Source: Nitrososphaerota archaeon
Lineage (GTDB): Archaea > Thermoproteota > EX4484-205 > JAAOZP01
Length of the DNA: 42,139 nt
Direction: 5' to 3'
NCBI GenBank assembly: GCA_011605725.1
Contig: JAAOZP010000002.1
Location: 1-42,139 of the forward strand
Part shown: positions 1 through 42,139 of the stretch, piece after piece
Layout: each line of letters begins with the position of its first letter
Position numbering within the stretch: position 1 is the stretch's first letter
Position numbers and translations under genes: made by a program
Notes under the pieces: model-generated
The model's input: the letters and a program-made list of their open reading frames with translations, nothing else
What the model was told of the DNA's origin: nothing
Databases searched by the model: none

Positions 1-19
1 AGATGTGTATAAGAGACAG
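1..19 (+). other. Nextera/Tn5 mosaic-end adapter (library artefact)
   Basis: Exact AGATGTGTATAAGAGACAG at the contig start, directly abutting a truncated gene. Confidence 0.97.
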
Positions 20-564
20 CCCCAGGATCCTCCATCCGGAGCCGGTGGCGTAGGAGCATCGGGGGAAAGGTTCAGAGTAATATCCTCATATCTAACCCGG
101 GGCTTCCATCTTCCCCTTAAAGGATGCTTCCCTTTTCCGATGAATATGCAGGGCGGCTCAACAGTAAACCTTATCTCAACCTTCTCCCCGTCTATTATAG
201 CGTAGCCGTATTTCTGTTTAAGCTCCTCCCTCATGAGCCTCCTCTTCTCGCTTGAGGCCTTCCTCTCCTCCTTCGTCATTCTCTCCTTCAACTGTTTCTC
301 GCTCTCAACCCATTGTTTAACCTCGGAGAAATCTATGGGATCGTTCTGAGTTGAGCCGTTAAGACCTAGCGCTGCATAGAAGTCTTTGAGAAAGTTTTTC
401 ACGAAAACCTTATCCTCCAACCTTTCAGGGGGTTGCTTAGCGAAGGCTACTGCCATCTCCTCCTGCTCAGGAGTAAGTTTAACCCTCTCCCCGTTAACTG
501 TGATGGAGAGCCCCTTATACTCGTATGGCGGGATGAACACTCCGTTGTGAACTAGTTGTCTCAT
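20..564 (-). CDS. DNA topoisomerase IB, archaeal/eukaryote-like, N-terminal part (truncated by the contig end)
   Basis: Not in the ORF track. My translation is MRQLVHNGVFIPPYEYKG..LTPEQEEMAVAFAK..KQKYGYAIIDGEKVEIRFTVEPPCIFIGKGKHPLRGRWKPRV, which matches the TopoIB HNGV..PPY and EPP..F.G.G.HP..G motifs. An alternative in-frame ATG lies at 582. Confidence 0.9.
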
Positions 565-663
565 GAAGCTTATTGTGGCCATGTCTTCCGGGGTAGTTAA
601 AAAGTTTCCCTTAGAAACTAGGTAAAAATTTTTATACAACTGTCTTGCTTTCAAAAAGTCTAC

Positions 664-1257
664 TTAAAGGTTTTTCACAACCATTCCTATCTTCAACCAG
701 TCTTCAATCATCACTTTCGACATGCCTGGGTTGTAGAGAGCACTGGCAGGGTGGTACGATGGGATTATCTTGAAGCTTCCGTAAGACAACGTGTTCACGT
801 TGAACACTTTCCCATGCACGCTGCTCATGTAAGCCGGCTTAATGTTGAACTTTCTGAACAACGTGTTAGTAGCCACGTTACCCAATGTAACTATGATTTT
901 AGGTCTTATGACTCTTATCTGCACACTTAAATATGGGAAGCATGCTTCAACCTCATCGTCAGTAGGTTCTCTGTTTCCAGGGGGACGACATTTAACAACA
1001 TTAGTCACGTAAACACTGCTCCTCTCAAGGCCCGCTGCCTTCAGCAGCGTCTCGTTTAAAAACTTCCCTGCCTGACCCACGAAAGGCCTACCTTCCCTAT
1101 CCTCGTTGAAACCCGGGGCCTCGCCTATGAGCATCACGCTTGTTTTCAAATCGCCCTCGCCGAAGACGACTCTCGTCCTTGCCTCGCTAAGCCTGCACCT
1201 AGTGCAGTTAAGCGCCTCTTTCAACGCTTCTTCAAGCTCTTCCAACGCTCTCACCAT
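664..1257 (-). CDS. udg: Family 4 (Fe-S) uracil-DNA glycosylase
   Basis: CxxC, GEAPG, PFVG, NVVKCRPPxNR and HPA motifs. Confidence 0.95.
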   Translation of the reverse strand: MVRALEELEEALKEALNCTRCRLSEARTRVVFGEGDLKTSVMLIGEAPGFNEDREGRPFVGQAGKFLNETLLKAAGLERSSVYVTNVVKCRPPGNREPTDDEVEACFPYLSVQIRVIRPKIIVTLGNVATNTLFRKFNIKPAYMSSVHGKVFNVNTLSYGSFKIIPSYHPASALYNPGMSKVMIEDWLKIGMVVKNL

Positions 1258-1294
1258 ATACTCGTTGAATATGAATCTTACGAGGGTTCAGCCT

Positions 1295-1816
1295 TTAGAG
1301 TTTAACATGCCGTTTTTTAACTATTGAAGTATACTCGGCAAGCCTCTCGCCGAGCAGCCTGCATGCTTTTAAAGCCTCCTCATTCGGCTTGCCGACGGAG
1401 ACTGCACCGTAATGCAGCGTGACTCCGGGAGCAACATAGTCTGGAACGCCGAATACGAGCATTCCGTAATTCAGCATCGACAGAATGAGGGATAGGCATG
1501 CGATCTCGTTTCCACCTCCCAACCCTCCTGAACTGCTGAACGCAACCCCAACCTTCCCCCTCATCTTACCCCATGCGGGCATACCGTTTTTCGTGAATAA
1601 TTCGTTCATCCTTATGGACATTGTTCCGCAATGCGTAGGTGTTCCAAAGGCGAAGCCATCGTTCTCCAGAAGATCTTTAGCAGACACTTCTGAAACCTTT
1701 TTCAGCGTAACCTGGGCGCCTGCTTTCCGAGCGCCTTCCGCCACTGCTTCAGCCATTTTCTCAGTGTTTCCAGTATTGCTGTCGTAAGCCACCAGGATCC
1801 TTATTTTCTCAGGCAT
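1295..1816 (-). CDS. Flavodoxin / WrbA-like NAD(P)H-dependent oxidoreductase
   Basis: YDSNTGNTEKMA FMN loop, GTPT and SGGLGGG. The real start is probably MPEKIRIL at 1816, not the 1915 given in the track. Confidence 0.9.
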   Translation of the reverse strand: MPEKIRILVAYDSNTGNTEKMAEAVAEGARKAGAQVTLKKVSEVSAKDLLENDGFAFGTPTHCGTMSIRMNELFTKNGMPAWGKMRGKVGVAFSSSGGLGGGNEIACLSLILSMLNYGMLVFGVPDYVAPGVTLHYGAVSVGKPNEEALKACRLLGERLAEYTSIVKKRHVKL

Positions 1817-1905
1817 GCCTCTGTTTGACGAAAAGTTTTTTAAAACTTTTCGGGGGCATGCTTCCAATTGCAATAGTTCAGCATGTTTACCTCCAGCTTC
1901 AAGAG

Positions 1906-3216
1906 CTACCGGCATATTGCTCCATTTATCCTTATGAAGGGAGCACCCTCAGATATTGGAAACCCTTTCTCATATCCGGGTCTCAGCGAGAAGCTTTTAC
2001 CGGCTGCGTCGATCCTCCTGATGTCTCTAAGGCTGCAGATTATTTTTAAATGCTTAACCGGAGTAGTAGCCTCCTTGTTCTTCAAAACATACGCTAGCTC
2101 CGGCTCAATTTCAATCCTTCCATCATCAAGCCTACACTCGGCTCTGACGAGGCCCTCAGCATACACCCCGTTCTGAGTATCTTGGAAAATCTCGTCTTCA
2201 CTCCAATCAGAGGGCTGAATGTAAACGTTGCTTACGCAGGGCCTCGGCTTATGAGTGATTCCACGCGCGTTCCCAGCTTCACCCCTGTTTCTCGCGGTGA
2301 GCCTAGTGTGAAGCAGGCTTACTCCTTCCTCCGTAAGCAGGTTTTTAACCCTCGCCCTCACTCCCTCGTCATCCCAATGAAAGGAGCCGTAAGCATCCTT
2401 GAGAAGAGGATTATCGACGAGCTGAAACTCATACTTTAAGCCTTTGAAAAACGTCTCTCGGTAAACATCCGCCTCCAGAAAATGAGCCACCTCGTGGGCA
2501 AGTGCTCCTGCAGCCTCAGGGTCAAGAACCACCTTGAACCTCCCAACTAAATACGGGTAGGAGAAGTGGAGGATGGTTGAGGGTTTGGCGGTAATGGAGT
2601 CTTTAACTCTCCTGACTAGTTTCTCCAGCAAACCCTCCCATGGTTGCTGCCTAATGATTTCGAAGCCTCCTCTTCCGCCTACAGTCCTGCTTGCAAACCC
2701 TTCTCCAAGATCCTTGGCGACAATATAAATCGTTAAATCCGTTAAAGGAGTATGCTCCTCCACCCTCGTTCCTTCAGACGTGATAAGGATTGAATGCTTC
2801 TGAAGATGGGAGGCAATCAGCTCTATCCTTGCAGGCGCGTTAAGCCTCGACTTAAGCTCGCTCCTGAGGCTTTTCAGGAACAGAAATACTTCTTGAGGCT
2901 GAAACTCTTCTCTCAACACGTGTTCAACCCGGCCTTGCTCCGGGCTTGTTGGAAGAAGCTCAACAGGCTGGTCGCATAGCTTAGACAGCTTTAAAGCTGA
3001 AAACGCAGCCTGCTCGACAGAAGCCTGGTCAGTCTTATCCGTGCTCGCAACGCCATAGCCGTTTGTAACCACTCGACACGCGACACGCGTCCACTCTTCT
3101 TCAAGCAAGTCTGATGAATCAGTCCTTAAAGCCACCTGAACAAGCTTATGTCTAACGATTCTTAAATCAGCATACTTAGCCGGAAGCTTCTCCAGAATTG
3201 AAGAAAGCTCCTCCAT
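1906..3216 (-). CDS. TldD/PmbA-family metalloprotease
   Basis: YADLR N-terminus, HEVAHFLEAD, DDEGV, GNARG..P..SN and GAP C-terminal motifs. Confidence 0.88.
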   Translation of the reverse strand: MEELSSILEKLPAKYADLRIVRHKLVQVALRTDSSDLLEEEWTRVACRVVTNGYGVASTDKTDQASVEQAAFSALKLSKLCDQPVELLPTSPEQGRVEHVLREEFQPQEVFLFLKSLRSELKSRLNAPARIELIASHLQKHSILITSEGTRVEEHTPLTDLTIYIVAKDLGEGFASRTVGGRGGFEIIRQQPWEGLLEKLVRRVKDSITAKPSTILHFSYPYLVGRFKVVLDPEAAGALAHEVAHFLEADVYRETFFKGLKYEFQLVDNPLLKDAYGSFHWDDEGVRARVKNLLTEEGVSLLHTRLTARNRGEAGNARGITHKPRPCVSNVYIQPSDWSEDEIFQDTQNGVYAEGLVRAECRLDDGRIEIEPELAYVLKNKEATTPVKHLKIICSLRDIRRIDAAGKSFSLRPGYEKGFPISEGAPFIRINGAICR

Positions 3217-3372
3217 CTGACTGTTCGGATGAAAACGAGGCTCAATAAGCTTTTCGGTCCTTATAAATGCAGCTTAAGGTTTGAAGCCTCTTCCAGACCG
3301 CCTTATTTACCGGCTTCGCTGCTAACATGGTTGAACATCAGCCTAAGCTGTTTCTTTTTCAAGCTTACCCGG

Positions 3373-3385
3373 GAAAGCTTTATAT
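3373..3385 (+). promoter_or_regulatory. BRE/TATA promoter of guaB (probably a leaderless transcript)
   Basis: GAAAGCTTTATAT lies about 25 nt upstream of ATG 3408. Similar AAAGCTT(T/A)A elements precede tldD (3244-3256, minus), GH172 (18122-18136, minus), vapB (18903), the asparaginase (26285) and the membrane operon (27271). Confidence 0.65.
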
Positions 3386-3407
3386 CTTCTTTTTAAACCG
3401 GTAGAAT

Positions 3408-4838
3408 ATGGGAAGGTTTCAGAAGAAATTTAACGGGGCTGAAACAGTTTTCAACTTCGACGATGTAATCCTGCTTCCAGGCTTTTCCAAAGTGGAGCCT
3501 AAGGAGGTCGATCTGGCAACCAGGTTTTCAAAAAACATCCCGATCAGCATTCCAATCGTCTCCTCGCCGATGGATACTGTGACTGAGTCTGAGATGGCGA
3601 TAGCGCTGGCTAGGCACGGGGGAATCGGGGTGATACATCGTAACTGCACGGTTGAGGAAGAGGTTGAAATGGTTAAGATCGTTAAGAGATCGGAGTCGTT
3701 CATAATAAGGGAAGTGGTGACGATAAGCAAGGATGCTAAAGTAGGAGAGGCTGCTGAAATAATGAGGAAAAACAGGATTTCAGGTCTTCCGGTTGTTGAA
3801 AACAATAAGCTGGTGGGGATAATAACCGGTAGGGACGTTAGGTTTACCGACCTCTCCGTGAGCGTTGGGGAAGCCATGACTAGGAATGTTGTCGTGGCGA
3901 GGCCTGAAGTAACTCCGGAGGAGGCTGTTGAACTCATGAAGAAGCATAAGGTGGAGAAGCTGCCTGTCGTGGATAAGGATGGTAAACTAGTGGGATTAAT
4001 AACCTACAGGGATGTCGCGTTAAGAGGAGAGTATAAAGGTGCCACTAGGGATGAGGAGGGAAGGCTGAGGGTCGCTGCAGCAGTCTCGCCGTTCGATGTG
4101 GAGAGGGCCAAACTCCTGTCGAAACATGCTGACGCGCTGGTTATAGATGTTGCACATTTTCACAACGAAAATGTGATCGATGCTACTAGGAGGTTGGTGA
4201 GGGAGGTGGAGGTTGATGTTGTTATTGGAAGCCTGGGTACTAAAAAAGGTGTTCTAGACTCTGTCTCAAAAATCGATAGTGTTGCAGGCCTGCGCGTCGG
4301 TATTGGAAGCGGCTCGGTCTGCATAACGACAGAGGTTACCAGAGTCGGAGCACCGACGCTTTTCGCAGTCTCTCAGGCGGCTGACGCGCTTGAGGAAATC
4401 GGTGTTGAAGCACCGATAATTGCGGATGGAGGTGTGAGAAATCCCGGCGACGTCGTCCTAGCCATTGCTCTCGGAGCCTCCTGTGCTATGCTGGGCTACG
4501 TCTTCGCTGCTTGCAAGGAGAGCCCAAGCCAGATGACGATGATGAACGGAAGATACTTTAAGCTCCATAGGGGGATGGGGAGCCAATCAGCTAGGCAGAA
4601 GAGGATGGCGGTCGACAGGTATTCTTCGAAGGACATTCCAGAGGGAACGGAGATTTGGATACCGTTTAGGGGGGAAGTCTCCTCGGTGATAAACGAGTTC
4701 GTCGCGGGCATAAGGGCTGCGATGGGTTACGCCGGGGCATCAAACATTGAGGAACTACGTAGAAATGGCAGAGTTGCGAGGGTTATTTCGACGAGGGAGA
4801 AAGTCAGCATAGGCCAACGCATCAATCAACTTAAGTAG
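3408..4838 (+). CDS. guaB: Inosine-5'-monophosphate dehydrogenase with CBS pair
   Basis: FDDVILLP, SSPMDTVTE, GIGSGSVCIT catalytic Cys, IIADGG and RGMGS. Confidence 0.96.
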   Translation: MGRFQKKFNGAETVFNFDDVILLPGFSKVEPKEVDLATRFSKNIPISIPIVSSPMDTVTESEMAIALARHGGIGVIHRNCTVEEEVEMVKIVKRSESFIIREVVTISKDAKVGEAAEIMRKNRISGLPVVENNKLVGIITGRDVRFTDLSVSVGEAMTRNVVVARPEVTPEEAVELMKKHKVEKLPVVDKDGKLVGLITYRDVALRGEYKGATRDEEGRLRVAAAVSPFDVERAKLLSKHADALVIDVAHFHNENVIDATRRLVREVEVDVVIGSLGTKKGVLDSVSKIDSVAGLRVGIGSGSVCITTEVTRVGAPTLFAVSQAADALEEIGVEAPIIADGGVRNPGDVVLAIALGASCAMLGYVFAACKESPSQMTMMNGRYFKLHRGMGSQSARQKRMAVDRYSSKDIPEGTEIWIPFRGEVSSVINEFVAGIRAAMGYAGASNIEELRRNGRVARVISTREKVSIGQRINQLK

Positions 4839-4897
4839 GGAGGCGAAAAAGCATCCTCTTTAACCCTTTAAGATTCGAGTTGAAAAACGAGACGAGC

Positions 4898-4905
4898 TTT
4901 TTTTT
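4898..4905 (+). terminator. Oligo-T archaeal terminator candidate
   Basis: T8 tract about 60 nt after the guaB stop, between convergent genes. Confidence 0.4.
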
Positions 4906-4906
4906 A

Positions 4907-5847
4907 CTACTTGAATTCACATACCACATTATGTAGTTCCTCAAGGGTTATGGACACCATTTTCAGATCATGTTTTGCGACAGTTCTCCTAAGATGGCTT
5001 ATTATGAATTTTAATACCGATTGATTGTATAGAAAGGATTCTGTGTTATGTGTAATGGTAACTATGCTTTTAGCAGGAATGTTGAGTTCCAACATCTTTT
5101 TGATGTTAAGGTCTATAGTTTCTTCGTGATCTTCAAGTGTGCATGTCGCCTCTATACGTAGATCTAATGGATCGCCTGAAGTGCGCCTTTTCTGAGGGTT
5201 TACGGATATGGGCACCTCGTATAACTCTAGTGTTCCAGGTATAAGCCTATTATTTGGATTAACGTGATGTCCATACGGATATGCTCCAACCCAGGAAGCA
5301 TGGACCTCCGGAAGGTCCTATTCGGCTTGGAGGTTGAACTTTGCCTGAAGCCAAGCTCATATAGAATCTTATATGTATAATCGTTCGTGGAGAAAAAACC
5401 GGCCCTAAATGACTTAGGCTCGAATCCTAGGGCTTTCCTCCAGTCGCTTATCGCTAAGCTAAGTATGTGGTGCTGTTCATCGGGAGAGTAAGATCCGAGA
5501 TACTTCTTGAAGCTATGGTCTCTAAAATTTCCAGGATGGATATGGAGGCCGAGCTCAAAACCCTTATCCTTAAGCTTAAGGAAGAGGCCTGCATACCTTT
5601 CAGCGGTTTCAGGCTGAATAAAAAATACTGCTCTAAATCCTTCATTTGAGAGGATTTCGCTAAATCTCGATATCGCTTCCCCTCCTATCTCCCAGCTTCT
5701 CGGTCCTTCTCCTTCAGGAGATTCGTTCGCTATTCTCTCACAGTCCATGGAGAAGATGACATAGAGGTTTCTAGATGATTCCTTCATCCTCAAATCTACC
5801 ATCCTCAACCTTCTCCTCAGCTCCTCATTAATAAGTTTTGGTTTCAT
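4907..5847 (-). pseudogene. Polysaccharide deacetylase-like (NodB/CE4 fold) gene split by a 1-nt frameshift near 5310
   Basis: ORF 5227-5847 has SMDCE, ELGLHIH and SFRAG. A frame shift at about 5310 gives ..VHASWVGAYPYGHHVNPNNRLIPGTLELYEVPISVNPQ.., which runs directly into ORF 4907-5215 (ITHN motif). Confidence 0.75.
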
Positions 5848-5967
5848 TGCGCCTGAATTTCTTTTGAGAAAAGCGGAGAGACATGAAGCAAAGTTGCAGA
5901 GGAGACAAAACTATCAACAGCGTCGACAACTAAACGTTTATTATTATTTGACTAACCCTTTCTTTTC

Positions 5968-7179
5968 ATGTTCGGCTTTAAAGACTTGGGTTTAGACCCC
6001 TCCCAACTAACGGAGGCAATGAGGCTGGCGTGCGATTGGCTTATAGACACAGCTCAGGTGAAGACGGAGAAACTCACGATAGAAGAAGACTCCAAGCATC
6101 ATCAACACAAGAATTGGCGTGGTGCAACCAGGGGCGAATATTCCGTAGCTAGGGGGAAGTGGGACTTCTTCTGCCCGATCTGGCATACTGGTCAAGCGGT
6201 AAAGGCATTGACGCTCGCCCATAAAATCCTTAAGGATGATCGTTTGCTGGAAGCCGCTAAGCTGGGAGCTGATTTCATCGTGAATGAAAGCATAAGGGAC
6301 AAGAGTGACCCGGATTATGGCTTGATCCTGGGTTATGAGGATTATGGTGATGGAGTTAACACGTCGGCAATAATGGAATGCCTCGATGGACTGATACACC
6401 TCAGCGAGGCCACGGGTAAAGAAGAATTGTGGGACATCGTCATAGACGCATTGAACTGGATCGCTAATAAGGCCTACATGGGAAAAGGGCTGTTACGAGA
6501 CATGTATATGCCGAGGGAGAGGACTTTTAAGGTTCCGTCGTGGGCAGGCAGCGCAGGCGGCCGTCCCCTAGGTGATGACGGGGTCTTCTTAAGGGGTTAT
6601 TACAAAACCGGCGATGAGAGGTTTCGTCAAATCTTTTTCGAGGTAGTGAATCGCCTATTACAGGATGAGTATCCCCCTGGGAATTGGATTCGCCATCCGC
6701 CATGCGATCCGGAGAGGGGCTTGATCCATCCACGACACGCATACTGGTGGGGTTATCCAATGATCATGGCCTATGAGGAGACTAAGGACGATAAGTATCT
6801 GCAATGTGCTATCAGGTCTGCCGACTGGTACGCCCATGCCCAACGGAAGGATGGAGGGATGTTCCGCGGAACATTCATAGACTTCAATACCAATAGCTTC
6901 GGCCATGCGACATCCGGTATAGCATGCGCAACGATCATGTGGATTGAGCTAACCCGTATCCTGAATGATAAACGATACGTTGAGCCGATGGGAAAGGCTT
7001 TGAAGTATTGCATGATGATGCAGTTCAGAAACCCAAGGGATCAAAACCTTAAAGGCGCAATCTTGGAGAAGGTCTTGGAACCGGATGGAACGGACAGCTC
7101 ACCCTACTACATCAGAGACCTAGGAACGATATTCTTCATTCAGGCAGCGGCGAAGGCGATAATGAGCCTGAGCGATTAG
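5968..7179 (+). CDS. Putative (alpha/alpha)6-barrel glycan-acting enzyme (six-hairpin glycosidase/epimerase-like)
   Basis: Repeated helical hairpins (DDRLLEAAKLGADF, DKYLQCAIRSADW, QRKDGG) and carbohydrate-gene context. Exact family not determined. Confidence 0.55.
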   Translation: MFGFKDLGLDPSQLTEAMRLACDWLIDTAQVKTEKLTIEEDSKHHQHKNWRGATRGEYSVARGKWDFFCPIWHTGQAVKALTLAHKILKDDRLLEAAKLGADFIVNESIRDKSDPDYGLILGYEDYGDGVNTSAIMECLDGLIHLSEATGKEELWDIVIDALNWIANKAYMGKGLLRDMYMPRERTFKVPSWAGSAGGRPLGDDGVFLRGYYKTGDERFRQIFFEVVNRLLQDEYPPGNWIRHPPCDPERGLIHPRHAYWWGYPMIMAYEETKDDKYLQCAIRSADWYAHAQRKDGGMFRGTFIDFNTNSFGHATSGIACATIMWIELTRILNDKRYVEPMGKALKYCMMMQFRNPRDQNLKGAILEKVLEPDGTDSSPYYIRDLGTIFFIQAAAKAIMSLSD

Positions 7180-7342
7180 GAGAGAATTACCTTCGTTGAG
7201 AGGATGGGCTTAAGAAAAAAGGCCTTAAGCTGAACAGTAAAACATTTAGCTAGGTTTTAAAACACATTCTTAGGATTCTTCCACTCGATTAGTTCCAATA
7301 TGGCATAAAGTATAAAAACAGAAAGTTCAGGGAGCTCGGTAT

Positions 7343-8701
7343 ATGAATGTCCCAAGGATCACTATAGTTGGAGCTGGGAGTCACTTCACAATGGGCTTAT
7401 TCGGCGACTTTCTTAGGATTGGGGACATGCAGGAAAGCGAACTCGTTTTGATGGACATCGATGAGAAAAAGTTACGCATTATGGAAAGGATCCTCAAGAG
7501 ATTTACAGAGAAAGAGAGCATAGGTGTAAAGATAGTTGCAACCGTGAACCTAAATGAAGCCTTGGACGACACAGACTTCGTGATTACAACCATACGTCAT
7601 GGCGGCCTAGAGGCCCTTAAAACCGTCATAACGATACCTCTACAATTTGGGGCGGTCCAAGTAGTAGGAGATACTGTTGGTCCGAGCGGTGTGCTTAAGG
7701 GTATGTTAGAAATCCCGGCCCTTCTATATATAGCTCAGAATGTTAAGGACATAGCTCCAAAAGCTGTCATAATGAACTTCACAAACCCGATGACGCCAGC
7801 ATGCATGGCGATCAGGAAATCTACAAGGACTTCGATCATCGGGCTCTGTCATGGCTATCATAATATTTGCGATTTAGCATCTAAACTTTTAGGATATTCG
7901 ATTGGAAAGATCAGAATTGAAGGTGCAGGAATAAATCACCTGACTTGGACAACTAATATAACGTATGATGGTGAAAGTATTTATGAGGAGTTCTTAAAAA
8001 GCCTATTTATAAGGGGTAAAGAGGAGGTCTTGAGGGAACATCCATACTTAGTCGGAAGGGAATTATATAAAGTGTTTGGCATTCCACCGACTTTAAGCGA
8101 TAGGCATACGTCAGAGTTCTTCCACTATTTATATGACTGGATTAAAAATCCGATCTATGGACCCATACTCATGGAAAGTAGTGGATACATAGACTACGAT
8201 AAGAAAACACTTAGGAAAGAAGTGGTTAAGAGAGAGGAGGAGGAAAAACAAAGAATGATACGTATGGCTGAGGGTGAGGAAAGAATTACCATACATCCCT
8301 CGGGGGAGTATGCAATAGATATAGCCTCGGCAATCATCCACAAGAAGAGGACAGAGGTCATGGCTTTAAACATAGAGAACAGAGGAGCCATAACGGGGAT
8401 AAATCCTGACTATATAGTCGAGATCCCAGCTGTAATAGATGGAAACAACATAACACCAAAAGGAAAGTTTAAACTTCCAGAAACTGTGGTGAACATTCTA
8501 AATGCACACTTAGAAAAGTTTAAGGTAATGATCGACGGAATCATAGAGAAGGATAAGAATCTCCTCGTGCGGGCTATAGCCCTAGACCCATTAACGCCTT
8601 CACCCGATAAGGCCGAGAAGATTCTAAACCACTTCATTGAAGATTCAATAATAAGAAAATATCTATCAACCTATAACTTTGACCTATCGGGTTCAATCTA
8701 G
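7343..8701 (+). CDS. GH4 NAD+/Mn2+-dependent glycosidase (alpha-galactosidase/glucosidase type)
   Basis: IVGAGS, GDTVGPSG, NFTNPM, GLCHG, GINHLTW and DRHTSEFF. Confidence 0.93.
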   Translation: MNVPRITIVGAGSHFTMGLFGDFLRIGDMQESELVLMDIDEKKLRIMERILKRFTEKESIGVKIVATVNLNEALDDTDFVITTIRHGGLEALKTVITIPLQFGAVQVVGDTVGPSGVLKGMLEIPALLYIAQNVKDIAPKAVIMNFTNPMTPACMAIRKSTRTSIIGLCHGYHNICDLASKLLGYSIGKIRIEGAGINHLTWTTNITYDGESIYEEFLKSLFIRGKEEVLREHPYLVGRELYKVFGIPPTLSDRHTSEFFHYLYDWIKNPIYGPILMESSGYIDYDKKTLRKEVVKREEEEKQRMIRMAEGEERITIHPSGEYAIDIASAIIHKKRTEVMALNIENRGAITGINPDYIVEIPAVIDGNNITPKGKFKLPETVVNILNAHLEKFKVMIDGIIEKDKNLLVRAIALDPLTPSPDKAEKILNHFIEDSIIRKYLSTYNFDLSGSI

Positions 8702-9008
8702 TATTGATGCAAGATTCTCCTTCTAATATCCAAGGTGATATCGGAAGGAAGAAATATTACACCGACGAAGTAACATTCTCCACCTTACAAGAAGTTATCA
8801 TTTAATTATAACCTTGTTAGAAGCCTTCAGACATGTATATCGTAGCTACTTATGATGAGCTTTTGTTTTTTTCAAATCTAGCCAAATTCTCACCTTTTCA
8901 TTGCAAGGAGCTCAATTTAAAAGTTAGGGGGATGTATTGCATTCTGAAATACAAACCAATAGCTTTATTTATGGTAGCCGACGTTAAGGTCAGTTCGGAG
9001 GTGGAAAG

Positions 9009-9917
9009 ATGAAGTGGGGTTTGGCCATGTGTTGGCTGTATGCCATAACCAAGTATCGGTATGTGCCTAGCCTTGAAGAGATTTTGCTAGCGATTGATGA
9101 TGCAAAAAGAATGGGTTTTCAGTACATGGAGTTGGAAGGTGTAGGACCTCAACTTTACGTTGTTGCGGAAAACAGGGCGATCATCAAAAAGCGATGTAAG
9201 GAAAATGGTATCGCTTTAATTGATTTCGTTCCCGTCTTACCAGATATCATGTCCACGGATTCGGAGAAAAGACGAAAGGCCTTAGAAGATTTTAGGCTAG
9301 GCTGTGAACTCGGTTCTTACTTCGAAACGGGTATGGTTCAAGTAGATACGTTCCATCTTCCCATTCACGTGGAACCGCCATACGATATCTCAAAAGAATT
9401 TCGGTATGCCTACAAAGCGCCTCAACTCCGAGTGGAACCAAATTTCGATTTTTGGGAATATTTTGATGAAGTTTTGGTATCCTCCGTTAGTGAATGCAAC
9501 GATATGGCCAAAGATCATGGTTTAAAACTTTGCATCGAACCCAGAACTTGGGAAAACATATCGGACGTTTGGGCTTTAGAACTTTTAATGAGGAAGATAG
9601 GCAGCGAAAACCTTGGTGCAGTTCTTGATGTGGCTCACTTAGCTGCCCAGAAGATGCAACCAGTTATATGTATAGAGATATTGGGTAAAAGAATCTTCTA
9701 TGTGCATGCAAGCGATAACAATTACTTAACAGAGGATCATCTTGAGATAGGAAAGGGAAGTATTGATTGGACGAGTACCCTCAAAGCTCTTCAGAAGCAC
9801 CAATACAAGGGTTACATTGGCGTCGACGTAGGTGGAAAACCTGAGCTAAAGCCAACCATCGACACCATGTATATAAACTCCAAGACCTACTTGGAAAACC
9901 TAATGAAACAAATATAG
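9009..9917 (+). CDS. Sugar-phosphate isomerase/epimerase (xylose isomerase-like TIM barrel)
   Basis: LCIEP, LDVAH, HASDN and DHLEIGKGSIDW metal motifs. Confidence 0.88.
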   Translation: MKWGLAMCWLYAITKYRYVPSLEEILLAIDDAKRMGFQYMELEGVGPQLYVVAENRAIIKKRCKENGIALIDFVPVLPDIMSTDSEKRRKALEDFRLGCELGSYFETGMVQVDTFHLPIHVEPPYDISKEFRYAYKAPQLRVEPNFDFWEYFDEVLVSSVSECNDMAKDHGLKLCIEPRTWENISDVWALELLMRKIGSENLGAVLDVAHLAAQKMQPVICIEILGKRIFYVHASDNNYLTEDHLEIGKGSIDWTSTLKALQKHQYKGYIGVDVGGKPELKPTIDTMYINSKTYLENLMKQI

Positions 9918-10085
9918 CATACCGGCCCTTAGGTTTGTCTCAATTCTAGAAGGGGAACTTTTTAAGGCTGATGTTAAAAAAGGAAGAGGAGATGCTTAAA
10001 GCCATTCCTCAAAATTCATAAACCTGGCATGCGCACTGATATGCTATAAGAGTGAGGAGGAAAGGTTTTGAAGCATGCTCTTAGG

Positions 10086-10955
10086 TCACTCGACAAATGT
10101 CTTCACTCTCAATAAATTAATTGAATGTTTGTAAAGGGCAACTCCTAAGGGGAAGAGGATTAGCGCCATCAGCATTAAAACCCCCAAATCCGTTTCAAGA
10201 TCGCTGAGCCCAAGACCCTGTAGAAGGGCTAATCTCGCCACTCTCAGCGCATATGTCTGGGGTAGTATCCGGGAAACTACCTGAATCCCTTCTGGGAGGA
10301 CCTCAAATGGAAAGTAGATCCCGCTGACCAGTCCCGTCAAAACACCGACGAGCCACCTTATCGGCTCGATACCCTTCCAAGCACCTATAATCATTATCAT
10401 GCTCGCCGAGATTAAGCCGATTCCGATGACGGCAAGCCATCCGATGCATACTCCTAGCAGGGCAACGGCGTAGTTCCCCCCGCTGATCTTCAATCCAAAA
10501 AGTAATCCCACACATAGGTAAACGAGCATCGTTATGAATTGCTCGATGTAACCGTCCACTACGAAGGCAAGTATTGGCGCTGAAAAAGGTACCCCTGAAA
10601 GCCTGACGTAATCATACATGCTCAAATGTTGCCCCATGCTCCCAACCCTCCCCCTGAGGGTGAAGAGGGTTGCAATGCGAAACGCATCTAGCGTATAAGA
10701 AAATAAACTGTTAAGCATCAGCCCTAGTATTAGGAATGAAATGAAGTCCGCTCCATATTGCTGGTAAATCGGATTCGTACCCTCAAAGCTCTTTCCAAAG
10801 AATAGCCACGTTGAAGCGCCGAGCATAAGGTTGGTTACGTGAAATGGTAACATCCACTCTATCCAATAATAGCGCATGAATAGATTAAACAGTAAGAACT
10901 TGAAGAAATTGGCTGTAAACAGAGAGATCTTCGTCCTTATGCGATCAATATTCAA
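10086..10955 (-). CDS. ABC-2 type exporter permease
   Basis: About 6 transmembrane segments and SGIYFPFEVLP...ILPQTYAL..R. Follows the ATPase after 6 nt. Confidence 0.88.
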   Translation of the reverse strand: MNIDRIRTKISLFTANFFKFLLFNLFMRYYWIEWMLPFHVTNLMLGASTWLFFGKSFEGTNPIYQQYGADFISFLILGLMLNSLFSYTLDAFRIATLFTLRGRVGSMGQHLSMYDYVRLSGVPFSAPILAFVVDGYIEQFITMLVYLCVGLLFGLKISGGNYAVALLGVCIGWLAVIGIGLISASMIMIIGAWKGIEPIRWLVGVLTGLVSGIYFPFEVLPEGIQVVSRILPQTYALRVARLALLQGLGLSDLETDLGVLMLMALILFPLGVALYKHSINLLRVKTFVE

Positions 10956-10961
10956 GCGACC

Positions 10962-12026
10962 TCACCCCAGCTTTTCGCGGACAACTCTGATGAATATATC
11001 CTCGAGCGTTGGCTTATTTACCTTTACGTGCTTTATCTCCCCGCTACCCTCAACGATTGTGGAGATCGCTTTAGGTAGAACTTTCCTCGGATCCTCAGTG
11101 TACATTACGAGTCTAATGGTTTCTTCATCAACCTTCCCTAAGTCCACAAACTTCAAGATCCCACTTAACCCTTCTAAGGACTTCACGACATCCGGCGGAC
11201 AATTGAGCACCTCGAACTCTATGGATTGTTCCTTATATATGCTCATGATGAGCTCCTCCGGTTTCCCCTGGGCGATCACCTTACCCCTATGCATCAGAAT
11301 GACCCTGTCCGCATACCTTTCAGCCTCGATGAGGTTATGCGTCGCGAATAGGATCGTCGCTTTGGCCTTCCTTACGATGTTTTCTTTCATATGAGTATAT
11401 AACTCCTGCGTAACTTCCTTTGAGATTCCGCTCATCGGCTCGTCCAGAAGGTATACAGGGGAATCCCTAAGCAACCCTATCGCTGCGGAAAGCCTAGCCA
11501 GCATCCCCGTGGAGAACGTCGCGACCCTCGTATCCGCGACATCCTCGAGCTCGGAGAGCTTCAGTGCATCATCGATTCTCTCAGGTGGAAAACCATAGAG
11601 CTTTGCTTGGATTAGGAGTATCTGCCTAGGTGTAAGCCTGGCATCCATCCATGCTCCACCCGTGAGAAGACCGGCGATATACGTGGCGTGTCTCCAGATA
11701 TCGTCTTCCTCCTTCAGGATATCGTGGCCCATTATGTAGGCAGTCCCCCTTGTCGGCTTTAGCAGGGTGGCTAGGACTCTTAGTAACGTAGTTTTCCCGG
11801 AGCCGTTTGGCCCAAGGAGGCAGACAAGTTCGCCCTGCGGGATTTTTAGGTTCACGTCATCGACTGCGACGATCTCCTCCTTTTCAACGTTCCTGTTAAA
11901 ATACCTATTGTAGAGGGATAGAAGCAAGCCTCCCGGGTTGTCATCCCTATCCATGGAAACGTGCGTACCCTTGTAATTATACCTCAGATAGGTCCTCGTC
12001 AGCCCAATAGTCTCAATCGCATACAT
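10962..12026 (-). CDS. ABC exporter ATP-binding subunit
   Basis: GPNGSGKTT, FSTGM signature, LLDEP, ATHN and C-terminal PTLEDIF. Likely start MYAIE at 12026, 1 nt after the rSAM stop. Confidence 0.93.
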   Translation of the reverse strand: MYAIETIGLTRTYLRYNYKGTHVSMDRDDNPGGLLLSLYNRYFNRNVEKEEIVAVDDVNLKIPQGELVCLLGPNGSGKTTLLRVLATLLKPTRGTAYIMGHDILKEEDDIWRHATYIAGLLTGGAWMDARLTPRQILLIQAKLYGFPPERIDDALKLSELEDVADTRVATFSTGMLARLSAAIGLLRDSPVYLLDEPMSGISKEVTQELYTHMKENIVRKAKATILFATHNLIEAERYADRVILMHRGKVIAQGKPEELIMSIYKEQSIEFEVLNCPPDVVKSLEGLSGILKFVDLGKVDEETIRLVMYTEDPRKVLPKAISTIVEGSGEIKHVKVNKPTLEDIFIRVVREKLG

Positions 12027-12027
12027 A

Positions 12028-13392
12028 TTAAACCCAGTTCCCCCAAAGTGCGTGTTCAAAGTAGAATTTATAAAACTTGCAGTACGGATCTGCACCCGTT
12101 AGCAGACCTGTTGAGAATAGAGCAAGAGCTCTGCAGCCACCTCCACAAAGATATCTCCATGGACAACCCAAACAACATTCTAGCTGATCTACACGTAACC
12201 GTCTTAGGTTTTTCAGGATCTCGCTGCCAAAGTATATTTCACGAAAACTGTTGGTCCTGATGTTCCCTGCCCTATACTCGGTCAGGTGTAGCCAGTGACA
12301 GGGATAAACAGAGCCATCAGAGTCTATACTTATAGTTACAGTTCCGAGACCACAATTCAGTTTTCTTGTAAGGTTACCAGGAACTCTATCTAGTTTTGAT
12401 TCAAAGCCAATGAGATTTTTAAATCTTAGCATTGTTTTTCTCTCATTAATGAGGTTGCTTATTAACTGGATGTAGTCTTCTGCCCTTGGCGACAGTTGAT
12501 CCTTATTTACAGAACCTCTCCCAACTGGCGCGAAGAAGGCACCACTAAATGTTTCTCTACCAGATAAACTGCAAAATAACTCAATCATCGATGGAACATC
12601 CTCTAGATTTAACTTAGTAATTGTAGGATATAGACTAAATTTGATACCGTTTTCTTTTAATAAGTTGATATTATTAATGACACGCTGAAAAACACCGTTC
12701 CCTCTAATTGCGTCGTTTATCTCCGGTTTACTTCCGTCTAAACTTATTTGCACAAAATCAATACCAATAGACCTCCATTCCTCCACAATATTTTTATCAA
12801 TAAGTGTACCATTCGTAGTCAAGTGAACATATAATCCCTTATCTTTTAGGTAGCTAAGGATCTTGTTCAAATCCCTTCTTAAAAGAGGTTCCCCACCACT
12901 TATAATCATGCGGGGACGGAATACTGTTATGATCTCGTCAATAAATTTCCTGATTTCGTCATAGCTCAGTTCATTAGATTTTTCCACTCCAGCGTTCTTA
13001 AAGCACGTTGTACACCTTAGATTACACCTATTCGTTACAAATAACCAAATTTCGCCTGGGCCTCTACTAATGGAAAAATCTTCGCGAGGCGACCTCTCTT
13101 CCTCTCCCACTTTTACCAGTAAGCCGAGAGAGAGTAATGTATCAAGCGTTTGTTTAACATCCTTCTTAACTCGCTCGAGTTCAACCTTATATTTTTCACT
13201 TAAGATCTTTGAAATATCTTCTAACGTATTTACACCATTGCAAAGACTTATTATCTCGGCTGCAGAGCGGTTAATTCTACTGCAAGAAAAAAGAGTTTCG
13301 TTTAATAATAAAAAATATTCCACCCCATTCTTTTTCAAGCAGCGGGTACCTGAACTCGGGACTACTACATCATTAGAAAGAACCTCGTTCAT
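12028..13392 (-). CDS. Radical SAM/SPASM peptide maturase with N-terminal PqqD/RRE domain
   Basis: RRE-like INRSAAEIISLCNG..TLEDI...LSEKY....V..D....L..L...GLL, then CNLRCTTC, SGGEP and SPASM CGLG..IDSDGSVYPC..CLGCPWRYLCGGGCR..DPYC. Confidence 0.94.
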   Translation of the reverse strand: MNEVLSNDVVVPSSGTRCLKKNGVEYFLLLNETLFSCSRINRSAAEIISLCNGVNTLEDISKILSEKYKVELERVKKDVKQTLDTLLSLGLLVKVGEEERSPREDFSISRGPGEIWLFVTNRCNLRCTTCFKNAGVEKSNELSYDEIRKFIDEIITVFRPRMIISGGEPLLRRDLNKILSYLKDKGLYVHLTTNGTLIDKNIVEEWRSIGIDFVQISLDGSKPEINDAIRGNGVFQRVINNINLLKENGIKFSLYPTITKLNLEDVPSMIELFCSLSGRETFSGAFFAPVGRGSVNKDQLSPRAEDYIQLISNLINERKTMLRFKNLIGFESKLDRVPGNLTRKLNCGLGTVTISIDSDGSVYPCHWLHLTEYRAGNIRTNSFREIYFGSEILKNLRRLRVDQLECCLGCPWRYLCGGGCRALALFSTGLLTGADPYCKFYKFYFEHALWGNWV

Positions 13393-13410
13393 ATATCTCT
13401 ACTACACCAG

Positions 13411-13545
13411 TTATGCTGGGCTGGTGTCATAATCTGCGTCTGCTACATACTTCAAATGTGCATGACCATGCCCTTCTGGCTCTACTGTTGATGGTAATGG
13501 GGAGTATACTTTTGGGGCTTCATAAATTTCTTCACAATTTTCCAC
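13411..13545 (-). CDS. Putative RiPP precursor peptide (44 aa; 47 or 50 aa with upstream GTG starts at 13554/13563)
   Basis: Too short to appear in the ORF track. Translation MENCEEIYEAPKVYSPLPSTVEPEGHGHAHLKYVADADYDTSPA. GGGGTGA SD 5 nt before the GTG, YxxPxV RRE-type leader motif, and the stop is 18 nt upstream of the maturase start. Confidence 0.82.
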   Translation of the reverse strand: MENCEEIYEAPKVYSPLPSTVEPEGHGHAHLKYVADADYDTSPA

Positions 13546-13566
13546 TTCGCTCACCCCTTTCACCTC

Positions 13567-13618
13567 AACAGAGTTTTCTGTTAAGAGGGTTTTTAATTTT
13601 TTTTACAATGGTAAAAAT
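13567..13618 (-). promoter_or_regulatory. Putative promoter region of the RiPP operon with two short inverted repeats
   Basis: A-rich AAAAATTAAAAA TATA-like element on the minus strand about 30 nt above the first GTG. Inverted repeats TTTTAC-AATG-GTAAAA (13601-13616) and AACAGA-GTTT-TCTGTT (13567-13582). Confidence 0.4.
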
Positions 13619-13819
13619 GGCATTTTCTGCTAGAGGAGGTATAGCATTTGTTTGCGCAAACCAGCGGGGCCCACAATGGTCAAATACAGATTATGATCCA
13701 TGAAAACAGGAAGATAAGCTCCAGTTGGGTATGTGAATGCTTCCTGTAGAAAGGGTCAAGTAGCTGTGGTTATGCAAAGGCTTCCTAGGTCATTATGAAC
13801 GTATATACTTTTATACCCA

Positions 13820-15361
13820 CTAGGAGACGTATTTATTTATATATGCTCTATGCTTCTTGAAGGACCTCCGTAGGTCCCTACTAACCATGTTGTGGACTTC
13901 TTGAAGCTCTTTGTACTTCTCCACGTTCAACGGGTTGGGGCTAACACGCGTTTGTTCATCCAGCTTGACGAATCGATCACAGATTTCCCGGATGCTCATC
14001 TTCTCCCCGGAATAGTTCATGTAGCACCACATTGCTTGGAGGGCGGCGCCATATGCTGCACCCTCATCTATCTCTATGCAGACAACCTCTGTGTTAAATA
14101 TGTCTGCGGCTATCTGTCTCCAAACCCTATTTTTCGAACCTCCGCCGGTGAGCCTTATTTCACCGGGCTTTATTCCAAGCTCCCTCATCCTGTTCAACCC
14201 GTAGTTCATCCCGAGTGTAACGCCCTCCATAGCTGCCCTAGTAATGCTCTGCCTGTTGAAAGTCCTGCTGTTCAAACCATAATAGACGCCCGTACCCTCA
14301 GGTACATTCGGCGTCCTCTCTCCCTCGAAGTAGGGGATCAAGAGTAGCCCATTAGAGCCGGGAGGAGCCTCCTCAACAGCCCTTGTTAAGTCGTCATGCG
14401 TCATGTTGAAGAGCTCCCTAACATACTCCGTAGCCACGGTAACATTCATCGTGCACAGGAGCGGTAGCCAAGCATTCGTCGAGTCGCAGAAGGCAGCTAT
14501 CTCCCCCCTCGAGTCGACAACCGGCTTCTCAGAGTAAGCATAAATCGTACCAGATGTTCCGAAGCTTGCGGTCACAATGCCCTTCCTAACGTTACCCGTC
14601 CCTATGGCGCCCATCATGTTATCCCCACCACCAGCGCTGACTACGACATCCTCCCTGAAGCCGAACTCGCCAGCAACCTCCCTCCTGATTGTTCCAACAG
14701 GCTTATCAGATCCCTGCAATGGAGGCAGCTTGTCCCGGAGCCCAGGGTCAATAGCATCTATGACCTTCCTACACCAGACTCTTCTCCTAACGTCCATCAT
14801 CGCTGTTCCGGAGGCGTCGCCATACTCCATAACCATGTTTCCCGTTAAATAATAGTTCAGATAGTCATGGGGCAGGAGGACGTGGCGCAGCCTAGCATAG
14901 TTTTGAGGCTCGTTCCTTTTAAGCCAAAGTATCTTGGGGGCAGTGTAGCCGGGAAGTACCAGGTTCCCTATGAGCCTCAAAACATTCTTTACTCCGCCGA
15001 GCCTCCTAGTCAAGTATTCGCACTCTTTAGCTGTACTCGTGTCGTTCCAAAGCTTTGCAGGCCTTATGACCATGCCCTTCTCGTCCAGGGGGACGAAGCC
15101 ATGCTGCTGGCCTGAAACCCCTATAGCCCTCACGCCCCTAGGGTCTACCCCCGTCTTGGAAAAAACCTCTTTAACGGTTTTATGGAAAGCATTAATCCAA
15201 ACCTGAGGATCCTGCTCCTTATGGCCCGGAGGAAGATTCTCTATCAAACCATAGTTTTCAACGGCCTTACCAACCACGGTGCCGGTCTCCCCATGTACTA
15301 GAAGGGTCTTCATGCTCTGGGTTCCCAGATCCACACCTATGAAATAGATGTTTTCCTCCAA
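13820..15361 (-). CDS. xylB: Xylulokinase (FGGY family)
   Basis: IGVDLGTQS, SGQQHG, LWND, TAPKILW, GGGDN, GERTP and GGGSKN. TTG start. Confidence 0.92.
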   Translation of the reverse strand: MEENIYFIGVDLGTQSMKTLLVHGETGTVVGKAVENYGLIENLPPGHKEQDPQVWINAFHKTVKEVFSKTGVDPRGVRAIGVSGQQHGFVPLDEKGMVIRPAKLWNDTSTAKECEYLTRRLGGVKNVLRLIGNLVLPGYTAPKILWLKRNEPQNYARLRHVLLPHDYLNYYLTGNMVMEYGDASGTAMMDVRRRVWCRKVIDAIDPGLRDKLPPLQGSDKPVGTIRREVAGEFGFREDVVVSAGGGDNMMGAIGTGNVRKGIVTASFGTSGTIYAYSEKPVVDSRGEIAAFCDSTNAWLPLLCTMNVTVATEYVRELFNMTHDDLTRAVEEAPPGSNGLLLIPYFEGERTPNVPEGTGVYYGLNSRTFNRQSITRAAMEGVTLGMNYGLNRMRELGIKPGEIRLTGGGSKNRVWRQIAADIFNTEVVCIEIDEGAAYGAALQAMWCYMNYSGEKMSIREICDRFVKLDEQTRVSPNPLNVEKYKELQEVHNMVSRDLRRSFKKHRAYINKYVS

Positions 15362-15679
15362 CCTTGTCTCAAGTATTATCTCAGAATATTTAAGCCTTGA
15401 CTCTTCACGGAGTCGTGAAACTCATATTCGTCACCTTTTGAACCGTTCTGCTAGGTTAAGGACTGTGTCGGGTAAGCTTCCGCAATACGCGTGTAGCCGC
15501 AACCTGCTTACAATACTCATCATGCTTATGCTCAGCGCTACAGGAGGCTTCGCGCGTGTTAAGCATGCTATTAGTGCTCTATGGTTTGCATCGCCACGTG
15601 GGAGCGAGTTGTGCCGAGTGATCCTAACAGTCTTGTTGAAACCATTAACCATATATACTGGCAGGATGCGGTTTGAAGC

Positions 15680-16633
15680 ATGCCCATAGTGGATCTTCCA
15701 CTGGAGGAGCTTAAGGTTTACAAGCCTCCGCTTACAAGGAGAAGCGATTTCCAAAGCTTCTGGAACCACAACAGGAAGCTCTCTGAGGAGCAGCCTTTAA
15801 ACGCTGTCTTTAAGAGGCTCGAATATCCTGTGAAAAGGCTTGAAGCATTCTTGGTTTCTTTCGACGGCTTTACAGATAAGACTCCAATAGTCTCCTGGTT
15901 TCTAAAGCCCGTTGGAGAAGGTCCTTTCCCGGCGCTTCTAGTTCTCCACGGCTACGGTGGAAACAGGGGCACTGTCTCAGACTATTTGAACTGGATTCTC
16001 CAGGGCGTTGCCGTTATGGCGATAGATGTCAGGGGGCAGTTCGGCGATACACCAGACTTCGCGAAATACCCTTCTGGAAGCATTACAGGACACATGACTA
16101 AAGGCATTCTTGACAAGGAAACCTATTACTACAGGTATGTTTACATGGATTGTCTTCGCGGACTCAGAGTTCTGTGCGAGAGGGAGGATGTTGACGAGGA
16201 AAGGATTGGTGTGACGGGCGCCAGCCAGGGAGGAGGTTTAACACTAATAGTCTCAGCCATGGGAGAGGTTTCCCTATCTCTGCCTGAAATACCTTTTCTA
16301 TGCCATTTCGAAAGGGCTGTTGAAGTTGCGGCTTCAGACCCATACTTAGAGATTTCTCGCTATCTCAAGACGCATCCTGAAAGTGTTGAGAAGGTTTTCG
16401 AAACACTTTCCTATTTCGACGCGATGAACTTCGCTCCAGACATTAAGTGTCCAGTCCTCATGTCAGTCGGCCTCCTTGATACTGTATGTCCGCCTTCAAC
16501 CATTTTCGCAACTTTCAACCACACAGCTTCAGGAATAAAGGAGCTTGCTGTTTACCCTGGAATGGGCCATGAATCTCACAATGTGCATAGGGAGAAAAAG
16601 ATACAGTGGGTCGACAAGTACCTGTTGCGGTAA
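15680..16633 (+). CDS. Acetyl xylan esterase / cephalosporin-C deacetylase (CE7)
   Basis: DLPLEEL..Y.P, HGY, DVRGQ, GASQGGG, LSYFD, DTVCPPST and GHE. Confidence 0.94.
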   Translation: MPIVDLPLEELKVYKPPLTRRSDFQSFWNHNRKLSEEQPLNAVFKRLEYPVKRLEAFLVSFDGFTDKTPIVSWFLKPVGEGPFPALLVLHGYGGNRGTVSDYLNWILQGVAVMAIDVRGQFGDTPDFAKYPSGSITGHMTKGILDKETYYYRYVYMDCLRGLRVLCEREDVDEERIGVTGASQGGGLTLIVSAMGEVSLSLPEIPFLCHFERAVEVAASDPYLEISRYLKTHPESVEKVFETLSYFDAMNFAPDIKCPVLMSVGLLDTVCPPSTIFATFNHTASGIKELAVYPGMGHESHNVHREKKIQWVDKYLLR

Positions 16634-16713
16634 ACATTTGAAACCATCTTTGCACCACCGGGTTTACCATGCTAAATGTTTAAAAGAAACCTGTTGCACA
16701 TCATACCGGAATG

Positions 16714-16995
16714 ATGTCGAAGGTTCCTATTGATCTAGAAAAGTTAAGTAGGAAGGATGTTGACAAGGAGGTTCTGCGTGTAGCTATCATTGCTGAACTA
16801 GACGCTGTAAACCTTTACGAGCAGCTTGCCCAAGCTGCTGGCAGCAGAGACGTTAAGAAAGTCCTGCTGGACATAGCTAAGGAGGAGAAGACTCACGTGG
16901 GAGAATTCCAAGCCCTCCTGCTGAAAATAGACGGGGAGCAGGCTCTGGAGCTTGAGAAGGGCAGGAAGGAAGTTGAAGAAATAACTGGAAAATAA
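16714..16995 (+). CDS. Small ferritin-like protein (EncFtn/rubrerythrin-like half bundle)
   Basis: IIAELDAVNLYEQ and EEKTHVGEF di-iron motifs, followed by D.EQ..EL..G..EV. Confidence 0.85.
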   Translation: MSKVPIDLEKLSRKDVDKEVLRVAIIAELDAVNLYEQLAQAAGSRDVKKVLLDIAKEEKTHVGEFQALLLKIDGEQALELEKGRKEVEEITGK

Positions 16996-17057
16996 ATCAT
17001 TCCTCTCCTTATCTAAACGAAGAGCGTTCCGCACCCTGCTGCCGCTGAGTCGAAGCC

Positions 17058-18092
17058 TTATCTTGACCAGCGTTCCTCAGGAGGAGGTAACACTGGGAAT
17101 GGTGCATGCGGCTCAGTCTGATACCAGTATGCGACTGAAGCAATATCGTCAGTAAGAGGCTGGAATTTACGGTCAGGATACCATCCTAAGGCTTGAATCG
17201 TGACCCTTAGGTCTTTCTTAAACCGTATTGGGTCAAGGATGTGCCACCTGTATAGTGTGTGCCTAGGGACCTCACCCGGCTCCCTCCTGTAGAGAGGATA
17301 GCCTAGGAAAGCTGTTGAAAAAGTCTCGCCGCCGAAACACCATGCTCCCCCGAAATAGTCTTCAGTCCCTGTTCCGCAGATAGTTGGATACTCAGTGTCC
17401 CCGTCTATGAAGAACTTTATTTCCCCCTCTCCCCACCAGCCGTTAGACAGCTGCGTCCACGCTAACACGGTTCCAACATAGTGTCCGCTTCCCTTAACAC
17501 CGTCTAGAATAGTATGCTGCGGGTTCTGCCTTGTTGTCATGGAGCGCCTCCACTGGGCGTGGAAATACGCCATTCTATCCTTAACCTCTTCAAGCGAGTA
17601 GGTTATTTGATAGTAGAATCCCCCTATGTCCTCGATCCACTGGTTTTCAACAGTTATTACAGCACTCCTCTTGAACGGCATTGGAAAATAACAGTTGAAC
17701 CCTCCGGATGGGTTTACTGCAATAGGTATCGAGTTAACATTATACCTCAACCCGTGGCAGTTTGCGAAGAAGTCTCCAAGAGGAACTTCAACCGACGGCT
17801 TCTCCTCACAATCCCAGTAGAAGCGTAGAACACAGTTTCTATACGCCTTAGCATCCACAGTCAGCCAGATGTGGCGGATGAACCCGCTTCCCCTTATGTC
17901 TGCAAGCTTGACGGTCTCCCCTTTCGGCAGTGTTATGCAGGGCTTAACCTTCCATCCTTTTCCAAGCCTTGACGCTGGGCTTCTCTCATCCGGAGCCTCC
18001 ATTGCGCCCCTGCCTTTTTCACCAGTAGGATTCTCAGCTGAGATGGATCGTGTCTCTGCGTCGCTCAACTCTGGAAGAGAGTGTAGGAACAT
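17058..18092 (-). CDS. GH172 (DUF2961) alpha-D-arabino/fructofuranosidase-like glycosidase
   Basis: SISAENPTGEKG, PSVEVPLGDFF, WWGEGE, GTGTEDYFGGAW, YRWHILDPIRF and SVAYWYQ. Confidence 0.93.
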   Translation of the reverse strand: MFLHSLPELSDAETRSISAENPTGEKGRGAMEAPDERSPASRLGKGWKVKPCITLPKGETVKLADIRGSGFIRHIWLTVDAKAYRNCVLRFYWDCEEKPSVEVPLGDFFANCHGLRYNVNSIPIAVNPSGGFNCYFPMPFKRSAVITVENQWIEDIGGFYYQITYSLEEVKDRMAYFHAQWRRSMTTRQNPQHTILDGVKGSGHYVGTVLAWTQLSNGWWGEGEIKFFIDGDTEYPTICGTGTEDYFGGAWCFGGETFSTAFLGYPLYRREPGEVPRHTLYRWHILDPIRFKKDLRVTIQALGWYPDRKFQPLTDDIASVAYWYQTEPHAPFPVLPPPEERWSR

Positions 18093-18804
18093 TTTTGATC
18101 ATGTTCCCTTCCACAGGCCTTAAAAATAAGCTTTTCCAACCACCAATATCGTAGCGCGCGCGTAAAAGTTTCCTCCGATTGTATTATACTTCTCGAGTGA
18201 CCAAGGTGAAAAGGTAGAACCGATAAAGGATATTCAAACGATTGTTACCGTCAGCACATTGAACGATTTGCCTTTAGTGATGGAACCCAGGATGGTTGTC
18301 AAATGGAATGAAAAAATATCTATTAGAAAAGGAAGGCCGGTATTGCTTCTTAGAAGGTCACAGGCTTTTAAGGCAAGTCATCATCTACAAGAAGGACAAA
18401 ATGGCGCTTTTCCGCGGACTAGCTCAAATTCAGATACATGGCCATCGTCATGATAAGCTGAGTTTTCAAGAAATTGTAGAAGTAGCTAAAAGAGGCCGTA
18501 TTTCTCTTACCTGCGCTAGCGCGCGCTAAGTTCATCTTCTGTTCAGAGGACCTAGGGATAATTAGCAGCATCCAAAGTTATTCTGAGGACTTCTACTGCC
18601 TCCCTGGGAAAGAATGGGTTAAACTATTCTATGGAATGGGATAACGCTAACTTTCTGCGCTAAGCTGATCCTCATCGATCTTCATGTGGACGACCTCAGC
18701 ACTAAATATACCCATACTATGTTTAAGCCACGTTCTTGAACCCCCAGCTAGCGCGCGCCACAGGCTCTTCCTATTCGATCCATATTCGTTCTGGGCGTTA
18801 CCTT

Positions 18805-18904
18805 GGTATAAAAGCGGCCATGGGTTATGCGGAGGACTTACTTGACGGAATTGCAGGATAAGGAAAGTTACAAGGTTGTGCTGAAAGGAAGAGGGTTGGC
18901 GTAA
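18805..18904 (+). pseudogene. Decayed 3' fragment of a guaB (IMPDH) homologue
   Basis: Encodes GIKAAMGYA, then after a frameshift LTELQDK, versus GIRAAMGYAGASNIEELRR in the intact guaB. Confidence 0.55.
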
Positions 18905-18937
18905 GCTTTAAAAGCATCCTGATAGCTAGACAGTAAT

Positions 18938-19177
18938 ATGGTTAAACGCACAACCATATTACTGGACGAGGATCTTTACGAGTACTTGATAAGGGAAAGC
19001 ATCAGAAGGCACGGTTCTTCTAAGAAGCTTTCCCAAGTAGTAAATGAGCTTCTGCGCAAGACGTTATTCGACGGCGAAAAGGTTGTTCAGCTTCTTTCAA
19101 AAGAAAAAGTTGCTCGCACTACAGCGAAAGAGTTCGAGGAGTTTAGAAGAAAGCTTTCAAGGAGAATGGAAGAATGA
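18938..19177 (+). CDS. Putative antitoxin (RHH/CopG-like, VapB type)
   Basis: KRTTILLDEDLY....K.LS.VVNELLR, with an ATGA overlap onto the PIN gene. Confidence 0.75.
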   Translation: MVKRTTILLDEDLYEYLIRESIRRHGSSKKLSQVVNELLRKTLFDGEKVVQLLSKEKVARTTAKEFEEFRRKLSRRMEE

Positions 19178-19623
19178 TAATAGACACGACCTATCTTCTA
19201 CCCCTTGCAAGGATAGATGTTGACACGAACCTCCTGGAAGCCATGGTTAAAGGCAAAGTAAACATAAAGATGGAGGAGATCGCTGTGAGCCTCATATCCC
19301 TTTTCGAGCTTCAGGCTAAGGCTGCAAAACTCGGCGTAGCTCCTTCAATCGTATCCGAAGCCTTGGAGGCCGTGAAAAAGGCTTTTAGAGTGATACCTTT
19401 TTACGCGGAGAAAGTGGTGGAGGTGAGCTTCTCATTAAGGAGAAAAATACCGGACTATATCGATTGCGTCATACTGGCAACAGCAATAGTGTTAGGCGAG
19501 GATTTGGCAACGGAAGACAGCCTGATACACTCGAAAAAAAGCCTTATAGAGAAAGAGTATCGGGTGAAGATCCATAGTTTCTCGAGCCTAGTGAAAAAGA
19601 CCCGACCCGTCTCTTACTCTTGA
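19174..19623 (+). CDS. vapC: PIN-domain toxin (VapC family)
   Basis: IIDTTYL, SLFEL, DYIDCVILATA and LATED. Confidence 0.88.
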   Translation: MIIDTTYLLPLARIDVDTNLLEAMVKGKVNIKMEEIAVSLISLFELQAKAAKLGVAPSIVSEALEAVKKAFRVIPFYAEKVVEVSFSLRRKIPDYIDCVILATAIVLGEDLATEDSLIHSKKSLIEKEYRVKIHSFSSLVKKTRPVSYS

Positions 19624-19930
19624 GAGTTTCCGGTCGCCATGCAAGTTGAACAGGATATGGACTTTATGTTATAGATTAAGAAAAATGTGTCAATGAAGCC
19701 AACTATGCCCTGTGTCCTGAATCTGCCCGATCGAAGCCCTATGTAAAGTATACTCTGTCTGAAGGTGTCGGCGTCCAGAACAAACCGTCCTAGCGTGCTC
19801 ATTGGGATTTTTAGATATGTGAATAGTCGCCAACAGACTAGTGCGCGCTAGAAAAGAGTTTTTGAAGCAGCCGGTCGGGTTTAAGAAGTTCCAGAAAATT
19901 TATATCTTTATAATAAGGGTAAATTATGCG

Positions 19931-22474
19931 ATGGTTCATCCGGCAGTTAGTAAGGGCTTCATTGTTGATTGGCTCATATGCGGACCATTCCCCAGAATTG
20001 GCCCTCACCCGAGCGGAAGAGATAGCTTCTACATGGACTTCCTTAAGAATGCAGGAGGAGAGGAACAGATCGAGCCTAAGGTTGGTCTGTCTCATCCGAG
20101 CAGTTGTGTAGAATCCGGGAGCGTTCAGTGGAGGGAGTATGTTGCTGAGCCGAACGGGTTTGTGGATTTCGTGAAACTTTTTGGAGAACCCTTCGTGGAC
20201 TTCTGGAACCTCCGAGGAGGCGTAGCTTATGCTTACACGACGATCCGGTACGAGGAGCCTAGGAGAGTAGTCTTCCTCTTGGGAAGCGAGGACTCGGTGA
20301 TGGTGTGGTTAAATGGGAAGCTGGTTCACCACAATAACATTGGCAGAACTCCCAGTCCCGGACAGGATATGTTCGTGTCGGATTTGGCATCAGGTATGAA
20401 CAAGCTTCTTGTGAAGGTTGCCAGATACGCAGGGGGATGGGGGTTCTATCTCCAACTCTTCAACGCCACAGGGAAGCTCTTCGTCAATGAGGCGGGGGCT
20501 ATTGTGCCCCATCTTAGAATAGGTGAGAAGCTCAGCGGCTGGGCCTGCATTCCCGTGCTGAACACGACTCGACAAAGACTTAACAATGTTACTATAAGGG
20601 TCTTGGAAAACAACCTCTTTAACCCGAGCAGAACTGAGGCAGGGGAATTAGATGCTGGAGAATGGAGGAGAATTCCCTTCCAAATATCCACGAAACGTGA
20701 GGTTAAAGCCGGTGAAGAGTTGGAGCTGAATGTATGCGTGGAGGCCGATGGGGAAACCCTGAACGTGACCCTAAAGCCCGTAGTTCGGAAAAGCGACGAA
20801 TGGTTCATGGCTACGTATCGTTCTGAGGTTGATGGTTCCGTTCAGCCATACGGGCTTCTCGTGCCCACGTCTTACGATAGGGATCGTTCGTATCCTCTCA
20901 TTGTGCTTCTGCACGGCTATAAGGGCGGATGGGCTATCGACGGCTATGCCCTGAAGGAATGGTGCATAGTTGCAGGCATCTATGGCCGAGGAGAGGTTCC
21001 CTATAAAGAGATAGGGGAGCGCGATGTTTTCGAGGTCATCGAAGACGTGAAGAAACGTTACAACATCGATGAAGACAGAATTTATCTTACGGGGCATAGC
21101 ATGGGTGGAAGAGGAACATGGTATTTGGGGCTCCGTAGGCCAGATGTCTGGGCTGCTATCGCACCCCTATCGGCAAGAACGTACGTGGAGGACGTGGAAG
21201 CCCCAAAATACCTACGGGCGCTCAGAGATGAAGAGAGTCCAATACATCTAGCCGAGAACGCCCTGAACCTCCCCATCTTCGTATCCCACGGGTCGGAGGA
21301 TAAAGTCGTTCCCGTAGAGCATTCTAGGCGTATGGTGGCGTTGTTAAGGGGAATGGGCTATGCGGTTGAATACGATGAGAGGCCCGGAATGGGCCATACT
21401 TGGAGCTCATCGGGTAGGCCATGGTGGGGAGAGGAGTGGCTTGACAGGCCCATAATCTCCAACTTCTTTCATAAGCATCGGAGAAAGCGGTATCCAAGGA
21501 AAGTATGCTATAAGACGAACAGCCTCAGGTTCAACAAGGCCTATTGGGTTGAAATCGATGAAATGGACACGGTTTATGAGGCGGCTCAAATTACGGCTGA
21601 GGTTCTCGAGGACAACATGATTCGGATACAAACCGGTAACATCGTCCAATTCACCCTGAGGCTCAATAAAGATTTGGGCATAGATATGGATAAAGCGCTC
21701 ACGATTATTGTAAACGGCTTTAAGGCTCGGATAGAATCCCTGCCCAAGTCCGGAAAGGTTACGCTGAGGGCAATACTCGACGAGAAGGGCGAAGCCACGG
21801 GATACTTGCTCCTCCTCAACCCCGAGGAAGCTGAGAGGGTAACCAAGTTTTCAGTGTGGGGCAGACTTGATGAAAAAGGCATAACAGAAATACTTCACAT
21901 AGCGCCCCAAGGTAATGGCTTAAGGAAAACGCCCAGCATCTTCGGCCCCATTACGGATGCCTTTAACAGTCCTTTCATCCTCATCTACGGGACGCAGGGT
22001 AGTGAAGTGGAGGTCGAGGCGAACAGAAGAGCAGCCCATGATGTGGCTACATGGCGGAAATCATATGCCAATGGGGATTGTGAGGTTAAAACCGATATGG
22101 ATATTGCAGTCCAGGATATCATGAACTACAACCTCGTTCTCTTCGGCAATCCGAAGACGAATGCTTTCGTGGCTCGAATAAATGAAAAATTGCGGATTAA
22201 GTTTAAGGACGAGGCTATTTGTGTAGGTTCTCAGAGGTTTGCAGGAAATGATGCGTCGCTTATCATGATCTATCCAAACCCGCTTAACCCGACGCGGTAC
22301 GTGCTTTTAAATTCGTCGACTACCGTGAAGGGGATGGGGAACATTAAGAAGCTCTACAATAGATGGGTAATGCTTCCGGATTACGTCGTTTTCAATAATG
22401 CATTTATTGAAGAAGGATGGAAGGGCTATCTTGCTGCTGGATTTTTTGATAAAAACTGGCAACTAACGGGATAA
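19931..22474 (+). CDS. Large alpha/beta-hydrolase (esterase/S9-like) with an N-terminal beta-sandwich domain
   Basis: WLICGPF..GSEDSVMVWLNG domain, then SEVDGSVQPY, LLHG, GHSMGG nucleophile elbow, HGSED and GMGH. Likely start MVHPAV at 19931. Confidence 0.82.
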   Translation: MVHPAVSKGFIVDWLICGPFPRIGPHPSGRDSFYMDFLKNAGGEEQIEPKVGLSHPSSCVESGSVQWREYVAEPNGFVDFVKLFGEPFVDFWNLRGGVAYAYTTIRYEEPRRVVFLLGSEDSVMVWLNGKLVHHNNIGRTPSPGQDMFVSDLASGMNKLLVKVARYAGGWGFYLQLFNATGKLFVNEAGAIVPHLRIGEKLSGWACIPVLNTTRQRLNNVTIRVLENNLFNPSRTEAGELDAGEWRRIPFQISTKREVKAGEELELNVCVEADGETLNVTLKPVVRKSDEWFMATYRSEVDGSVQPYGLLVPTSYDRDRSYPLIVLLHGYKGGWAIDGYALKEWCIVAGIYGRGEVPYKEIGERDVFEVIEDVKKRYNIDEDRIYLTGHSMGGRGTWYLGLRRPDVWAAIAPLSARTYVEDVEAPKYLRALRDEESPIHLAENALNLPIFVSHGSEDKVVPVEHSRRMVALLRGMGYAVEYDERPGMGHTWSSSGRPWWGEEWLDRPIISNFFHKHRRKRYPRKVCYKTNSLRFNKAYWVEIDEMDTVYEAAQITAEVLEDNMIRIQTGNIVQFTLRLNKDLGIDMDKALTIIVNGFKARIESLPKSGKVTLRAILDEKGEATGYLLLLNPEEAERVTKFSVWGRLDEKGITEILHIAPQGNGLRKTPSIFGPITDAFNSPFILIYGTQGSEVEVEANRRAAHDVATWRKSYANGDCEVKTDMDIAVQDIMNYNLVLFGNPKTNAFVARINEKLRIKFKDEAICVGSQRFAGNDASLIMIYPNPLNPTRYVLLNSSTTVKGMGNIKKLYNRWVMLPDYVVFNNAFIEEGWKGYLAAGFFDKNWQLTG

Positions 22475-22750
22475 GCGCACGCTCATAGTTGCTGAGGGCT
22501 GTCCGTATTGCAAGCGGGCTGGGCAAGCGATTAAGCGCGCGTCCTTTTTACCGCAAATATCGCATCCTCTATCCGGTCTCTCCTAATTATTGATTTGCAG
22601 ACTTCGCACTTCCAAAGCTCATCGTGAGTCTTCAACATGAAGATTTAGAACATTTATGCTGAGAAAACCTTTCCCCTCATGATCTTGATGAAATTGCGTT
22701 TGGTATGGAAAAGGATTTAAGCAATAGGGCTTTTAGTTATTATTGAGCCC

Positions 22751-23530
22751 ATGGAGGAGTTAAAGGAAATAGAAGAGTACCTGAGGGGCATTGATCCTTT
22801 CGACATACCTTTGGATAAGTATAGAAGGATTATGAATGATGAGAGGTATAGCAGCCTTGCGAATCAGATATTGGTAAAGCTGGATGAGCTTTATGGAGAC
22901 TGGATAAGGGAGAAGTTCAGGGAGACCAAAGCCCAGTCAATAGTCGTTTGCGATAGGAAGGTGGTTTTCTATTCGAAAAACAGGTATGAGCCATCCGACG
23001 GGGAAGTGAGGGAGATGGAGGAGAAAATGGGGAAGCCGTGCTATGTCATAACTGGCGAGCCGTTGATAGAGGAGCGAAGCAACTGGTCTTTCCTGAGCGA
23101 AAGCGACTACTATCCGACCGTTGAAATATATCTTGGAAGAATTGATTGGAGCGATGATGACGTGTTTGAGAAAGGCATTAAGGTTAGGAGCGATTTCGAC
23201 ACAGGAAATCCCGAGTATACAGTTTTAGATGAGAAGACCTGTAGAAGGATGGAAAGCGAAATACCGCTGAGAAGAGTAGGGTATCATCTGGGAAGACGCT
23301 ATTTTTACTTTCCAAGGATGATGAAGGTCGGAATAACAGATAGGAGGAGAAATCGATGTTTAAGCAAAATAGTTGAAGGTGTTGATAACTGGAACAACGT
23401 GGAGCTGAACCCCTATAGACTCGCTAACCCAAACAGGGAAGGGTTTATCGGAAGAGATCTAATGCTTAAATTGCTTTTCAGAATAACTTTAGACCCTGGT
23501 TTAAGGAGATCAACATGGGAGCTTTTATAG
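22751..23530 (+). CDS. Hypothetical protein with a C-terminal retropepsin-like (clan AA) aspartyl protease domain
   Basis: YYPTV...DFDTG...GFIGRDL. The N-terminal ~105 aa form a separate small domain. Confidence 0.55.
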   Translation: MEELKEIEEYLRGIDPFDIPLDKYRRIMNDERYSSLANQILVKLDELYGDWIREKFRETKAQSIVVCDRKVVFYSKNRYEPSDGEVREMEEKMGKPCYVITGEPLIEERSNWSFLSESDYYPTVEIYLGRIDWSDDDVFEKGIKVRSDFDTGNPEYTVLDEKTCRRMESEIPLRRVGYHLGRRYFYFPRMMKVGITDRRRNRCLSKIVEGVDNWNNVELNPYRLANPNREGFIGRDLMLKLLFRITLDPGLRRSTWELL

Positions 23531-23590
23531 CTCGCAGATCATTGTTATAATCGTTTAGCACCATTCTTCAAAAATTTTTAAAGCACTTCG

Positions 23591-23655
23591 AATAAGCAGC
23601 GTCTTCATGCTCTGCGTGCCTAAGTCAACCCCAATAAAATACGTGTTCCCTCCAA
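23591..23655 (-). pseudogene. 5' remnant of a xylB homologue
   Basis: TTG GAG GG- AAC ACG TAT TTT ATT GGG GTT GAC TTA GGC ACG CAG AGC ATG AAG ACG CTG CTT ATT gives YFIGVDLGTQSMKTLLI, versus YFIGVDLGTQSMKTLLV in xylB at 15361. It has a 1-nt deletion and then diverges. Confidence 0.8.
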
Positions 23656-23957
23656 TTTTCCTATTTTAGAAGGAAATCGGCATAACGGTATTTAAACGTT
23701 AAAGCAGTCCCTTACCTTGAAATATCCCGTTATCTTAAGGCTCATCCATGTGAGGTTGAGAGTGTCTTTAAAACCCTCACCTTCAGGTGGAAGTATCGGC
23801 TCTCTTTGCTGTCCCTGATGCTTTGGGGAGCCACCGTAGCGCGCGCTTTAAACCGCCGTCTTCGTTTCTGCAGGCTTTAAAATAAGCTTTTCCCTTCCAG
23901 GTTTTTCTACTTTCACAACCATTTCTGGCACCAATATTACGAATTTTTAATTAATAT

Positions 23958-24935
23958 CTAGAGAAGGTCGATTTCACTTGTGATGCCGAGTTTTCTGGCT
24001 TTCCTATAGACTAGGGCTGCCGCAGCCAGATCCTGTATCGCCAAACCAGTAGAATCAAACACAGTTATTTCATCGTCACTAGTTCGCCCAGCTTTTCTTC
24101 CAACTATGATTTCCCCTAACTCCGCATGTATTTGCTCACGCTCGAAAATGCCTTTGGAAACCGGAACGTTCAGCTCCCCGTAGTGGCAAGCCTGCTCATA
24201 GTCATCCACGACGACTTTCGCCCTTTTAAGAATCATGGGGTCCAACTCCTCCTTTCCGGGAGCATCTGCACCTATAGCATTAATATGCATGCCCTTTTCC
24301 ACCCACTCGTTTTTAACCAAGGGCTGGGTTACTGGTGTAGTAGTTACGAGGATATCGCAACCCCTCACTGTTTTTTCAATGTTCTCATCGATCAGAATGT
24401 TTAGGCCAAGAGGCTCCATATCCTTCGAGAATTTCTCGCATTCCGCCTTTGTTCTAGCATAGACTCTGACTTCCTCTATCCTAAAAACCTCGTTTAAAGC
24501 TAGAAGCTGCGTTCGGGCCTGAGCTCCTGCACCAACCATCCCAACGATCTTCGAATTCTTCCTTGCAAGATACTTCGCAGCTATTCCACCAGTCGCCCCA
24601 GTCCTCATATTGGTTAAGTAGGTACCATCCATTATGGCCAGCGGCCTCCCCGTGTTCGGCTCTATAAGAATTATCGTTGCCATAACAGTCGGTAAACCAT
24701 GCTTCTCAGGGTTCTTCGGATGCACGTTCACCACTTTGACGCAAGCCATCTCAAGGTCAGGAATGTAGGCCATCATCGTCCTGAAATCGCCATCTGGAAG
24801 GGAAACGTAAACCTTAGTCGGCATCTGCACTCTACCCGTGGTCTTAGCCCGGAAAGCATCCTCCATGGCGTCCATTAATTCTCTGATTGAAACAATTCTT
24901 TCAATGTCTTTTCTCAATACTAGCGAGACTTTCAT
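23958..24935 (-). CDS. ala: Archaeal alanine dehydrogenase (ornithine cyclodeaminase/mu-crystallin family)
   Basis: GDFRTM, KVVNVHP.N, RTGA, GAGAQARTQ, AIGADAPGKEELD and FDSTGLAIQD. Confidence 0.88.
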   Translation of the reverse strand: MKVSLVLRKDIERIVSIRELMDAMEDAFRAKTTGRVQMPTKVYVSLPDGDFRTMMAYIPDLEMACVKVVNVHPKNPEKHGLPTVMATIILIEPNTGRPLAIMDGTYLTNMRTGATGGIAAKYLARKNSKIVGMVGAGAQARTQLLALNEVFRIEEVRVYARTKAECEKFSKDMEPLGLNILIDENIEKTVRGCDILVTTTPVTQPLVKNEWVEKGMHINAIGADAPGKEELDPMILKRAKVVVDDYEQACHYGELNVPVSKGIFEREQIHAELGEIIVGRKAGRTSDDEITVFDSTGLAIQDLAAAALVYRKARKLGITSEIDLL

Positions 24936-25122
24936 TCAATGTTTTTACTCTAATTTTCAGTATTTAAGGGTTTTAGCACGCGCATAACAAGTTTACCGGC
25001 GAAACAGTTTAACGTATCGTTAAAAACCCGATGAATCCTCCTTTTTCAGCATTATTGAAAGACCTATTGTAGCTAAGTGCGCACTGACACTTGGAAGCAT
25101 GGCAATAGGATGCTGGCTCCTG

Positions 25123-25317
25123 TTAATCGACTTTTATCTCGTACTTGTTAGCCAGTATCTCCATCTGCTCGTCGAAGTTTCGAACACCTTGAAAGTAGAG
25201 CTTAGTAGCCTCATCGTCAAGCTTATCCTTCCCAATTTTATTCAGCAATGCTTCCGCTATTTTCTCAGCCCTAGTCTTCTCATTCTTCTTTTTTCCGAAC
25301 AGCACCATTTTTCCCAA
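25123..25317 (-). CDS. Small hypothetical protein
   Basis: Charged, protein-like 61-64 aa ORF in line with its neighbours, preceded by the TATA-like CTTATAA. Start at 25317 or 25308. Confidence 0.6.
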   Translation of the reverse strand: MGKMVLFGKKKNEKTRAEKIAEALLNKIGKDKLDDEATKLYFQGVRNFDEQMEILANKYEIKVD

Positions 25318-25371
25318 GTGTTTCTCAGGGAAACTTATAAGTCTTTCCTTCTTCCTCCGGGAGCAAGAGAG

Positions 25372-26202
25372 TCAACAGGTTTTCAGAACATCCTCAATGA
25401 TTCTCTTCGCCTTCAAAATGTCTTCAACCTGCTTAGGCCCAGATATCTCTCTCTCAATCGTTATTGCACCCCTGTAACCCATGGAAACAAGCTTCGGAAT
25501 GAGGATCTTATAGTTCACCTTTCCCTCTCCTAATGGCTTCTCCTCTCCGAGAGAATATCCGTCTCTCGGGTACTCCCCGTCCTTAGCGTGAACACCCTTA
25601 ACATACCTCCCGATAACGTCTAAAGCGTCCACAGGGTTAGCCTTACCGTAAAGAATCAGGTTTCCAGCGTCGAAGTTCACTCCAACGTTGTCAAGCCCAA
25701 CATCCTGAATTGTTCTGAGCAGTGTAACAGGGGTTTCCTGGCCTGTTTCAAACCAGAATTCCTGGCCGTTTCCGCCAATATAGCTTACGAGTTCTCTGAG
25801 AACAGGGATCAGAGTAATGTAATGCGGATCGTTCGGGTTCTCCGGTATGAAGCCAACATGCGTAGTAACGCTTCCAACGCCAACCCTCCTAGTGAAGTCT
25901 GAGGCTTTCTTCAAAGCCTTAACCCTGGCCTCTCTTGTTTCAAGTGGAACCAGCCCGATGGTTAAAGGTCCTTGAACGAAGTTCCACACAGGGGTGCCTG
26001 GCAACCCGCTCCATATGGTTGTTATCTCAACATTGTATTTTTCAGCGGTCTTCTTCAGCATAATCGCCATCTCGTCATTGAAATACTCCATTGTCCAGCA
26101 GGAGACCTGCGCCGTTGGAAACCCGTACTCATTCAGTTTTTTAAACTCTTCCTCCATCTTTGGTTTTAAGCCGACAATCACTCCCAATTTTAAATGCGCC
26201 AA
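25372..26202 (-). CDS. Sugar-phosphate isomerase/epimerase (TIM barrel)
   Basis: THVGFIPE, ETGQE, NFDAGN, HAKDG and TIERE. Confidence 0.9.
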   Translation of the reverse strand: MAHLKLGVIVGLKPKMEEEFKKLNEYGFPTAQVSCWTMEYFNDEMAIMLKKTAEKYNVEITTIWSGLPGTPVWNFVQGPLTIGLVPLETREARVKALKKASDFTRRVGVGSVTTHVGFIPENPNDPHYITLIPVLRELVSYIGGNGQEFWFETGQETPVTLLRTIQDVGLDNVGVNFDAGNLILYGKANPVDALDVIGRYVKGVHAKDGEYPRDGYSLGEEKPLGEGKVNYKILIPKLVSMGYRGAITIEREISGPKQVEDILKAKRIIEDVLKTC

Positions 26203-26317
26203 TCCTCTTCAAGAAGCCTGACCAGTAGTTGATAAGTTTTTCAAAGCATCGGCCAGCTGAGTCTAGCGAAACAGTTATTGGTTAAAGCTTAAAACCCATC
26301 TTATTTTCTAGAAGACT

Positions 26318-27235
26318 ATGAAAGCGATAATAGCAACATGGTCCTTTGGATTGAAGGCGGTTGAAGCCGGATGGAGAATCCTCAGAAACGGTGGATCCGC
26401 GTTAGATGCTGTTGAAGCATCCATAAGGGAAATAGAGAATGATTTCTCAAACAGGTCGGTGGGGCTAGGCGGGTATCCTAATATTGCTGGATTCGTTGAG
26501 CTGGATGCTGCAATAATGGAGGGCTCAACCCTTAGAGCAGGCTCAGTCGCAGCGGTGAGAAATGTTCAGAACCCGATATCCCTTGCTAGAAAAGTCATGG
26601 AGAAAACTCCACACGTCATGATTGTGGGAGAGGGTGCAACCAAGCTGGCTAAGATCTTCGGCTTATACGTGGAGAAGGTTGATCTTCAGCCTGAAGCAAG
26701 GATGGAATGGGAGAGACGGTTGAAAACCGCCGTCTCCACCCCCCAAAAGGAAGGGACGATCGAATTCTGGTTGAAAATGGCTGCTGAAGGACATTACAAT
26801 CATGACACAATCGGTTGTGTAGCCATGGATGATAATAAGAATATTGTTGCCGGATGCTCAACCAGCGGTTATGCTTTTAAACTCGTAGGAAGAGTTGGCG
26901 ATTCTCCAATAATAGGATCTGGGCTTTATGCGAATAGCTTTGGGGGTGCAGCTGCAACTGGCTTGGGGGAAAACATAATGATTCACAATGTTTCAAGGAT
27001 GGTGGTGGGTTTCATGGAGCAGGGGATTCCCGCAGACGAAGCTGCAGAAAAAACAGTGCAGCATCTTCTCAAAATTGGTAGAAGAATAGACCGTATATCG
27101 TTTGTTTCGCTTGACAAGGATGGTTGTTTCGGAGCAGGCACTACAGAGAAATCCTTTCAGTTTGCAGCAATGTCAGATGCTTTCTCAGAGCCACGTTTAC
27201 TCATGGTTGAGAAGGGGGTGCGCCTCAGTTTATGA
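26318..27235 (+). CDS. N4-(beta-N-acetylglucosaminyl)-L-asparaginase / type-2 asparaginase (Ntn hydrolase)
   Basis: ATW N-terminus, SVGLGGYP, ELDAAIM, HDTIG autoproteolysis site, GRVGDSPIIG and ATGLGE. Confidence 0.88.
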   Translation: MKAIIATWSFGLKAVEAGWRILRNGGSALDAVEASIREIENDFSNRSVGLGGYPNIAGFVELDAAIMEGSTLRAGSVAAVRNVQNPISLARKVMEKTPHVMIVGEGATKLAKIFGLYVEKVDLQPEARMEWERRLKTAVSTPQKEGTIEFWLKMAAEGHYNHDTIGCVAMDDNKNIVAGCSTSGYAFKLVGRVGDSPIIGSGLYANSFGGAAATGLGENIMIHNVSRMVVGFMEQGIPADEAAEKTVQHLLKIGRRIDRISFVSLDKDGCFGAGTTEKSFQFAAMSDAFSEPRLLMVEKGVRLSL

Positions 27236-27312
27236 TGTTTTTCAGAGATAAGTTTCAGTTTTTTAGTCATAAAGCTTAAATATTTCTTGTGAGAAAATAA
27301 TACCGATGTAAA

Positions 27313-29331
27313 ATGTCAAAAGAAACGCTTAAAAGTGGGTTAACCGTAAGAGCAATCGCTGTTGCAACAATCATAGCCCTTCTATACACAGTCCCGTTAA
27401 TCTGGTGGATGCGATATCAGTCAGCAAGATTCGCGGTTAGAAGGCTTTCTCCTATGGCTATGCACATGATGTTTCTAACTTTCATAGTTGGTATAACGGC
27501 GGTTATTACTAGAAAGTCACTCAATAAAGCATTCTCTAGTCAAGAGTTAACTGTGATATACTCTATCCTGGCTGCTACCCTTCCAATTCCTTGGGCGCTT
27601 GGAATAGTTGAGTACTCTTGGCTCCTAACACCGTTGAGAGTAGGGGATTATCCAGGTGTTTGGCAGGCTGTGCCGGACTTCTGGTTACCTAAGTCGCTCG
27701 GGATAGACGTCATCTGGACAGGAGGAATCGGGCTTTCAGAATTCATCCCAATAGCAATCCTCTGGTCTACCGTGACCATTGTTCTCTATGTTTTCAGCTA
27801 CTCGATAGGTCTTCTTCTGAGGAAACCTTTTCTAGAGGTTGAAAAATTGCCCTATCCAATGTTGACGCCAGCCTCCTTTGTTATTGAGAAAGCAACTACT
27901 GCTGAAGAGGGAGGGTTACCTGCAATACTTAAGGCTAAAATGTTCTGGATCGCTTTCCTAATCGGTTGGCTGGTTAACTTCTATTACAGTCCGACTGGAG
28001 GTGGTGGACAGGGCTCCGGCTTGGAGCTTCTCCTAGGCTACCCCTCTCCAGAACCTTACATGGCCTACACTTACCTAAGTGGCAAGCTTCCATCCCCATT
28101 CACGAACATCGTAATGGCATGGGATTTCGACGCCCTTGGAATAGGACTGTACTTACTGTTCCCCCTGGATGTCCTGTTAACAGGAATAATATTCCACGTG
28201 ATTTGCTATATAATATGGCCGATAATCCAGGTATCAACAGGGCTGGTTAAACCTCAGCCCGGTGGTGGAGAATGGGGCGCATACGGCATCGTTAACTCAA
28301 GCGACGTCTTCGTGCCTGAGTCGTTCCTTGACGTGGGTGCATACATCGGTATAGGTCTCTTGGCTCTATGGGTTATTAGGAAACCTTTGATAGAGTCAGT
28401 TAGACACGCTATCAAAGGGACGGGAGATGAGAGGCCATTCTCATATAGAACCATATGGATGCTAATCGTAGTTACGGCAATAATCCTAACCGGCTTCTTA
28501 ACAGCGAGTGGGGCCGACATATTGTCATCTATAGTTACTGTGGCTCTTCTCGCCTTCGCCATACTCATTCTCGCAAGAGTAAGAGGGGAGGTGTGGCCAG
28601 GATATTCTAATGCTTGGTGCTGTATTCAAGTGCAGAACTCCAGCACAAATCCTCTGAATCCTGTTGCAGTTGTCCAGGTGGTTTCTGGTGCTAAAAGTGG
28701 CGTGCCCGTGAGTACAGATGTGGCGAGGTCGATCTACGTTACCAGTGGTTTCCTGAATGTCACCAGTTACTACGGACTGTGGACACCGGCAATCGCCTCC
28801 TTGGAGTCATTGAAGCTTGCTGAAGAAACAGGAACCAACCCTAGGGATGTCGTGATTGTTGCAGTACCTGTAGCTATCGTAGTGACCTTCCTAACATTCC
28901 TATTCCTATCGATGAACGTTACGCAGTTTGGGGCAAGGAGATTCCTCTCTGACTGGTGGACATCCGGCCAGTTTGACCGCATAGGCAATCAGGATGCAGC
29001 TAATGCTCTTAGAAGCGGGATAACCCTGCCGACGATTGGGAGAACAGTCTGGACTATTCTCGGTGCAGTAGTTGCAATCGGATTAGGCTTGGCTAGAATC
29101 ACGATATCAGGTTTCCCACTGAACCCGTTAGGAATGATAATGTTCTCAAACAGCTTCTATGGATTCGGCTACGGTCTTGTTGCATACATAATCAAGTTCC
29201 TAGTGTTGAAGATAGCCGGTGCTAAAGCGTGGGAGGAGAAGGGTCTGCCTTTAGCGCTGGGTTTATTCCTCGGCGGGTACATAGGCTTCTACCCGACCAG
29301 GGCGCTAGTATGCTTCCTACTGGGGAGGTGA
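27313..29331 (+). CDS. Polytopic membrane protein, OPT-superfamily-like paralogue A
   Basis: About 16 hydrophobic segments, KSGLTVRA N-terminus, SQEL..IY, EKLPYP and PLNPLG. Confidence 0.65.
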   Translation: MSKETLKSGLTVRAIAVATIIALLYTVPLIWWMRYQSARFAVRRLSPMAMHMMFLTFIVGITAVITRKSLNKAFSSQELTVIYSILAATLPIPWALGIVEYSWLLTPLRVGDYPGVWQAVPDFWLPKSLGIDVIWTGGIGLSEFIPIAILWSTVTIVLYVFSYSIGLLLRKPFLEVEKLPYPMLTPASFVIEKATTAEEGGLPAILKAKMFWIAFLIGWLVNFYYSPTGGGGQGSGLELLLGYPSPEPYMAYTYLSGKLPSPFTNIVMAWDFDALGIGLYLLFPLDVLLTGIIFHVICYIIWPIIQVSTGLVKPQPGGGEWGAYGIVNSSDVFVPESFLDVGAYIGIGLLALWVIRKPLIESVRHAIKGTGDERPFSYRTIWMLIVVTAIILTGFLTASGADILSSIVTVALLAFAILILARVRGEVWPGYSNAWCCIQVQNSSTNPLNPVAVVQVVSGAKSGVPVSTDVARSIYVTSGFLNVTSYYGLWTPAIASLESLKLAEETGTNPRDVVIVAVPVAIVVTFLTFLFLSMNVTQFGARRFLSDWWTSGQFDRIGNQDAANALRSGITLPTIGRTVWTILGAVVAIGLGLARITISGFPLNPLGMIMFSNSFYGFGYGLVAYIIKFLVLKIAGAKAWEEKGLPLALGLFLGGYIGFYPTRALVCFLLGR

Positions 29332-29377
29332 CTTCCCCTCGCTCAAAAGGTTTTTTCCCCTATTTATTTTTAGTTTA

Positions 29378-32300
29378 ATGGCATTATCTTTAACTATTGG
29401 TAACACGGTTTTTAGCTTAACGTCATCCAATCAGGCTGAAAGTATTGTTGAGGGAGCAGTTTCCACTGGTGCGGGGTTGTCCAGTATAAATTTTAGGAAT
29501 ATAATTAACCATTTAGAATATTTGTCCTCGCTAAACAGATACACGGGTTATCCTGGATGTGAAGAAGCATCGAAATACATTTTTAATTACTTAAGTAAAA
29601 CATTAGGGCTGAAAACCTGGATTGAAGAGTACGAGCTCCCAATACCTTTCGACTACGGTTCGAGTATAACCGTTTACCTTGACGGGGTAATGAAGATCGT
29701 TGAAGCATATGCTTTGCTTCCAAACAACGTGCAGACTTCCTACGGCAACTATACTGGTTATTTAGTATACTGCGGGTTTGGAACAATAGATGATCTTAAC
29801 AATGTTAAGGGAGAGATAAACGGTAGTATCGCTCTTATGGAGTTCAACTCGGGATACAACTGGTTAAACGTTATGCGACTAGGGGCTAAAGCTGTTGTCT
29901 TCATCGCTCCGAACGATACTATGCGCAGCGAAAGCGATCGAAAGAATCTGGATATTCCTCTGAAATTCCCAAGGGTTTATGTTTCGAGGGATGACGGAGC
30001 TTACCTTAGAAATCTAGCTGTTTCTGGGAAAAGTGTAACTACAACCGTTAGAGTGGGCATGAAATGGATCCATGCGAAGGCGAAGAACATTATTGCGGTG
30101 CTAAACGGGACGGATCCGAAGGAGATGGAGAACACTATCGCCTTAATGGCTTACTATGACTCAGCATCCATAGTTCCCGCTCTCTCACCAGGAGCAGAGG
30201 AAGCTGTTGGAATCGCTTCTCTCTTGGAACTGGCTCGCCTGCTGAAGGAGAATCCTCCGAGGAGGCCAGTCTGGTTCATAGCTTTCTCAGGGCATACTCA
30301 GGCAATGGCTGGGGGAAGAGACTTCATATGGCATAGTGAAGAGTTGGTTGAAAGTGGAGACGGGGCTTCTAAACCGTTCGTATGGCACTATGACCACATA
30401 GGGACTACTGAAAACAAGAATCTAGCTCCCTATGCGATAAAAATGGCTATAAGCTTAGATTTCTCGTCTGATTCCGACGCGATAGCGGTGGCTGGTTACG
30501 GGCGTTTCTACGGTTTGGGCGGTCCCTGGTATGATTGGTATAGTTATGATAAGGATCTTACAAGATTCCTGTTCACAGGGGGACGATATGGGGAGTATAG
30601 TCCTTCAGAGAACATCTATCGCTTGAGAAAAGACGTTTTGCCGGCGAATGCGTCGCGCACGGCTTACAGGGCATTCGGACTGTGGGCGAGTCAACTAGAT
30701 ATGAACCAGTATCTCCCAGGGGCATTAACCTACGAGGCGGAAATATTCGCTAGAACAGGAATATGGGGAATCTGCTTCACCACTGCTCTCTCCATTAAGC
30801 TGACTTACAACACTCCGTTTAACTTGTTCGAGAGAATAAAGTTTGAAAATGTTGTTCCACAGGTCGAGTTCTCGTTTGCACTGATAAATGCAATATTGAA
30901 TGACACGGAGTGGTTTGATTTTAGCAAAGTAACAATCAGCGGGGGTCAAAAAGCAGGTGCTTTCTTCACTCATAAGCATAAGGATGATGCTGGAGTTGGC
31001 TACGTTGTTGTCCACGGTCGCGTTGGCTTATGGAATATAACAAGGAACTGGTACGAGTACAACTGGACGAGTATAGCTGGAGAGGAATGTGATATTCTGC
31101 TCTCTATACGTATAACCAACAGGGCTGACGTGTATGGTCATGAATGGATTCAATTCGCGAATATGGATGACGGTACGTTTGTTTCAAAGGGCATGTTGCC
31201 GAGCCTAGGCTGGGCAGCTCCTCTTGCTGAGTATGAGATTCTACCGTATCTCATAAACAGGACCACAGGAGATATTGAGTATGCTCCCGACATGGGTGTG
31301 TATGGCGGGTATCTTTGGCCACATGGCTACCGGTTCCTCACTTTCGACGATCCCCTTATTGATGGAAGTGGAGATAAAATTGTAAACCTCAGTATGTTCA
31401 AGGCAAGTACAATAGCGCTTCACGACCTGTTTGACCCAAGAACTCTCCTAACTCCAAGCATGGGGTCTTATATTAGGATCCTTGATACGAGTGATGTGGA
31501 ATTAACCCAGTTTAGCTACATAATGTCCGCTTCACCGTCGTTTGAAAGCGCAGAGAACATTGTGCTGGGAGACCCCACTTCAGGTTATGAAGCTGTAATT
31601 TTTGTTCCTCCTGATAGCAGAATAAAAATACTTTTCATGACTGAGCAGACCGCTTTAGGTATATTAACCAATAACGGGGATGGGATTAAGGTTTCAGAGA
31701 AATATTTGAATATTATTCCAACCCCGTTGCACTTTACACGTGATCTTATGAGTTTGGTTGAAGCAAGAGTAAGCGGTTTGACTGCAGTACAGCTTGCCGG
31801 AGGGGGGAAAGGTGCTTACATTAATGAACTTTATAGCCAGAGCATTAAGGAGTTAGAGTCGGCCCGCGAGTTAAAAGGGGAGAACAAGCATGGCGACTAT
31901 TATCTCGCCCTTTTAAAGTCTTGGTACTATATTCAGCTCGCCTATTCTGAAACTAAAAGCATTCTAATGGATTCATCAGTCACCGCAGTCTTCTTTTTTA
32001 TTCTAATCGTGCCGTTTTCTTTTCTCATCGAAAGGCTGGTTTTCTCTGCTAAAGGGAATAGAAGGGTCTTAACCATAATCGTGGTTTTCGTAATCCTAAT
32101 GATAATGCTGTTTCTAATCCATCCCGGTTTCAGAGTAACTCCTTTCTCGATGGTTTCCGCTCTCGGCTTCATATGTTTATCCTTAGTGGCTCTAATTCTC
32201 GTTTTCATGTCGAACGAGATTGCTGGAGTACTTAGGGAATTGAGAAGGAGACTCATAGGCGTCTCTTTCGTCCAGGCTGACACTCTCGGATCCATAATGG

Positions 32301-33979
32301 TGTCCTTCTCGCTTGCTGTTGAGAATATGCGGAAGAGAAAGTTCCGCACCATTCTTGTCCTCTCCAGTCTAGCAATCATAACGTTTGCTTCTGCAAGCTT
32401 CATTTCCATTAGCCCTATCCAAATAACGGTGAGGCTTCCAGTTGAGTCTTCAGGAGGATTCCAAGCAAGGTATCAGGGAGTACTTATTACCGGTACTGAT
32501 TTCTTCGTCCCCATAAACCCGATTGTGACCAGTGTCGCTAGCAACCTGGCAGGAGATGATGTAACTGTTGCGCCGAGGGCGATAATACCCGTAAGCACTG
32601 GAGGAAGCTACCTGTACAATAAGCTGGGTAAGCAGATACTTATAGCTGGGGTTTTCGGCTTCGCGCCTGAAGAGAAGAGCATCCTGCGCCTTCAGGACAC
32701 CATAATACCAGATTACAAGGGTGTTTCTGCCTTAAAGCCATGGTTTACTGAGGAGGATAAGAATGTCTGCTATATTACTGAGGATATTGCTAAAGAGTTA
32801 GATGTCGTGCCTGGAGAAACAGTTGTGTTCTACGGTGTCGAACTGAAAGTGCTAGGAGTCATAAGCCAGCAGCGTCTCAGCAATGTTACAGATATTGATG
32901 GAATTCCAGTTGCTCCATTCGATCCATTGACTACTCGCCCACCGAGGCCGAGAGTATATTGGGGAATAATCTTCATTCCTTACAGGTTCGCCATGGACCT
33001 GGGGGGAATAACATACTCAGTAGCAGTAAGCCTTGAAGACTCGTCTACTGTTTCCAAGGTGGCTGAGAAGATTGCGAAGTACCTTGGTCTAACTTCCCAC
33101 TATGTTTTCGCGGTTGAGGATGTGGTTTCAAATAGAAGCTTCAGATACACTTCTGAAAGAATGTTCGACGTGTCAAACTGGCAGTTCTCCCTAATTCCAA
33201 TAGTAATATGCGCACTAGTACTGTTATCCACGATAACTGGGGCGGTGTATGAAAGGGTGAGGGAGATCTATATCTATTCAGTAATAGGGTTGAACCCTAT
33301 GAACGTTGTTGGAATGTTCCTAGGCGAATGCCTAGCATATGCGTTGATAAGTGCACCCTTAGGTTATATTTTAAGCTCCATACTTGGAAACTTTTCAAGC
33401 GTGTTTGCAAACTATGCTTCCACCTCGGTTATCATAGTGATCCTTTCCTCAATACTGATAATCTTGTCCTCCTCGATCTATCCGCTTCGTAAGGTTGCTA
33501 AGCTCGTAACACCGTCTCTAGAACGAGTGTGGCGTCCTCCTACGAAGCCTAAGGGTAATACTTGGGATATTCCTCTCCCAATAGCGATGGAGACGGAAGA
33601 AGAGGCTGTTGGAATGGTCGCGTTCATCACGGAGTACTTAAAATCATATGGGAGTGAGGCAACTAGCTTCATGGTTGAAAAGCTTGCGCACGAGAAGAAG
33701 ACTGAGGAAGGAAAAAATGTTTATATGAGTAGGGCCGTAATTAGATTAAGACCTTATGAAACCGGTCTAGCTGAGGAAATGATTTTCAAAGCTTCACGCG
33801 TTAAAAACCGGTACGTGATCACGTTGGTTGCAAACCTTGTTTCCGGACCCAGAGTCCTATGGGTAGGCAGTCATCTAAGGGTTGTCGATATGGTTAGAAA
33901 AACAATGCTCGTATGGAAATCTTTGAGCAGCGAGGAGAAAAATAAGTTTCTAAAGCTTGGGGAGGAGATGTTTAGATGA
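29378..33979 (+). CDS. Giant membrane protein: PA + M28-peptidase-like ectodomain fused to a FtsX/MacB-like permease
   Basis: R.TGYPG, PA-like GAKAVVF, NIIAVL.G, AYYDS..PGAEE, a TM block, NMRKRKFRT, ERVREI.IYSVIGLNP..V..MF..E (FtsX) and a C-terminal VTPSLER.W tail. Confidence 0.8.
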   Translation: MALSLTIGNTVFSLTSSNQAESIVEGAVSTGAGLSSINFRNIINHLEYLSSLNRYTGYPGCEEASKYIFNYLSKTLGLKTWIEEYELPIPFDYGSSITVYLDGVMKIVEAYALLPNNVQTSYGNYTGYLVYCGFGTIDDLNNVKGEINGSIALMEFNSGYNWLNVMRLGAKAVVFIAPNDTMRSESDRKNLDIPLKFPRVYVSRDDGAYLRNLAVSGKSVTTTVRVGMKWIHAKAKNIIAVLNGTDPKEMENTIALMAYYDSASIVPALSPGAEEAVGIASLLELARLLKENPPRRPVWFIAFSGHTQAMAGGRDFIWHSEELVESGDGASKPFVWHYDHIGTTENKNLAPYAIKMAISLDFSSDSDAIAVAGYGRFYGLGGPWYDWYSYDKDLTRFLFTGGRYGEYSPSENIYRLRKDVLPANASRTAYRAFGLWASQLDMNQYLPGALTYEAEIFARTGIWGICFTTALSIKLTYNTPFNLFERIKFENVVPQVEFSFALINAILNDTEWFDFSKVTISGGQKAGAFFTHKHKDDAGVGYVVVHGRVGLWNITRNWYEYNWTSIAGEECDILLSIRITNRADVYGHEWIQFANMDDGTFVSKGMLPSLGWAAPLAEYEILPYLINRTTGDIEYAPDMGVYGGYLWPHGYRFLTFDDPLIDGSGDKIVNLSMFKASTIALHDLFDPRTLLTPSMGSYIRILDTSDVELTQFSYIMSASPSFESAENIVLGDPTSGYEAVIFVPPDSRIKILFMTEQTALGILTNNGDGIKVSEKYLNIIPTPLHFTRDLMSLVEARVSGLTAVQLAGGGKGAYINELYSQSIKELESARELKGENKHGDYYLALLKSWYYIQLAYSETKSILMDSSVTAVFFFILIVPFSFLIERLVFSAKGNRRVLTIIVVFVILMIMLFLIHPGFRVTPFSMVSALGFICLSLVALILVFMSNEIAGVLRELRRRLIGVSFVQADTLGSIMVSFSLAVENMRKRKFRTILVLSSLAIITFASASFISISPIQITVRLPVESSGGFQARYQGVLITGTDFFVPINPIVTSVASNLAGDDVTVAPRAIIPVSTGGSYLYNKLGKQILIAGVFGFAPEEKSILRLQDTIIPDYKGVSALKPWFTEEDKNVCYITEDIAKELDVVPGETVVFYGVELKVLGVISQQRLSNVTDIDGIPVAPFDPLTTRPPRPRVYWGIIFIPYRFAMDLGGITYSVAVSLEDSSTVSKVAEKIAKYLGLTSHYVFAVEDVVSNRSFRYTSERMFDVSNWQFSLIPIVICALVLLSTITGAVYERVREIYIYSVIGLNPMNVVGMFLGECLAYALISAPLGYILSSILGNFSSVFANYASTSVIIVILSSILIILSSSIYPLRKVAKLVTPSLERVWRPPTKPKGNTWDIPLPIAMETEEEAVGMVAFITEYLKSYGSEATSFMVEKLAHEKKTEEGKNVYMSRAVIRLRPYETGLAEEMIFKASRVKNRYVITLVANLVSGPRVLWVGSHLRVVDMVRKTMLVWKSLSSEEKNKFLKLGEEMFR

Positions 33980-35898
33980 CGGAGAGTGAAAAATCTGGGT
34001 TAACGTTTCGCTCTATGCTGGCTATTGTTTTCGCCGCCACCATACTTATGCCGGTTACAATATGGATGCAGCTGGTTGGTGGTCAGGCCGCTGGTTTAGG
34101 TTTCACCACAATCCTACTATTCATTTTCGTAACAAAGTATTTCGGAAGAAGCCCTCTTACTCCGCAGGAAATAATACTCATAAACATCGGTATTGGGATT
34201 GCTGCCTATGTTCCTTTCTTTGCAACCTTCATTAACAGAGCCTATTTCGCCGGAAGCCCAGAGGCTTACATGTTCGGCATCACCAAGTTTATTCCCTCCT
34301 GGTGGGTGCCTGAGAACCCGCTTATACGCAGTCAAGCAGTAAGGACACTTCTTCACACTGATTGGATAATGCCGATAGCTATATCGCTGCTTACTTCAGT
34401 CATACTATACTTACCCATACAGCTTCTTCTCGGTTACATCGCATACCAGACATACGTGGTTGAGGAGAATCTTGTATTCCCTCTTGCTAAAGCTGAGGCT
34501 GAGACAGCTATAACGCTTGGAGAAAGAGATCCTAGAAAAACGAGATTCATGTTAATTGGGTTTATAATTACATTCTCATACTCGCTGATCGTCTATGGGC
34601 CTTATATACTTGGTCCGATAATAGGTGTTCCAATGAGTGCTATTCCAGTGCCGTTTGCAGATTTTACATCGCGAACTGAGCATCTCCTGCCAGGGGCTCT
34701 CATAGGCATAGCTACTGACCCTTTTACATTCTTTAACGGATTCATTATACCTGGGAAATCAGTGCTCTGCATGATTATCGGTTCTATTACTATATGGATA
34801 GTCGGCAATATGGTTGGGATTACTTATTTTAAGAGCGAATTCCTGCCTGAGTGGACATCGGGTTTCAGCTTGGCCTTAACGTATCAACGCTCTTTCTTAC
34901 ATACTTGGGCAAGTGTTATGATCGGTTTCTCATTCGCCATCGCGATAACGCAACTGATAGATGCTAGAAGATCAGTGGTTAAATCACTGTTCTCGCTGAA
35001 GAGGATCGGCGGTTCGAAAGGCTCATCATTCTGGTATCTTATACTTATGTACGCTGTCTGCTCATCAATATGGGTTGTTCTTTCACACTGGCTTCTCCCA
35101 GATTTCCCAATACTGCCGCTCGCCTTCCTAATAGTTGTCTGGCCTTTTGTCACTGCGCTCATAAACGCTAGGGCTCTTGGTGAAGTAGGATATCCTGTCG
35201 CAGCCCTGCCGATGAGGGAGATGGTTTATGTGGCAACTTTAACGGCTAACAATATACCTGTCTACAGCAATCTGGGAGTAGGCGTCTGGTTCCTTCCCCT
35301 GCCTTCTACAGTAGGCGTTTATCCTTCAGCTGAAACATGGGTTGGCCACTTCTACACTGCGAGATACGTCGGGCTCTCTATTAAAGACGTGGTTAAGGCG
35401 GTCGTCATGATAGCTATCCCGCTGTCCTTAATCATGAGCTTCATATACACTAATGTGATATGGTCTTTCAGCCCAATACCTTCTCAAGTCTATCCTTGGG
35501 CTGCGATAAACTGGCCTGTTGGTGTTATTCAAAGTGCGCTATGGATCACCCGGTCAGTTACGGTTTTGAAGTCAGCAATAATAAACCCAGGTACACCTCC
35601 CCTTTTAGAGGGGTCCTTCATCATTATGACTCTAGCATACGCGATTGCTAAAGTGACCCACCTGCCTTTCTCTCCAGTAGCCTTCGTAGTGGGGGGAAGC
35701 GTCCTGCCTCCTTATGCTATAACTGCTTTAATCGGATATATCGTCTACAGAGCTGTATGTTCAAGATTTGGAAAGGAGAATGTTGACAAGTATAAGTGGC
35801 CTTTCTACGCTGGCGTATTCATAGGATACGGCTCAGCAACCGCCATGTTGATCACTCTCACAATAGGTTTAAAAGCCATGTGGATGCTTCCATACTAG
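33976..35898 (+). CDS. Polytopic membrane protein, OPT-superfamily-like paralogue B
   Basis: KSGLTFRS, LTPQE and EENLVFP, with many transmembrane segments. ATGA overlap with the upstream gene. Confidence 0.68.
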   Translation: MTESEKSGLTFRSMLAIVFAATILMPVTIWMQLVGGQAAGLGFTTILLFIFVTKYFGRSPLTPQEIILINIGIGIAAYVPFFATFINRAYFAGSPEAYMFGITKFIPSWWVPENPLIRSQAVRTLLHTDWIMPIAISLLTSVILYLPIQLLLGYIAYQTYVVEENLVFPLAKAEAETAITLGERDPRKTRFMLIGFIITFSYSLIVYGPYILGPIIGVPMSAIPVPFADFTSRTEHLLPGALIGIATDPFTFFNGFIIPGKSVLCMIIGSITIWIVGNMVGITYFKSEFLPEWTSGFSLALTYQRSFLHTWASVMIGFSFAIAITQLIDARRSVVKSLFSLKRIGGSKGSSFWYLILMYAVCSSIWVVLSHWLLPDFPILPLAFLIVVWPFVTALINARALGEVGYPVAALPMREMVYVATLTANNIPVYSNLGVGVWFLPLPSTVGVYPSAETWVGHFYTARYVGLSIKDVVKAVVMIAIPLSLIMSFIYTNVIWSFSPIPSQVYPWAAINWPVGVIQSALWITRSVTVLKSAIINPGTPPLLEGSFIIMTLAYAIAKVTHLPFSPVAFVVGGSVLPPYAITALIGYIVYRAVCSRFGKENVDKYKWPFYAGVFIGYGSATAMLITLTIGLKAMWMLPY

Positions 35899-35931
35899 GT
35901 AGGTGACAATTCTTCAAAATCATAACATGCT

Positions 35932-38364
35932 TCACTCTAAAACTATTTTCAACGTGCATATTTCGTAAGGGTTTAAAGAGAGCTTCAACCCGTTCGCGTA
36001 AACCCCTACTTCCTCAAGAACCTCGTCTTCAAGAAGATTCGTCTTAAAAGCTTTTTTCAACGTCTTGTCAAGGTTTAACAGGATTTCGCAACTGTTTCTC
36101 ACCCCAGTATGCTGGAAGAGTCTTAATACTAGGCTTTCACCGTCCTCCGCCTTCTTAACGCATTCGATAATCGCACTCTCAGGCTTCACGCTGATGAAGG
36201 AGCCGGTTTTACTTAAAACTCCGCCATGCTTTCTTTCCAAGCGGAGCAGTAAAGGGTTGCTAAACTCGTAGCTTTTTTGCACAACGCTACTCGTCTTCCA
36301 CTCTCCCACATGCGGGTAGAGAGCATACTTTACCACATGCCTCCCGTTATCCGTGTTGTATGATGGTTCAGTCGGGCTCCTGAGCAGGGTTAAGCGTAAA
36401 ACATTATGCTCTGAATCATACCCGTACTTTGCATCGCTTAGAAGAGCAACACCGTAACTACCGTCGGCTTCAGACATGTCGATCCATTGTTGAAACGGCT
36501 GTTCCTCCCCATTCGGAATCCTCGTTGCACTGCCATACGGTATCCCCACGTTCAGCAGTGGGCTAGTTATGTTTAGGGGGAACTCTACTTTAAGAGCGGT
36601 GTGAACCTCGTTCCAGTCTACTGTAAGACTGAAATCTATGCGTCTGATTCTTGAATAAGCAGCAACCTCCTGTACGTATGTTGAGTTACCGTAGGCTTTT
36701 TTAACGGTTAACTTAGCCCTTACAGGCCCATTCTCCGCAACCCTAATGCTTCCCTTGGATTCAATCTTCCTTGCTATTCCTGTAAACCTGTTCGGCCTGT
36801 CTACCCCTGGAGTAAGCCTGCCCTCAGAGTCCCCCGGGTCTTCAATCAACTTGAGGACATTACCATGATTGTTTTCCTCAAGCAATTCCCTAAGGTTCTC
36901 CCTGTCAAAAACGCTTTCTAAGTCTCCTGTTGTTCCGCATACCCTGATCCTGAAGAAGCGGTTTTCCAATTCGTTGCCTGATGCTTTAACAGGGCTTGTT
37001 TCATAAACGTTCCCATTGGCAGGGACTACTCTGTAAACCTTGTATCCTAATGGCGGAACGTTTTCAGCTATGAAAATAATCTTTAAACATCTTTCCCCCT
37101 TCTCATCGCAACATTCTGTTGTTTGAATCGGGACCGTTGCTCCATCAGGATCTTCAAGCCTAACGTTCTTCCAGCCTTCTGGAAGATTGAGCTCCGTTTC
37201 AACTATATCAGTTCTGCTCCAGGACAGGCTGTTGAACACTATGATGCTGAGCTCACTGTCACTGGTGTCTATGAGAGAGGAGATTTCCTGTAGGGCTTTC
37301 TCCAAGACTTCTCCAGCTGTTCTTAAAACAGCTTCATAGGCCTTGCCAGCCTCTGCCTGAACCGATGGAATGACGCTTCCTCCGATTATATCGTGAAACT
37401 GGTTGAACAGAACCTTCTCCCAGGCGGAGTTCAACTCAGACTGTGGATATTTCATTCCCGCGATGAGCATCGCAATCGAAGAGAATTTCTCCGCAGCCAG
37501 AAGTTTAACCTCGCTTAAGCGATTCCCCTCCTTCAACCTGGCGCAATTAGTTAGATCTCCTGCAAGCTCCCAGTCTAATTCTCTCTTTAAAACCGGGAGG
37601 CCGCTAGCCTCCTTCGACAAGGATTCGAAGAACTGATGGGGCGTGCTAAAACGGATCTCTATCTCTGGCTTCAAAGCATCTTTAACCTCCTGGATGTTCT
37701 GTATCTCCTGATAGGTCGGTCCTCCACCATGGTCGCCGCTTCCAACAATCATCGGAATGTTTTCAACACCATATCTTCTCCGTGTTTCATCAACCAGTTC
37801 CCGGATTTCCGGAAACGGTCTATATGCGAACGACCCCCTTAGAGGCCTACACGCTAGGATTCGTGAACCATCAGGAGCCTCCCACCAGAATAAGTCCTCC
37901 CCTATGCTCCCCCTGTAGAAAACCAGGTAGTTTATGCCGCTTTTCCTAAGTATCTGCGGAAGCTGCCACGGGATAGTCCAGCTGTCAGGTAACCATCCAA
38001 CCCTAACCTTAGCCCCGAACCTTCGCGTGAAATACCTCTGTCCAAAGAGATACTGTCTAACTAGAGATTCTCCACAAGGCTCGCCGCCTTCAAACTCGAC
38101 GTATGCGCCGCCCACGACATCCCAACGTCCCTCCTTAACATGCCTAACTATTTCGGAAAACAGTTCCGGCAAGAATTCTTCAGCAGCCTTGTACAGGGCT
38201 GCTTGGCTCTGCGCGAAAGTATAAGCTTCATGCATTTTAAGATTGTCAATCGCCCTGATGAAAGTCAGCTTAACACAGTCGTGGATTGTTTCAGGGTAGT
38301 ATGGCCAGAGCCATGCGACATCGATGTGTGACTGGCTTATCACGTGCACCACTGGTTTTCCCAT
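35932..38364 (-). CDS. GH38 alpha-mannosidase
   Basis: SHIDVAWLW, GESLVRQ, WLPDSW, GDHGGGP, NQFHDIIGGS, FNSLSW.R and LTLLRS. Confidence 0.95.
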   Translation of the reverse strand: MGKPVVHVISQSHIDVAWLWPYYPETIHDCVKLTFIRAIDNLKMHEAYTFAQSQAALYKAAEEFLPELFSEIVRHVKEGRWDVVGGAYVEFEGGEPCGESLVRQYLFGQRYFTRRFGAKVRVGWLPDSWTIPWQLPQILRKSGINYLVFYRGSIGEDLFWWEAPDGSRILACRPLRGSFAYRPFPEIRELVDETRRRYGVENIPMIVGSGDHGGGPTYQEIQNIQEVKDALKPEIEIRFSTPHQFFESLSKEASGLPVLKRELDWELAGDLTNCARLKEGNRLSEVKLLAAEKFSSIAMLIAGMKYPQSELNSAWEKVLFNQFHDIIGGSVIPSVQAEAGKAYEAVLRTAGEVLEKALQEISSLIDTSDSELSIIVFNSLSWSRTDIVETELNLPEGWKNVRLEDPDGATVPIQTTECCDEKGERCLKIIFIAENVPPLGYKVYRVVPANGNVYETSPVKASGNELENRFFRIRVCGTTGDLESVFDRENLRELLEENNHGNVLKLIEDPGDSEGRLTPGVDRPNRFTGIARKIESKGSIRVAENGPVRAKLTVKKAYGNSTYVQEVAAYSRIRRIDFSLTVDWNEVHTALKVEFPLNITSPLLNVGIPYGSATRIPNGEEQPFQQWIDMSEADGSYGVALLSDAKYGYDSEHNVLRLTLLRSPTEPSYNTDNGRHVVKYALYPHVGEWKTSSVVQKSYEFSNPLLLRLERKHGGVLSKTGSFISVKPESAIIECVKKAEDGESLVLRLFQHTGVRNSCEILLNLDKTLKKAFKTNLLEDEVLEEVGVYANGLKLSLNPYEICTLKIVLE

Positions 38365-38474
38365 TCTCAGTGCCTTTTCAAATGCTTGACGAATTAAAAA
38401 CGTTTGCGGACTCTCACTATCTTGATGCGAGCGTAAAACTTTTACGCGGGTCTCGCAAGAGAGGAAGAAGAGTT

Positions 38475-39734
38475 ATGGTTTCAGATGGTTTGAAAACCGG
38501 TTCCTCCTCGGCAGAGATAGCATGTGACGAATCGATGGTTATCGCTGGCGGGATACATCCTAGGCTTGCCTCCGGCAGGGATGGAAGCATAAGGGCTTCC
38601 GCGTTAATAATTGAAAAAGACGATAGGGTTTGCATCGTTTCATGCGACGTGCTGGCGCTTCAGAGAGATTTATGCGACGAGCTTTGCCGAGAGATTGAGG
38701 AGAAATTCGGAATCCCGTTTGAAAATATTCTCATAACCGCCACCCATACTCATCATGCACCGTCAACCGTGACTATACACGCATACGGGAGAGACGAGCT
38801 GTTTGTTAAGAACGTTAAGCAGGCTGTTTTAAAGGCTGTCGACTCAGCCACTCATAGTTTGAAAAGCGTTGGGATGAGTTTTTGGCTTGGGATCGAATCA
38901 ACCGTCGGCCAGAATAGTCGCCTCCTCCTTTCAGACAATACGATATATTGGGTTGGGCCTAGGGACGACGCGTTAAGACCCACAGGTCCTTTCGACCCAG
39001 ATCTTCCGGTTATTCTTTTTAAAAAGGAGGATGGAAACTCAGAGGCTGTTGTTTTCAACCATTCTACTCACAACATTGGCTCGATAAATCCTGGAGCTGT
39101 TTCCCCAGGATTCTATGGTCTGGCTGCTCAAGAACTTGAGGAGGAGGCTGGCGGGAATTTTCTGTTCCTCCCTGGAGCCTCAGGCTCGACGCACAACCTT
39201 GTTTTGCCGACGGACGAGATGATCCTGAGAATAAAGAATGCTATCAGGGAAGCCATGCTTCAGGCTAAGCCCAGAACAGTTCAACGCATAGTGTCAGTGA
39301 AGAAGGAGTTCGAGTATCACGTTAGAAGGTTTAACGAGGAGAAGGAGGAGAAAGCCGTGTCATACTATTGCAAAAAGAGGGTTGATAATCCTGAACCAGT
39401 AATAGAAGTATTCCGGAGAATGCGGAGGGAACTGTCTACACATCAGGGAGAGACGCGCAGATCATGGCTGCAAACAATTCTTCTCGGAGACATAGCTTTG
39501 GTAGGAGTCCCTGGAGAACTGTTTACGAAGCTTGGAATCATCATGAAGCGCCTTTCCCCCTTCCGCTACACTTTCATAATACAGCTTGCTAATGATTGGA
39601 TAGGTTACATTCCGGATAAGCAGGCTTACGAGCTCGGCGGCTATCAGACATGGACGGGTTTCCACAGCTATGTGGAGAAAGGAACGGACGAGATGCTGGT
39701 GGAGAAAACTGTTCAGATGCTGCACAACTTGTAG
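38475..39734 (+). CDS. Neutral/alkaline ceramidase-superfamily amidohydrolase
   Basis: ITATHTHHAP, GPFDP, NHSTH, PGELF, LANDWIGYIP and GGYQ. Likely start MVSDG at 38475. Confidence 0.75.
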   Translation: MVSDGLKTGSSSAEIACDESMVIAGGIHPRLASGRDGSIRASALIIEKDDRVCIVSCDVLALQRDLCDELCREIEEKFGIPFENILITATHTHHAPSTVTIHAYGRDELFVKNVKQAVLKAVDSATHSLKSVGMSFWLGIESTVGQNSRLLLSDNTIYWVGPRDDALRPTGPFDPDLPVILFKKEDGNSEAVVFNHSTHNIGSINPGAVSPGFYGLAAQELEEEAGGNFLFLPGASGSTHNLVLPTDEMILRIKNAIREAMLQAKPRTVQRIVSVKKEFEYHVRRFNEEKEEKAVSYYCKKRVDNPEPVIEVFRRMRRELSTHQGETRRSWLQTILLGDIALVGVPGELFTKLGIIMKRLSPFRYTFIIQLANDWIGYIPDKQAYELGGYQTWTGFHSYVEKGTDEMLVEKTVQMLHNL

Positions 39735-39963
39735 TCTAAAAACCATCCGGCTTCCAGATGGTTACCAGGAAGATTGAAAAGGCTTTGAAAGATGCGAGAA
39801 AGTGTTAACATTAGTGTTTAAGCTTCTTAGTTAGCGTCATAATGTCCTTTAATCGCGATAAGAATTGCATGCACATTAAGCTGCTGACTTAGATTTTTAC
39901 TTTTCATGAACTGTTGCGTAAATCTTAAATAAAATGAATACGGAATATCTGTCGGTGTGCCTT

Positions 39964-42139
39964 ATGGTTAAGGCTGAAGTGAGGGTTTTAAAAGGCGGAC
40001 CAGCCCTTTTCATAGATGATAAGCCTGTTTTCCCAATGCTTCACTGGATTCATCCTCCTCCTACGGAAGGCGACTGGGTTGAAAAGGAGTCTGTTAAGGA
40101 TTTTGCCAAAGCAGGTGTTCATCTTTACACTTTCGGAGTGAACATTGGGGATTTTGTCAACCTATGGAAAGGAGAAGGCCTTGTGACGAATGCTAAGGAT
40201 AGTAAGAAAGCATTAGCAGTCTCGTTCAGTCCTCAAAAGGAAGGCTATGAATATGATTTCTCAAAACTTGATAAGCAGATTGAAAGATTGTTAGAAGTGG
40301 ATTCAAACGCTTATGTGCTTTTAAGGGTGGGTTTAGAGATGCTGGGCCCCGAAAACTTTTGGTGGCGCCAGAGGAACCCTAGAGAACTGGAAATTTACAG
40401 TGATGGGAGAGCCGAAACCCAATCATACGCTTCAGGAAAATGGCTCCAAGACTGCTCGAGCTTTTTAACTTCTCTCATACATCATCTGAGAACTACGGAC
40501 CCGGGTTTAAGGGTTATTGGAATCCATCCTTGCGCGGGCCATGCGGGTGAGTGGGTAAAGGAAAGCGCTATGGAGGGTTATGCTACGGACTACAGTGAAG
40601 TTATGAGAGATGCTTTTAGAGCTTGGCTGATCACAAAGTATGGAAGCTTGGAGGCTCTCAGGAAAGCTTGGAACGATCCTTACATACATTTCAACAATAT
40701 TGAAGTCCCATCGCCCGAAGAACAGGTAAACGCTGATCTCTATCACTTTAGAGATCCTTCAAAGGGGAGAAAAGTCATAGATTACTTCGAGTTTCTGTCA
40801 GACATTACTGCCAACGATATCACCCATCTCTGTAAGACTATTAAAGAAGCTAGTAACTTTGAGATGCTTGCAGGCGTATTCTACGGATACTTGATGGAAT
40901 TATCCTGGTCTAACTGGTTCTTCGATCAGGGTAGAAACATGGCGTATTCTGCTTATCAAAGATCTGGACACTTGGCTCTAAGCAAGGTGCTGGCCTCGTC
41001 TTACGTGGACTTTATTGCAAGCCCCTACAGCTACGGGTTCCGCGGAATAGGAGGTGACTCAGCAGTAATGTCGATAACGGAATCAATAAAGCTCCATGGA
41101 AAACTATATTTTATTGAAGATGATACTCGTACGCATCTCTCACCGTCTGATTCGAAGTACGGCAGGGCGAAAAACGCGGAGGAAACAGTGTCCTTACTGA
41201 CTCGAACCTTTGGCCATGTTTTAACGAGGTCATGCGGAATATGGTATGGAGGCTACTACCGGGATGAGGAAGTCATGACCACTATATCCCGCTTCATGAA
41301 AGCGGGAGAGAAGAGCCTAGGGTTGAACAGGTCCCCAGCCAGCGAGGTGGCTCTTATCATAGATGAAAAGAGCTTCATCTACGAGAAGATGGTTAAGAAT
41401 CTTGACTGGCCCCTCGTTTACTGGCAGAGGCATCTAGGCCTATCAAGAATGGGAACACCCTATGATATTTATCTATTGAACGACCTGGATAAAATGCCTA
41501 GTCAATACAAGTGTTACATATTCCTGAATACGTTTCATCTGGATGATGTGCAACGCGACCTGATAAAGAAGGTAACGCGTAGAGATGGGAAGACATCTGT
41601 TTGGATGTATGCTTCAGGTCTGATAAACCGTGACGTTTCGGCAGAGAACATGGAAGATATTACTGGGATAAAGTTTAGCCTAGACTTGACAGAGTGGGGT
41701 GTAACCATGTTGATCACTGGTTTCGACCATCCCATAACTAGGGATTTACCGGCTGACACGATTTTCGGAACAGATCTCCATGTGGGGCCGATACCGTATG
41801 TCGAGGATCCGAATGCGGTGGTTCTCGGAACCATTGTCTATAATAGGGGTATGTGCGTGCCGGGAATGGCTGTTAAAGAGTTCAGCGAATGGAAATCAAT
41901 CTACATAGGTGCTCCGAACGTGCCGTCGAATGTACTCCGCTCAATCGCAAAATATGCTGGAGTCCACATATATAGCTACTCTGACGATGTATTGTATGCG
42001 GGTAGAAACTTCGTCTGCATTCATGCTGTTAAACCAGGTGAGAAGCGAATACGTCTTCCAAGGAAAAGCGATGTATATGAAATTATTAAAAACAGGCTGG
42101 TTGCAAAAGAGGCGACTGAGTTCTTTGAGGTTTTCAAGA
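39964..42139 (+). CDS. GH42-like beta-galactosidase/TIM-barrel glycosidase (truncated at the window end)
   Basis: Not in the ORF track. Reads MVKAEVRVLKGGPALFIDDKP, then GEW, DYS...AFRAWL..KYGSLEALRKAWND, GVFYGY, SPYSY and EDDTRT, with no stop seen before the window end. Confidence 0.8.
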   Translation, partial: MVKAEVRVLKGGPALFIDDKPVFPMLHWIHPPPTEGDWVEKESVKDFAKAGVHLYTFGVNIGDFVNLWKGEGLVTNAKDSKKALAVSFSPQKEGYEYDFSKLDKQIERLLEVDSNAYVLLRVGLEMLGPENFWWRQRNPRELEIYSDGRAETQSYASGKWLQDCSSFLTSLIHHLRTTDPGLRVIGIHPCAGHAGEWVKESAMEGYATDYSEVMRDAFRAWLITKYGSLEALRKAWNDPYIHFNNIEVPSPEEQVNADLYHFRDPSKGRKVIDYFEFLSDITANDITHLCKTIKEASNFEMLAGVFYGYLMELSWSNWFFDQGRNMAYSAYQRSGHLALSKVLASSYVDFIASPYSYGFRGIGGDSAVMSITESIKLHGKLYFIEDDTRTHLSPSDSKYGRAKNAEETVSLLTRTFGHVLTRSCGIWYGGYYRDEEVMTTISRFMKAGEKSLGLNRSPASEVALIIDEKSFIYEKMVKNLDWPLVYWQRHLGLSRMGTPYDIYLLNDLDKMPSQYKCYIFLNTFHLDDVQRDLIKKVTRRDGKTSVWMYASGLINRDVSAENMEDITGIKFSLDLTEWGVTMLITGFDHPITRDLPADTIFGTDLHVGPIPYVEDPNAVVLGTIVYNRGMCVPGMAVKEFSEWKSIYIGAPNVPSNVLRSIAKYAGVHIYSYSDDVLYAGRNFVCIHAVKPGEKRIRLPRKSDVYEIIKNRLVAKEATEFFEVFK

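Follow-up and report, generated by a model that had tools for sequence, protein, structure and literature searches.

The operon studied here raises the question of whether a very short reading frame beside a radical SAM enzyme and a transporter encodes a RiPP precursor and, if so, which of its residues the enzyme would modify. On the minus strand of the window (the whole stretch of DNA that was analysed, 42,139 nucleotides), the ORF list places four co-oriented genes at 10086-13554, encoding a precursor, a radical SAM maturase, an ABC ATPase, and a permease, with gaps of 18 nt (13411/13392), 1 nt (12028/12026), and 6 nt (10962/10955). The first-pass annotation had described the same tightly packed arrangement, and its ORFs lie where it placed them. 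The host of the operon is a hot-spring archaeon. The precursor gene (13411-13554) encodes 47 amino acids plus a stop, with a leader at approximately residues 1-27 and a core at approximately 28-47. A Shine-Dalgarno-like GAGGTGA (13560-13566, minus strand) lies 5 nt upstream of the GTG at 13554 and may function as such, and an A/T-rich stretch, A8-TT-A5 (13590-13606, minus strand), located approximately 40-50 nt 5' of the start codon, is a candidate archaeal TATA/BRE element; A/T-rich boxes occur at comparable spacing in the related loci L019, L015, L182, and L185. Following the precursor on the same strand are the maturase gene (12028-13392; 454 amino acids, with an RRE at approximately residues 1-95, a radical SAM barrel, and a seven-Cys SPASM domain), the gene for a DrrA-like ABC transporter ATPase (10962-12026; 354 amino acids from ATG 12026), and that for an ABC-2-type permease (10086-10955; 289 amino acids).

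The ATPase matched Pfam ABC_tran (2.8e-24) and DrrA1-3_C, and the NCBIfam drrA model at 200 bits, below its cut-off of 312. No Pfam match was found for the permease, which gave only weak NCBIfam matches (DrrB, DrrC, and RbbA-permease) and whose position is kept in relatives. The earlier assignment of a PqqD/RRE-rSAM-SPASM enzyme with an ABC-2 ATPase and permease was thus borne out by Pfam domains and, for the permease, by those weak matches. In L014, L015, L018, and L019, the ATPase gene is directly 3' of the maturase gene and a protein of 263-289 amino acids occupies the permease position. Each of the five archaeal loci for which enough DNA was available keeps the transporter, and a fused ABC exporter replaces the two-part transporter in the acidobacterial branch. 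Carbohydrate genes surround the operon; genes flanking the cassette vary from locus to locus, none being constant, and an empty-site comparison found no orthologue of the flanking TIM-barrel gene in 16 other genomes of the genus (E<=1e-60). The archaeal cassette contains no leader peptidase gene, and a search of Rfam over 9900-13900 gave no match.

Translation of the precursor more likely starts at GTG 13554 (47 amino acids) than at GTG 13545, the start chosen in the first-pass annotation, because a near-identical strain (L100:2839-2979) has ATG at the codon matching GTG 13554 and L013, whose maturase is 77% identical, begins M-S-E-V at this position. The first-pass annotation gave the ORF as unannotated, the precursors matched no Pfam or NCBIfam model, and relatives are named just 'hypothetical protein', as might be expected of a chance open frame beside an enzyme that acts on something else. 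However, wherever the flanking DNA suffices, a homologous short ORF adjoins the family maturase, at enzyme identities as low as 35%, and at least 12 independent loci spread over Thermoproteota, WOR-3, and Acidobacteriota pair such an ORF with a maturase (35-89% identity). A comparable ORF with a Y-x-x-P leader and an HxH core recurs at the maturase homologues, and this conservation beside homologous RRE-rSAM-SPASM maturases upholds the RiPP reading first given to the operon. The motif is also specific: the regular expression [HC].H.H.{3,10}D.D.D, applied to the six-frame translations of every locus retrieved (33,155 segments), matched 15, and all 15 adjoin a family maturase. Comparison of 21 core codons between the window and L009 (same genus, 59% identical maturase) gave 8 identical, 10 synonymous, and 3 non-synonymous codons. 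Since 10 of the 13 changed core codons are synonymous, selection acts on the protein, and the precursor core is under purifying selection; the core comparison alone was used, and a full-length codon comparison with L013 was set aside, as the leaders are put out of register by an indel. Regex specificity, codon pattern, and conserved columns already contradict the chance-frame reading, as does a passing model of the complex with the maturase, and we give that reading almost no credence. The small ORF is a genuine gene, far above chance.

A leader box, Y-x-x-P-[KDE]-V-aromatic, in which Pro is invariant (Y11-E-A-P14-K-V-Y17 in the window), is common to 14 distinct precursors, as is a core of the pattern HxHxH-(4-8 residues)-DxDxD, which in the window reads H29-x-H31-x-H33, then L-K-Y-V-A, then D39-x-D41-x-D43. 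The invariant columns are P14, H31, H33, D39, D41, and D43, although the 14 precursors come from related lineages, so that 'invariant' reflects few independent samples. H29 is present in 13 of the 14, with Cys instead in the WOR-3 member. That three His and three Asp are the invariant core residues had been overlooked in the first-pass annotation, which took the triplets YVA and YDT as a signal. Conservation does not extend to Tyr: other branches have Pro, Trp, or no residue at the position of Y36, and T, S, I, or A at that of Y42, so neither these triplets nor His/Tyr crosslinking carries a family-wide signal. The i/i+2/i+4 register is constant in the His and Asp blocks, and the 4-8 residue spacer between them is the least conserved part of the core across branches; such a fixed register and variable spacer would be expected of a hairpin with two facing beta-strands. 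All archaeal-type cores and L017 keep H-x-K (H-L-K, H-W-K, H-I-K, H-F-K), and across the family the third residue of the H33 triplet is K, C, or L. Acidobacterial cores prolong the His ladder as H-x-H-x-H-x-C and hence contain one Cys. The window core (28-47) contains none, the sole Cys of its precursor, C7, being located in the leader and not conserved. The precursors end in T-S-P-A/T, E-V-A, or D-T-A-E.

The maturase matched Pfam PqqD (3.5e-11), Radical_SAM (2.1e-31), and SPASM (2.2e-9). Both the radical SAM motif CxxxCxxC (C123-x3-C127-x2-C130) and seven SPASM Cys (C347, C365, C407, C410, C416, C420, and C438) are invariant in 13 homologues, the latter forming a pattern that fits two predicted auxiliary 4Fe-4S clusters. 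An AF2 model of the enzyme (pLDDT 86) has a winged-helix RRE and a barrel, with CteB, SkfB, SuiB, anSME, TigE, PqqE, and ChlB as best structural matches. No NCBIfam model reached its cut-off for the maturase, and the best curated matches were of the AhbD, NirJ, MftC, and WgkB types. When the precursor and maturase were modelled as a complex, ipSAE was 0.89 in three runs compared with 0.00 for the best of three controls, a pass that may partly mirror likeness to the solved SuiB-SuiA, CteB-CteA, and ChlB-ChlA complexes. In the calibration, which unlike the present job did not include ligands and custom alignments, 58 of 80 solved complexes attained this ipSAE mark, as did 2 of 110 mismatched pairs. 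At least 66% of contacts agreed between runs, with partner pLDDT of at least 56. In the model, leader residues 9-24 contact enzyme residues 35-44 and 64-89, so that the leader box sits on strand beta3 of the RRE, and the core lies inside the barrel, where residues 29-30, 34-39, and 42-43 contact barrel and SPASM residues. The model supports docking of the leader box on the maturase RRE and, with the box present across all 14 precursors, agrees with the YxxP-type leader and RRE-leader pairing of the first-pass annotation.

Gene order, domains, precursor, and motifs are conserved, and we consider it likely that the operon is a genuine, previously undescribed rSAM RiPP system, with RRE-guided radical modification of the core predicted. 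The 47-residue precursor would be translated from GTG 13554, and its leader box, Y-E-A-P-K-V-Y, would add a beta-strand to beta3 of the N-terminal PqqD/RRE domain, as modelled, with docking feeding the core at the C-terminus (HxHxH-LKYVA-DxDxD) into the barrel of the enzyme. SAM would be cleaved reductively, the resulting 5'-deoxyadenosyl radical would abstract a hydrogen from a core side chain, and the two SPASM auxiliary clusters may accept an electron while an intramolecular crosslink forms. The DrrAB-like ABC-2 pump would then export the product or protect the producer from it. The identity of the crosslinked residues we infer tentatively: one to three crosslinks could possibly run from an invariant His imidazole to a side-chain carbon, the best acceptor being Asp C-beta in a ladder of H33-D39, H31-D41, and H29-D43. 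PapB abstracts at, and crosslinks to, Asp C-beta, and no precedent for a His-to-Asp crosslink was found in our literature search. The product of such a ladder would show a His/Asp face suited to a metal ion and, by analogy, might be seen as a His-for-Cys counterpart of the sacti/ranthipeptide hairpin. The full version of this proposal, a Cys-free class in which three His imidazoles on one strand are linked to three facing Asp beta-carbons in an exported, heat-stable, metal-binding peptide of hot-spring archaea, we regard as doubtful.

The core could also carry local three-residue cyclophanes, His C2 being linked to the C-beta of the third residue (H33-L-K35, H29-G-H31, H31-A-H33) by the chemistry of HtkB, HaaB, and YhhB, with another role for the Asp residues. 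HtkB makes just this link, His C2 to Lys C-beta, on H-T-K, and the precursors of its relatives carry several Hxx motifs (PMC11499958); conservation of H-x-K in the archaeal-type cores and L017, the same RRE-rSAM-SPASM architecture, and the presence of ChlB among the structural matches all agree with such triceptides. However, the varying third residue of the H33 triplet does not, the invariant DxDxD block and fixed register would go unexplained, and the maturase scored only 19.6 bits against the XyeB triceptide model (TIGR04496, cut-off 450), its best curated matches being the other types listed above. That score is weak evidence, because triceptide synthases fall into many different clusters, and the aromatic-X-X triplets of the core (H-G-H, H-A-H, H-L-K) are likewise a weak criterion for triceptides. 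His triceptides therefore seem rather improbable, and His/Tyr cyclophane chemistry is one option only; as worded in the first-pass annotation, His/Tyr crosslinking was not sustained, given the lack of conserved Tyr.

Metals are classically bound by His, Cys, and Asp, so the conserved His and Asp could reflect the function of the product and not crosslink sites. Three His (or Cys-His2) and three Asp would bind a metal in the mature product, as a metallophore or buffer, or an Fe-S cluster of the enzyme during catalysis, and the radical SAM step would fall elsewhere, e.g., as epimerisation or as crosslinking of spacer residues. Consistent with metal binding, the invariant core residues are His, Cys, and Asp only, including the Cys of the WOR-3 member and the extended acidobacterial ladder, and an exporter is present in every case; an ArsR-type HTH_5 regulator is directly upstream at L185 and a CusB-like protein (weak match) is nearby at L179. 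These metal-related neighbours are nevertheless single cases, the cassette has no uptake system, and the supposed modification site, the spacer, is poorly conserved across branches. Metal binding is compatible with the His-Asp ladder and not exclusive of it; as a separate reading, we consider it unlikely. Very unlikely, in our view, is a redox cofactor derived from the peptide, as with PQQ or mycofactocin, that would serve intracellularly for the sugar-metabolising enzymes encoded nearby. The location of the operon among carbohydrate genes would suit such a role, as would the rank of MftC (TIGR03962, 164.7 bits) and PqqE (TIGR02109, 127.8 bits) among the better curated matches, but both scores are below the cut-offs (265 and 381 bits, respectively). 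The core has no conserved Glu or Tyr, hence no conserved E-x-x-x-Y, and no C-terminal G-V-Y, in line with the first-pass observation that the PqqA and mycofactocin motifs are missing. Moreover, partners of the PqqB/C or MftD/E/F type are lacking, an exporter being conserved instead, the flanking genes vary at all loci, and the system occurs in only 2 of 17 genomes of the genus.

Judged by sequence comparison, membership of the PqqA, mycofactocin, sacti/ranthipeptide, and XyeB-triceptide families all fails. The sacti/ranthipeptide models StsB, PapB, and AlbA scored 152.8, 125.6, and 96.5 bits against cut-offs of 625, 340, and 850, respectively, which, with a window core free of Cys, agrees with the earlier exclusion of these classes. 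The HxsB-type model (TIGR03978) scored 57.6 bits against 370, and no precursor matched any NCBIfam model, HxsA included. CteB (SCIFF thioether maturase, PDB 5WGG), SuiB, and TigE have the same winged-helix RRE, radical SAM barrel, and two-cluster SPASM as the window maturase, CteB being the best Foldseek match (1.2e-20) and among the top PDB sequence matches (7e-19), and in the solved complexes the leader adds a beta-strand next to beta3 of the RRE, just as in the model of the window maturase. However, they share just 15-22% identity with the window maturase, their precursors are unrelated, and CteB requires Cys donors, of which the archaeal cores have none. Similarly, PqqE/PqqA and MftC/MftA pair a PqqD-type RRE and rSAM-SPASM enzyme with the C-terminal region of a short peptide, whereas the operon has an exporter and no further cofactor-pathway genes. 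PapB and CrpC resemble the window system in being tied to transporters or similar cassettes, but their donors are Cys thiols whereas the proposed donor positions of the window core are His. CrpC, a biochemically studied RRE-rSAM-SPASM Cys-thioether enzyme of Methanococcus voltae, was the only biochemically studied archaeal rSAM-SPASM peptide or protein maturase found in the literature search (PMC13692751). HtkB, HaaB, and YhhB, from the Morinaka group, link His C2 to C-beta in His-rich cores (PMC11499958), which the window core resembles in its H-L-K and overlapping H-x-H triplets. These enzymes, compared through their published description, are proteobacterial, and the invariant DxDxD has no counterpart in that account (PMC11499958).

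The HxHxH...DxDxD signature thus appears to fit none of the curated or published families compared, and no family of this kind came up when the literature was searched for radical SAM crosslinks between His and Asp and for rSAM precursors rich in His. The placement outside described families made in the first-pass annotation therefore stood; its claim of a new class did so only in part, because His-cyclophane chemistry is already known from HaaB, YhhB, and HtkB in bacteria (PMC11499958). This is probably a family of familiar design with new chemistry. Surveys of archaeal RiPP clusters describe products that are almost all unknown (PMC12144867), and the operon offers a compact test case, with a 47-amino acid substrate, one enzyme, six invariant candidate residues, and a core without Cys. 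If His and Asp are the crosslink partners, the bond would be a new type for radical SAM peptide chemistry, made by thermostable enzymes for constrained, possibly metal-binding peptides, and a true Cys-free His-Asp class would give TACK archaea their first radical SAM RiPP of defined structure. A His triceptide would extend that class to archaea and add a new enzyme lineage, which would be useful but incremental.

The family is very rare, with approximately nine precursor clusters among 5.8 billion proteins, and it was present in 2 of 401 sampled genomes of the phylum. Its hosts include Brockarchaeota-type and other Thermoproteota as well as WOR-3 and Acidobacteriota, so the archaeal framing of the first-pass annotation was too narrow. 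A precursor profile search of 1.84 billion proteins gave eight matches, one of them a false positive: P0130 (1138 amino acids) is an ankyrin-repeat protein in which a repeat resembles G-H-x-x-V-V-K-A-L-I-D-A-D-A-D-V by chance. We place the family boundary near 35% maturase identity, since L187 (34%, Anaerolineae MAG) has no matching short ORF on the gene's strand within approximately 700 nt upstream or 450 nt downstream. At L102/L180 (37% maturase identity), the candidate is a 155-amino acid NHLP-like protein that ends L-H-A-H-I-E-V... without DxDxD, and on these sequence features we treated the two loci as a putative neighbouring family.

The candidate precursor gene, a short ORF listed at 13411-13563 on the minus strand, is followed on the same strand by genes encoding the 454-aa maturase (12028-13392; Pfam PqqD, Radical_SAM, and SPASM), a 354-aa ABC ATPase (from the ATG at 12026 to 10962; Pfam ABC_tran and DrrA C-terminal domain), and a permease, a 289-aa membrane protein with weak matches to DrrB/DrrC-type NCBIfam models (10086-10955). 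The ORF coordinates confirmed the tight packing of four genes observed in the first-pass annotation, with intergenic gaps of 18, 1, and 6 nt. A search of the operon region against Rfam matched no families. Sugar-metabolism genes flank the operon on both sides, encoding an FGGY kinase, a xylose isomerase-like TIM barrel protein, and GH4 (Pfam). G+C content was 0.39 to 0.41 over the maturase and precursor (12001-14000), 0.46 to 0.50 over the ATPase and permease, and 0.42 to 0.53 across most of the window. The low G+C of the maturase and precursor, together with the patchy distribution of the system, suggests horizontal spread.

Maturase homologues of 35 to 89% identity to the window enzyme were collected and their flanks translated in six frames. 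In most of them, a homologous short ORF was located directly upstream of the maturase gene. These included loci from the same or a near-identical population (L018, L099, and L100), a locus from the genus of the window (L009, identical to L019; maturase 59%), further loci with maturases of 77% (L013), 52% (L015), 38% (L179), and 35% (L186), a WOR-3 bacterium (L016; 47%), and Acidobacteriota (L020, L021, and L101; 38 to 39%); at L017 (45%), the precursor was directly downstream. A precursor profile search added two members, P0131 and P0132, each adjoining a PqqD-radical SAM-SPASM gene. Of 33,155 six-frame segments from all loci, 15 contained the pattern [HC].H.H.{3,10}D.D.D, every one of them beside a family maturase. 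The core motif alone can also match ankyrin repeats, as P0130, a 1138-aa protein from the representative library, was rejected as a precursor after the core profile proved to have matched seven such repeats (G-H-x-E-V-V-K-A-L-I-D-A-D-A-D-V). Comparison of 21 core codons between the window and its same-genus relative (maturase 59%) gave 8 identical, 10 synonymous, and 3 non-synonymous codons, and the balance of synonymous over non-synonymous changes is a clear sign of selection on the encoded peptide. Translation likely starts at the GTG at 13554, since a near-identical strain carries ATG at the same codon, the L013 precursor starts M-S-E-V at the same place, and GAGGTGA lies 5 nt upstream.

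Alignment of 14 distinct precursors, numbered as in the window peptide, revealed invariant columns at P14, H31, H33, D39, D41, and D43. H29 was present in 13 and replaced by Cys in the WOR-3 member. The leader carries a Y-x-x-P-[KDE]-[VA]-[FYL] box, and the core is laid out as HxHxH, a spacer of 4 to 8 residues, and DxDxD. Archaeal-type cores were nearly identical (G-H-x-H-x-H-[LIW]-K-Y-V-A-D-x-D-x-D), and those of Acidobacteriota read H-x-H-x-H-x-C-...-D-x-D-T-D-T. Given the strict i/i+2/i+4 spacing on either side of a variable spacer, HxHxH and DxDxD may form facing strands of a beta-hairpin, with the His side chains aligned on one face across from those of Asp.

The CxxxCxxC motif and a seven-Cys SPASM pattern were invariant among the maturase homologues. 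No NCBIfam model reached its cut-off with the maturase; scores (cut-offs in parentheses) were 183 bits for AhbD (500), 175 for NirJ2 (500), 165 for MftC (265), 160 for WgkB (650), 153 for StsB (625), 128 for PqqE (381), 126 for PapB (340), 57.6 for HxsB (370), and 19.6 for the XyeB triceptide model (450). An AlphaFold2 model (pLDDT 86) comprised an N-terminal winged-helix RRE, a barrel, and a SPASM domain, and the nearest solved structures in Foldseek were CteB, SkfB, SuiB, anSME, TigE, PqqE, and ChlB at 15 to 22% identity, in agreement with a PDB sequence search. By its modelled fold the enzyme belongs securely with RiPP maturases, but the fold does not disclose its chemistry. All three runs of the enzyme-precursor complex model gave an ipSAE of 0.89, compared with 0.00 for the best of three controls; the high score may partly mirror likeness to the solved SuiB, CteB, and ChlB complexes. 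In the calibration, which did not use this job's own alignments and riding ligands, 58 of 80 solved complexes reached that ipSAE mark, against 2 of 110 mismatched pairs. Contact agreement among runs was at least 66% and partner pLDDT at least 56. Leader residues 9-24, including the invariant Pro and the K-V-Y box, were modelled on enzyme residues 35-44 (RRE strand beta3) and helices 64-89, with core residues 29-30, 34-39, and 42-43 touching barrel and SPASM residues. The model thus supports precursor-maturase binding and, with the conservation of the precursor beside RRE-radical SAM-SPASM maturases, upholds the earlier reading of the operon as a RiPP system.

The type of system is familiar: an RRE-radical SAM-SPASM RiPP operon with an ABC transporter, conventional in design, which generic genome-mining rules would probably flag. 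Many unstudied archaeal clusters of this type have been reported (PMC12144867). Searches of the literature and of families returned no description of the precursor family or its HxHxH...DxDxD motif, and assignment of the window system to sacti- or ranthipeptides, the XyeB triceptide family, PQQ, mycofactocin, or Hxs was rejected. The first-pass proposal of a new archaeal class with His/Tyr cyclophanes stood only in part. Tyr36 and Tyr42 were not conserved beyond the archaeal branch, Tyr42 varying even inside it, and Acidobacteriota and WOR-3 members extend the family past Archaea; His cyclophanes are retained as one option.

We propose that the leader would be bound under RRE guidance, after which a radical would abstract hydrogen in the core and at least one intramolecular crosslink would form, the auxiliary clusters taking up the electron, and that the ABC-2 pump would export the product. 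Among the possible modifications, we tentatively favor a ladder of His-to-Asp crosslinks, which would account for all the invariant residues and their fixed register, for the tolerance of different spacer lengths, and for the His/Cys swap. Such a ladder would join two precedents. PapB performs its abstraction at Asp C-beta. In HaaB, YhhB, and HtkB, a C-beta radical adds to His C2 (PMC11499958). Local His-X-X cyclophanes like those of HtkB are a slightly less probable outcome; the H-x-K that is conserved in the archaeal branch matches the HtkB motif. Least probable of the three is that His, Cys, and Asp serve as metal ligands and the modification lies elsewhere, a role that can hold alongside either the His-to-Asp ladder or the local cyclophanes. 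The chance that a new type of bond is made is fair, though well below even.

The system is very rare. Two of 17 genomes in the genus carry it, as do 2 of the 401 genomes sampled from the phylum; precursors formed 9 clusters among 5.8 billion proteins, and the profile search of 1.84 billion proteins yielded 7 true representatives. The operon is a clean and rare candidate for new radical SAM peptide chemistry from uncultured archaea, and one amenable to experiment. The window is contig 13 of an assembly that spans 2.2 Mb in 20 contigs. As the other same-genus genome with the system is Candidatus Brockarchaeota archaeon DRTY-6.bins.80 (contig JAFNIX010000004.1), the host is a Brockarchaeota-type member of GTDB Thermoproteota. 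Brockarchaeota have been reported from hot-spring and hydrothermal sediments, and plant-polymer degradation is a described trait (PMC8065059), in agreement with the carbohydrate-use genes at 5968-8701, 15680-18092, and 35932-42138 (GH88-like, GH4, acetyl-xylan esterase, DUF2961, GH38 alpha-mannosidase, GH42-like, and FGGY kinase). The plus strand at 27313-35898 carries a gene for a 672-aa DUF6785/DUF6784 membrane protein, then a 1533-aa ORF (29378-33979) and a 640-aa ORF, the latter lacking any Pfam match.

All archaeal loci with sufficient sequence (the window, L018, L019, L014, and L015) kept the order precursor, maturase, ATPase, permease, and the genes around the cassette differed at each. 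The acidobacterial branch encodes a fused ABC_membrane-ABC_tran exporter in place of the ATPase and permease. At the WOR-3 locus (L016:1-2357), the maturase is followed by a small DUF4190 membrane protein in place of a transporter, and genes for a sigma-70 factor and a PqqF-like peptidase of the M16 family lie upstream of the precursor. No peptidase genes were found in the archaeal cassette. Some RiPP leaders, such as that of microcin B17, are processed by TldD/TldE proteases. About 7 kb from the operon, the window encodes a PmbA/TldD-type metallopeptidase (1906-3216, minus strand; Pfam PmbA_TldD_3rd, 4.8e-26) with adjoining ORFs at 1295-1915 and 664-1257. At the locus of P0132, on an A/T-rich Logan contig (L185:754-1489), an ArsR-type HTH_5 regulator is directly upstream of the precursor, which bears an additional acidic C-terminal tail, and the maturase gene is apparently split into pieces. 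A probable sister RiPP family occurs at another locus (L102:2196-2663, equivalent to L180), where the maturase is 37% identical and comes after a 155-aa protein that weakly resembles NHLP leaders (E 6e-4) and has a Cys-rich C terminus starting L-H-A-H-I-E-V; a second radical SAM gene is located upstream.

Follow-up and report, generated by a model that had tools for sequence, protein, structure and literature searches.

A GC palindrome as a probable joint scar between unrelated DNA ends in a hot-spring archaeal lineage

The stretch of DNA analysed here, called the window, comprises 42,139 nucleotides of contig JAAOZP010000002.1 from a Nitrososphaerota archaeon (assembly GCA_011605725.1; genome G000 below). 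In it, a DUF2961 gene and ala are separated by a series of unrelated modules punctuated by a GC palindrome, and the features are as follows.

17058..18092, minus strand: DUF2961 gene, conserved left flank (Pfam PF11175, E 1e-93)
18113..18137, minus strand: putative BRE/TATA-like piece of the DUF2961 gene; left copy of a duplicated spacer segment
18152..18163: motif copy 1 (TAGCGCGCGCGT), left joint of a 5.7-kb insertion; homology to seven relatives ends here
18164..18516, plus strand: module A, 353 bp, with a 77-aa ORF (18296-18529) ending in motif copy 2
18517..18528: motif copy 2, perfect 12-mer TAGCGCGCGCTA (motif scan)
18529..18748: module B, 220 bp
18749..18760: motif copy 3 (TAGCGCGCGCCA; motif scan)
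18761..19838, plus strand: module C, possible guaB remnant, vapB-like ORF, PIN/VapC gene and gene fragment
19839..19850: motif copy 4 (TAGTGCGCGCTA, one C>T change; one-mismatch match)
19841..22474, plus strand: module D, 877-aa alpha/beta-hydrolase (Peptidase_S9/esterase) gene (Pfam)
22473..22486: candidate decayed motif-like copy (TAAGCGCACGCTCA) at the esterase gene stop codon; among close motif pairs
22533..22546: candidate decayed motif-like copy (TTAAGCGCGCGTCC; sequence reading); among close motif pairs
22547..23836, plus strand: module F, 259-aa ORF (22751-23530), then kinase and AXE1 remnants (about 23590-23785)
23837..23848: motif copy 5 (TAGCGCGCGCTT), right joint of the insertion
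23849..23957, minus strand: native DUF2961-ala spacer, right copy of the duplicated segment, including the 19-mer at 23875-23893
23958..24935, minus strand: ala (ornithine cyclodeaminase/mu-crystallin family), conserved right flank (Pfam PF02423, E 2e-107)
24974..24987: candidate decayed motif-like copy (TTAGCACGCGCATA) upstream of ala, second homology break

Scanning the window placed TAGCGCGCGC on the plus strand at 18152, 18517, 18749 and 23837, as the first-pass annotation had reported; a fifth match, at 18519, is the minus-strand reading of the same palindrome as 18517, and shuffling gives an expectation of 0.02, with none of 100 shuffles reaching five matches. When up to two mismatches were allowed, the 12-mer TAGCGCGCGCTA had six matches in the window against 0.92 expected, at 18517 (no mismatch), 18749, 19839 and 23837 (one each), and 18152 and 3601 (two each). 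The match at 3601 looks like chance, and because its GC core is broken, the earlier statement that the rest of the window has no copies stands as far as the GC core is concerned. Variants had also been listed at 19839, 22473, 22533 and 24974, of which the one-mismatch copy at 19839 stands, whereas the other three depart from the 12-mer at 3-4 positions and would be weak candidates judged by their letters. Their base changes are of the same kind as those in decayed copies elsewhere, and 24974 is the exact point where homology upstream of ala ends in eight of nine relatives; L009 carries nine different letters in place of this copy.

Pfam and homology searches agree that the copies separate unrelated modules. 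Module A has no Pfam family and no source in this genome, and its ORF bears out the observation that a frame ends abruptly at a copy; module B gave no blastx or blastn match in this genome. The proposed guaB C-terminal remnant of module C, at about 18805-18850, gains slight support from 17 residues that match GuaB 434-450 (E 5e-5 in a single-subject search), and the vapB-like ORF occupies 18938-19177 and the PIN/VapC gene 19174-19623 (PIN, E 1e-8, Pfam). In the same module, 19524-19665 shares 90% identity with a remnant that lies next to guaB in the nearest relative, G002, and 19678-19789, read on the minus strand, is a piece of about 110 bp from the gene of a 1060-aa protein (it matches ORFs on C2). 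A search of the genus (16 genomes besides this one) found no DNA homolog of module D. The 259-aa ORF of module F belongs to no Pfam family, has homologs elsewhere in G016 and G013 and is found at depth 124 in a different context in run X12; the remnants behind it match residues 4-22 of a xylB-like FGGY kinase, as the first reading had proposed, and AXE1 residues 221-245. Pfam searches of 33 window ORFs (13 + 20) agree that they include no recombinase.

In seven relatives (L005-L009, L013 and L082) the DUF2961 gene and ala are separated by a spacer of about 95-110 bp that is free of the motif, and therefore 18152-23848 is a 5.7-kb insertion with a motif at both joints. The DUF2961 flank is colinear with relatives to about 18091-18137, the ala protein is 92% identical to that of L005, and the alignment of 23849-23957 to L005 extends from the stop codon of ala as far as the joint, where the exact break falls between TTTAAA and GCGCGCGCTA (reverse strand). 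Synteny with relatives, when followed across the motifs, was found to be broken exactly at them. Contigs of runs X10 and X12 diverge exactly past 18152, X10 carries 411 different letters between 18510 and 18527, and the match of an X3 contig to the window begins at 18527. The 19-mer at 18119-18137 recurs at 23875-23893 with 95% identity, both copies aligning to the single spacer of L005. This spacer was hit independently in G000 and G016 by different toxin-antitoxin cassettes, each bounded by the motif, and both insertions show diverged target duplications of about 100 bp (72-75% identity). We conclude that 18152-23848 is a stack of captured pieces in the DUF2961-ala spacer with one motif per joint. 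The first-pass annotation had suggested an insertion hotspot, integron-like in layout without attC; the motif does mark joints of inserted and captured DNA in a region absent from seven relatives, and the array does look like toxin-antitoxin cassettes without attC, but the motif is genome-wide rather than local, and deletions carry it as frequently as insertions do.

Genome-wide, we found 104 copies with at most one mismatch against 6 for the reversed control, and non-coding DNA, 11.6% of the genome by gene calls from a crude ORF filter, holds 70 of 88 AGCGCGCGCT cores. Conservation over 229 cores stops at 12 bp, the outer T and A being weak (89 and 90 of the 229). For the 10-mer, folding computation gave no hairpin and a self-dimer of -11 kcal/mol at 70 C; no attC-like structure was seen. 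High copy numbers are confined to the clade nearest G000: counts run from 0 up to 143 across the genus, the exact 12-mer is present in eight of its genomes (G000 included) at 1-35 copies each, and 375 of 401 genomes of the phylum (a set that includes G000) are without the motif, none outside the genus having more than 12. G000 also has ordinary CRISPR arrays, the repeat of which differs from the motif.

In a comparison with G002, of which 1.01 Mb was fetched and 716 kb aligned, (GC)3 or longer lay within 15 bp of the block end at 39 of 123 gaps between colinear blocks and at 21 of 45 synteny breaks, against control rates of 3.0% per non-coding window and 11% for any of four windows. The short allele consisted entirely of the motif in 11 of 30 clean large indels, and a decayed motif could be read in the printed sequences of six more; 19 of the 30 were without the strict motif and 13 without even a decayed form. 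Because open frames cross both borders of the long allele in several of these indels (725/301, 127/536, 149/296 and 81/273 nt), the motif allele is a deletion inside a gene, a polarity that rests on the open frames, an outgroup being lacking for most cases. In G002 the motif replaces 949 bp inside a 426-aa ORF. New motifs were also seen at motif-free sites: one exchanged a 20-bp stretch for GCGCGCGCT, another arose by a gain of about 8 nt with almost no loss, and a third is a clean 10-nt insertion within an A-run. Small indels contain the core in 5 of 115 cases, and the borders of a 9-kb insertion (window 4848-13801) are motif-free. Several motifs are common to G000 and G002 at one border and have different adjacent content, and orthologous motifs in the two genomes decay by point changes.

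Deletions in the esterase gene were found in other populations, as assembled metagenome contigs of other runs. The runs X3 (depth 17) and X11, from two studies, share one of 626 bp (20503-21128) with AGCGCGCGC at the joint, and one of 2455 bp (20076-22530) is joined by GCGCGCGGGG in X10, its end at 22531 adjoining the decayed copy at 22533. Since neither border bears a motif in the intact allele, fragility of a pre-existing copy is excluded for these deletions.

Captured fragments carry the same mark. Nineteen of 979 intragenomic repeat ends lie within 10 bp of a motif, where about one is expected, and in ten cases inspected, copies of 52-850 bp of DNA from elsewhere in the genome are bounded by motif-like copies, six of them on both sides and four on one side. 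Seven of the ten are pieces of gene interiors, falling wholly within ORFs by the crude gene call, eight of the ten source copies have no motif at their ends, and overlaps at the fragment ends are 0-4 nt. As empty sites and fragment sources carry no motif, recombination between pre-existing sites of the integron kind is not the whole story.

The motif (T)A(GC)4T(A) stands at the ends of inserted cassettes, at the flanks of captured fragments, at synteny breaks and at deletion sites. We put a probability of roughly 0.85 on the reading that it is a joint scar, formed in this Brockarchaeota-type lineage where two unrelated DNA ends were joined; we do not read (T)AGCGCGCGCT(A) as an operator, as the end of a transposon or as an integron site. 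Its presence at joints in a single group of uncultured hot-spring archaea points to an undescribed kind of DNA-end joining as a driver of gene gain and loss.

As to mechanism, we tentatively prefer a model in which a self-complementary GC linker joins the ends. A short self-complementary GC-rich tail or linker with the unit AGCGCGCGCT would be added to DNA ends that are broken or free, any two tailed ends would anneal into a GC duplex of eight to ten pairs, stable at hot-spring temperature, and gap filling and sealing would leave exactly one palindrome per joint. Direct healing of a break would yield a bare motif or deletion scar, and healing with loose DNA between the ends would yield motif-fragment-motif; arrays would grow by repeated rounds at one fragile place, and the motifs would decay afterwards, chiefly by C>T changes. 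Because no enzyme was found, this mechanism is one that we infer: reverse transcriptase and Ku were each present in 0 of 17 genomes, a PolX palm domain in none of the 17 above the cut-off, and Prim-Pol in 1 of 17. Adding one and the same sequence at each joint calls for a sequence-specific polymerase, or else for a template or a ready-made oligonucleotide, and no such agent is known for it. The target duplications of the DUF2961-ala spacer are not predicted by the linker model.

Staggered cutting by a motif-specific nuclease or integrase at the borders of A(GC)4T, to our minds a somewhat unlikely course, would likewise place one motif at each joint and flank captured fragments on both sides, fill-in duplicating the motif around the ligated DNA in a manner that resembles a CRISPR repeat or casposon target duplication. 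The self-complementary overhangs would rejoin any cut motifs, flanked segments would shuffle and would collapse to one motif when lost, and bare motifs at formerly motif-free sites would be collapsed insertions. This suits the close clustering of sites (11% of neighbour gaps are below 100 bp against 2.4% expected) and the 10-bp period of tandem motifs, the independent motif-bounded hits on one spacer in G000 and G016, and the toxin-antitoxin genes of the islands (6 PIN, 2 DUF5615, 3 HEPN/HepT and 2 MNT plus others among 77 ORFs); border motifs shared by G000 and G002 with differing content are explained at least as well as by the linker. However, the empty sites in seven relatives and most fragment sources are motif-free, and deletion scars inside intact genes would take two steps. 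No candidate gene emerged, the single tyrosine recombinase of G000 above the cut-off lying far from most sites and the 77 island ORFs including no integrase or transposase, and GCGC and AGCGCT (observed/expected 0.94 and 0.92) are not avoided, which means that there is no visible restriction-type pressure. We regard it as improbable that the palindrome is a tiny selfish insertion in AT-rich non-coding DNA that then acts as a fragile site (Z-DNA, cruciform or dense GCGC) and seeds rearrangements, although near-clean core insertions exist, copies are mainly non-coding, indels recur by shared copies, and the mobile GC clusters of yeast mitochondria offer a parallel (PMC4478555). The core is found in 5 of 115 small indels as against 11-17 of 30 large clean ones, fragments are motif-flanked on both sides while most of their sources are not, and a motif of 10-12 bp without a hairpin differs from hairpin clusters of about 42 bp.

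There is a slim chance that excision of a TA-targeting cut-and-paste transposon with GCGC-starting ends left the motif as its footprint, the element being missing through repeat collapse in assemblies and its cargo having moved as composite transposons, the two copies of which were later excised. Staggered excision by 4 nt, together with TA duplication, would leave the form TA + GCGC/GCGC + TA, as in a Tc1/mariner footprint, and several motifs lie near contig ends; yet the 2280 half-sites hold no AGCGC-starting repeat family, and the assembly has no element with matching ends and no high-identity IS family. IS630/DDE_3 transposase was found in 0 of 17 genomes and the TnpB of G000 is a 29-position scrap, results that weaken the earlier suggestion of a transposon target scar. 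Moreover, the outer T and A are weak, the annealed-overhang product TA(GC)2TA is not enriched (12 copies, 1 non-coding), and contigs of four other runs have no element at the joints. A transcription-factor operator had also been suggested; this reading, widened to an operator or insulator bound by a transcription factor or chromatin protein that coincides with variable regions simply through a shared intergenic location, would fit a perfect, mostly non-coding palindrome, with a promoter-like box some 20 bp downstream of copy 1. We reject it as extremely unlikely: motifs are not depleted between convergent genes (24 sites against 16.9 expected; divergent, 28 against 29.4) and show no fixed distance to start sites genome-wide, they are not conserved at orthologous places, being absent from the spacer in seven relatives, and vary widely in number within the genus, and they stand at deletion joints inside genes. 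An artefact of library preparation or assembly, conceivable where all genomes are metagenome-assembled and population variants are contigs, is hardly credible either. The motif is shorter than the usual word lengths of assemblers, which speaks against it, as do the identical 626-bp deletion joint in runs from two studies, the orthologous motifs that decay by point changes, and the 375 phylum genomes without the motif.

Among known systems, integron arrays are alike in stacking unrelated single-gene or toxin-antitoxin modules with a recurring site between them, and in varying among close relatives. Integrons combine attC and attI sites with the IntI integrase, attC being imperfect and 50-150 bp long, and large chromosomal arrays are rich in toxin-antitoxin cassettes; here, in contrast, the site is a perfect 10-12-bp palindrome without a hairpin, no integron-type integrase is nearby, sources and empty sites are motif-free, and plain deletions carry the motif too. 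CRISPR arrays and casposons share the palindromic unit flanking each captured piece, the pieces including the cell's own genes. They rely on Cas1-type integration with target duplication and have units of 24-48 bp, whereas the unit here has 10-12 bp, the pieces follow no ruler and measure anything between 0 and several thousand bp, the arrays lie at about 100 scattered places with no leader, and new motifs arise at motif-free sites. End joining is likewise known to add letters, as N and P nucleotides, filler DNA and the templated insertions of polymerase-theta-type joining, which vary or are copied from nearby DNA. The joints described here resemble these in their extra letters at non-homologous ends, overlaps of 0-4 nt and loose DNA captured between ends, but carry one constant self-complementary word at some hundred joints in several species. 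Footprints of Tc1/mariner and IS630 elements are also short TA-flanked palindromes left in DNA, while here there is no element or transposase, the outer TA is weak, and the motif sits at captured fragments and large deletions. The mobile GC clusters of yeast mitochondria are described in PMC4478555 as palindromes rich in GC that have putative target duplications, are polymorphic in populations and move by a mechanism not yet settled; palindromic elements are also described from Fusarium mitochondria (PMC7218506). Like the present motif, these are short GC-rich or palindromic units in AT-richer non-coding DNA, polymorphic in populations, associated with indels nearby and of unknown mechanism. 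They are hairpin units of about 42 bp considered to transpose as elements; unlike them, the motif described here is a non-hairpin word of 10-12 bp that stands at the joints of large deletions, insertions and captured fragments.

The palindrome TAGCGCGCGC, a GC run of 10-12 bp with the general form (T)A(GC)4T(A) that we call the motif, was found at all four positions where the first-pass annotation had placed it (18152, 18517, 18749 and 23837), against 0.02 copies expected. A copy at 19839 was added once mismatches were allowed, and another mismatched hit, at 3601, has an interrupted core and is probably a chance match. The variants proposed at 22473, 22533 and 24974 are weak on sequence alone (3-4 differences) but are consistent with the pattern of decay seen elsewhere, and the one at 24974 coincides with a homology break. 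Since in seven relatives (loci L005-L009, L013 and L082) the DUF2961 gene (window 17058-18092) and ala (23958-24935) are only ~95-110 bp apart, the window, which is the whole of contig C13 in a 2.23-Mb genome of 20 contigs (93% complete), holds a 5.7-kb insertion in this spacer. Homology to the relatives ends at the motif on the left and on the right of the insertion, the right break against the nearest relative falling exactly between a native TTTAAA and the GC run, and none of the 10 loci compared over the DUF2961-ala region of relatives contains the motif. About 95 bp of the spacer, with a promoter-like 19-mer, flanks the insert left and right, in a diverged and shortened form on the left. 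In the interior of the insert, motif copies divide pieces of different origin:

Pieces of the insertion at window 18152-23848
Pieces 1 and 2: two short segments, source not found in the studied genome
Piece: weak guaB C-terminal remnant, a vapBC-like pair and a 110-bp scrap of the gene for a 1060-aa protein
Piece: 877-aa esterase gene, its DNA homolog absent from the other 16 genus genomes
Piece: 259-aa ORF (22751-23530), then fragments of the xylB-like and AXE1 genes nearby

For three of the motif-divided modules (A, B and E) a search of the studied genome detected no source, and an Rfam scan of window 15000-27000 gave no match. The 259-aa ORF falls in no Pfam family and has homologs at other places in two genomes of the genus (G016 and G013); it looks like a mobile gene, because in the metagenome run X12 its surroundings differ (borders at 22650 and 23530) and its depth is 124.

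The DUF2961-ala spacer has been struck independently in other genomes. The 1.08-kb insert of G016 consists, in order, of an ala 3'-end copy (~100 bp, 72% identity), TA(GC)6TA, an RHH+PIN-type pair and TTAGCGCGCTTA; from the reading of frames, the pair is putatively toxin-antitoxin-like and differs from that of the window. A third insert, of 1.3 kb and unrelated, occupies the same spacer in G009. The ala gene itself carries a ~1050-bp insertion, possibly an intron, an intein or a mobile element, in G016, G007 and one more relative, in the same codon region (window 24259-24261; L120 8076-9127, L121 4729-5778, and also L082). A second insertion specific to the studied genome, of ~9 kb (window 4848-13801), lies between guaB (3408-4838) and the xylB-like kinase gene (13820-15361) and is absent from the nearest relative, G002, and from G016. 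It encodes a polysaccharide deacetylase, GH88-like and GH4 hydrolases, a sugar-isomerase-like TIM barrel, an ABC ATPase and a radical SAM/SPASM/PqqD enzyme, and there is no motif at its borders. The guaB-xylB spacer of G002 holds a 140-bp vapC remnant matching the vapC now at window 19524-19665.

Across the studied genome the perfect 12-mer form of the motif, with at most one mismatch, occurs in 104 copies, compared with 6 for the reversed control, and 28 copies are perfect. The core AGCGCGCGCT is the most frequent palindromic 10-mer, and the most frequent 10-mer overall once CRISPR-repeat words are set aside; the latter, the commonest 10-mers of the genome, assemble to the repeat GTAGAATCTCAAAGGAGAATTGAAAG of arrays at contig ends (C15:1-3060 and C11:137800-140140). 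Copies with three, four, five and six GC units number 59, 88, 20 and 2. Outside the GC core, a flanking A/T and a weaker outer T/A are conserved and nothing further, the flank profile of 229 cores being flat beyond +/-2. Intergenic enrichment and clustering, both suggested as checks by the first-pass annotation, were borne out: 70 of 88 cores lie in the non-coding 11.6% of the genome (outside a crude ORF set), and the sites are clustered, with tandems of 10 bp among them. An operator would sit at positions linked to promoters and be kept at orthologous genes, and this alternative is contradicted for the motif by its absence from the orthologous spacer of seven relatives and by the spacer types it occupies, convergent spacers holding 24 sites against 16.9 expected (tandem, 42 against 47.6; divergent, 28 against 29.4). 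Motif clusters sit in islands rich in toxin-antitoxin and truncated genes, with no integrase or transposase among 77 island ORFs, and in one such island with 11 sites (C4:48-68 kb) hardly anything aligns colinearly with five relatives. A repeat of ~115-130 bp at C4:59700-59830 (L085 11700-11830), perhaps a MITE-like element or a gene for a small RNA, recurs many times in five relatives (at least 4 times in G008 and 6 in G006, for instance). Among short words, TAGCTA, which is the motif pattern with a single unit, occurs 443 times where 284 are expected (ratio 1.56), without non-coding enrichment. The ratios of 0.67-0.70 for GGCC, GTAC, GATC and AATT show avoidance and hint at restriction systems that target these words.

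Within the genus, the number of copies with at most one mismatch ranges from 0 to 143; the motif-rich genomes (besides the studied one, G002, G016, G007, G008, G006 and G009) are those nearest to it (DNA identity 78-90%), and the motif-poor ones (G003, G004, G005, G013, G014 and G015) belong to a farther clade (67-78%). When 401 genomes of the phylum, the studied one included, were scanned for the exact 12-mer, it was frequent only in the clade of the studied genome (35, 28, 26, 14, 11, 9 and 4 copies), and 375 of the 401 had none, which contradicts an artefact. The maximum outside the clade is the 12 copies of G285, from another family of the phylum, compared with 4 for the reversed control, which may be a weaker independent occurrence or mere base composition.

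The motif is a signature of joints, able to arise where none existed, and it accompanies deletions, insertions, fragment capture and rearrangements; it is also reused and decays. The ends of repeat segments fall within 10 bp of a motif in 19 of 979 cases in the studied genome, where about 1 would be expected. Ten captured copies of DNA that is present elsewhere in the genome were examined, of 52-850 bp: six have a motif-like copy at both ends and four at one end, seven lie wholly inside ORFs (by a crude gene call), and motif and fragment share 0-4 nt. The source copies of eight of the ten carry no motif at their ends. We then set 24 loci around 26 perfect copies in G002 against the studied genome and found the motif at the alignment break in most comparable cases. 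At one locus, 949 bp within a 426-aa ORF of the studied genome correspond to a bare motif in G002; at another, 20 bp are replaced by GCGCGCGCT, and 900 bp away the studied genome has a motif where G002 has none. A 21-kb island (C9:60340-81660, L099) with at least nine motif copies and many toxin-antitoxin genes, flanked by two putative tRNA-like sequences read by eye, has as its G002 counterpart about 90 bp with a motif, the two flanking sequences being only about 150 bp apart there and enclosing one motif.

A census was carried out by aligning 1.01 Mb of G002 to the studied genome (194 best blocks, 716 kb aligned). A run of (GC)3 or longer lay within 15 bp of a block end, in either genome, at 39 of 123 colinear block gaps and 21 of 45 synteny breaks; as a control, 3.0% of random non-coding windows contain such a run, or 11% for any of four windows. 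Among 30 clean indels, in which one side is at most 30 bp and the other at least 70 bp, the motif makes up essentially the entire short allele in 11, and a decayed copy with one or two changes, mostly of the C>T type, was recognised by visual reading in six more. In several of these indels the long allele has open frames that continue through its two borders, which makes the motif allele a deletion within genes. Small indels carry the motif in 5 of 115 cases, one being a clean 10-nt insertion of (GC)4 plus AA. Returning to the clean large indels, the motif is not always present. As 13 of the 30 lack any form of the motif, even a decayed one, and the 9-kb insertion likewise carries none, the process is frequent but not universal.

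Eighteen runs belonging to 15 studies contain parts of window 17000-25500; one of them carries a coded organism label and the others are metagenomes of hot springs or sediments. For four runs the contigs, not the reads, were aligned to this region. The esterase gene has suffered a 626-bp deletion joined by AGCGCGCGC in runs X3 (where it is the main form, at depth 17) and X11, from two studies, and a 2455-bp deletion joined by GCGCGCGGGG in run X10; the intact gene of the window has no motif at the places of either deletion. In X10, moreover, 411 other letters stand at motif 18517 and the right joint of the insertion is replaced, and the contigs of X10 and X12 diverge directly after 18152.

As to how the motif is written, we infer a joining by linker: DNA ends would gain a self-complementary GC tail or linker and then join through it, a route that would leave one palindrome per joint and would yield each type of joint in one step. 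The small overlaps and the stability of a GC duplex at high temperature make this model fit; the motif duplex is computed at -11 kcal/mol at 70 C, with no hairpin predicted. We give roughly one chance in three to the full form of this reading, a dedicated joining and capture pathway in which one self-complementary GC adaptor would be attached to all free DNA ends, so that any two ends stick at high temperature. Such a pathway would underlie most large deletions, the uptake of foreign cassettes such as toxin-antitoxin and enzyme genes, and the captured-fragment arrays, which in form would resemble a ruler-less forerunner of CRISPR arrays, and it would make the motif a readable, datable record of every such event. 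The weak point of linker joining is the missing writer, as neither Ku nor reverse transcriptase was found in any of 17 genus genomes, the same 17 yielded no PolX palm, and Prim-Pol was found in only one. Canonical Ku/LigD end joining, which needs Ku and a LigD-type polymerase domain, is unlikely by the same counts of Ku and Prim-Pol, telomerase-like addition is rejected by the absence of reverse transcriptase, and an origin from hairpins or P-nucleotides by a filler that is constant and unrelated to its flanks; a DNA uptake signal would leave the motifs at deletion joints inside genes unaccounted for. A multi-copy 816-aa ORF of no Pfam family was also rejected as a candidate writer, because G003 has it while G002 and G016 lack it, a distribution unlike that of the motif. 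It is located at C19:163517-165964, C17:3-1229, C7:437822-438352 and C4:210535-211065, at contig ends, and adjoins a weak integrase-like ORF (E 6.5e-4, below the cut-off).

The main rival to linker joining is a nuclease or integrase that would cut at the borders of the motif, fill-in then doubling the motif and cohesive ends permitting shuffling. Such an enzyme would account for clustered sites, for their reuse and for tandems of 10 bp, but it requires two steps for scars at motif-free sites, and its candidate gene is likewise missing; moreover, neither it nor the linker predicts the diverged ~100-bp target duplications at both DUF2961-ala spacer insertions. Fill-in of a cut A^GCGCT would yield A(GC)4T, and a restriction scar was nevertheless rejected: GCGC and AGCGCT are not avoided (observed/expected 0.94 and 0.92), and the ancestral break points lack AGCGCT in the cases inspected. 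A tiny selfish palindrome that causes DNA fragility is possible but fits less well, and the same holds for the footprint of a TA-targeting cut-and-paste transposon, the target scar of the first-pass annotation: DDE_3 transposase occurs in 0 of 17 genomes, in whose assemblies repeats may be collapsed, and of TnpB there is only a scrap. The terminal repeat of a MITE or insertion sequence has conserved sequence running inward from the ends of an element in multiple copies. This identity is rejected for the motif by flat flank profiles and by 2280 half-sites that share no downstream words, and the studied genome contains no high-identity repeat family.

To our knowledge, both end joining in Ku-less archaea and the building of gene islands in genomes nearly without transposons or integrases are poorly understood. 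Here, between a third and more than half of the large indels that separate two species bear one and the same short word, which also stands at the edges of acquired genes and at recent deletions in natural populations. If specific machinery writes this word, that machinery would constitute a new route of repair and gene capture, possibly adapted to high temperature, would explain the growth of toxin-antitoxin and defence islands in this lineage, and would let structural change in metagenomes be traced by an inherent tag; an enzyme able to link any two ends via a fixed adaptor could also find use as a laboratory tool. On the least exotic of the readings, whether a tiny mobile palindrome or a transposon that escaped detection, the agent would still be the dominant force on these genomes, and one undescribed as far as our searches, which lay outside subscription journals, reached.

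The hotspot interpretation of the first-pass annotation is partly supported and considerably widened. In an integron, an IntI-type tyrosine recombinase lies beside the array, attC sites are imperfect inverted repeats of ~50-150 bp that fold as hairpins, and cassettes move between pre-existing sites. The arrays of captured pieces are similar in layout, but integron-like site recombination does not fit the empty site of seven relatives and eight of the ten fragment sources examined, none of which carries a motif. The annotation was right that attC structure is lacking, in that conservation ends at 12 bp with no hairpin and no attC-like inverted pairs at the module borders, and that the window contains no recombinase, Phage_integrase having 0 matches among 33 window ORFs; it also has 0 among the 77 island ORFs, and one above cut-off (C17:9113-9610) in the whole genome. 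CRISPR arrays, in which repeats of 24-48 bp alternate with near-constant spacers beside a leader, are similar in form, but here the unit is 10-12 bp and the spacings run from 0 to several kb. Extra letters known as filler DNA occur at end-joining joints, and the joint chemistry at the motif is similar. The motif unit also recalls the mobile GC clusters of mitochondria, which are hairpin-forming GC-rich units of tens of bp with target duplication (PMC4478555), but it is 10-12 bp long and forms no hairpin, and a target duplication, of 2 nt, is possible in one clean insertion only. Our searches of literature outside subscription journals yielded no account of the motif. It belongs to none of the known systems against which it was tested, and we rate it as a new kind; the phenomenon is real and lineage-specific.

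Follow-up and report, generated by a model that had tools for sequence, protein, structure and literature searches.

A 42,139-nucleotide stretch of DNA from a hot-spring archaeon (hereafter the window) carries a three-gene membrane cassette that raises two questions: what does it transport, and what powers a permease that has no ATPase beside it? The genes, A, G and B, are co-directional and span positions 27313–35898 of the plus strand. A (27313–29331) encodes a 672-aa polytopic membrane protein and is separated by a 46 nt gap from G (29378–33979), which encodes a 1533-aa giant, and the stop of G has the sequence ATGA (33976–33979) in common with the start of B (33976–35898), which encodes a 640-aa polytopic membrane protein. 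The original prediction had described an operon-like trio, and we confirmed both the three plus-strand ORFs and the overlap, which indicates that B is translationally coupled to G.

The trio is a real, conserved and widespread cassette. This genome alone has five paralogous copies (in the window and on contigs C5, C7, C3 and C2), and up to ten cassette paralogues were found per genome. From other Thermoproteota we collected 54 G loci whose flanks extended for 2.5 kb or more, and with our own ORF calling found B directly downstream of G in 38/54 and directly upstream in 7/54. Within 8 kb of G, B was present in 49/54 loci and A and B together in 45/54, and this neighbourhood comparison bears out the expectation that the three genes co-occur in other genomes. 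Among 251 Thermoproteota genomes, 47 had G with a strong B match, six had G only and one had B only. One Nitrososphaerota-like clade has G with neither A nor B adjacent; the 339- and 296-aa proteins that follow it there were considered as a split B and rejected, being unlike the A or B profiles. No match to any characterised transporter was found, in line with the original prediction, and searches of the literature on DUF6785/DUF6784, archaeal FtsX with M28, and OPT proteins of Brockarchaeota returned nothing relevant and no paper on the cassette, which is, as far as we could find, undescribed.

Profile comparisons indicate that A and B are paralogues and members of a divergent OPT-superfamily branch (Yellow-Stripe-like; TC 2.A.67, PF03169). 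A shows at least 12 hydrophobic segments and matches two Pfam models, DUF6785 (89.3 bits) and DUF6784 (30.8 bits); for B there is a weak DUF6784 match alone (15.5 bits, below cut-off). The two families are nevertheless full-length homologues (hhalign probability 100%, E=2.8e-39), and the shared motifs reported earlier (KSGLTxR, QE and ExxLx(Y/F)P) are present in both proteins and co-align between the profiles as KSGLTVR/KSGLTFR, SQE/PQE and EKLPYP/ENLVFP. The window's own A and B have no match to the Pfam OPT model, but their relatives do: the B paralogues of contigs C5 (38.7 bits) and C3 (38.6 bits) exceed its cut-off of 25.8, 10/29 B family members match (best 9.9e-19), and in the A family 5/27 members match OPT and 27/27 match DUF6785. 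The earlier description of the pair as OPT-like paralogues is thus upheld by the A–B alignment and by these family matches. Like OPT carriers, A and B are polytopic, of approx. 650 aa, with N-terminal GLTxR and E-x-LPFP motifs; unlike known OPT carriers, which each work as a single gene product, they are two diverged proteins that accompany an FtsX giant, and A falls in DUF6785/DUF6784. No PDB sequence matched the A and B profiles or the best OPT-scoring paralogue. The two proteins may form a heterodimer; no A/B–G fusion was found among longer proteins with the B profile, an absence that is weak evidence.

The giant G begins in an unusual manner in this copy. Translated in frame, the stretch 5′ of its start (29306–29377, plus strand) gives KRFFPLFIFSL, the n/h-region that the signal peptide otherwise lacks, and holds no ATG, GTG or TTG, leaving the window's G with no clean start codon for the signal peptide; insertion of a single T, which is present in L019 (a locus 93% identical), would put the ATG at 29310 in frame with G. 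Residues 39–350 (29492–30427) have a PA plus M28 fold, as judged from a profile match to PDB 2ek8 (E=1.3e-24) and a Peptidase_M28 (PF04389) score of 38.6 bits. When aligned to 2ek8, HHD is replaced by YYD, NDDASG by -EEAVG and AEENG by GHTQA, so that the zinc ligands and catalytic Glu of M28 enzymes are absent (YYD for HHD, EE for DD, HT for EE), and the family consensus has the same altered motifs. From these alignments we conclude that the head of G is a degenerate PA/M28-like pseudo-peptidase. It shares with the transferrin receptor, nicalin and nicastrin, which are non-catalytic M28-fold receptors, both the fold (transferrin receptor and nicalin, E approx. 1e-6 to 1e-7) and the loss of the canonical His, Asp and Glu-Glu motifs; unlike these receptors and PA-domain aminopeptidases such as 2ek8, the G head is archaeal and fused to a MacB-type membrane module. 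The substituted Glu and His residues could still bind metal.

Beyond the head, residues approx. 541–780 (30998–31717) are modelled (pLDDT 77.5) as generic, CBM20/Ig-like β-sandwich domains. The best structural match of this model, the CBM20 starch-binding domain 1cqy, has a Z score of 8.1, which is borderline or at background level, and Foldseek gave only low-TM matches to tandem β-sandwich proteins (pilins and Bacteroides polysaccharide-binding proteins). Residues 782–943 (31721–32206) are predicted, from the model and TM prediction, to form a stalk of three long helices and then three TM helices.

The MacB/FtsX module (TM1, an extracytoplasmic core domain and TM2–4) occupies residues 985–1375 (32330–33502). 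The four-helix FtsX membrane domain (PF02687) reaches 39.5 bits (cut-off 25.5), and MacB_PCD (PF12704) falls just short in this copy (26.4 bits; cut-off 27) and is recorded for many homologues; MacB (5gko) matches residues 1185–1368 with E=2.5e-18, and some 260 residues between the TM helices at 991–1009 and 1272–1290 provide a large extracytoplasmic core domain. With the 2ek8 match, these results substantiate the earlier claim that G joins a large, degenerate PA/M28-fold ectodomain to a FtsX/MacB permease, and correct database records that name it 'M28 family peptidase' or 'antimicrobial peptide permease'. At the coupling-helix positions of type VII ABC systems (PMC5985334), G has ERVREI after TM2 (major coupling helix) and TPSLER after TM4 (minor), and E1292, R1293, P1379, S1380 and R1383 are invariant in G homologues, distant ones included.

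The remainder of G (residues 1378–1533; 33509–33976) is modelled with high confidence (pLDDT 91) as a conserved cytoplasmic α+β domain with the topology β-α-β4-α2. We considered it as a cryptic ATPase and ruled this out on the modelled fold, which matches KA1/helix-grip-like structures only (Z approx. 8–8.8) and is not that of an NBD. Foldseek with this model gave no match below 1e-3 and an ESM Atlas search no usable match. The domain occurs in 1553 representative proteins, at the C-terminus in the 150 listed, and no fewer than 1300 clusters, formed at 50% identity, carry the tail (1339 when E is limited to 1e-10).

The original prediction had called the machine ATPase-less, and locally no ABC ATPase is adjacent: the sole ABC_tran match in the window (11433–11861) lies approx. 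15 kb upstream of the cassette in another operon, and an ABC gene on the same strand within 3 kb was found at only 2/54 loci, so a cognate ATPase is neither encoded in cis nor fused. Elsewhere in this genome, however, a single-copy pair encoding a short FtsX and a LolD/MacB-class ATPase (contig C10, 57025–58462) is a candidate motor. The short FtsX has ERYKEI and SPxEALR at the equivalent coupling positions, and the adjoining ATPase, of LolD/MacB/FtsE class, follows it on the same strand at 14 of 24 listed loci, 22 of which hold the short FtsX. Orthologues of the short FtsX (at least 160 bits, other matches scoring 118 bits or less) were detected in 58/251 genomes. Both it and G were present in 50 genomes, G only in three (two of them only 70% complete), the short FtsX only in eight and neither in 190, counts that are inflated by common ancestry and for which Fisher tests are descriptive only, because related genomes are not independent; by genus, 19 had both, two the short FtsX only and none G only. 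In the order that includes G046 (101 genomes, 47 genera), a single genus, g37, has both, approx. 9 kb apart; L091 and G098 are further cases of physical linkage. Three lineages thus have motor and cassette no more than 10 kb apart, and among approx. 85 loci only three have the short FtsX nearby.

Although the ABC gene is so rarely at hand, a truly ATPase-less system, in which A and B are proton-driven OPT-type carriers, G is a passive receptor or scaffold and the short FtsX pair serves something else, is in our view fairly unlikely. It would be consistent with the distinctive C-terminal domain modelled where an ATPase would dock, with the eight genomes that have a short FtsX and no G, and with the usual distance between short FtsX and cassette, but it leaves unexplained the invariance of the coupling-helix motifs across distant G homologues and the tight genome-level tie to a MacB-class motor, including the single-genus case and the linkage within 10 kb. 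Near-identical distribution, linkage in three lineages and retained coupling motifs together make an ATP motor in trans more likely than none, and a single gene pair, encoded away from the cassettes and shared among them, is probably the 'missing' motor. The description 'ATPase-less' therefore holds for the locus but is not supported beyond it. As for the orphan ATPase whose search had been proposed, all three MacB-class ATPases of this genome adjoin an FtsX gene and none is alone; the short FtsX–ATPase pair does co-occur with G.

A clue to the substrate, overlooked in the original prediction, is offered by the hydrolase neighbours of the cassette. An Asparaginase_2 family gene of the glycosylasparaginase/isoaspartyl peptidase type (26318–27235, plus strand; PF01112, 8e-75) lies 78 nt 5′ of A, encodes no N-terminal hydrophobic signal and is found in the matching position at L019; it probably shares a transcription unit or functional locus with A. 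Convergent with B is a GH38 α-mannosidase gene (35932–38364, minus strand; Pfam), which also adjoins the cassette at L019 and at the paralogous C2 locus and whose product has no signal peptide, hence a predicted cytoplasmic enzyme. Next come genes for a Ceramidase_alk-like protein (38286–39734, plus strand; 31.1 bits, just below the 32.1 cut-off), which accompanies GH38 at the C2 trio as well, and a GH42-like glycoside hydrolase (39934–42138, plus strand), which runs off the window end. The other copies have as neighbours GH130 (C5), GH3 and GH42-like (C7), GHL10 (C3), and GH38 with GFO_IDH_MocA (C2), i.e. 5/5 copies in this genome adjoin glycoside hydrolases or a phosphorylase. GH57 is a cassette neighbour in G046, and GFO_IDH_MocA, MR_MLE and aldo-keto reductase genes recur at other loci. 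Signal peptides are absent from the GH38, GH130, GH3 and GHL10 neighbours; the N-terminus of one GH42-like neighbour contains a hydrophobic segment. Given a glycoside hydrolase or phosphorylase beside all five copies, an oligosaccharide or glycopeptide cargo is more likely than a plain peptide, and Asparaginase_2 together with GH38 suggests that the cargo of the window copy is probably mannose-rich N-glycan or glycopeptide fragments.

Import of peptides, the canonical OPT cargo, with the M28-like head binding peptide N-termini and the sugar enzymes being coincidental or handling only the tails of glycopeptides, would suit the OPT ancestry of A and B, the aminopeptidase fold of the head and the Asparaginase_2 gene beside the window's A. 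We regard it as quite improbable: no peptidase recurs in 85 neighbourhoods, where sugar oxidoreductases, dehydratases and glycoside hydrolases do instead, and the head has lost its catalytic motifs. The same neighbourhoods bear on whether G is a sensor that reports extracellular glycans, as BceAB-type permeases signal to kinases, with its C-terminal domain as the output. The modelled fold of that domain is of a ligand- or membrane-binding type and a 435-aa winged-helix regulator lies 5′ of A at eight loci, but no kinase or other signalling partner is recurrent and G is closely tied, including by translational coupling, to two proteins of transporter fold, so we consider this highly improbable.

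The direction of transport needs separate consideration. According to PMC5985334, the characterised type VII ABC systems all act outward or on the outer membrane face. The cassette might similarly be an envelope machine, like MacB, LolCDE, FtsEX or YbbAP, that uses ATP for extraction, expulsion or activation at the surface, of glycoproteins or lipids for example, with A and B exporting or flipping; a PMT-like glycosyltransferase gene is present at the G098 locus. The dead-peptidase head also has a parallel in EnvC, a LytM-type protein that is inactive and partners FtsEX. Against this, the characterised OPT-family proteins (TC 2.A.67) are importers, and a genome may hold as many as ten paralogues with different catabolic hydrolases next to each, most of these enzymes having no signal peptide, a pattern typical of nutrient uptake loci. 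An outward-acting machine is therefore improbable.

We put at about an even chance the reading, derived from sequence, that the trio is an archaeal oligosaccharide-uptake cassette with its motor in trans, the window copy serving mannose-rich N-glycans or glycopeptides. The head of G would capture the glycan outside the cell, and its MacB-type module would do mechanical work there, passing the cargo to the OPT-like A/B pair, which would provide the transmembrane route. According to PMC5985334, no cargo crosses the cytoplasmic membrane through MacB-type proteins, in keeping with the need for a separate channel. Energy for G would come from the C10 short FtsX–ATPase pair, which may be common to all five G paralogues and probably to further FtsX giants. 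Located where the minor coupling helix would meet the ATPase, the C-terminal domain of G may dock or regulate it. A more far-reaching version, in which one trans MacB-type motor serves up to ten interchangeable receptor giants, each feeding a different oligosaccharide to its own OPT-fold channel pair, would constitute a hybrid transporter class and is offered only tentatively.

Compared with the type VII ABC systems (MacB of MacAB-TolC, LolCDE, FtsEX, YbbAP and YtrEF), G has the same four-helix FtsX domain, extracytoplasmic domain between TM1 and TM2 and coupling-helix motifs, and a co-occurring LolD/MacB-class ATPase with short FtsX. It differs in having no ATPase in cis, in the 860-residue PA/M28-like and β-sandwich head and three extra TM helices ahead of the module, in the 155-residue cytoplasmic domain after TM4, and in its obligate association with two OPT-like proteins. 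Its context also favours import. Known members instead act in export or extraction, or activate enzymes on the outside of the membrane, and to our knowledge none imports; nor do we know of any OPT-family member that carries sugars, the likely cargo of A and B. Many paralogous cassettes per genome, each with its own glycoside hydrolases, recall the Sus-like polysaccharide utilisation loci of Bacteroidota, and one ATPase that may serve many permeases recalls sugar ABC importers with a shared MsiK/MalK-type ATPase; the likeness is one of logic only, not ancestry, as the cassette has no SusC/SusD, solute-binding protein or type I ABC permease.

Uptake of complex carbohydrates by uncultured heterotrophic archaea (Brockarchaeota, Bathyarchaeia and Thermofilaceae) has largely been inferred from ordinary ABC and MFS genes, and this cassette adjoins the very hydrolases that define their predicted diets. 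If glycan import is correct, two Pfam DUFs would gain a function, the OPT superfamily would extend to sugars and type VII ABC mechanotransmission would acquire an inward-directed role. Should the hybrid class prove true, import by a type VII ABC system and glycan transport by an OPT-fold carrier would both be seen for the first time, and archaea would have a counterpart of the bacterial polysaccharide utilisation loci built from wholly different parts.

The trio spans positions 27313–35898 of the forward strand and comprises three co-directional ORFs, A (27313–29331, 672 aa), the giant G (29378–33979, 1533 aa) and B (33976–35898, 640 aa), with the G stop and the B start sharing an ATGA at 33976–33979 that is preceded by GGAGG. 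In Pfam searches A matched DUF6785 (89.3 bits) and DUF6784 (30.8 bits), B gave only a weak match to DUF6784, and G matched Peptidase_M28 (residues 237–320) and FtsX (residues 1270–1375), with MacB_PCD on residues 1112–1234 scoring 26.4 bits against a cut-off of 27. These coordinates and matches bear out the original observation of an operon-like trio with an ATGA overlap between G and B. The window copy of G seems to lack a signal-peptide start: the ATG at 29378 gives a protein without a signal-peptide n-region, and the upstream open frame (29306–29377), which codes for KRFFPLFIFSL, has no start codon. Locus L019, 93% identical, carries one T more in a T run, so that an ATG that overlaps the end of A comes to be in frame; with the same extra T, the window copy would start from an ATG at 29310 (MLP...KRFFPLFIFSL), also overlapping the end of A. 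Either the assembly is in error at the missing T or the frameshift is real.

The source genome (2.23 Mb, 20 contigs) holds five paralogous trios, on C13 (the window), C5, C2, C7 and C3, and a one-genome-per-species scan returned 80 loci from Bathyarchaeia, Brockarchaeota, Thermofilaceae, Desulfurococcaceae and Nitrososphaerota MAGs. Fifty-four full-length G genes had 2.5 kb or more of sequence on either side. In 38 of them B was the next gene downstream, and in seven it came immediately before G; within 8 kb of G, B was found in 49 loci, A and B together in 45 and neither in five. The gene order varied (A>G>B in 11, G>B>A in ten, A<G>B in eight, and others), which argues that co-occurrence has been selected for and does not simply reflect descent of a single operon. 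Across 251 genomes sampled from the phylum, the C-terminal domain of G (the tail) was detected in 53 and strong B matches in 48; both were present in 47, G only in six and B only in one, so that the possibility raised at the outset, that the genes do not co-occur elsewhere, does not hold. Some genomes carry up to ten copies of G. Bacterial relatives of G of 1646–1663 aa, with PA, MacB_PCD and FtsX domains, occur in bacteria such as Desulfovibrio sp. TomC and DV, both cultured (P0076, P0088 and P0089). We found no paper on DUF6785/DUF6784 or on the trio architecture.

Several variants of the cassette were also noted. A second, shorter FtsX-type protein (~850–1070 aa) often lies within it in the order G>B>G2>A (L029, L037, L039, L043, L046, L065, L069 and L071), and this protein occurs alone four times in the source genome (C12:36182–39181, C1:54296–57391, C7:152223–155441 and C2:17480–20038), in no case with an ATPase of its own type alongside. 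In a Nitrososphaerota-like clade (L047, L057, L073, L075, L078 and L081; G at ~9800–14600), the genes after G encode two conserved proteins, one of 339 aa (four TM segments) and one of 296 aa, neither related to A or B.

Pairwise BLAST of A and B detected similarity only in the N-terminal KSGLTxR stretch. A profile of 27 A-type relatives and one of 29 B-type relatives, by contrast, aligned over 576 columns with 100% probability (E 2.8e-39), with the GLTxR, QE and E-x-LPFP motifs in register. Pfam OPT was matched by ten of the 29 B relatives (best 9.9e-19) and by five of the 27 A relatives (best 1.3e-8), all 27 of which matched DUF6785, and in the source genome the C5 and C3 paralogues of B exceed the OPT cut-off. 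On this combined evidence, DUF6785/DUF6784 and the B family appear to form two diverged branches within the OPT superfamily, and the profile alignment and the OPT matches in both families confirm the earlier description of A and B as OPT-like paralogues. Sequence searches reached no solved structure for either.

Public records name G variously as an ‘FtsX-like permease’, an ‘M28 family peptidase’ or an ‘antimicrobial peptide transport permease’. Its family profile matched the PA-domain aminopeptidase 2ek8 over residues 43–350 (E 1.3e-24) and MacB over residues 1185–1368 (E 2.5e-18), with transferrin receptor, nicalin and nicastrin ranking lower. Hydropathy indicated seven TM segments, three at 866–943 and the four of the FtsX module, and known FtsX topology would place the 860-residue head outside the cell; an N-terminal signal peptide is clearly recognisable in most homologues. 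Relative to 2ek8, the metal and catalytic motifs are altered from HHD to YYD, from NDDASG to -EEAVG and from AEENG to GHTQA, both in the window copy and in the family consensus, and the head is therefore a pseudo-peptidase or a rewired site. Residues 480–865 are predicted (pLDDT 77.5) to form β-sandwich domains followed by three long helices, the closest structural matches being generic Ig/CBM20-like sandwiches at background level (Z ~8). The tail (residues 1378–1533; pLDDT 91) is predicted to be a β-α-β4-α2 domain with likeness only to KA1/helix-grip-type domains (Z 8–8.8) and no Foldseek match below 1e-3; it is not a nucleotide-binding domain. A search of a 1.84-billion-protein library found it in 1553 representative proteins, 1339 of them with E up to 1e-10; in the 150 best of these that were listed it is C-terminal, and most of those 150 are 1430–1570 aa long.

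Carbohydrate-active enzymes adjoin all five trio copies of the source genome. The window trio is preceded by Asparaginase_2 and followed by a GH38 α-mannosidase and by ceramidase-like and GH42-like proteins; the neighbours are a GH130 mannoside phosphorylase on C5, GH42-like and GH3 proteins on C7, GHL10 on C3, and GH38, ceramidase-like, DUF5107/TPR and GFO_IDH_MocA proteins on C2. L019 retains the order Asparaginase_2-A-G-B-GH38, and the complete genome G046 has a G-A-B-GH57 operon. Over 85 neighbourhoods, recurrent families included GFO_IDH_MocA (19 loci), URO-D-like (12 loci), MFS, a 435-aa winged-helix regulator, aldo-keto reductase and MR_MLE. The GH38, GH130, GH3, GHL10 and Asparaginase_2 neighbours have no N-terminal hydrophobic signal and would therefore act on imported material. 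These neighbourhoods have the pattern of substrate-specific uptake loci, and for the window copy they point to mannose-rich N-glycan or glycopeptide fragments as cargo. A peptide importer, which the aminopeptidase-like head might suggest, is quite improbable in this glycan context, and a purely sensory role, in which G would report extracellular glycans to the cell, is very improbable given its coupling to two transporter-fold proteins. At G000:C5:13059–14366 (L099:7060–8364) and in seven further loci, the gene immediately 5′ of A encodes the 435-aa protein, which has an AsnC/MarR-type winged helix at its N-terminus and is a candidate cassette regulator. The GH38 and ceramidase-like pair is duplicated, next to two different trios (window 35932–39734; G000:C2:37161–41219), and the URO-D-like protein (uroporphyrinogen decarboxylase/methyltransferase fold) lies near the cassette in Bathyarchaeia (e.g. 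L036:12743–13843).

The sole ABC_tran match in the window, at 11433–11861, is part of another operon; no ABC ATPase lies in or beside any of the five source-genome trios, an ABC gene on the same strand lies within 3 kb in only two of 54 loci elsewhere, and no lone MacB-class ATPase was found in the source genome. The claim that no ABC ATPase is adjacent is thus upheld. A candidate motor is encoded elsewhere. In G046, the G-A-B-GH57 operon ends ~2 kb from the gene for a 188-aa FtsX protein that lacks an ectodomain and has four to five TM helices. This gene lies ~9 kb from G and is followed by those for two different ABC ATPases of 257 and 242 aa (L107, G046:C1:996000–1015999, at 4771–6835), which would fit an asymmetric (mixed) permease pair. 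The source genome has one orthologue of this short FtsX (C10:57025–57720), followed by a 244-aa ATPase (C10:57728–58462) whose closest curated matches are LolD, MacB NBD, DarD, DevA, YbbA and FtsE; a ~240-aa ATPase follows on the same strand in 14 of the 24 loci listed, 22 of which hold the short FtsX. In L117, L118, L120 and L121, a conserved 920–956-aa gene lies just upstream on the opposite strand, divergent to the short FtsX; in other genomes this neighbour is 500 or 623–639 aa.

Orthologues of the short FtsX, all scoring 160 bits or more, separated cleanly from other matches, none of which exceeded 118 bits, and were present in 58 of the same 251 genomes. Fifty genomes (19 genera) had both G and the short FtsX, three had G without it (two only 70% complete; no genera), eight (two genera) had it without G, and 190 (87 genera) had neither. 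Within the order of G046 (101 genomes, 47 genera, 13 families), genus g37 alone has the two, side by side in both its genomes, as if they had been acquired together. L091 likewise has the short FtsX near cassette parts, and so does G098, where A and B, 700 kb away from G, adjoin the short FtsX and an FtsX protein of 1072 aa (L108). G carries ERVREI after TM2 and TPSLER after TM4, invariant among distant homologues, and the short FtsX has ERYKEI and SPxEALR at these positions, which in MacB are the major and minor coupling helices touching the ATPase (PMC5985334). Taken together, distribution, linkage and shared coupling motifs suggest that a motor in trans is more likely than no motor, although related genomes are not independent. 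The label ‘ATPase-less’ therefore stands locally but probably not overall, and a truly ATPase-less receptor-plus-carrier complex, for which the trio's surroundings speak, is rather unlikely.

Type VII ABC proteins perform mechanical work outside the cytoplasmic membrane without carrying cargo through it (PMC5985334). An outward-acting envelope machine of this kind would suit the MacB-like module of G and is clearly unlikely beside enzymes that would act on imported material. The tie between a MacB-type protein and two transporter-fold proteins suggests a division of labour: with the transport direction, cargo, subunit contacts and energy source that we infer, G would capture and push cargo, A and B would pass it through the membrane, and the shared short FtsX/ATPase would power G, possibly as a LolC/LolE-like mixed pair.
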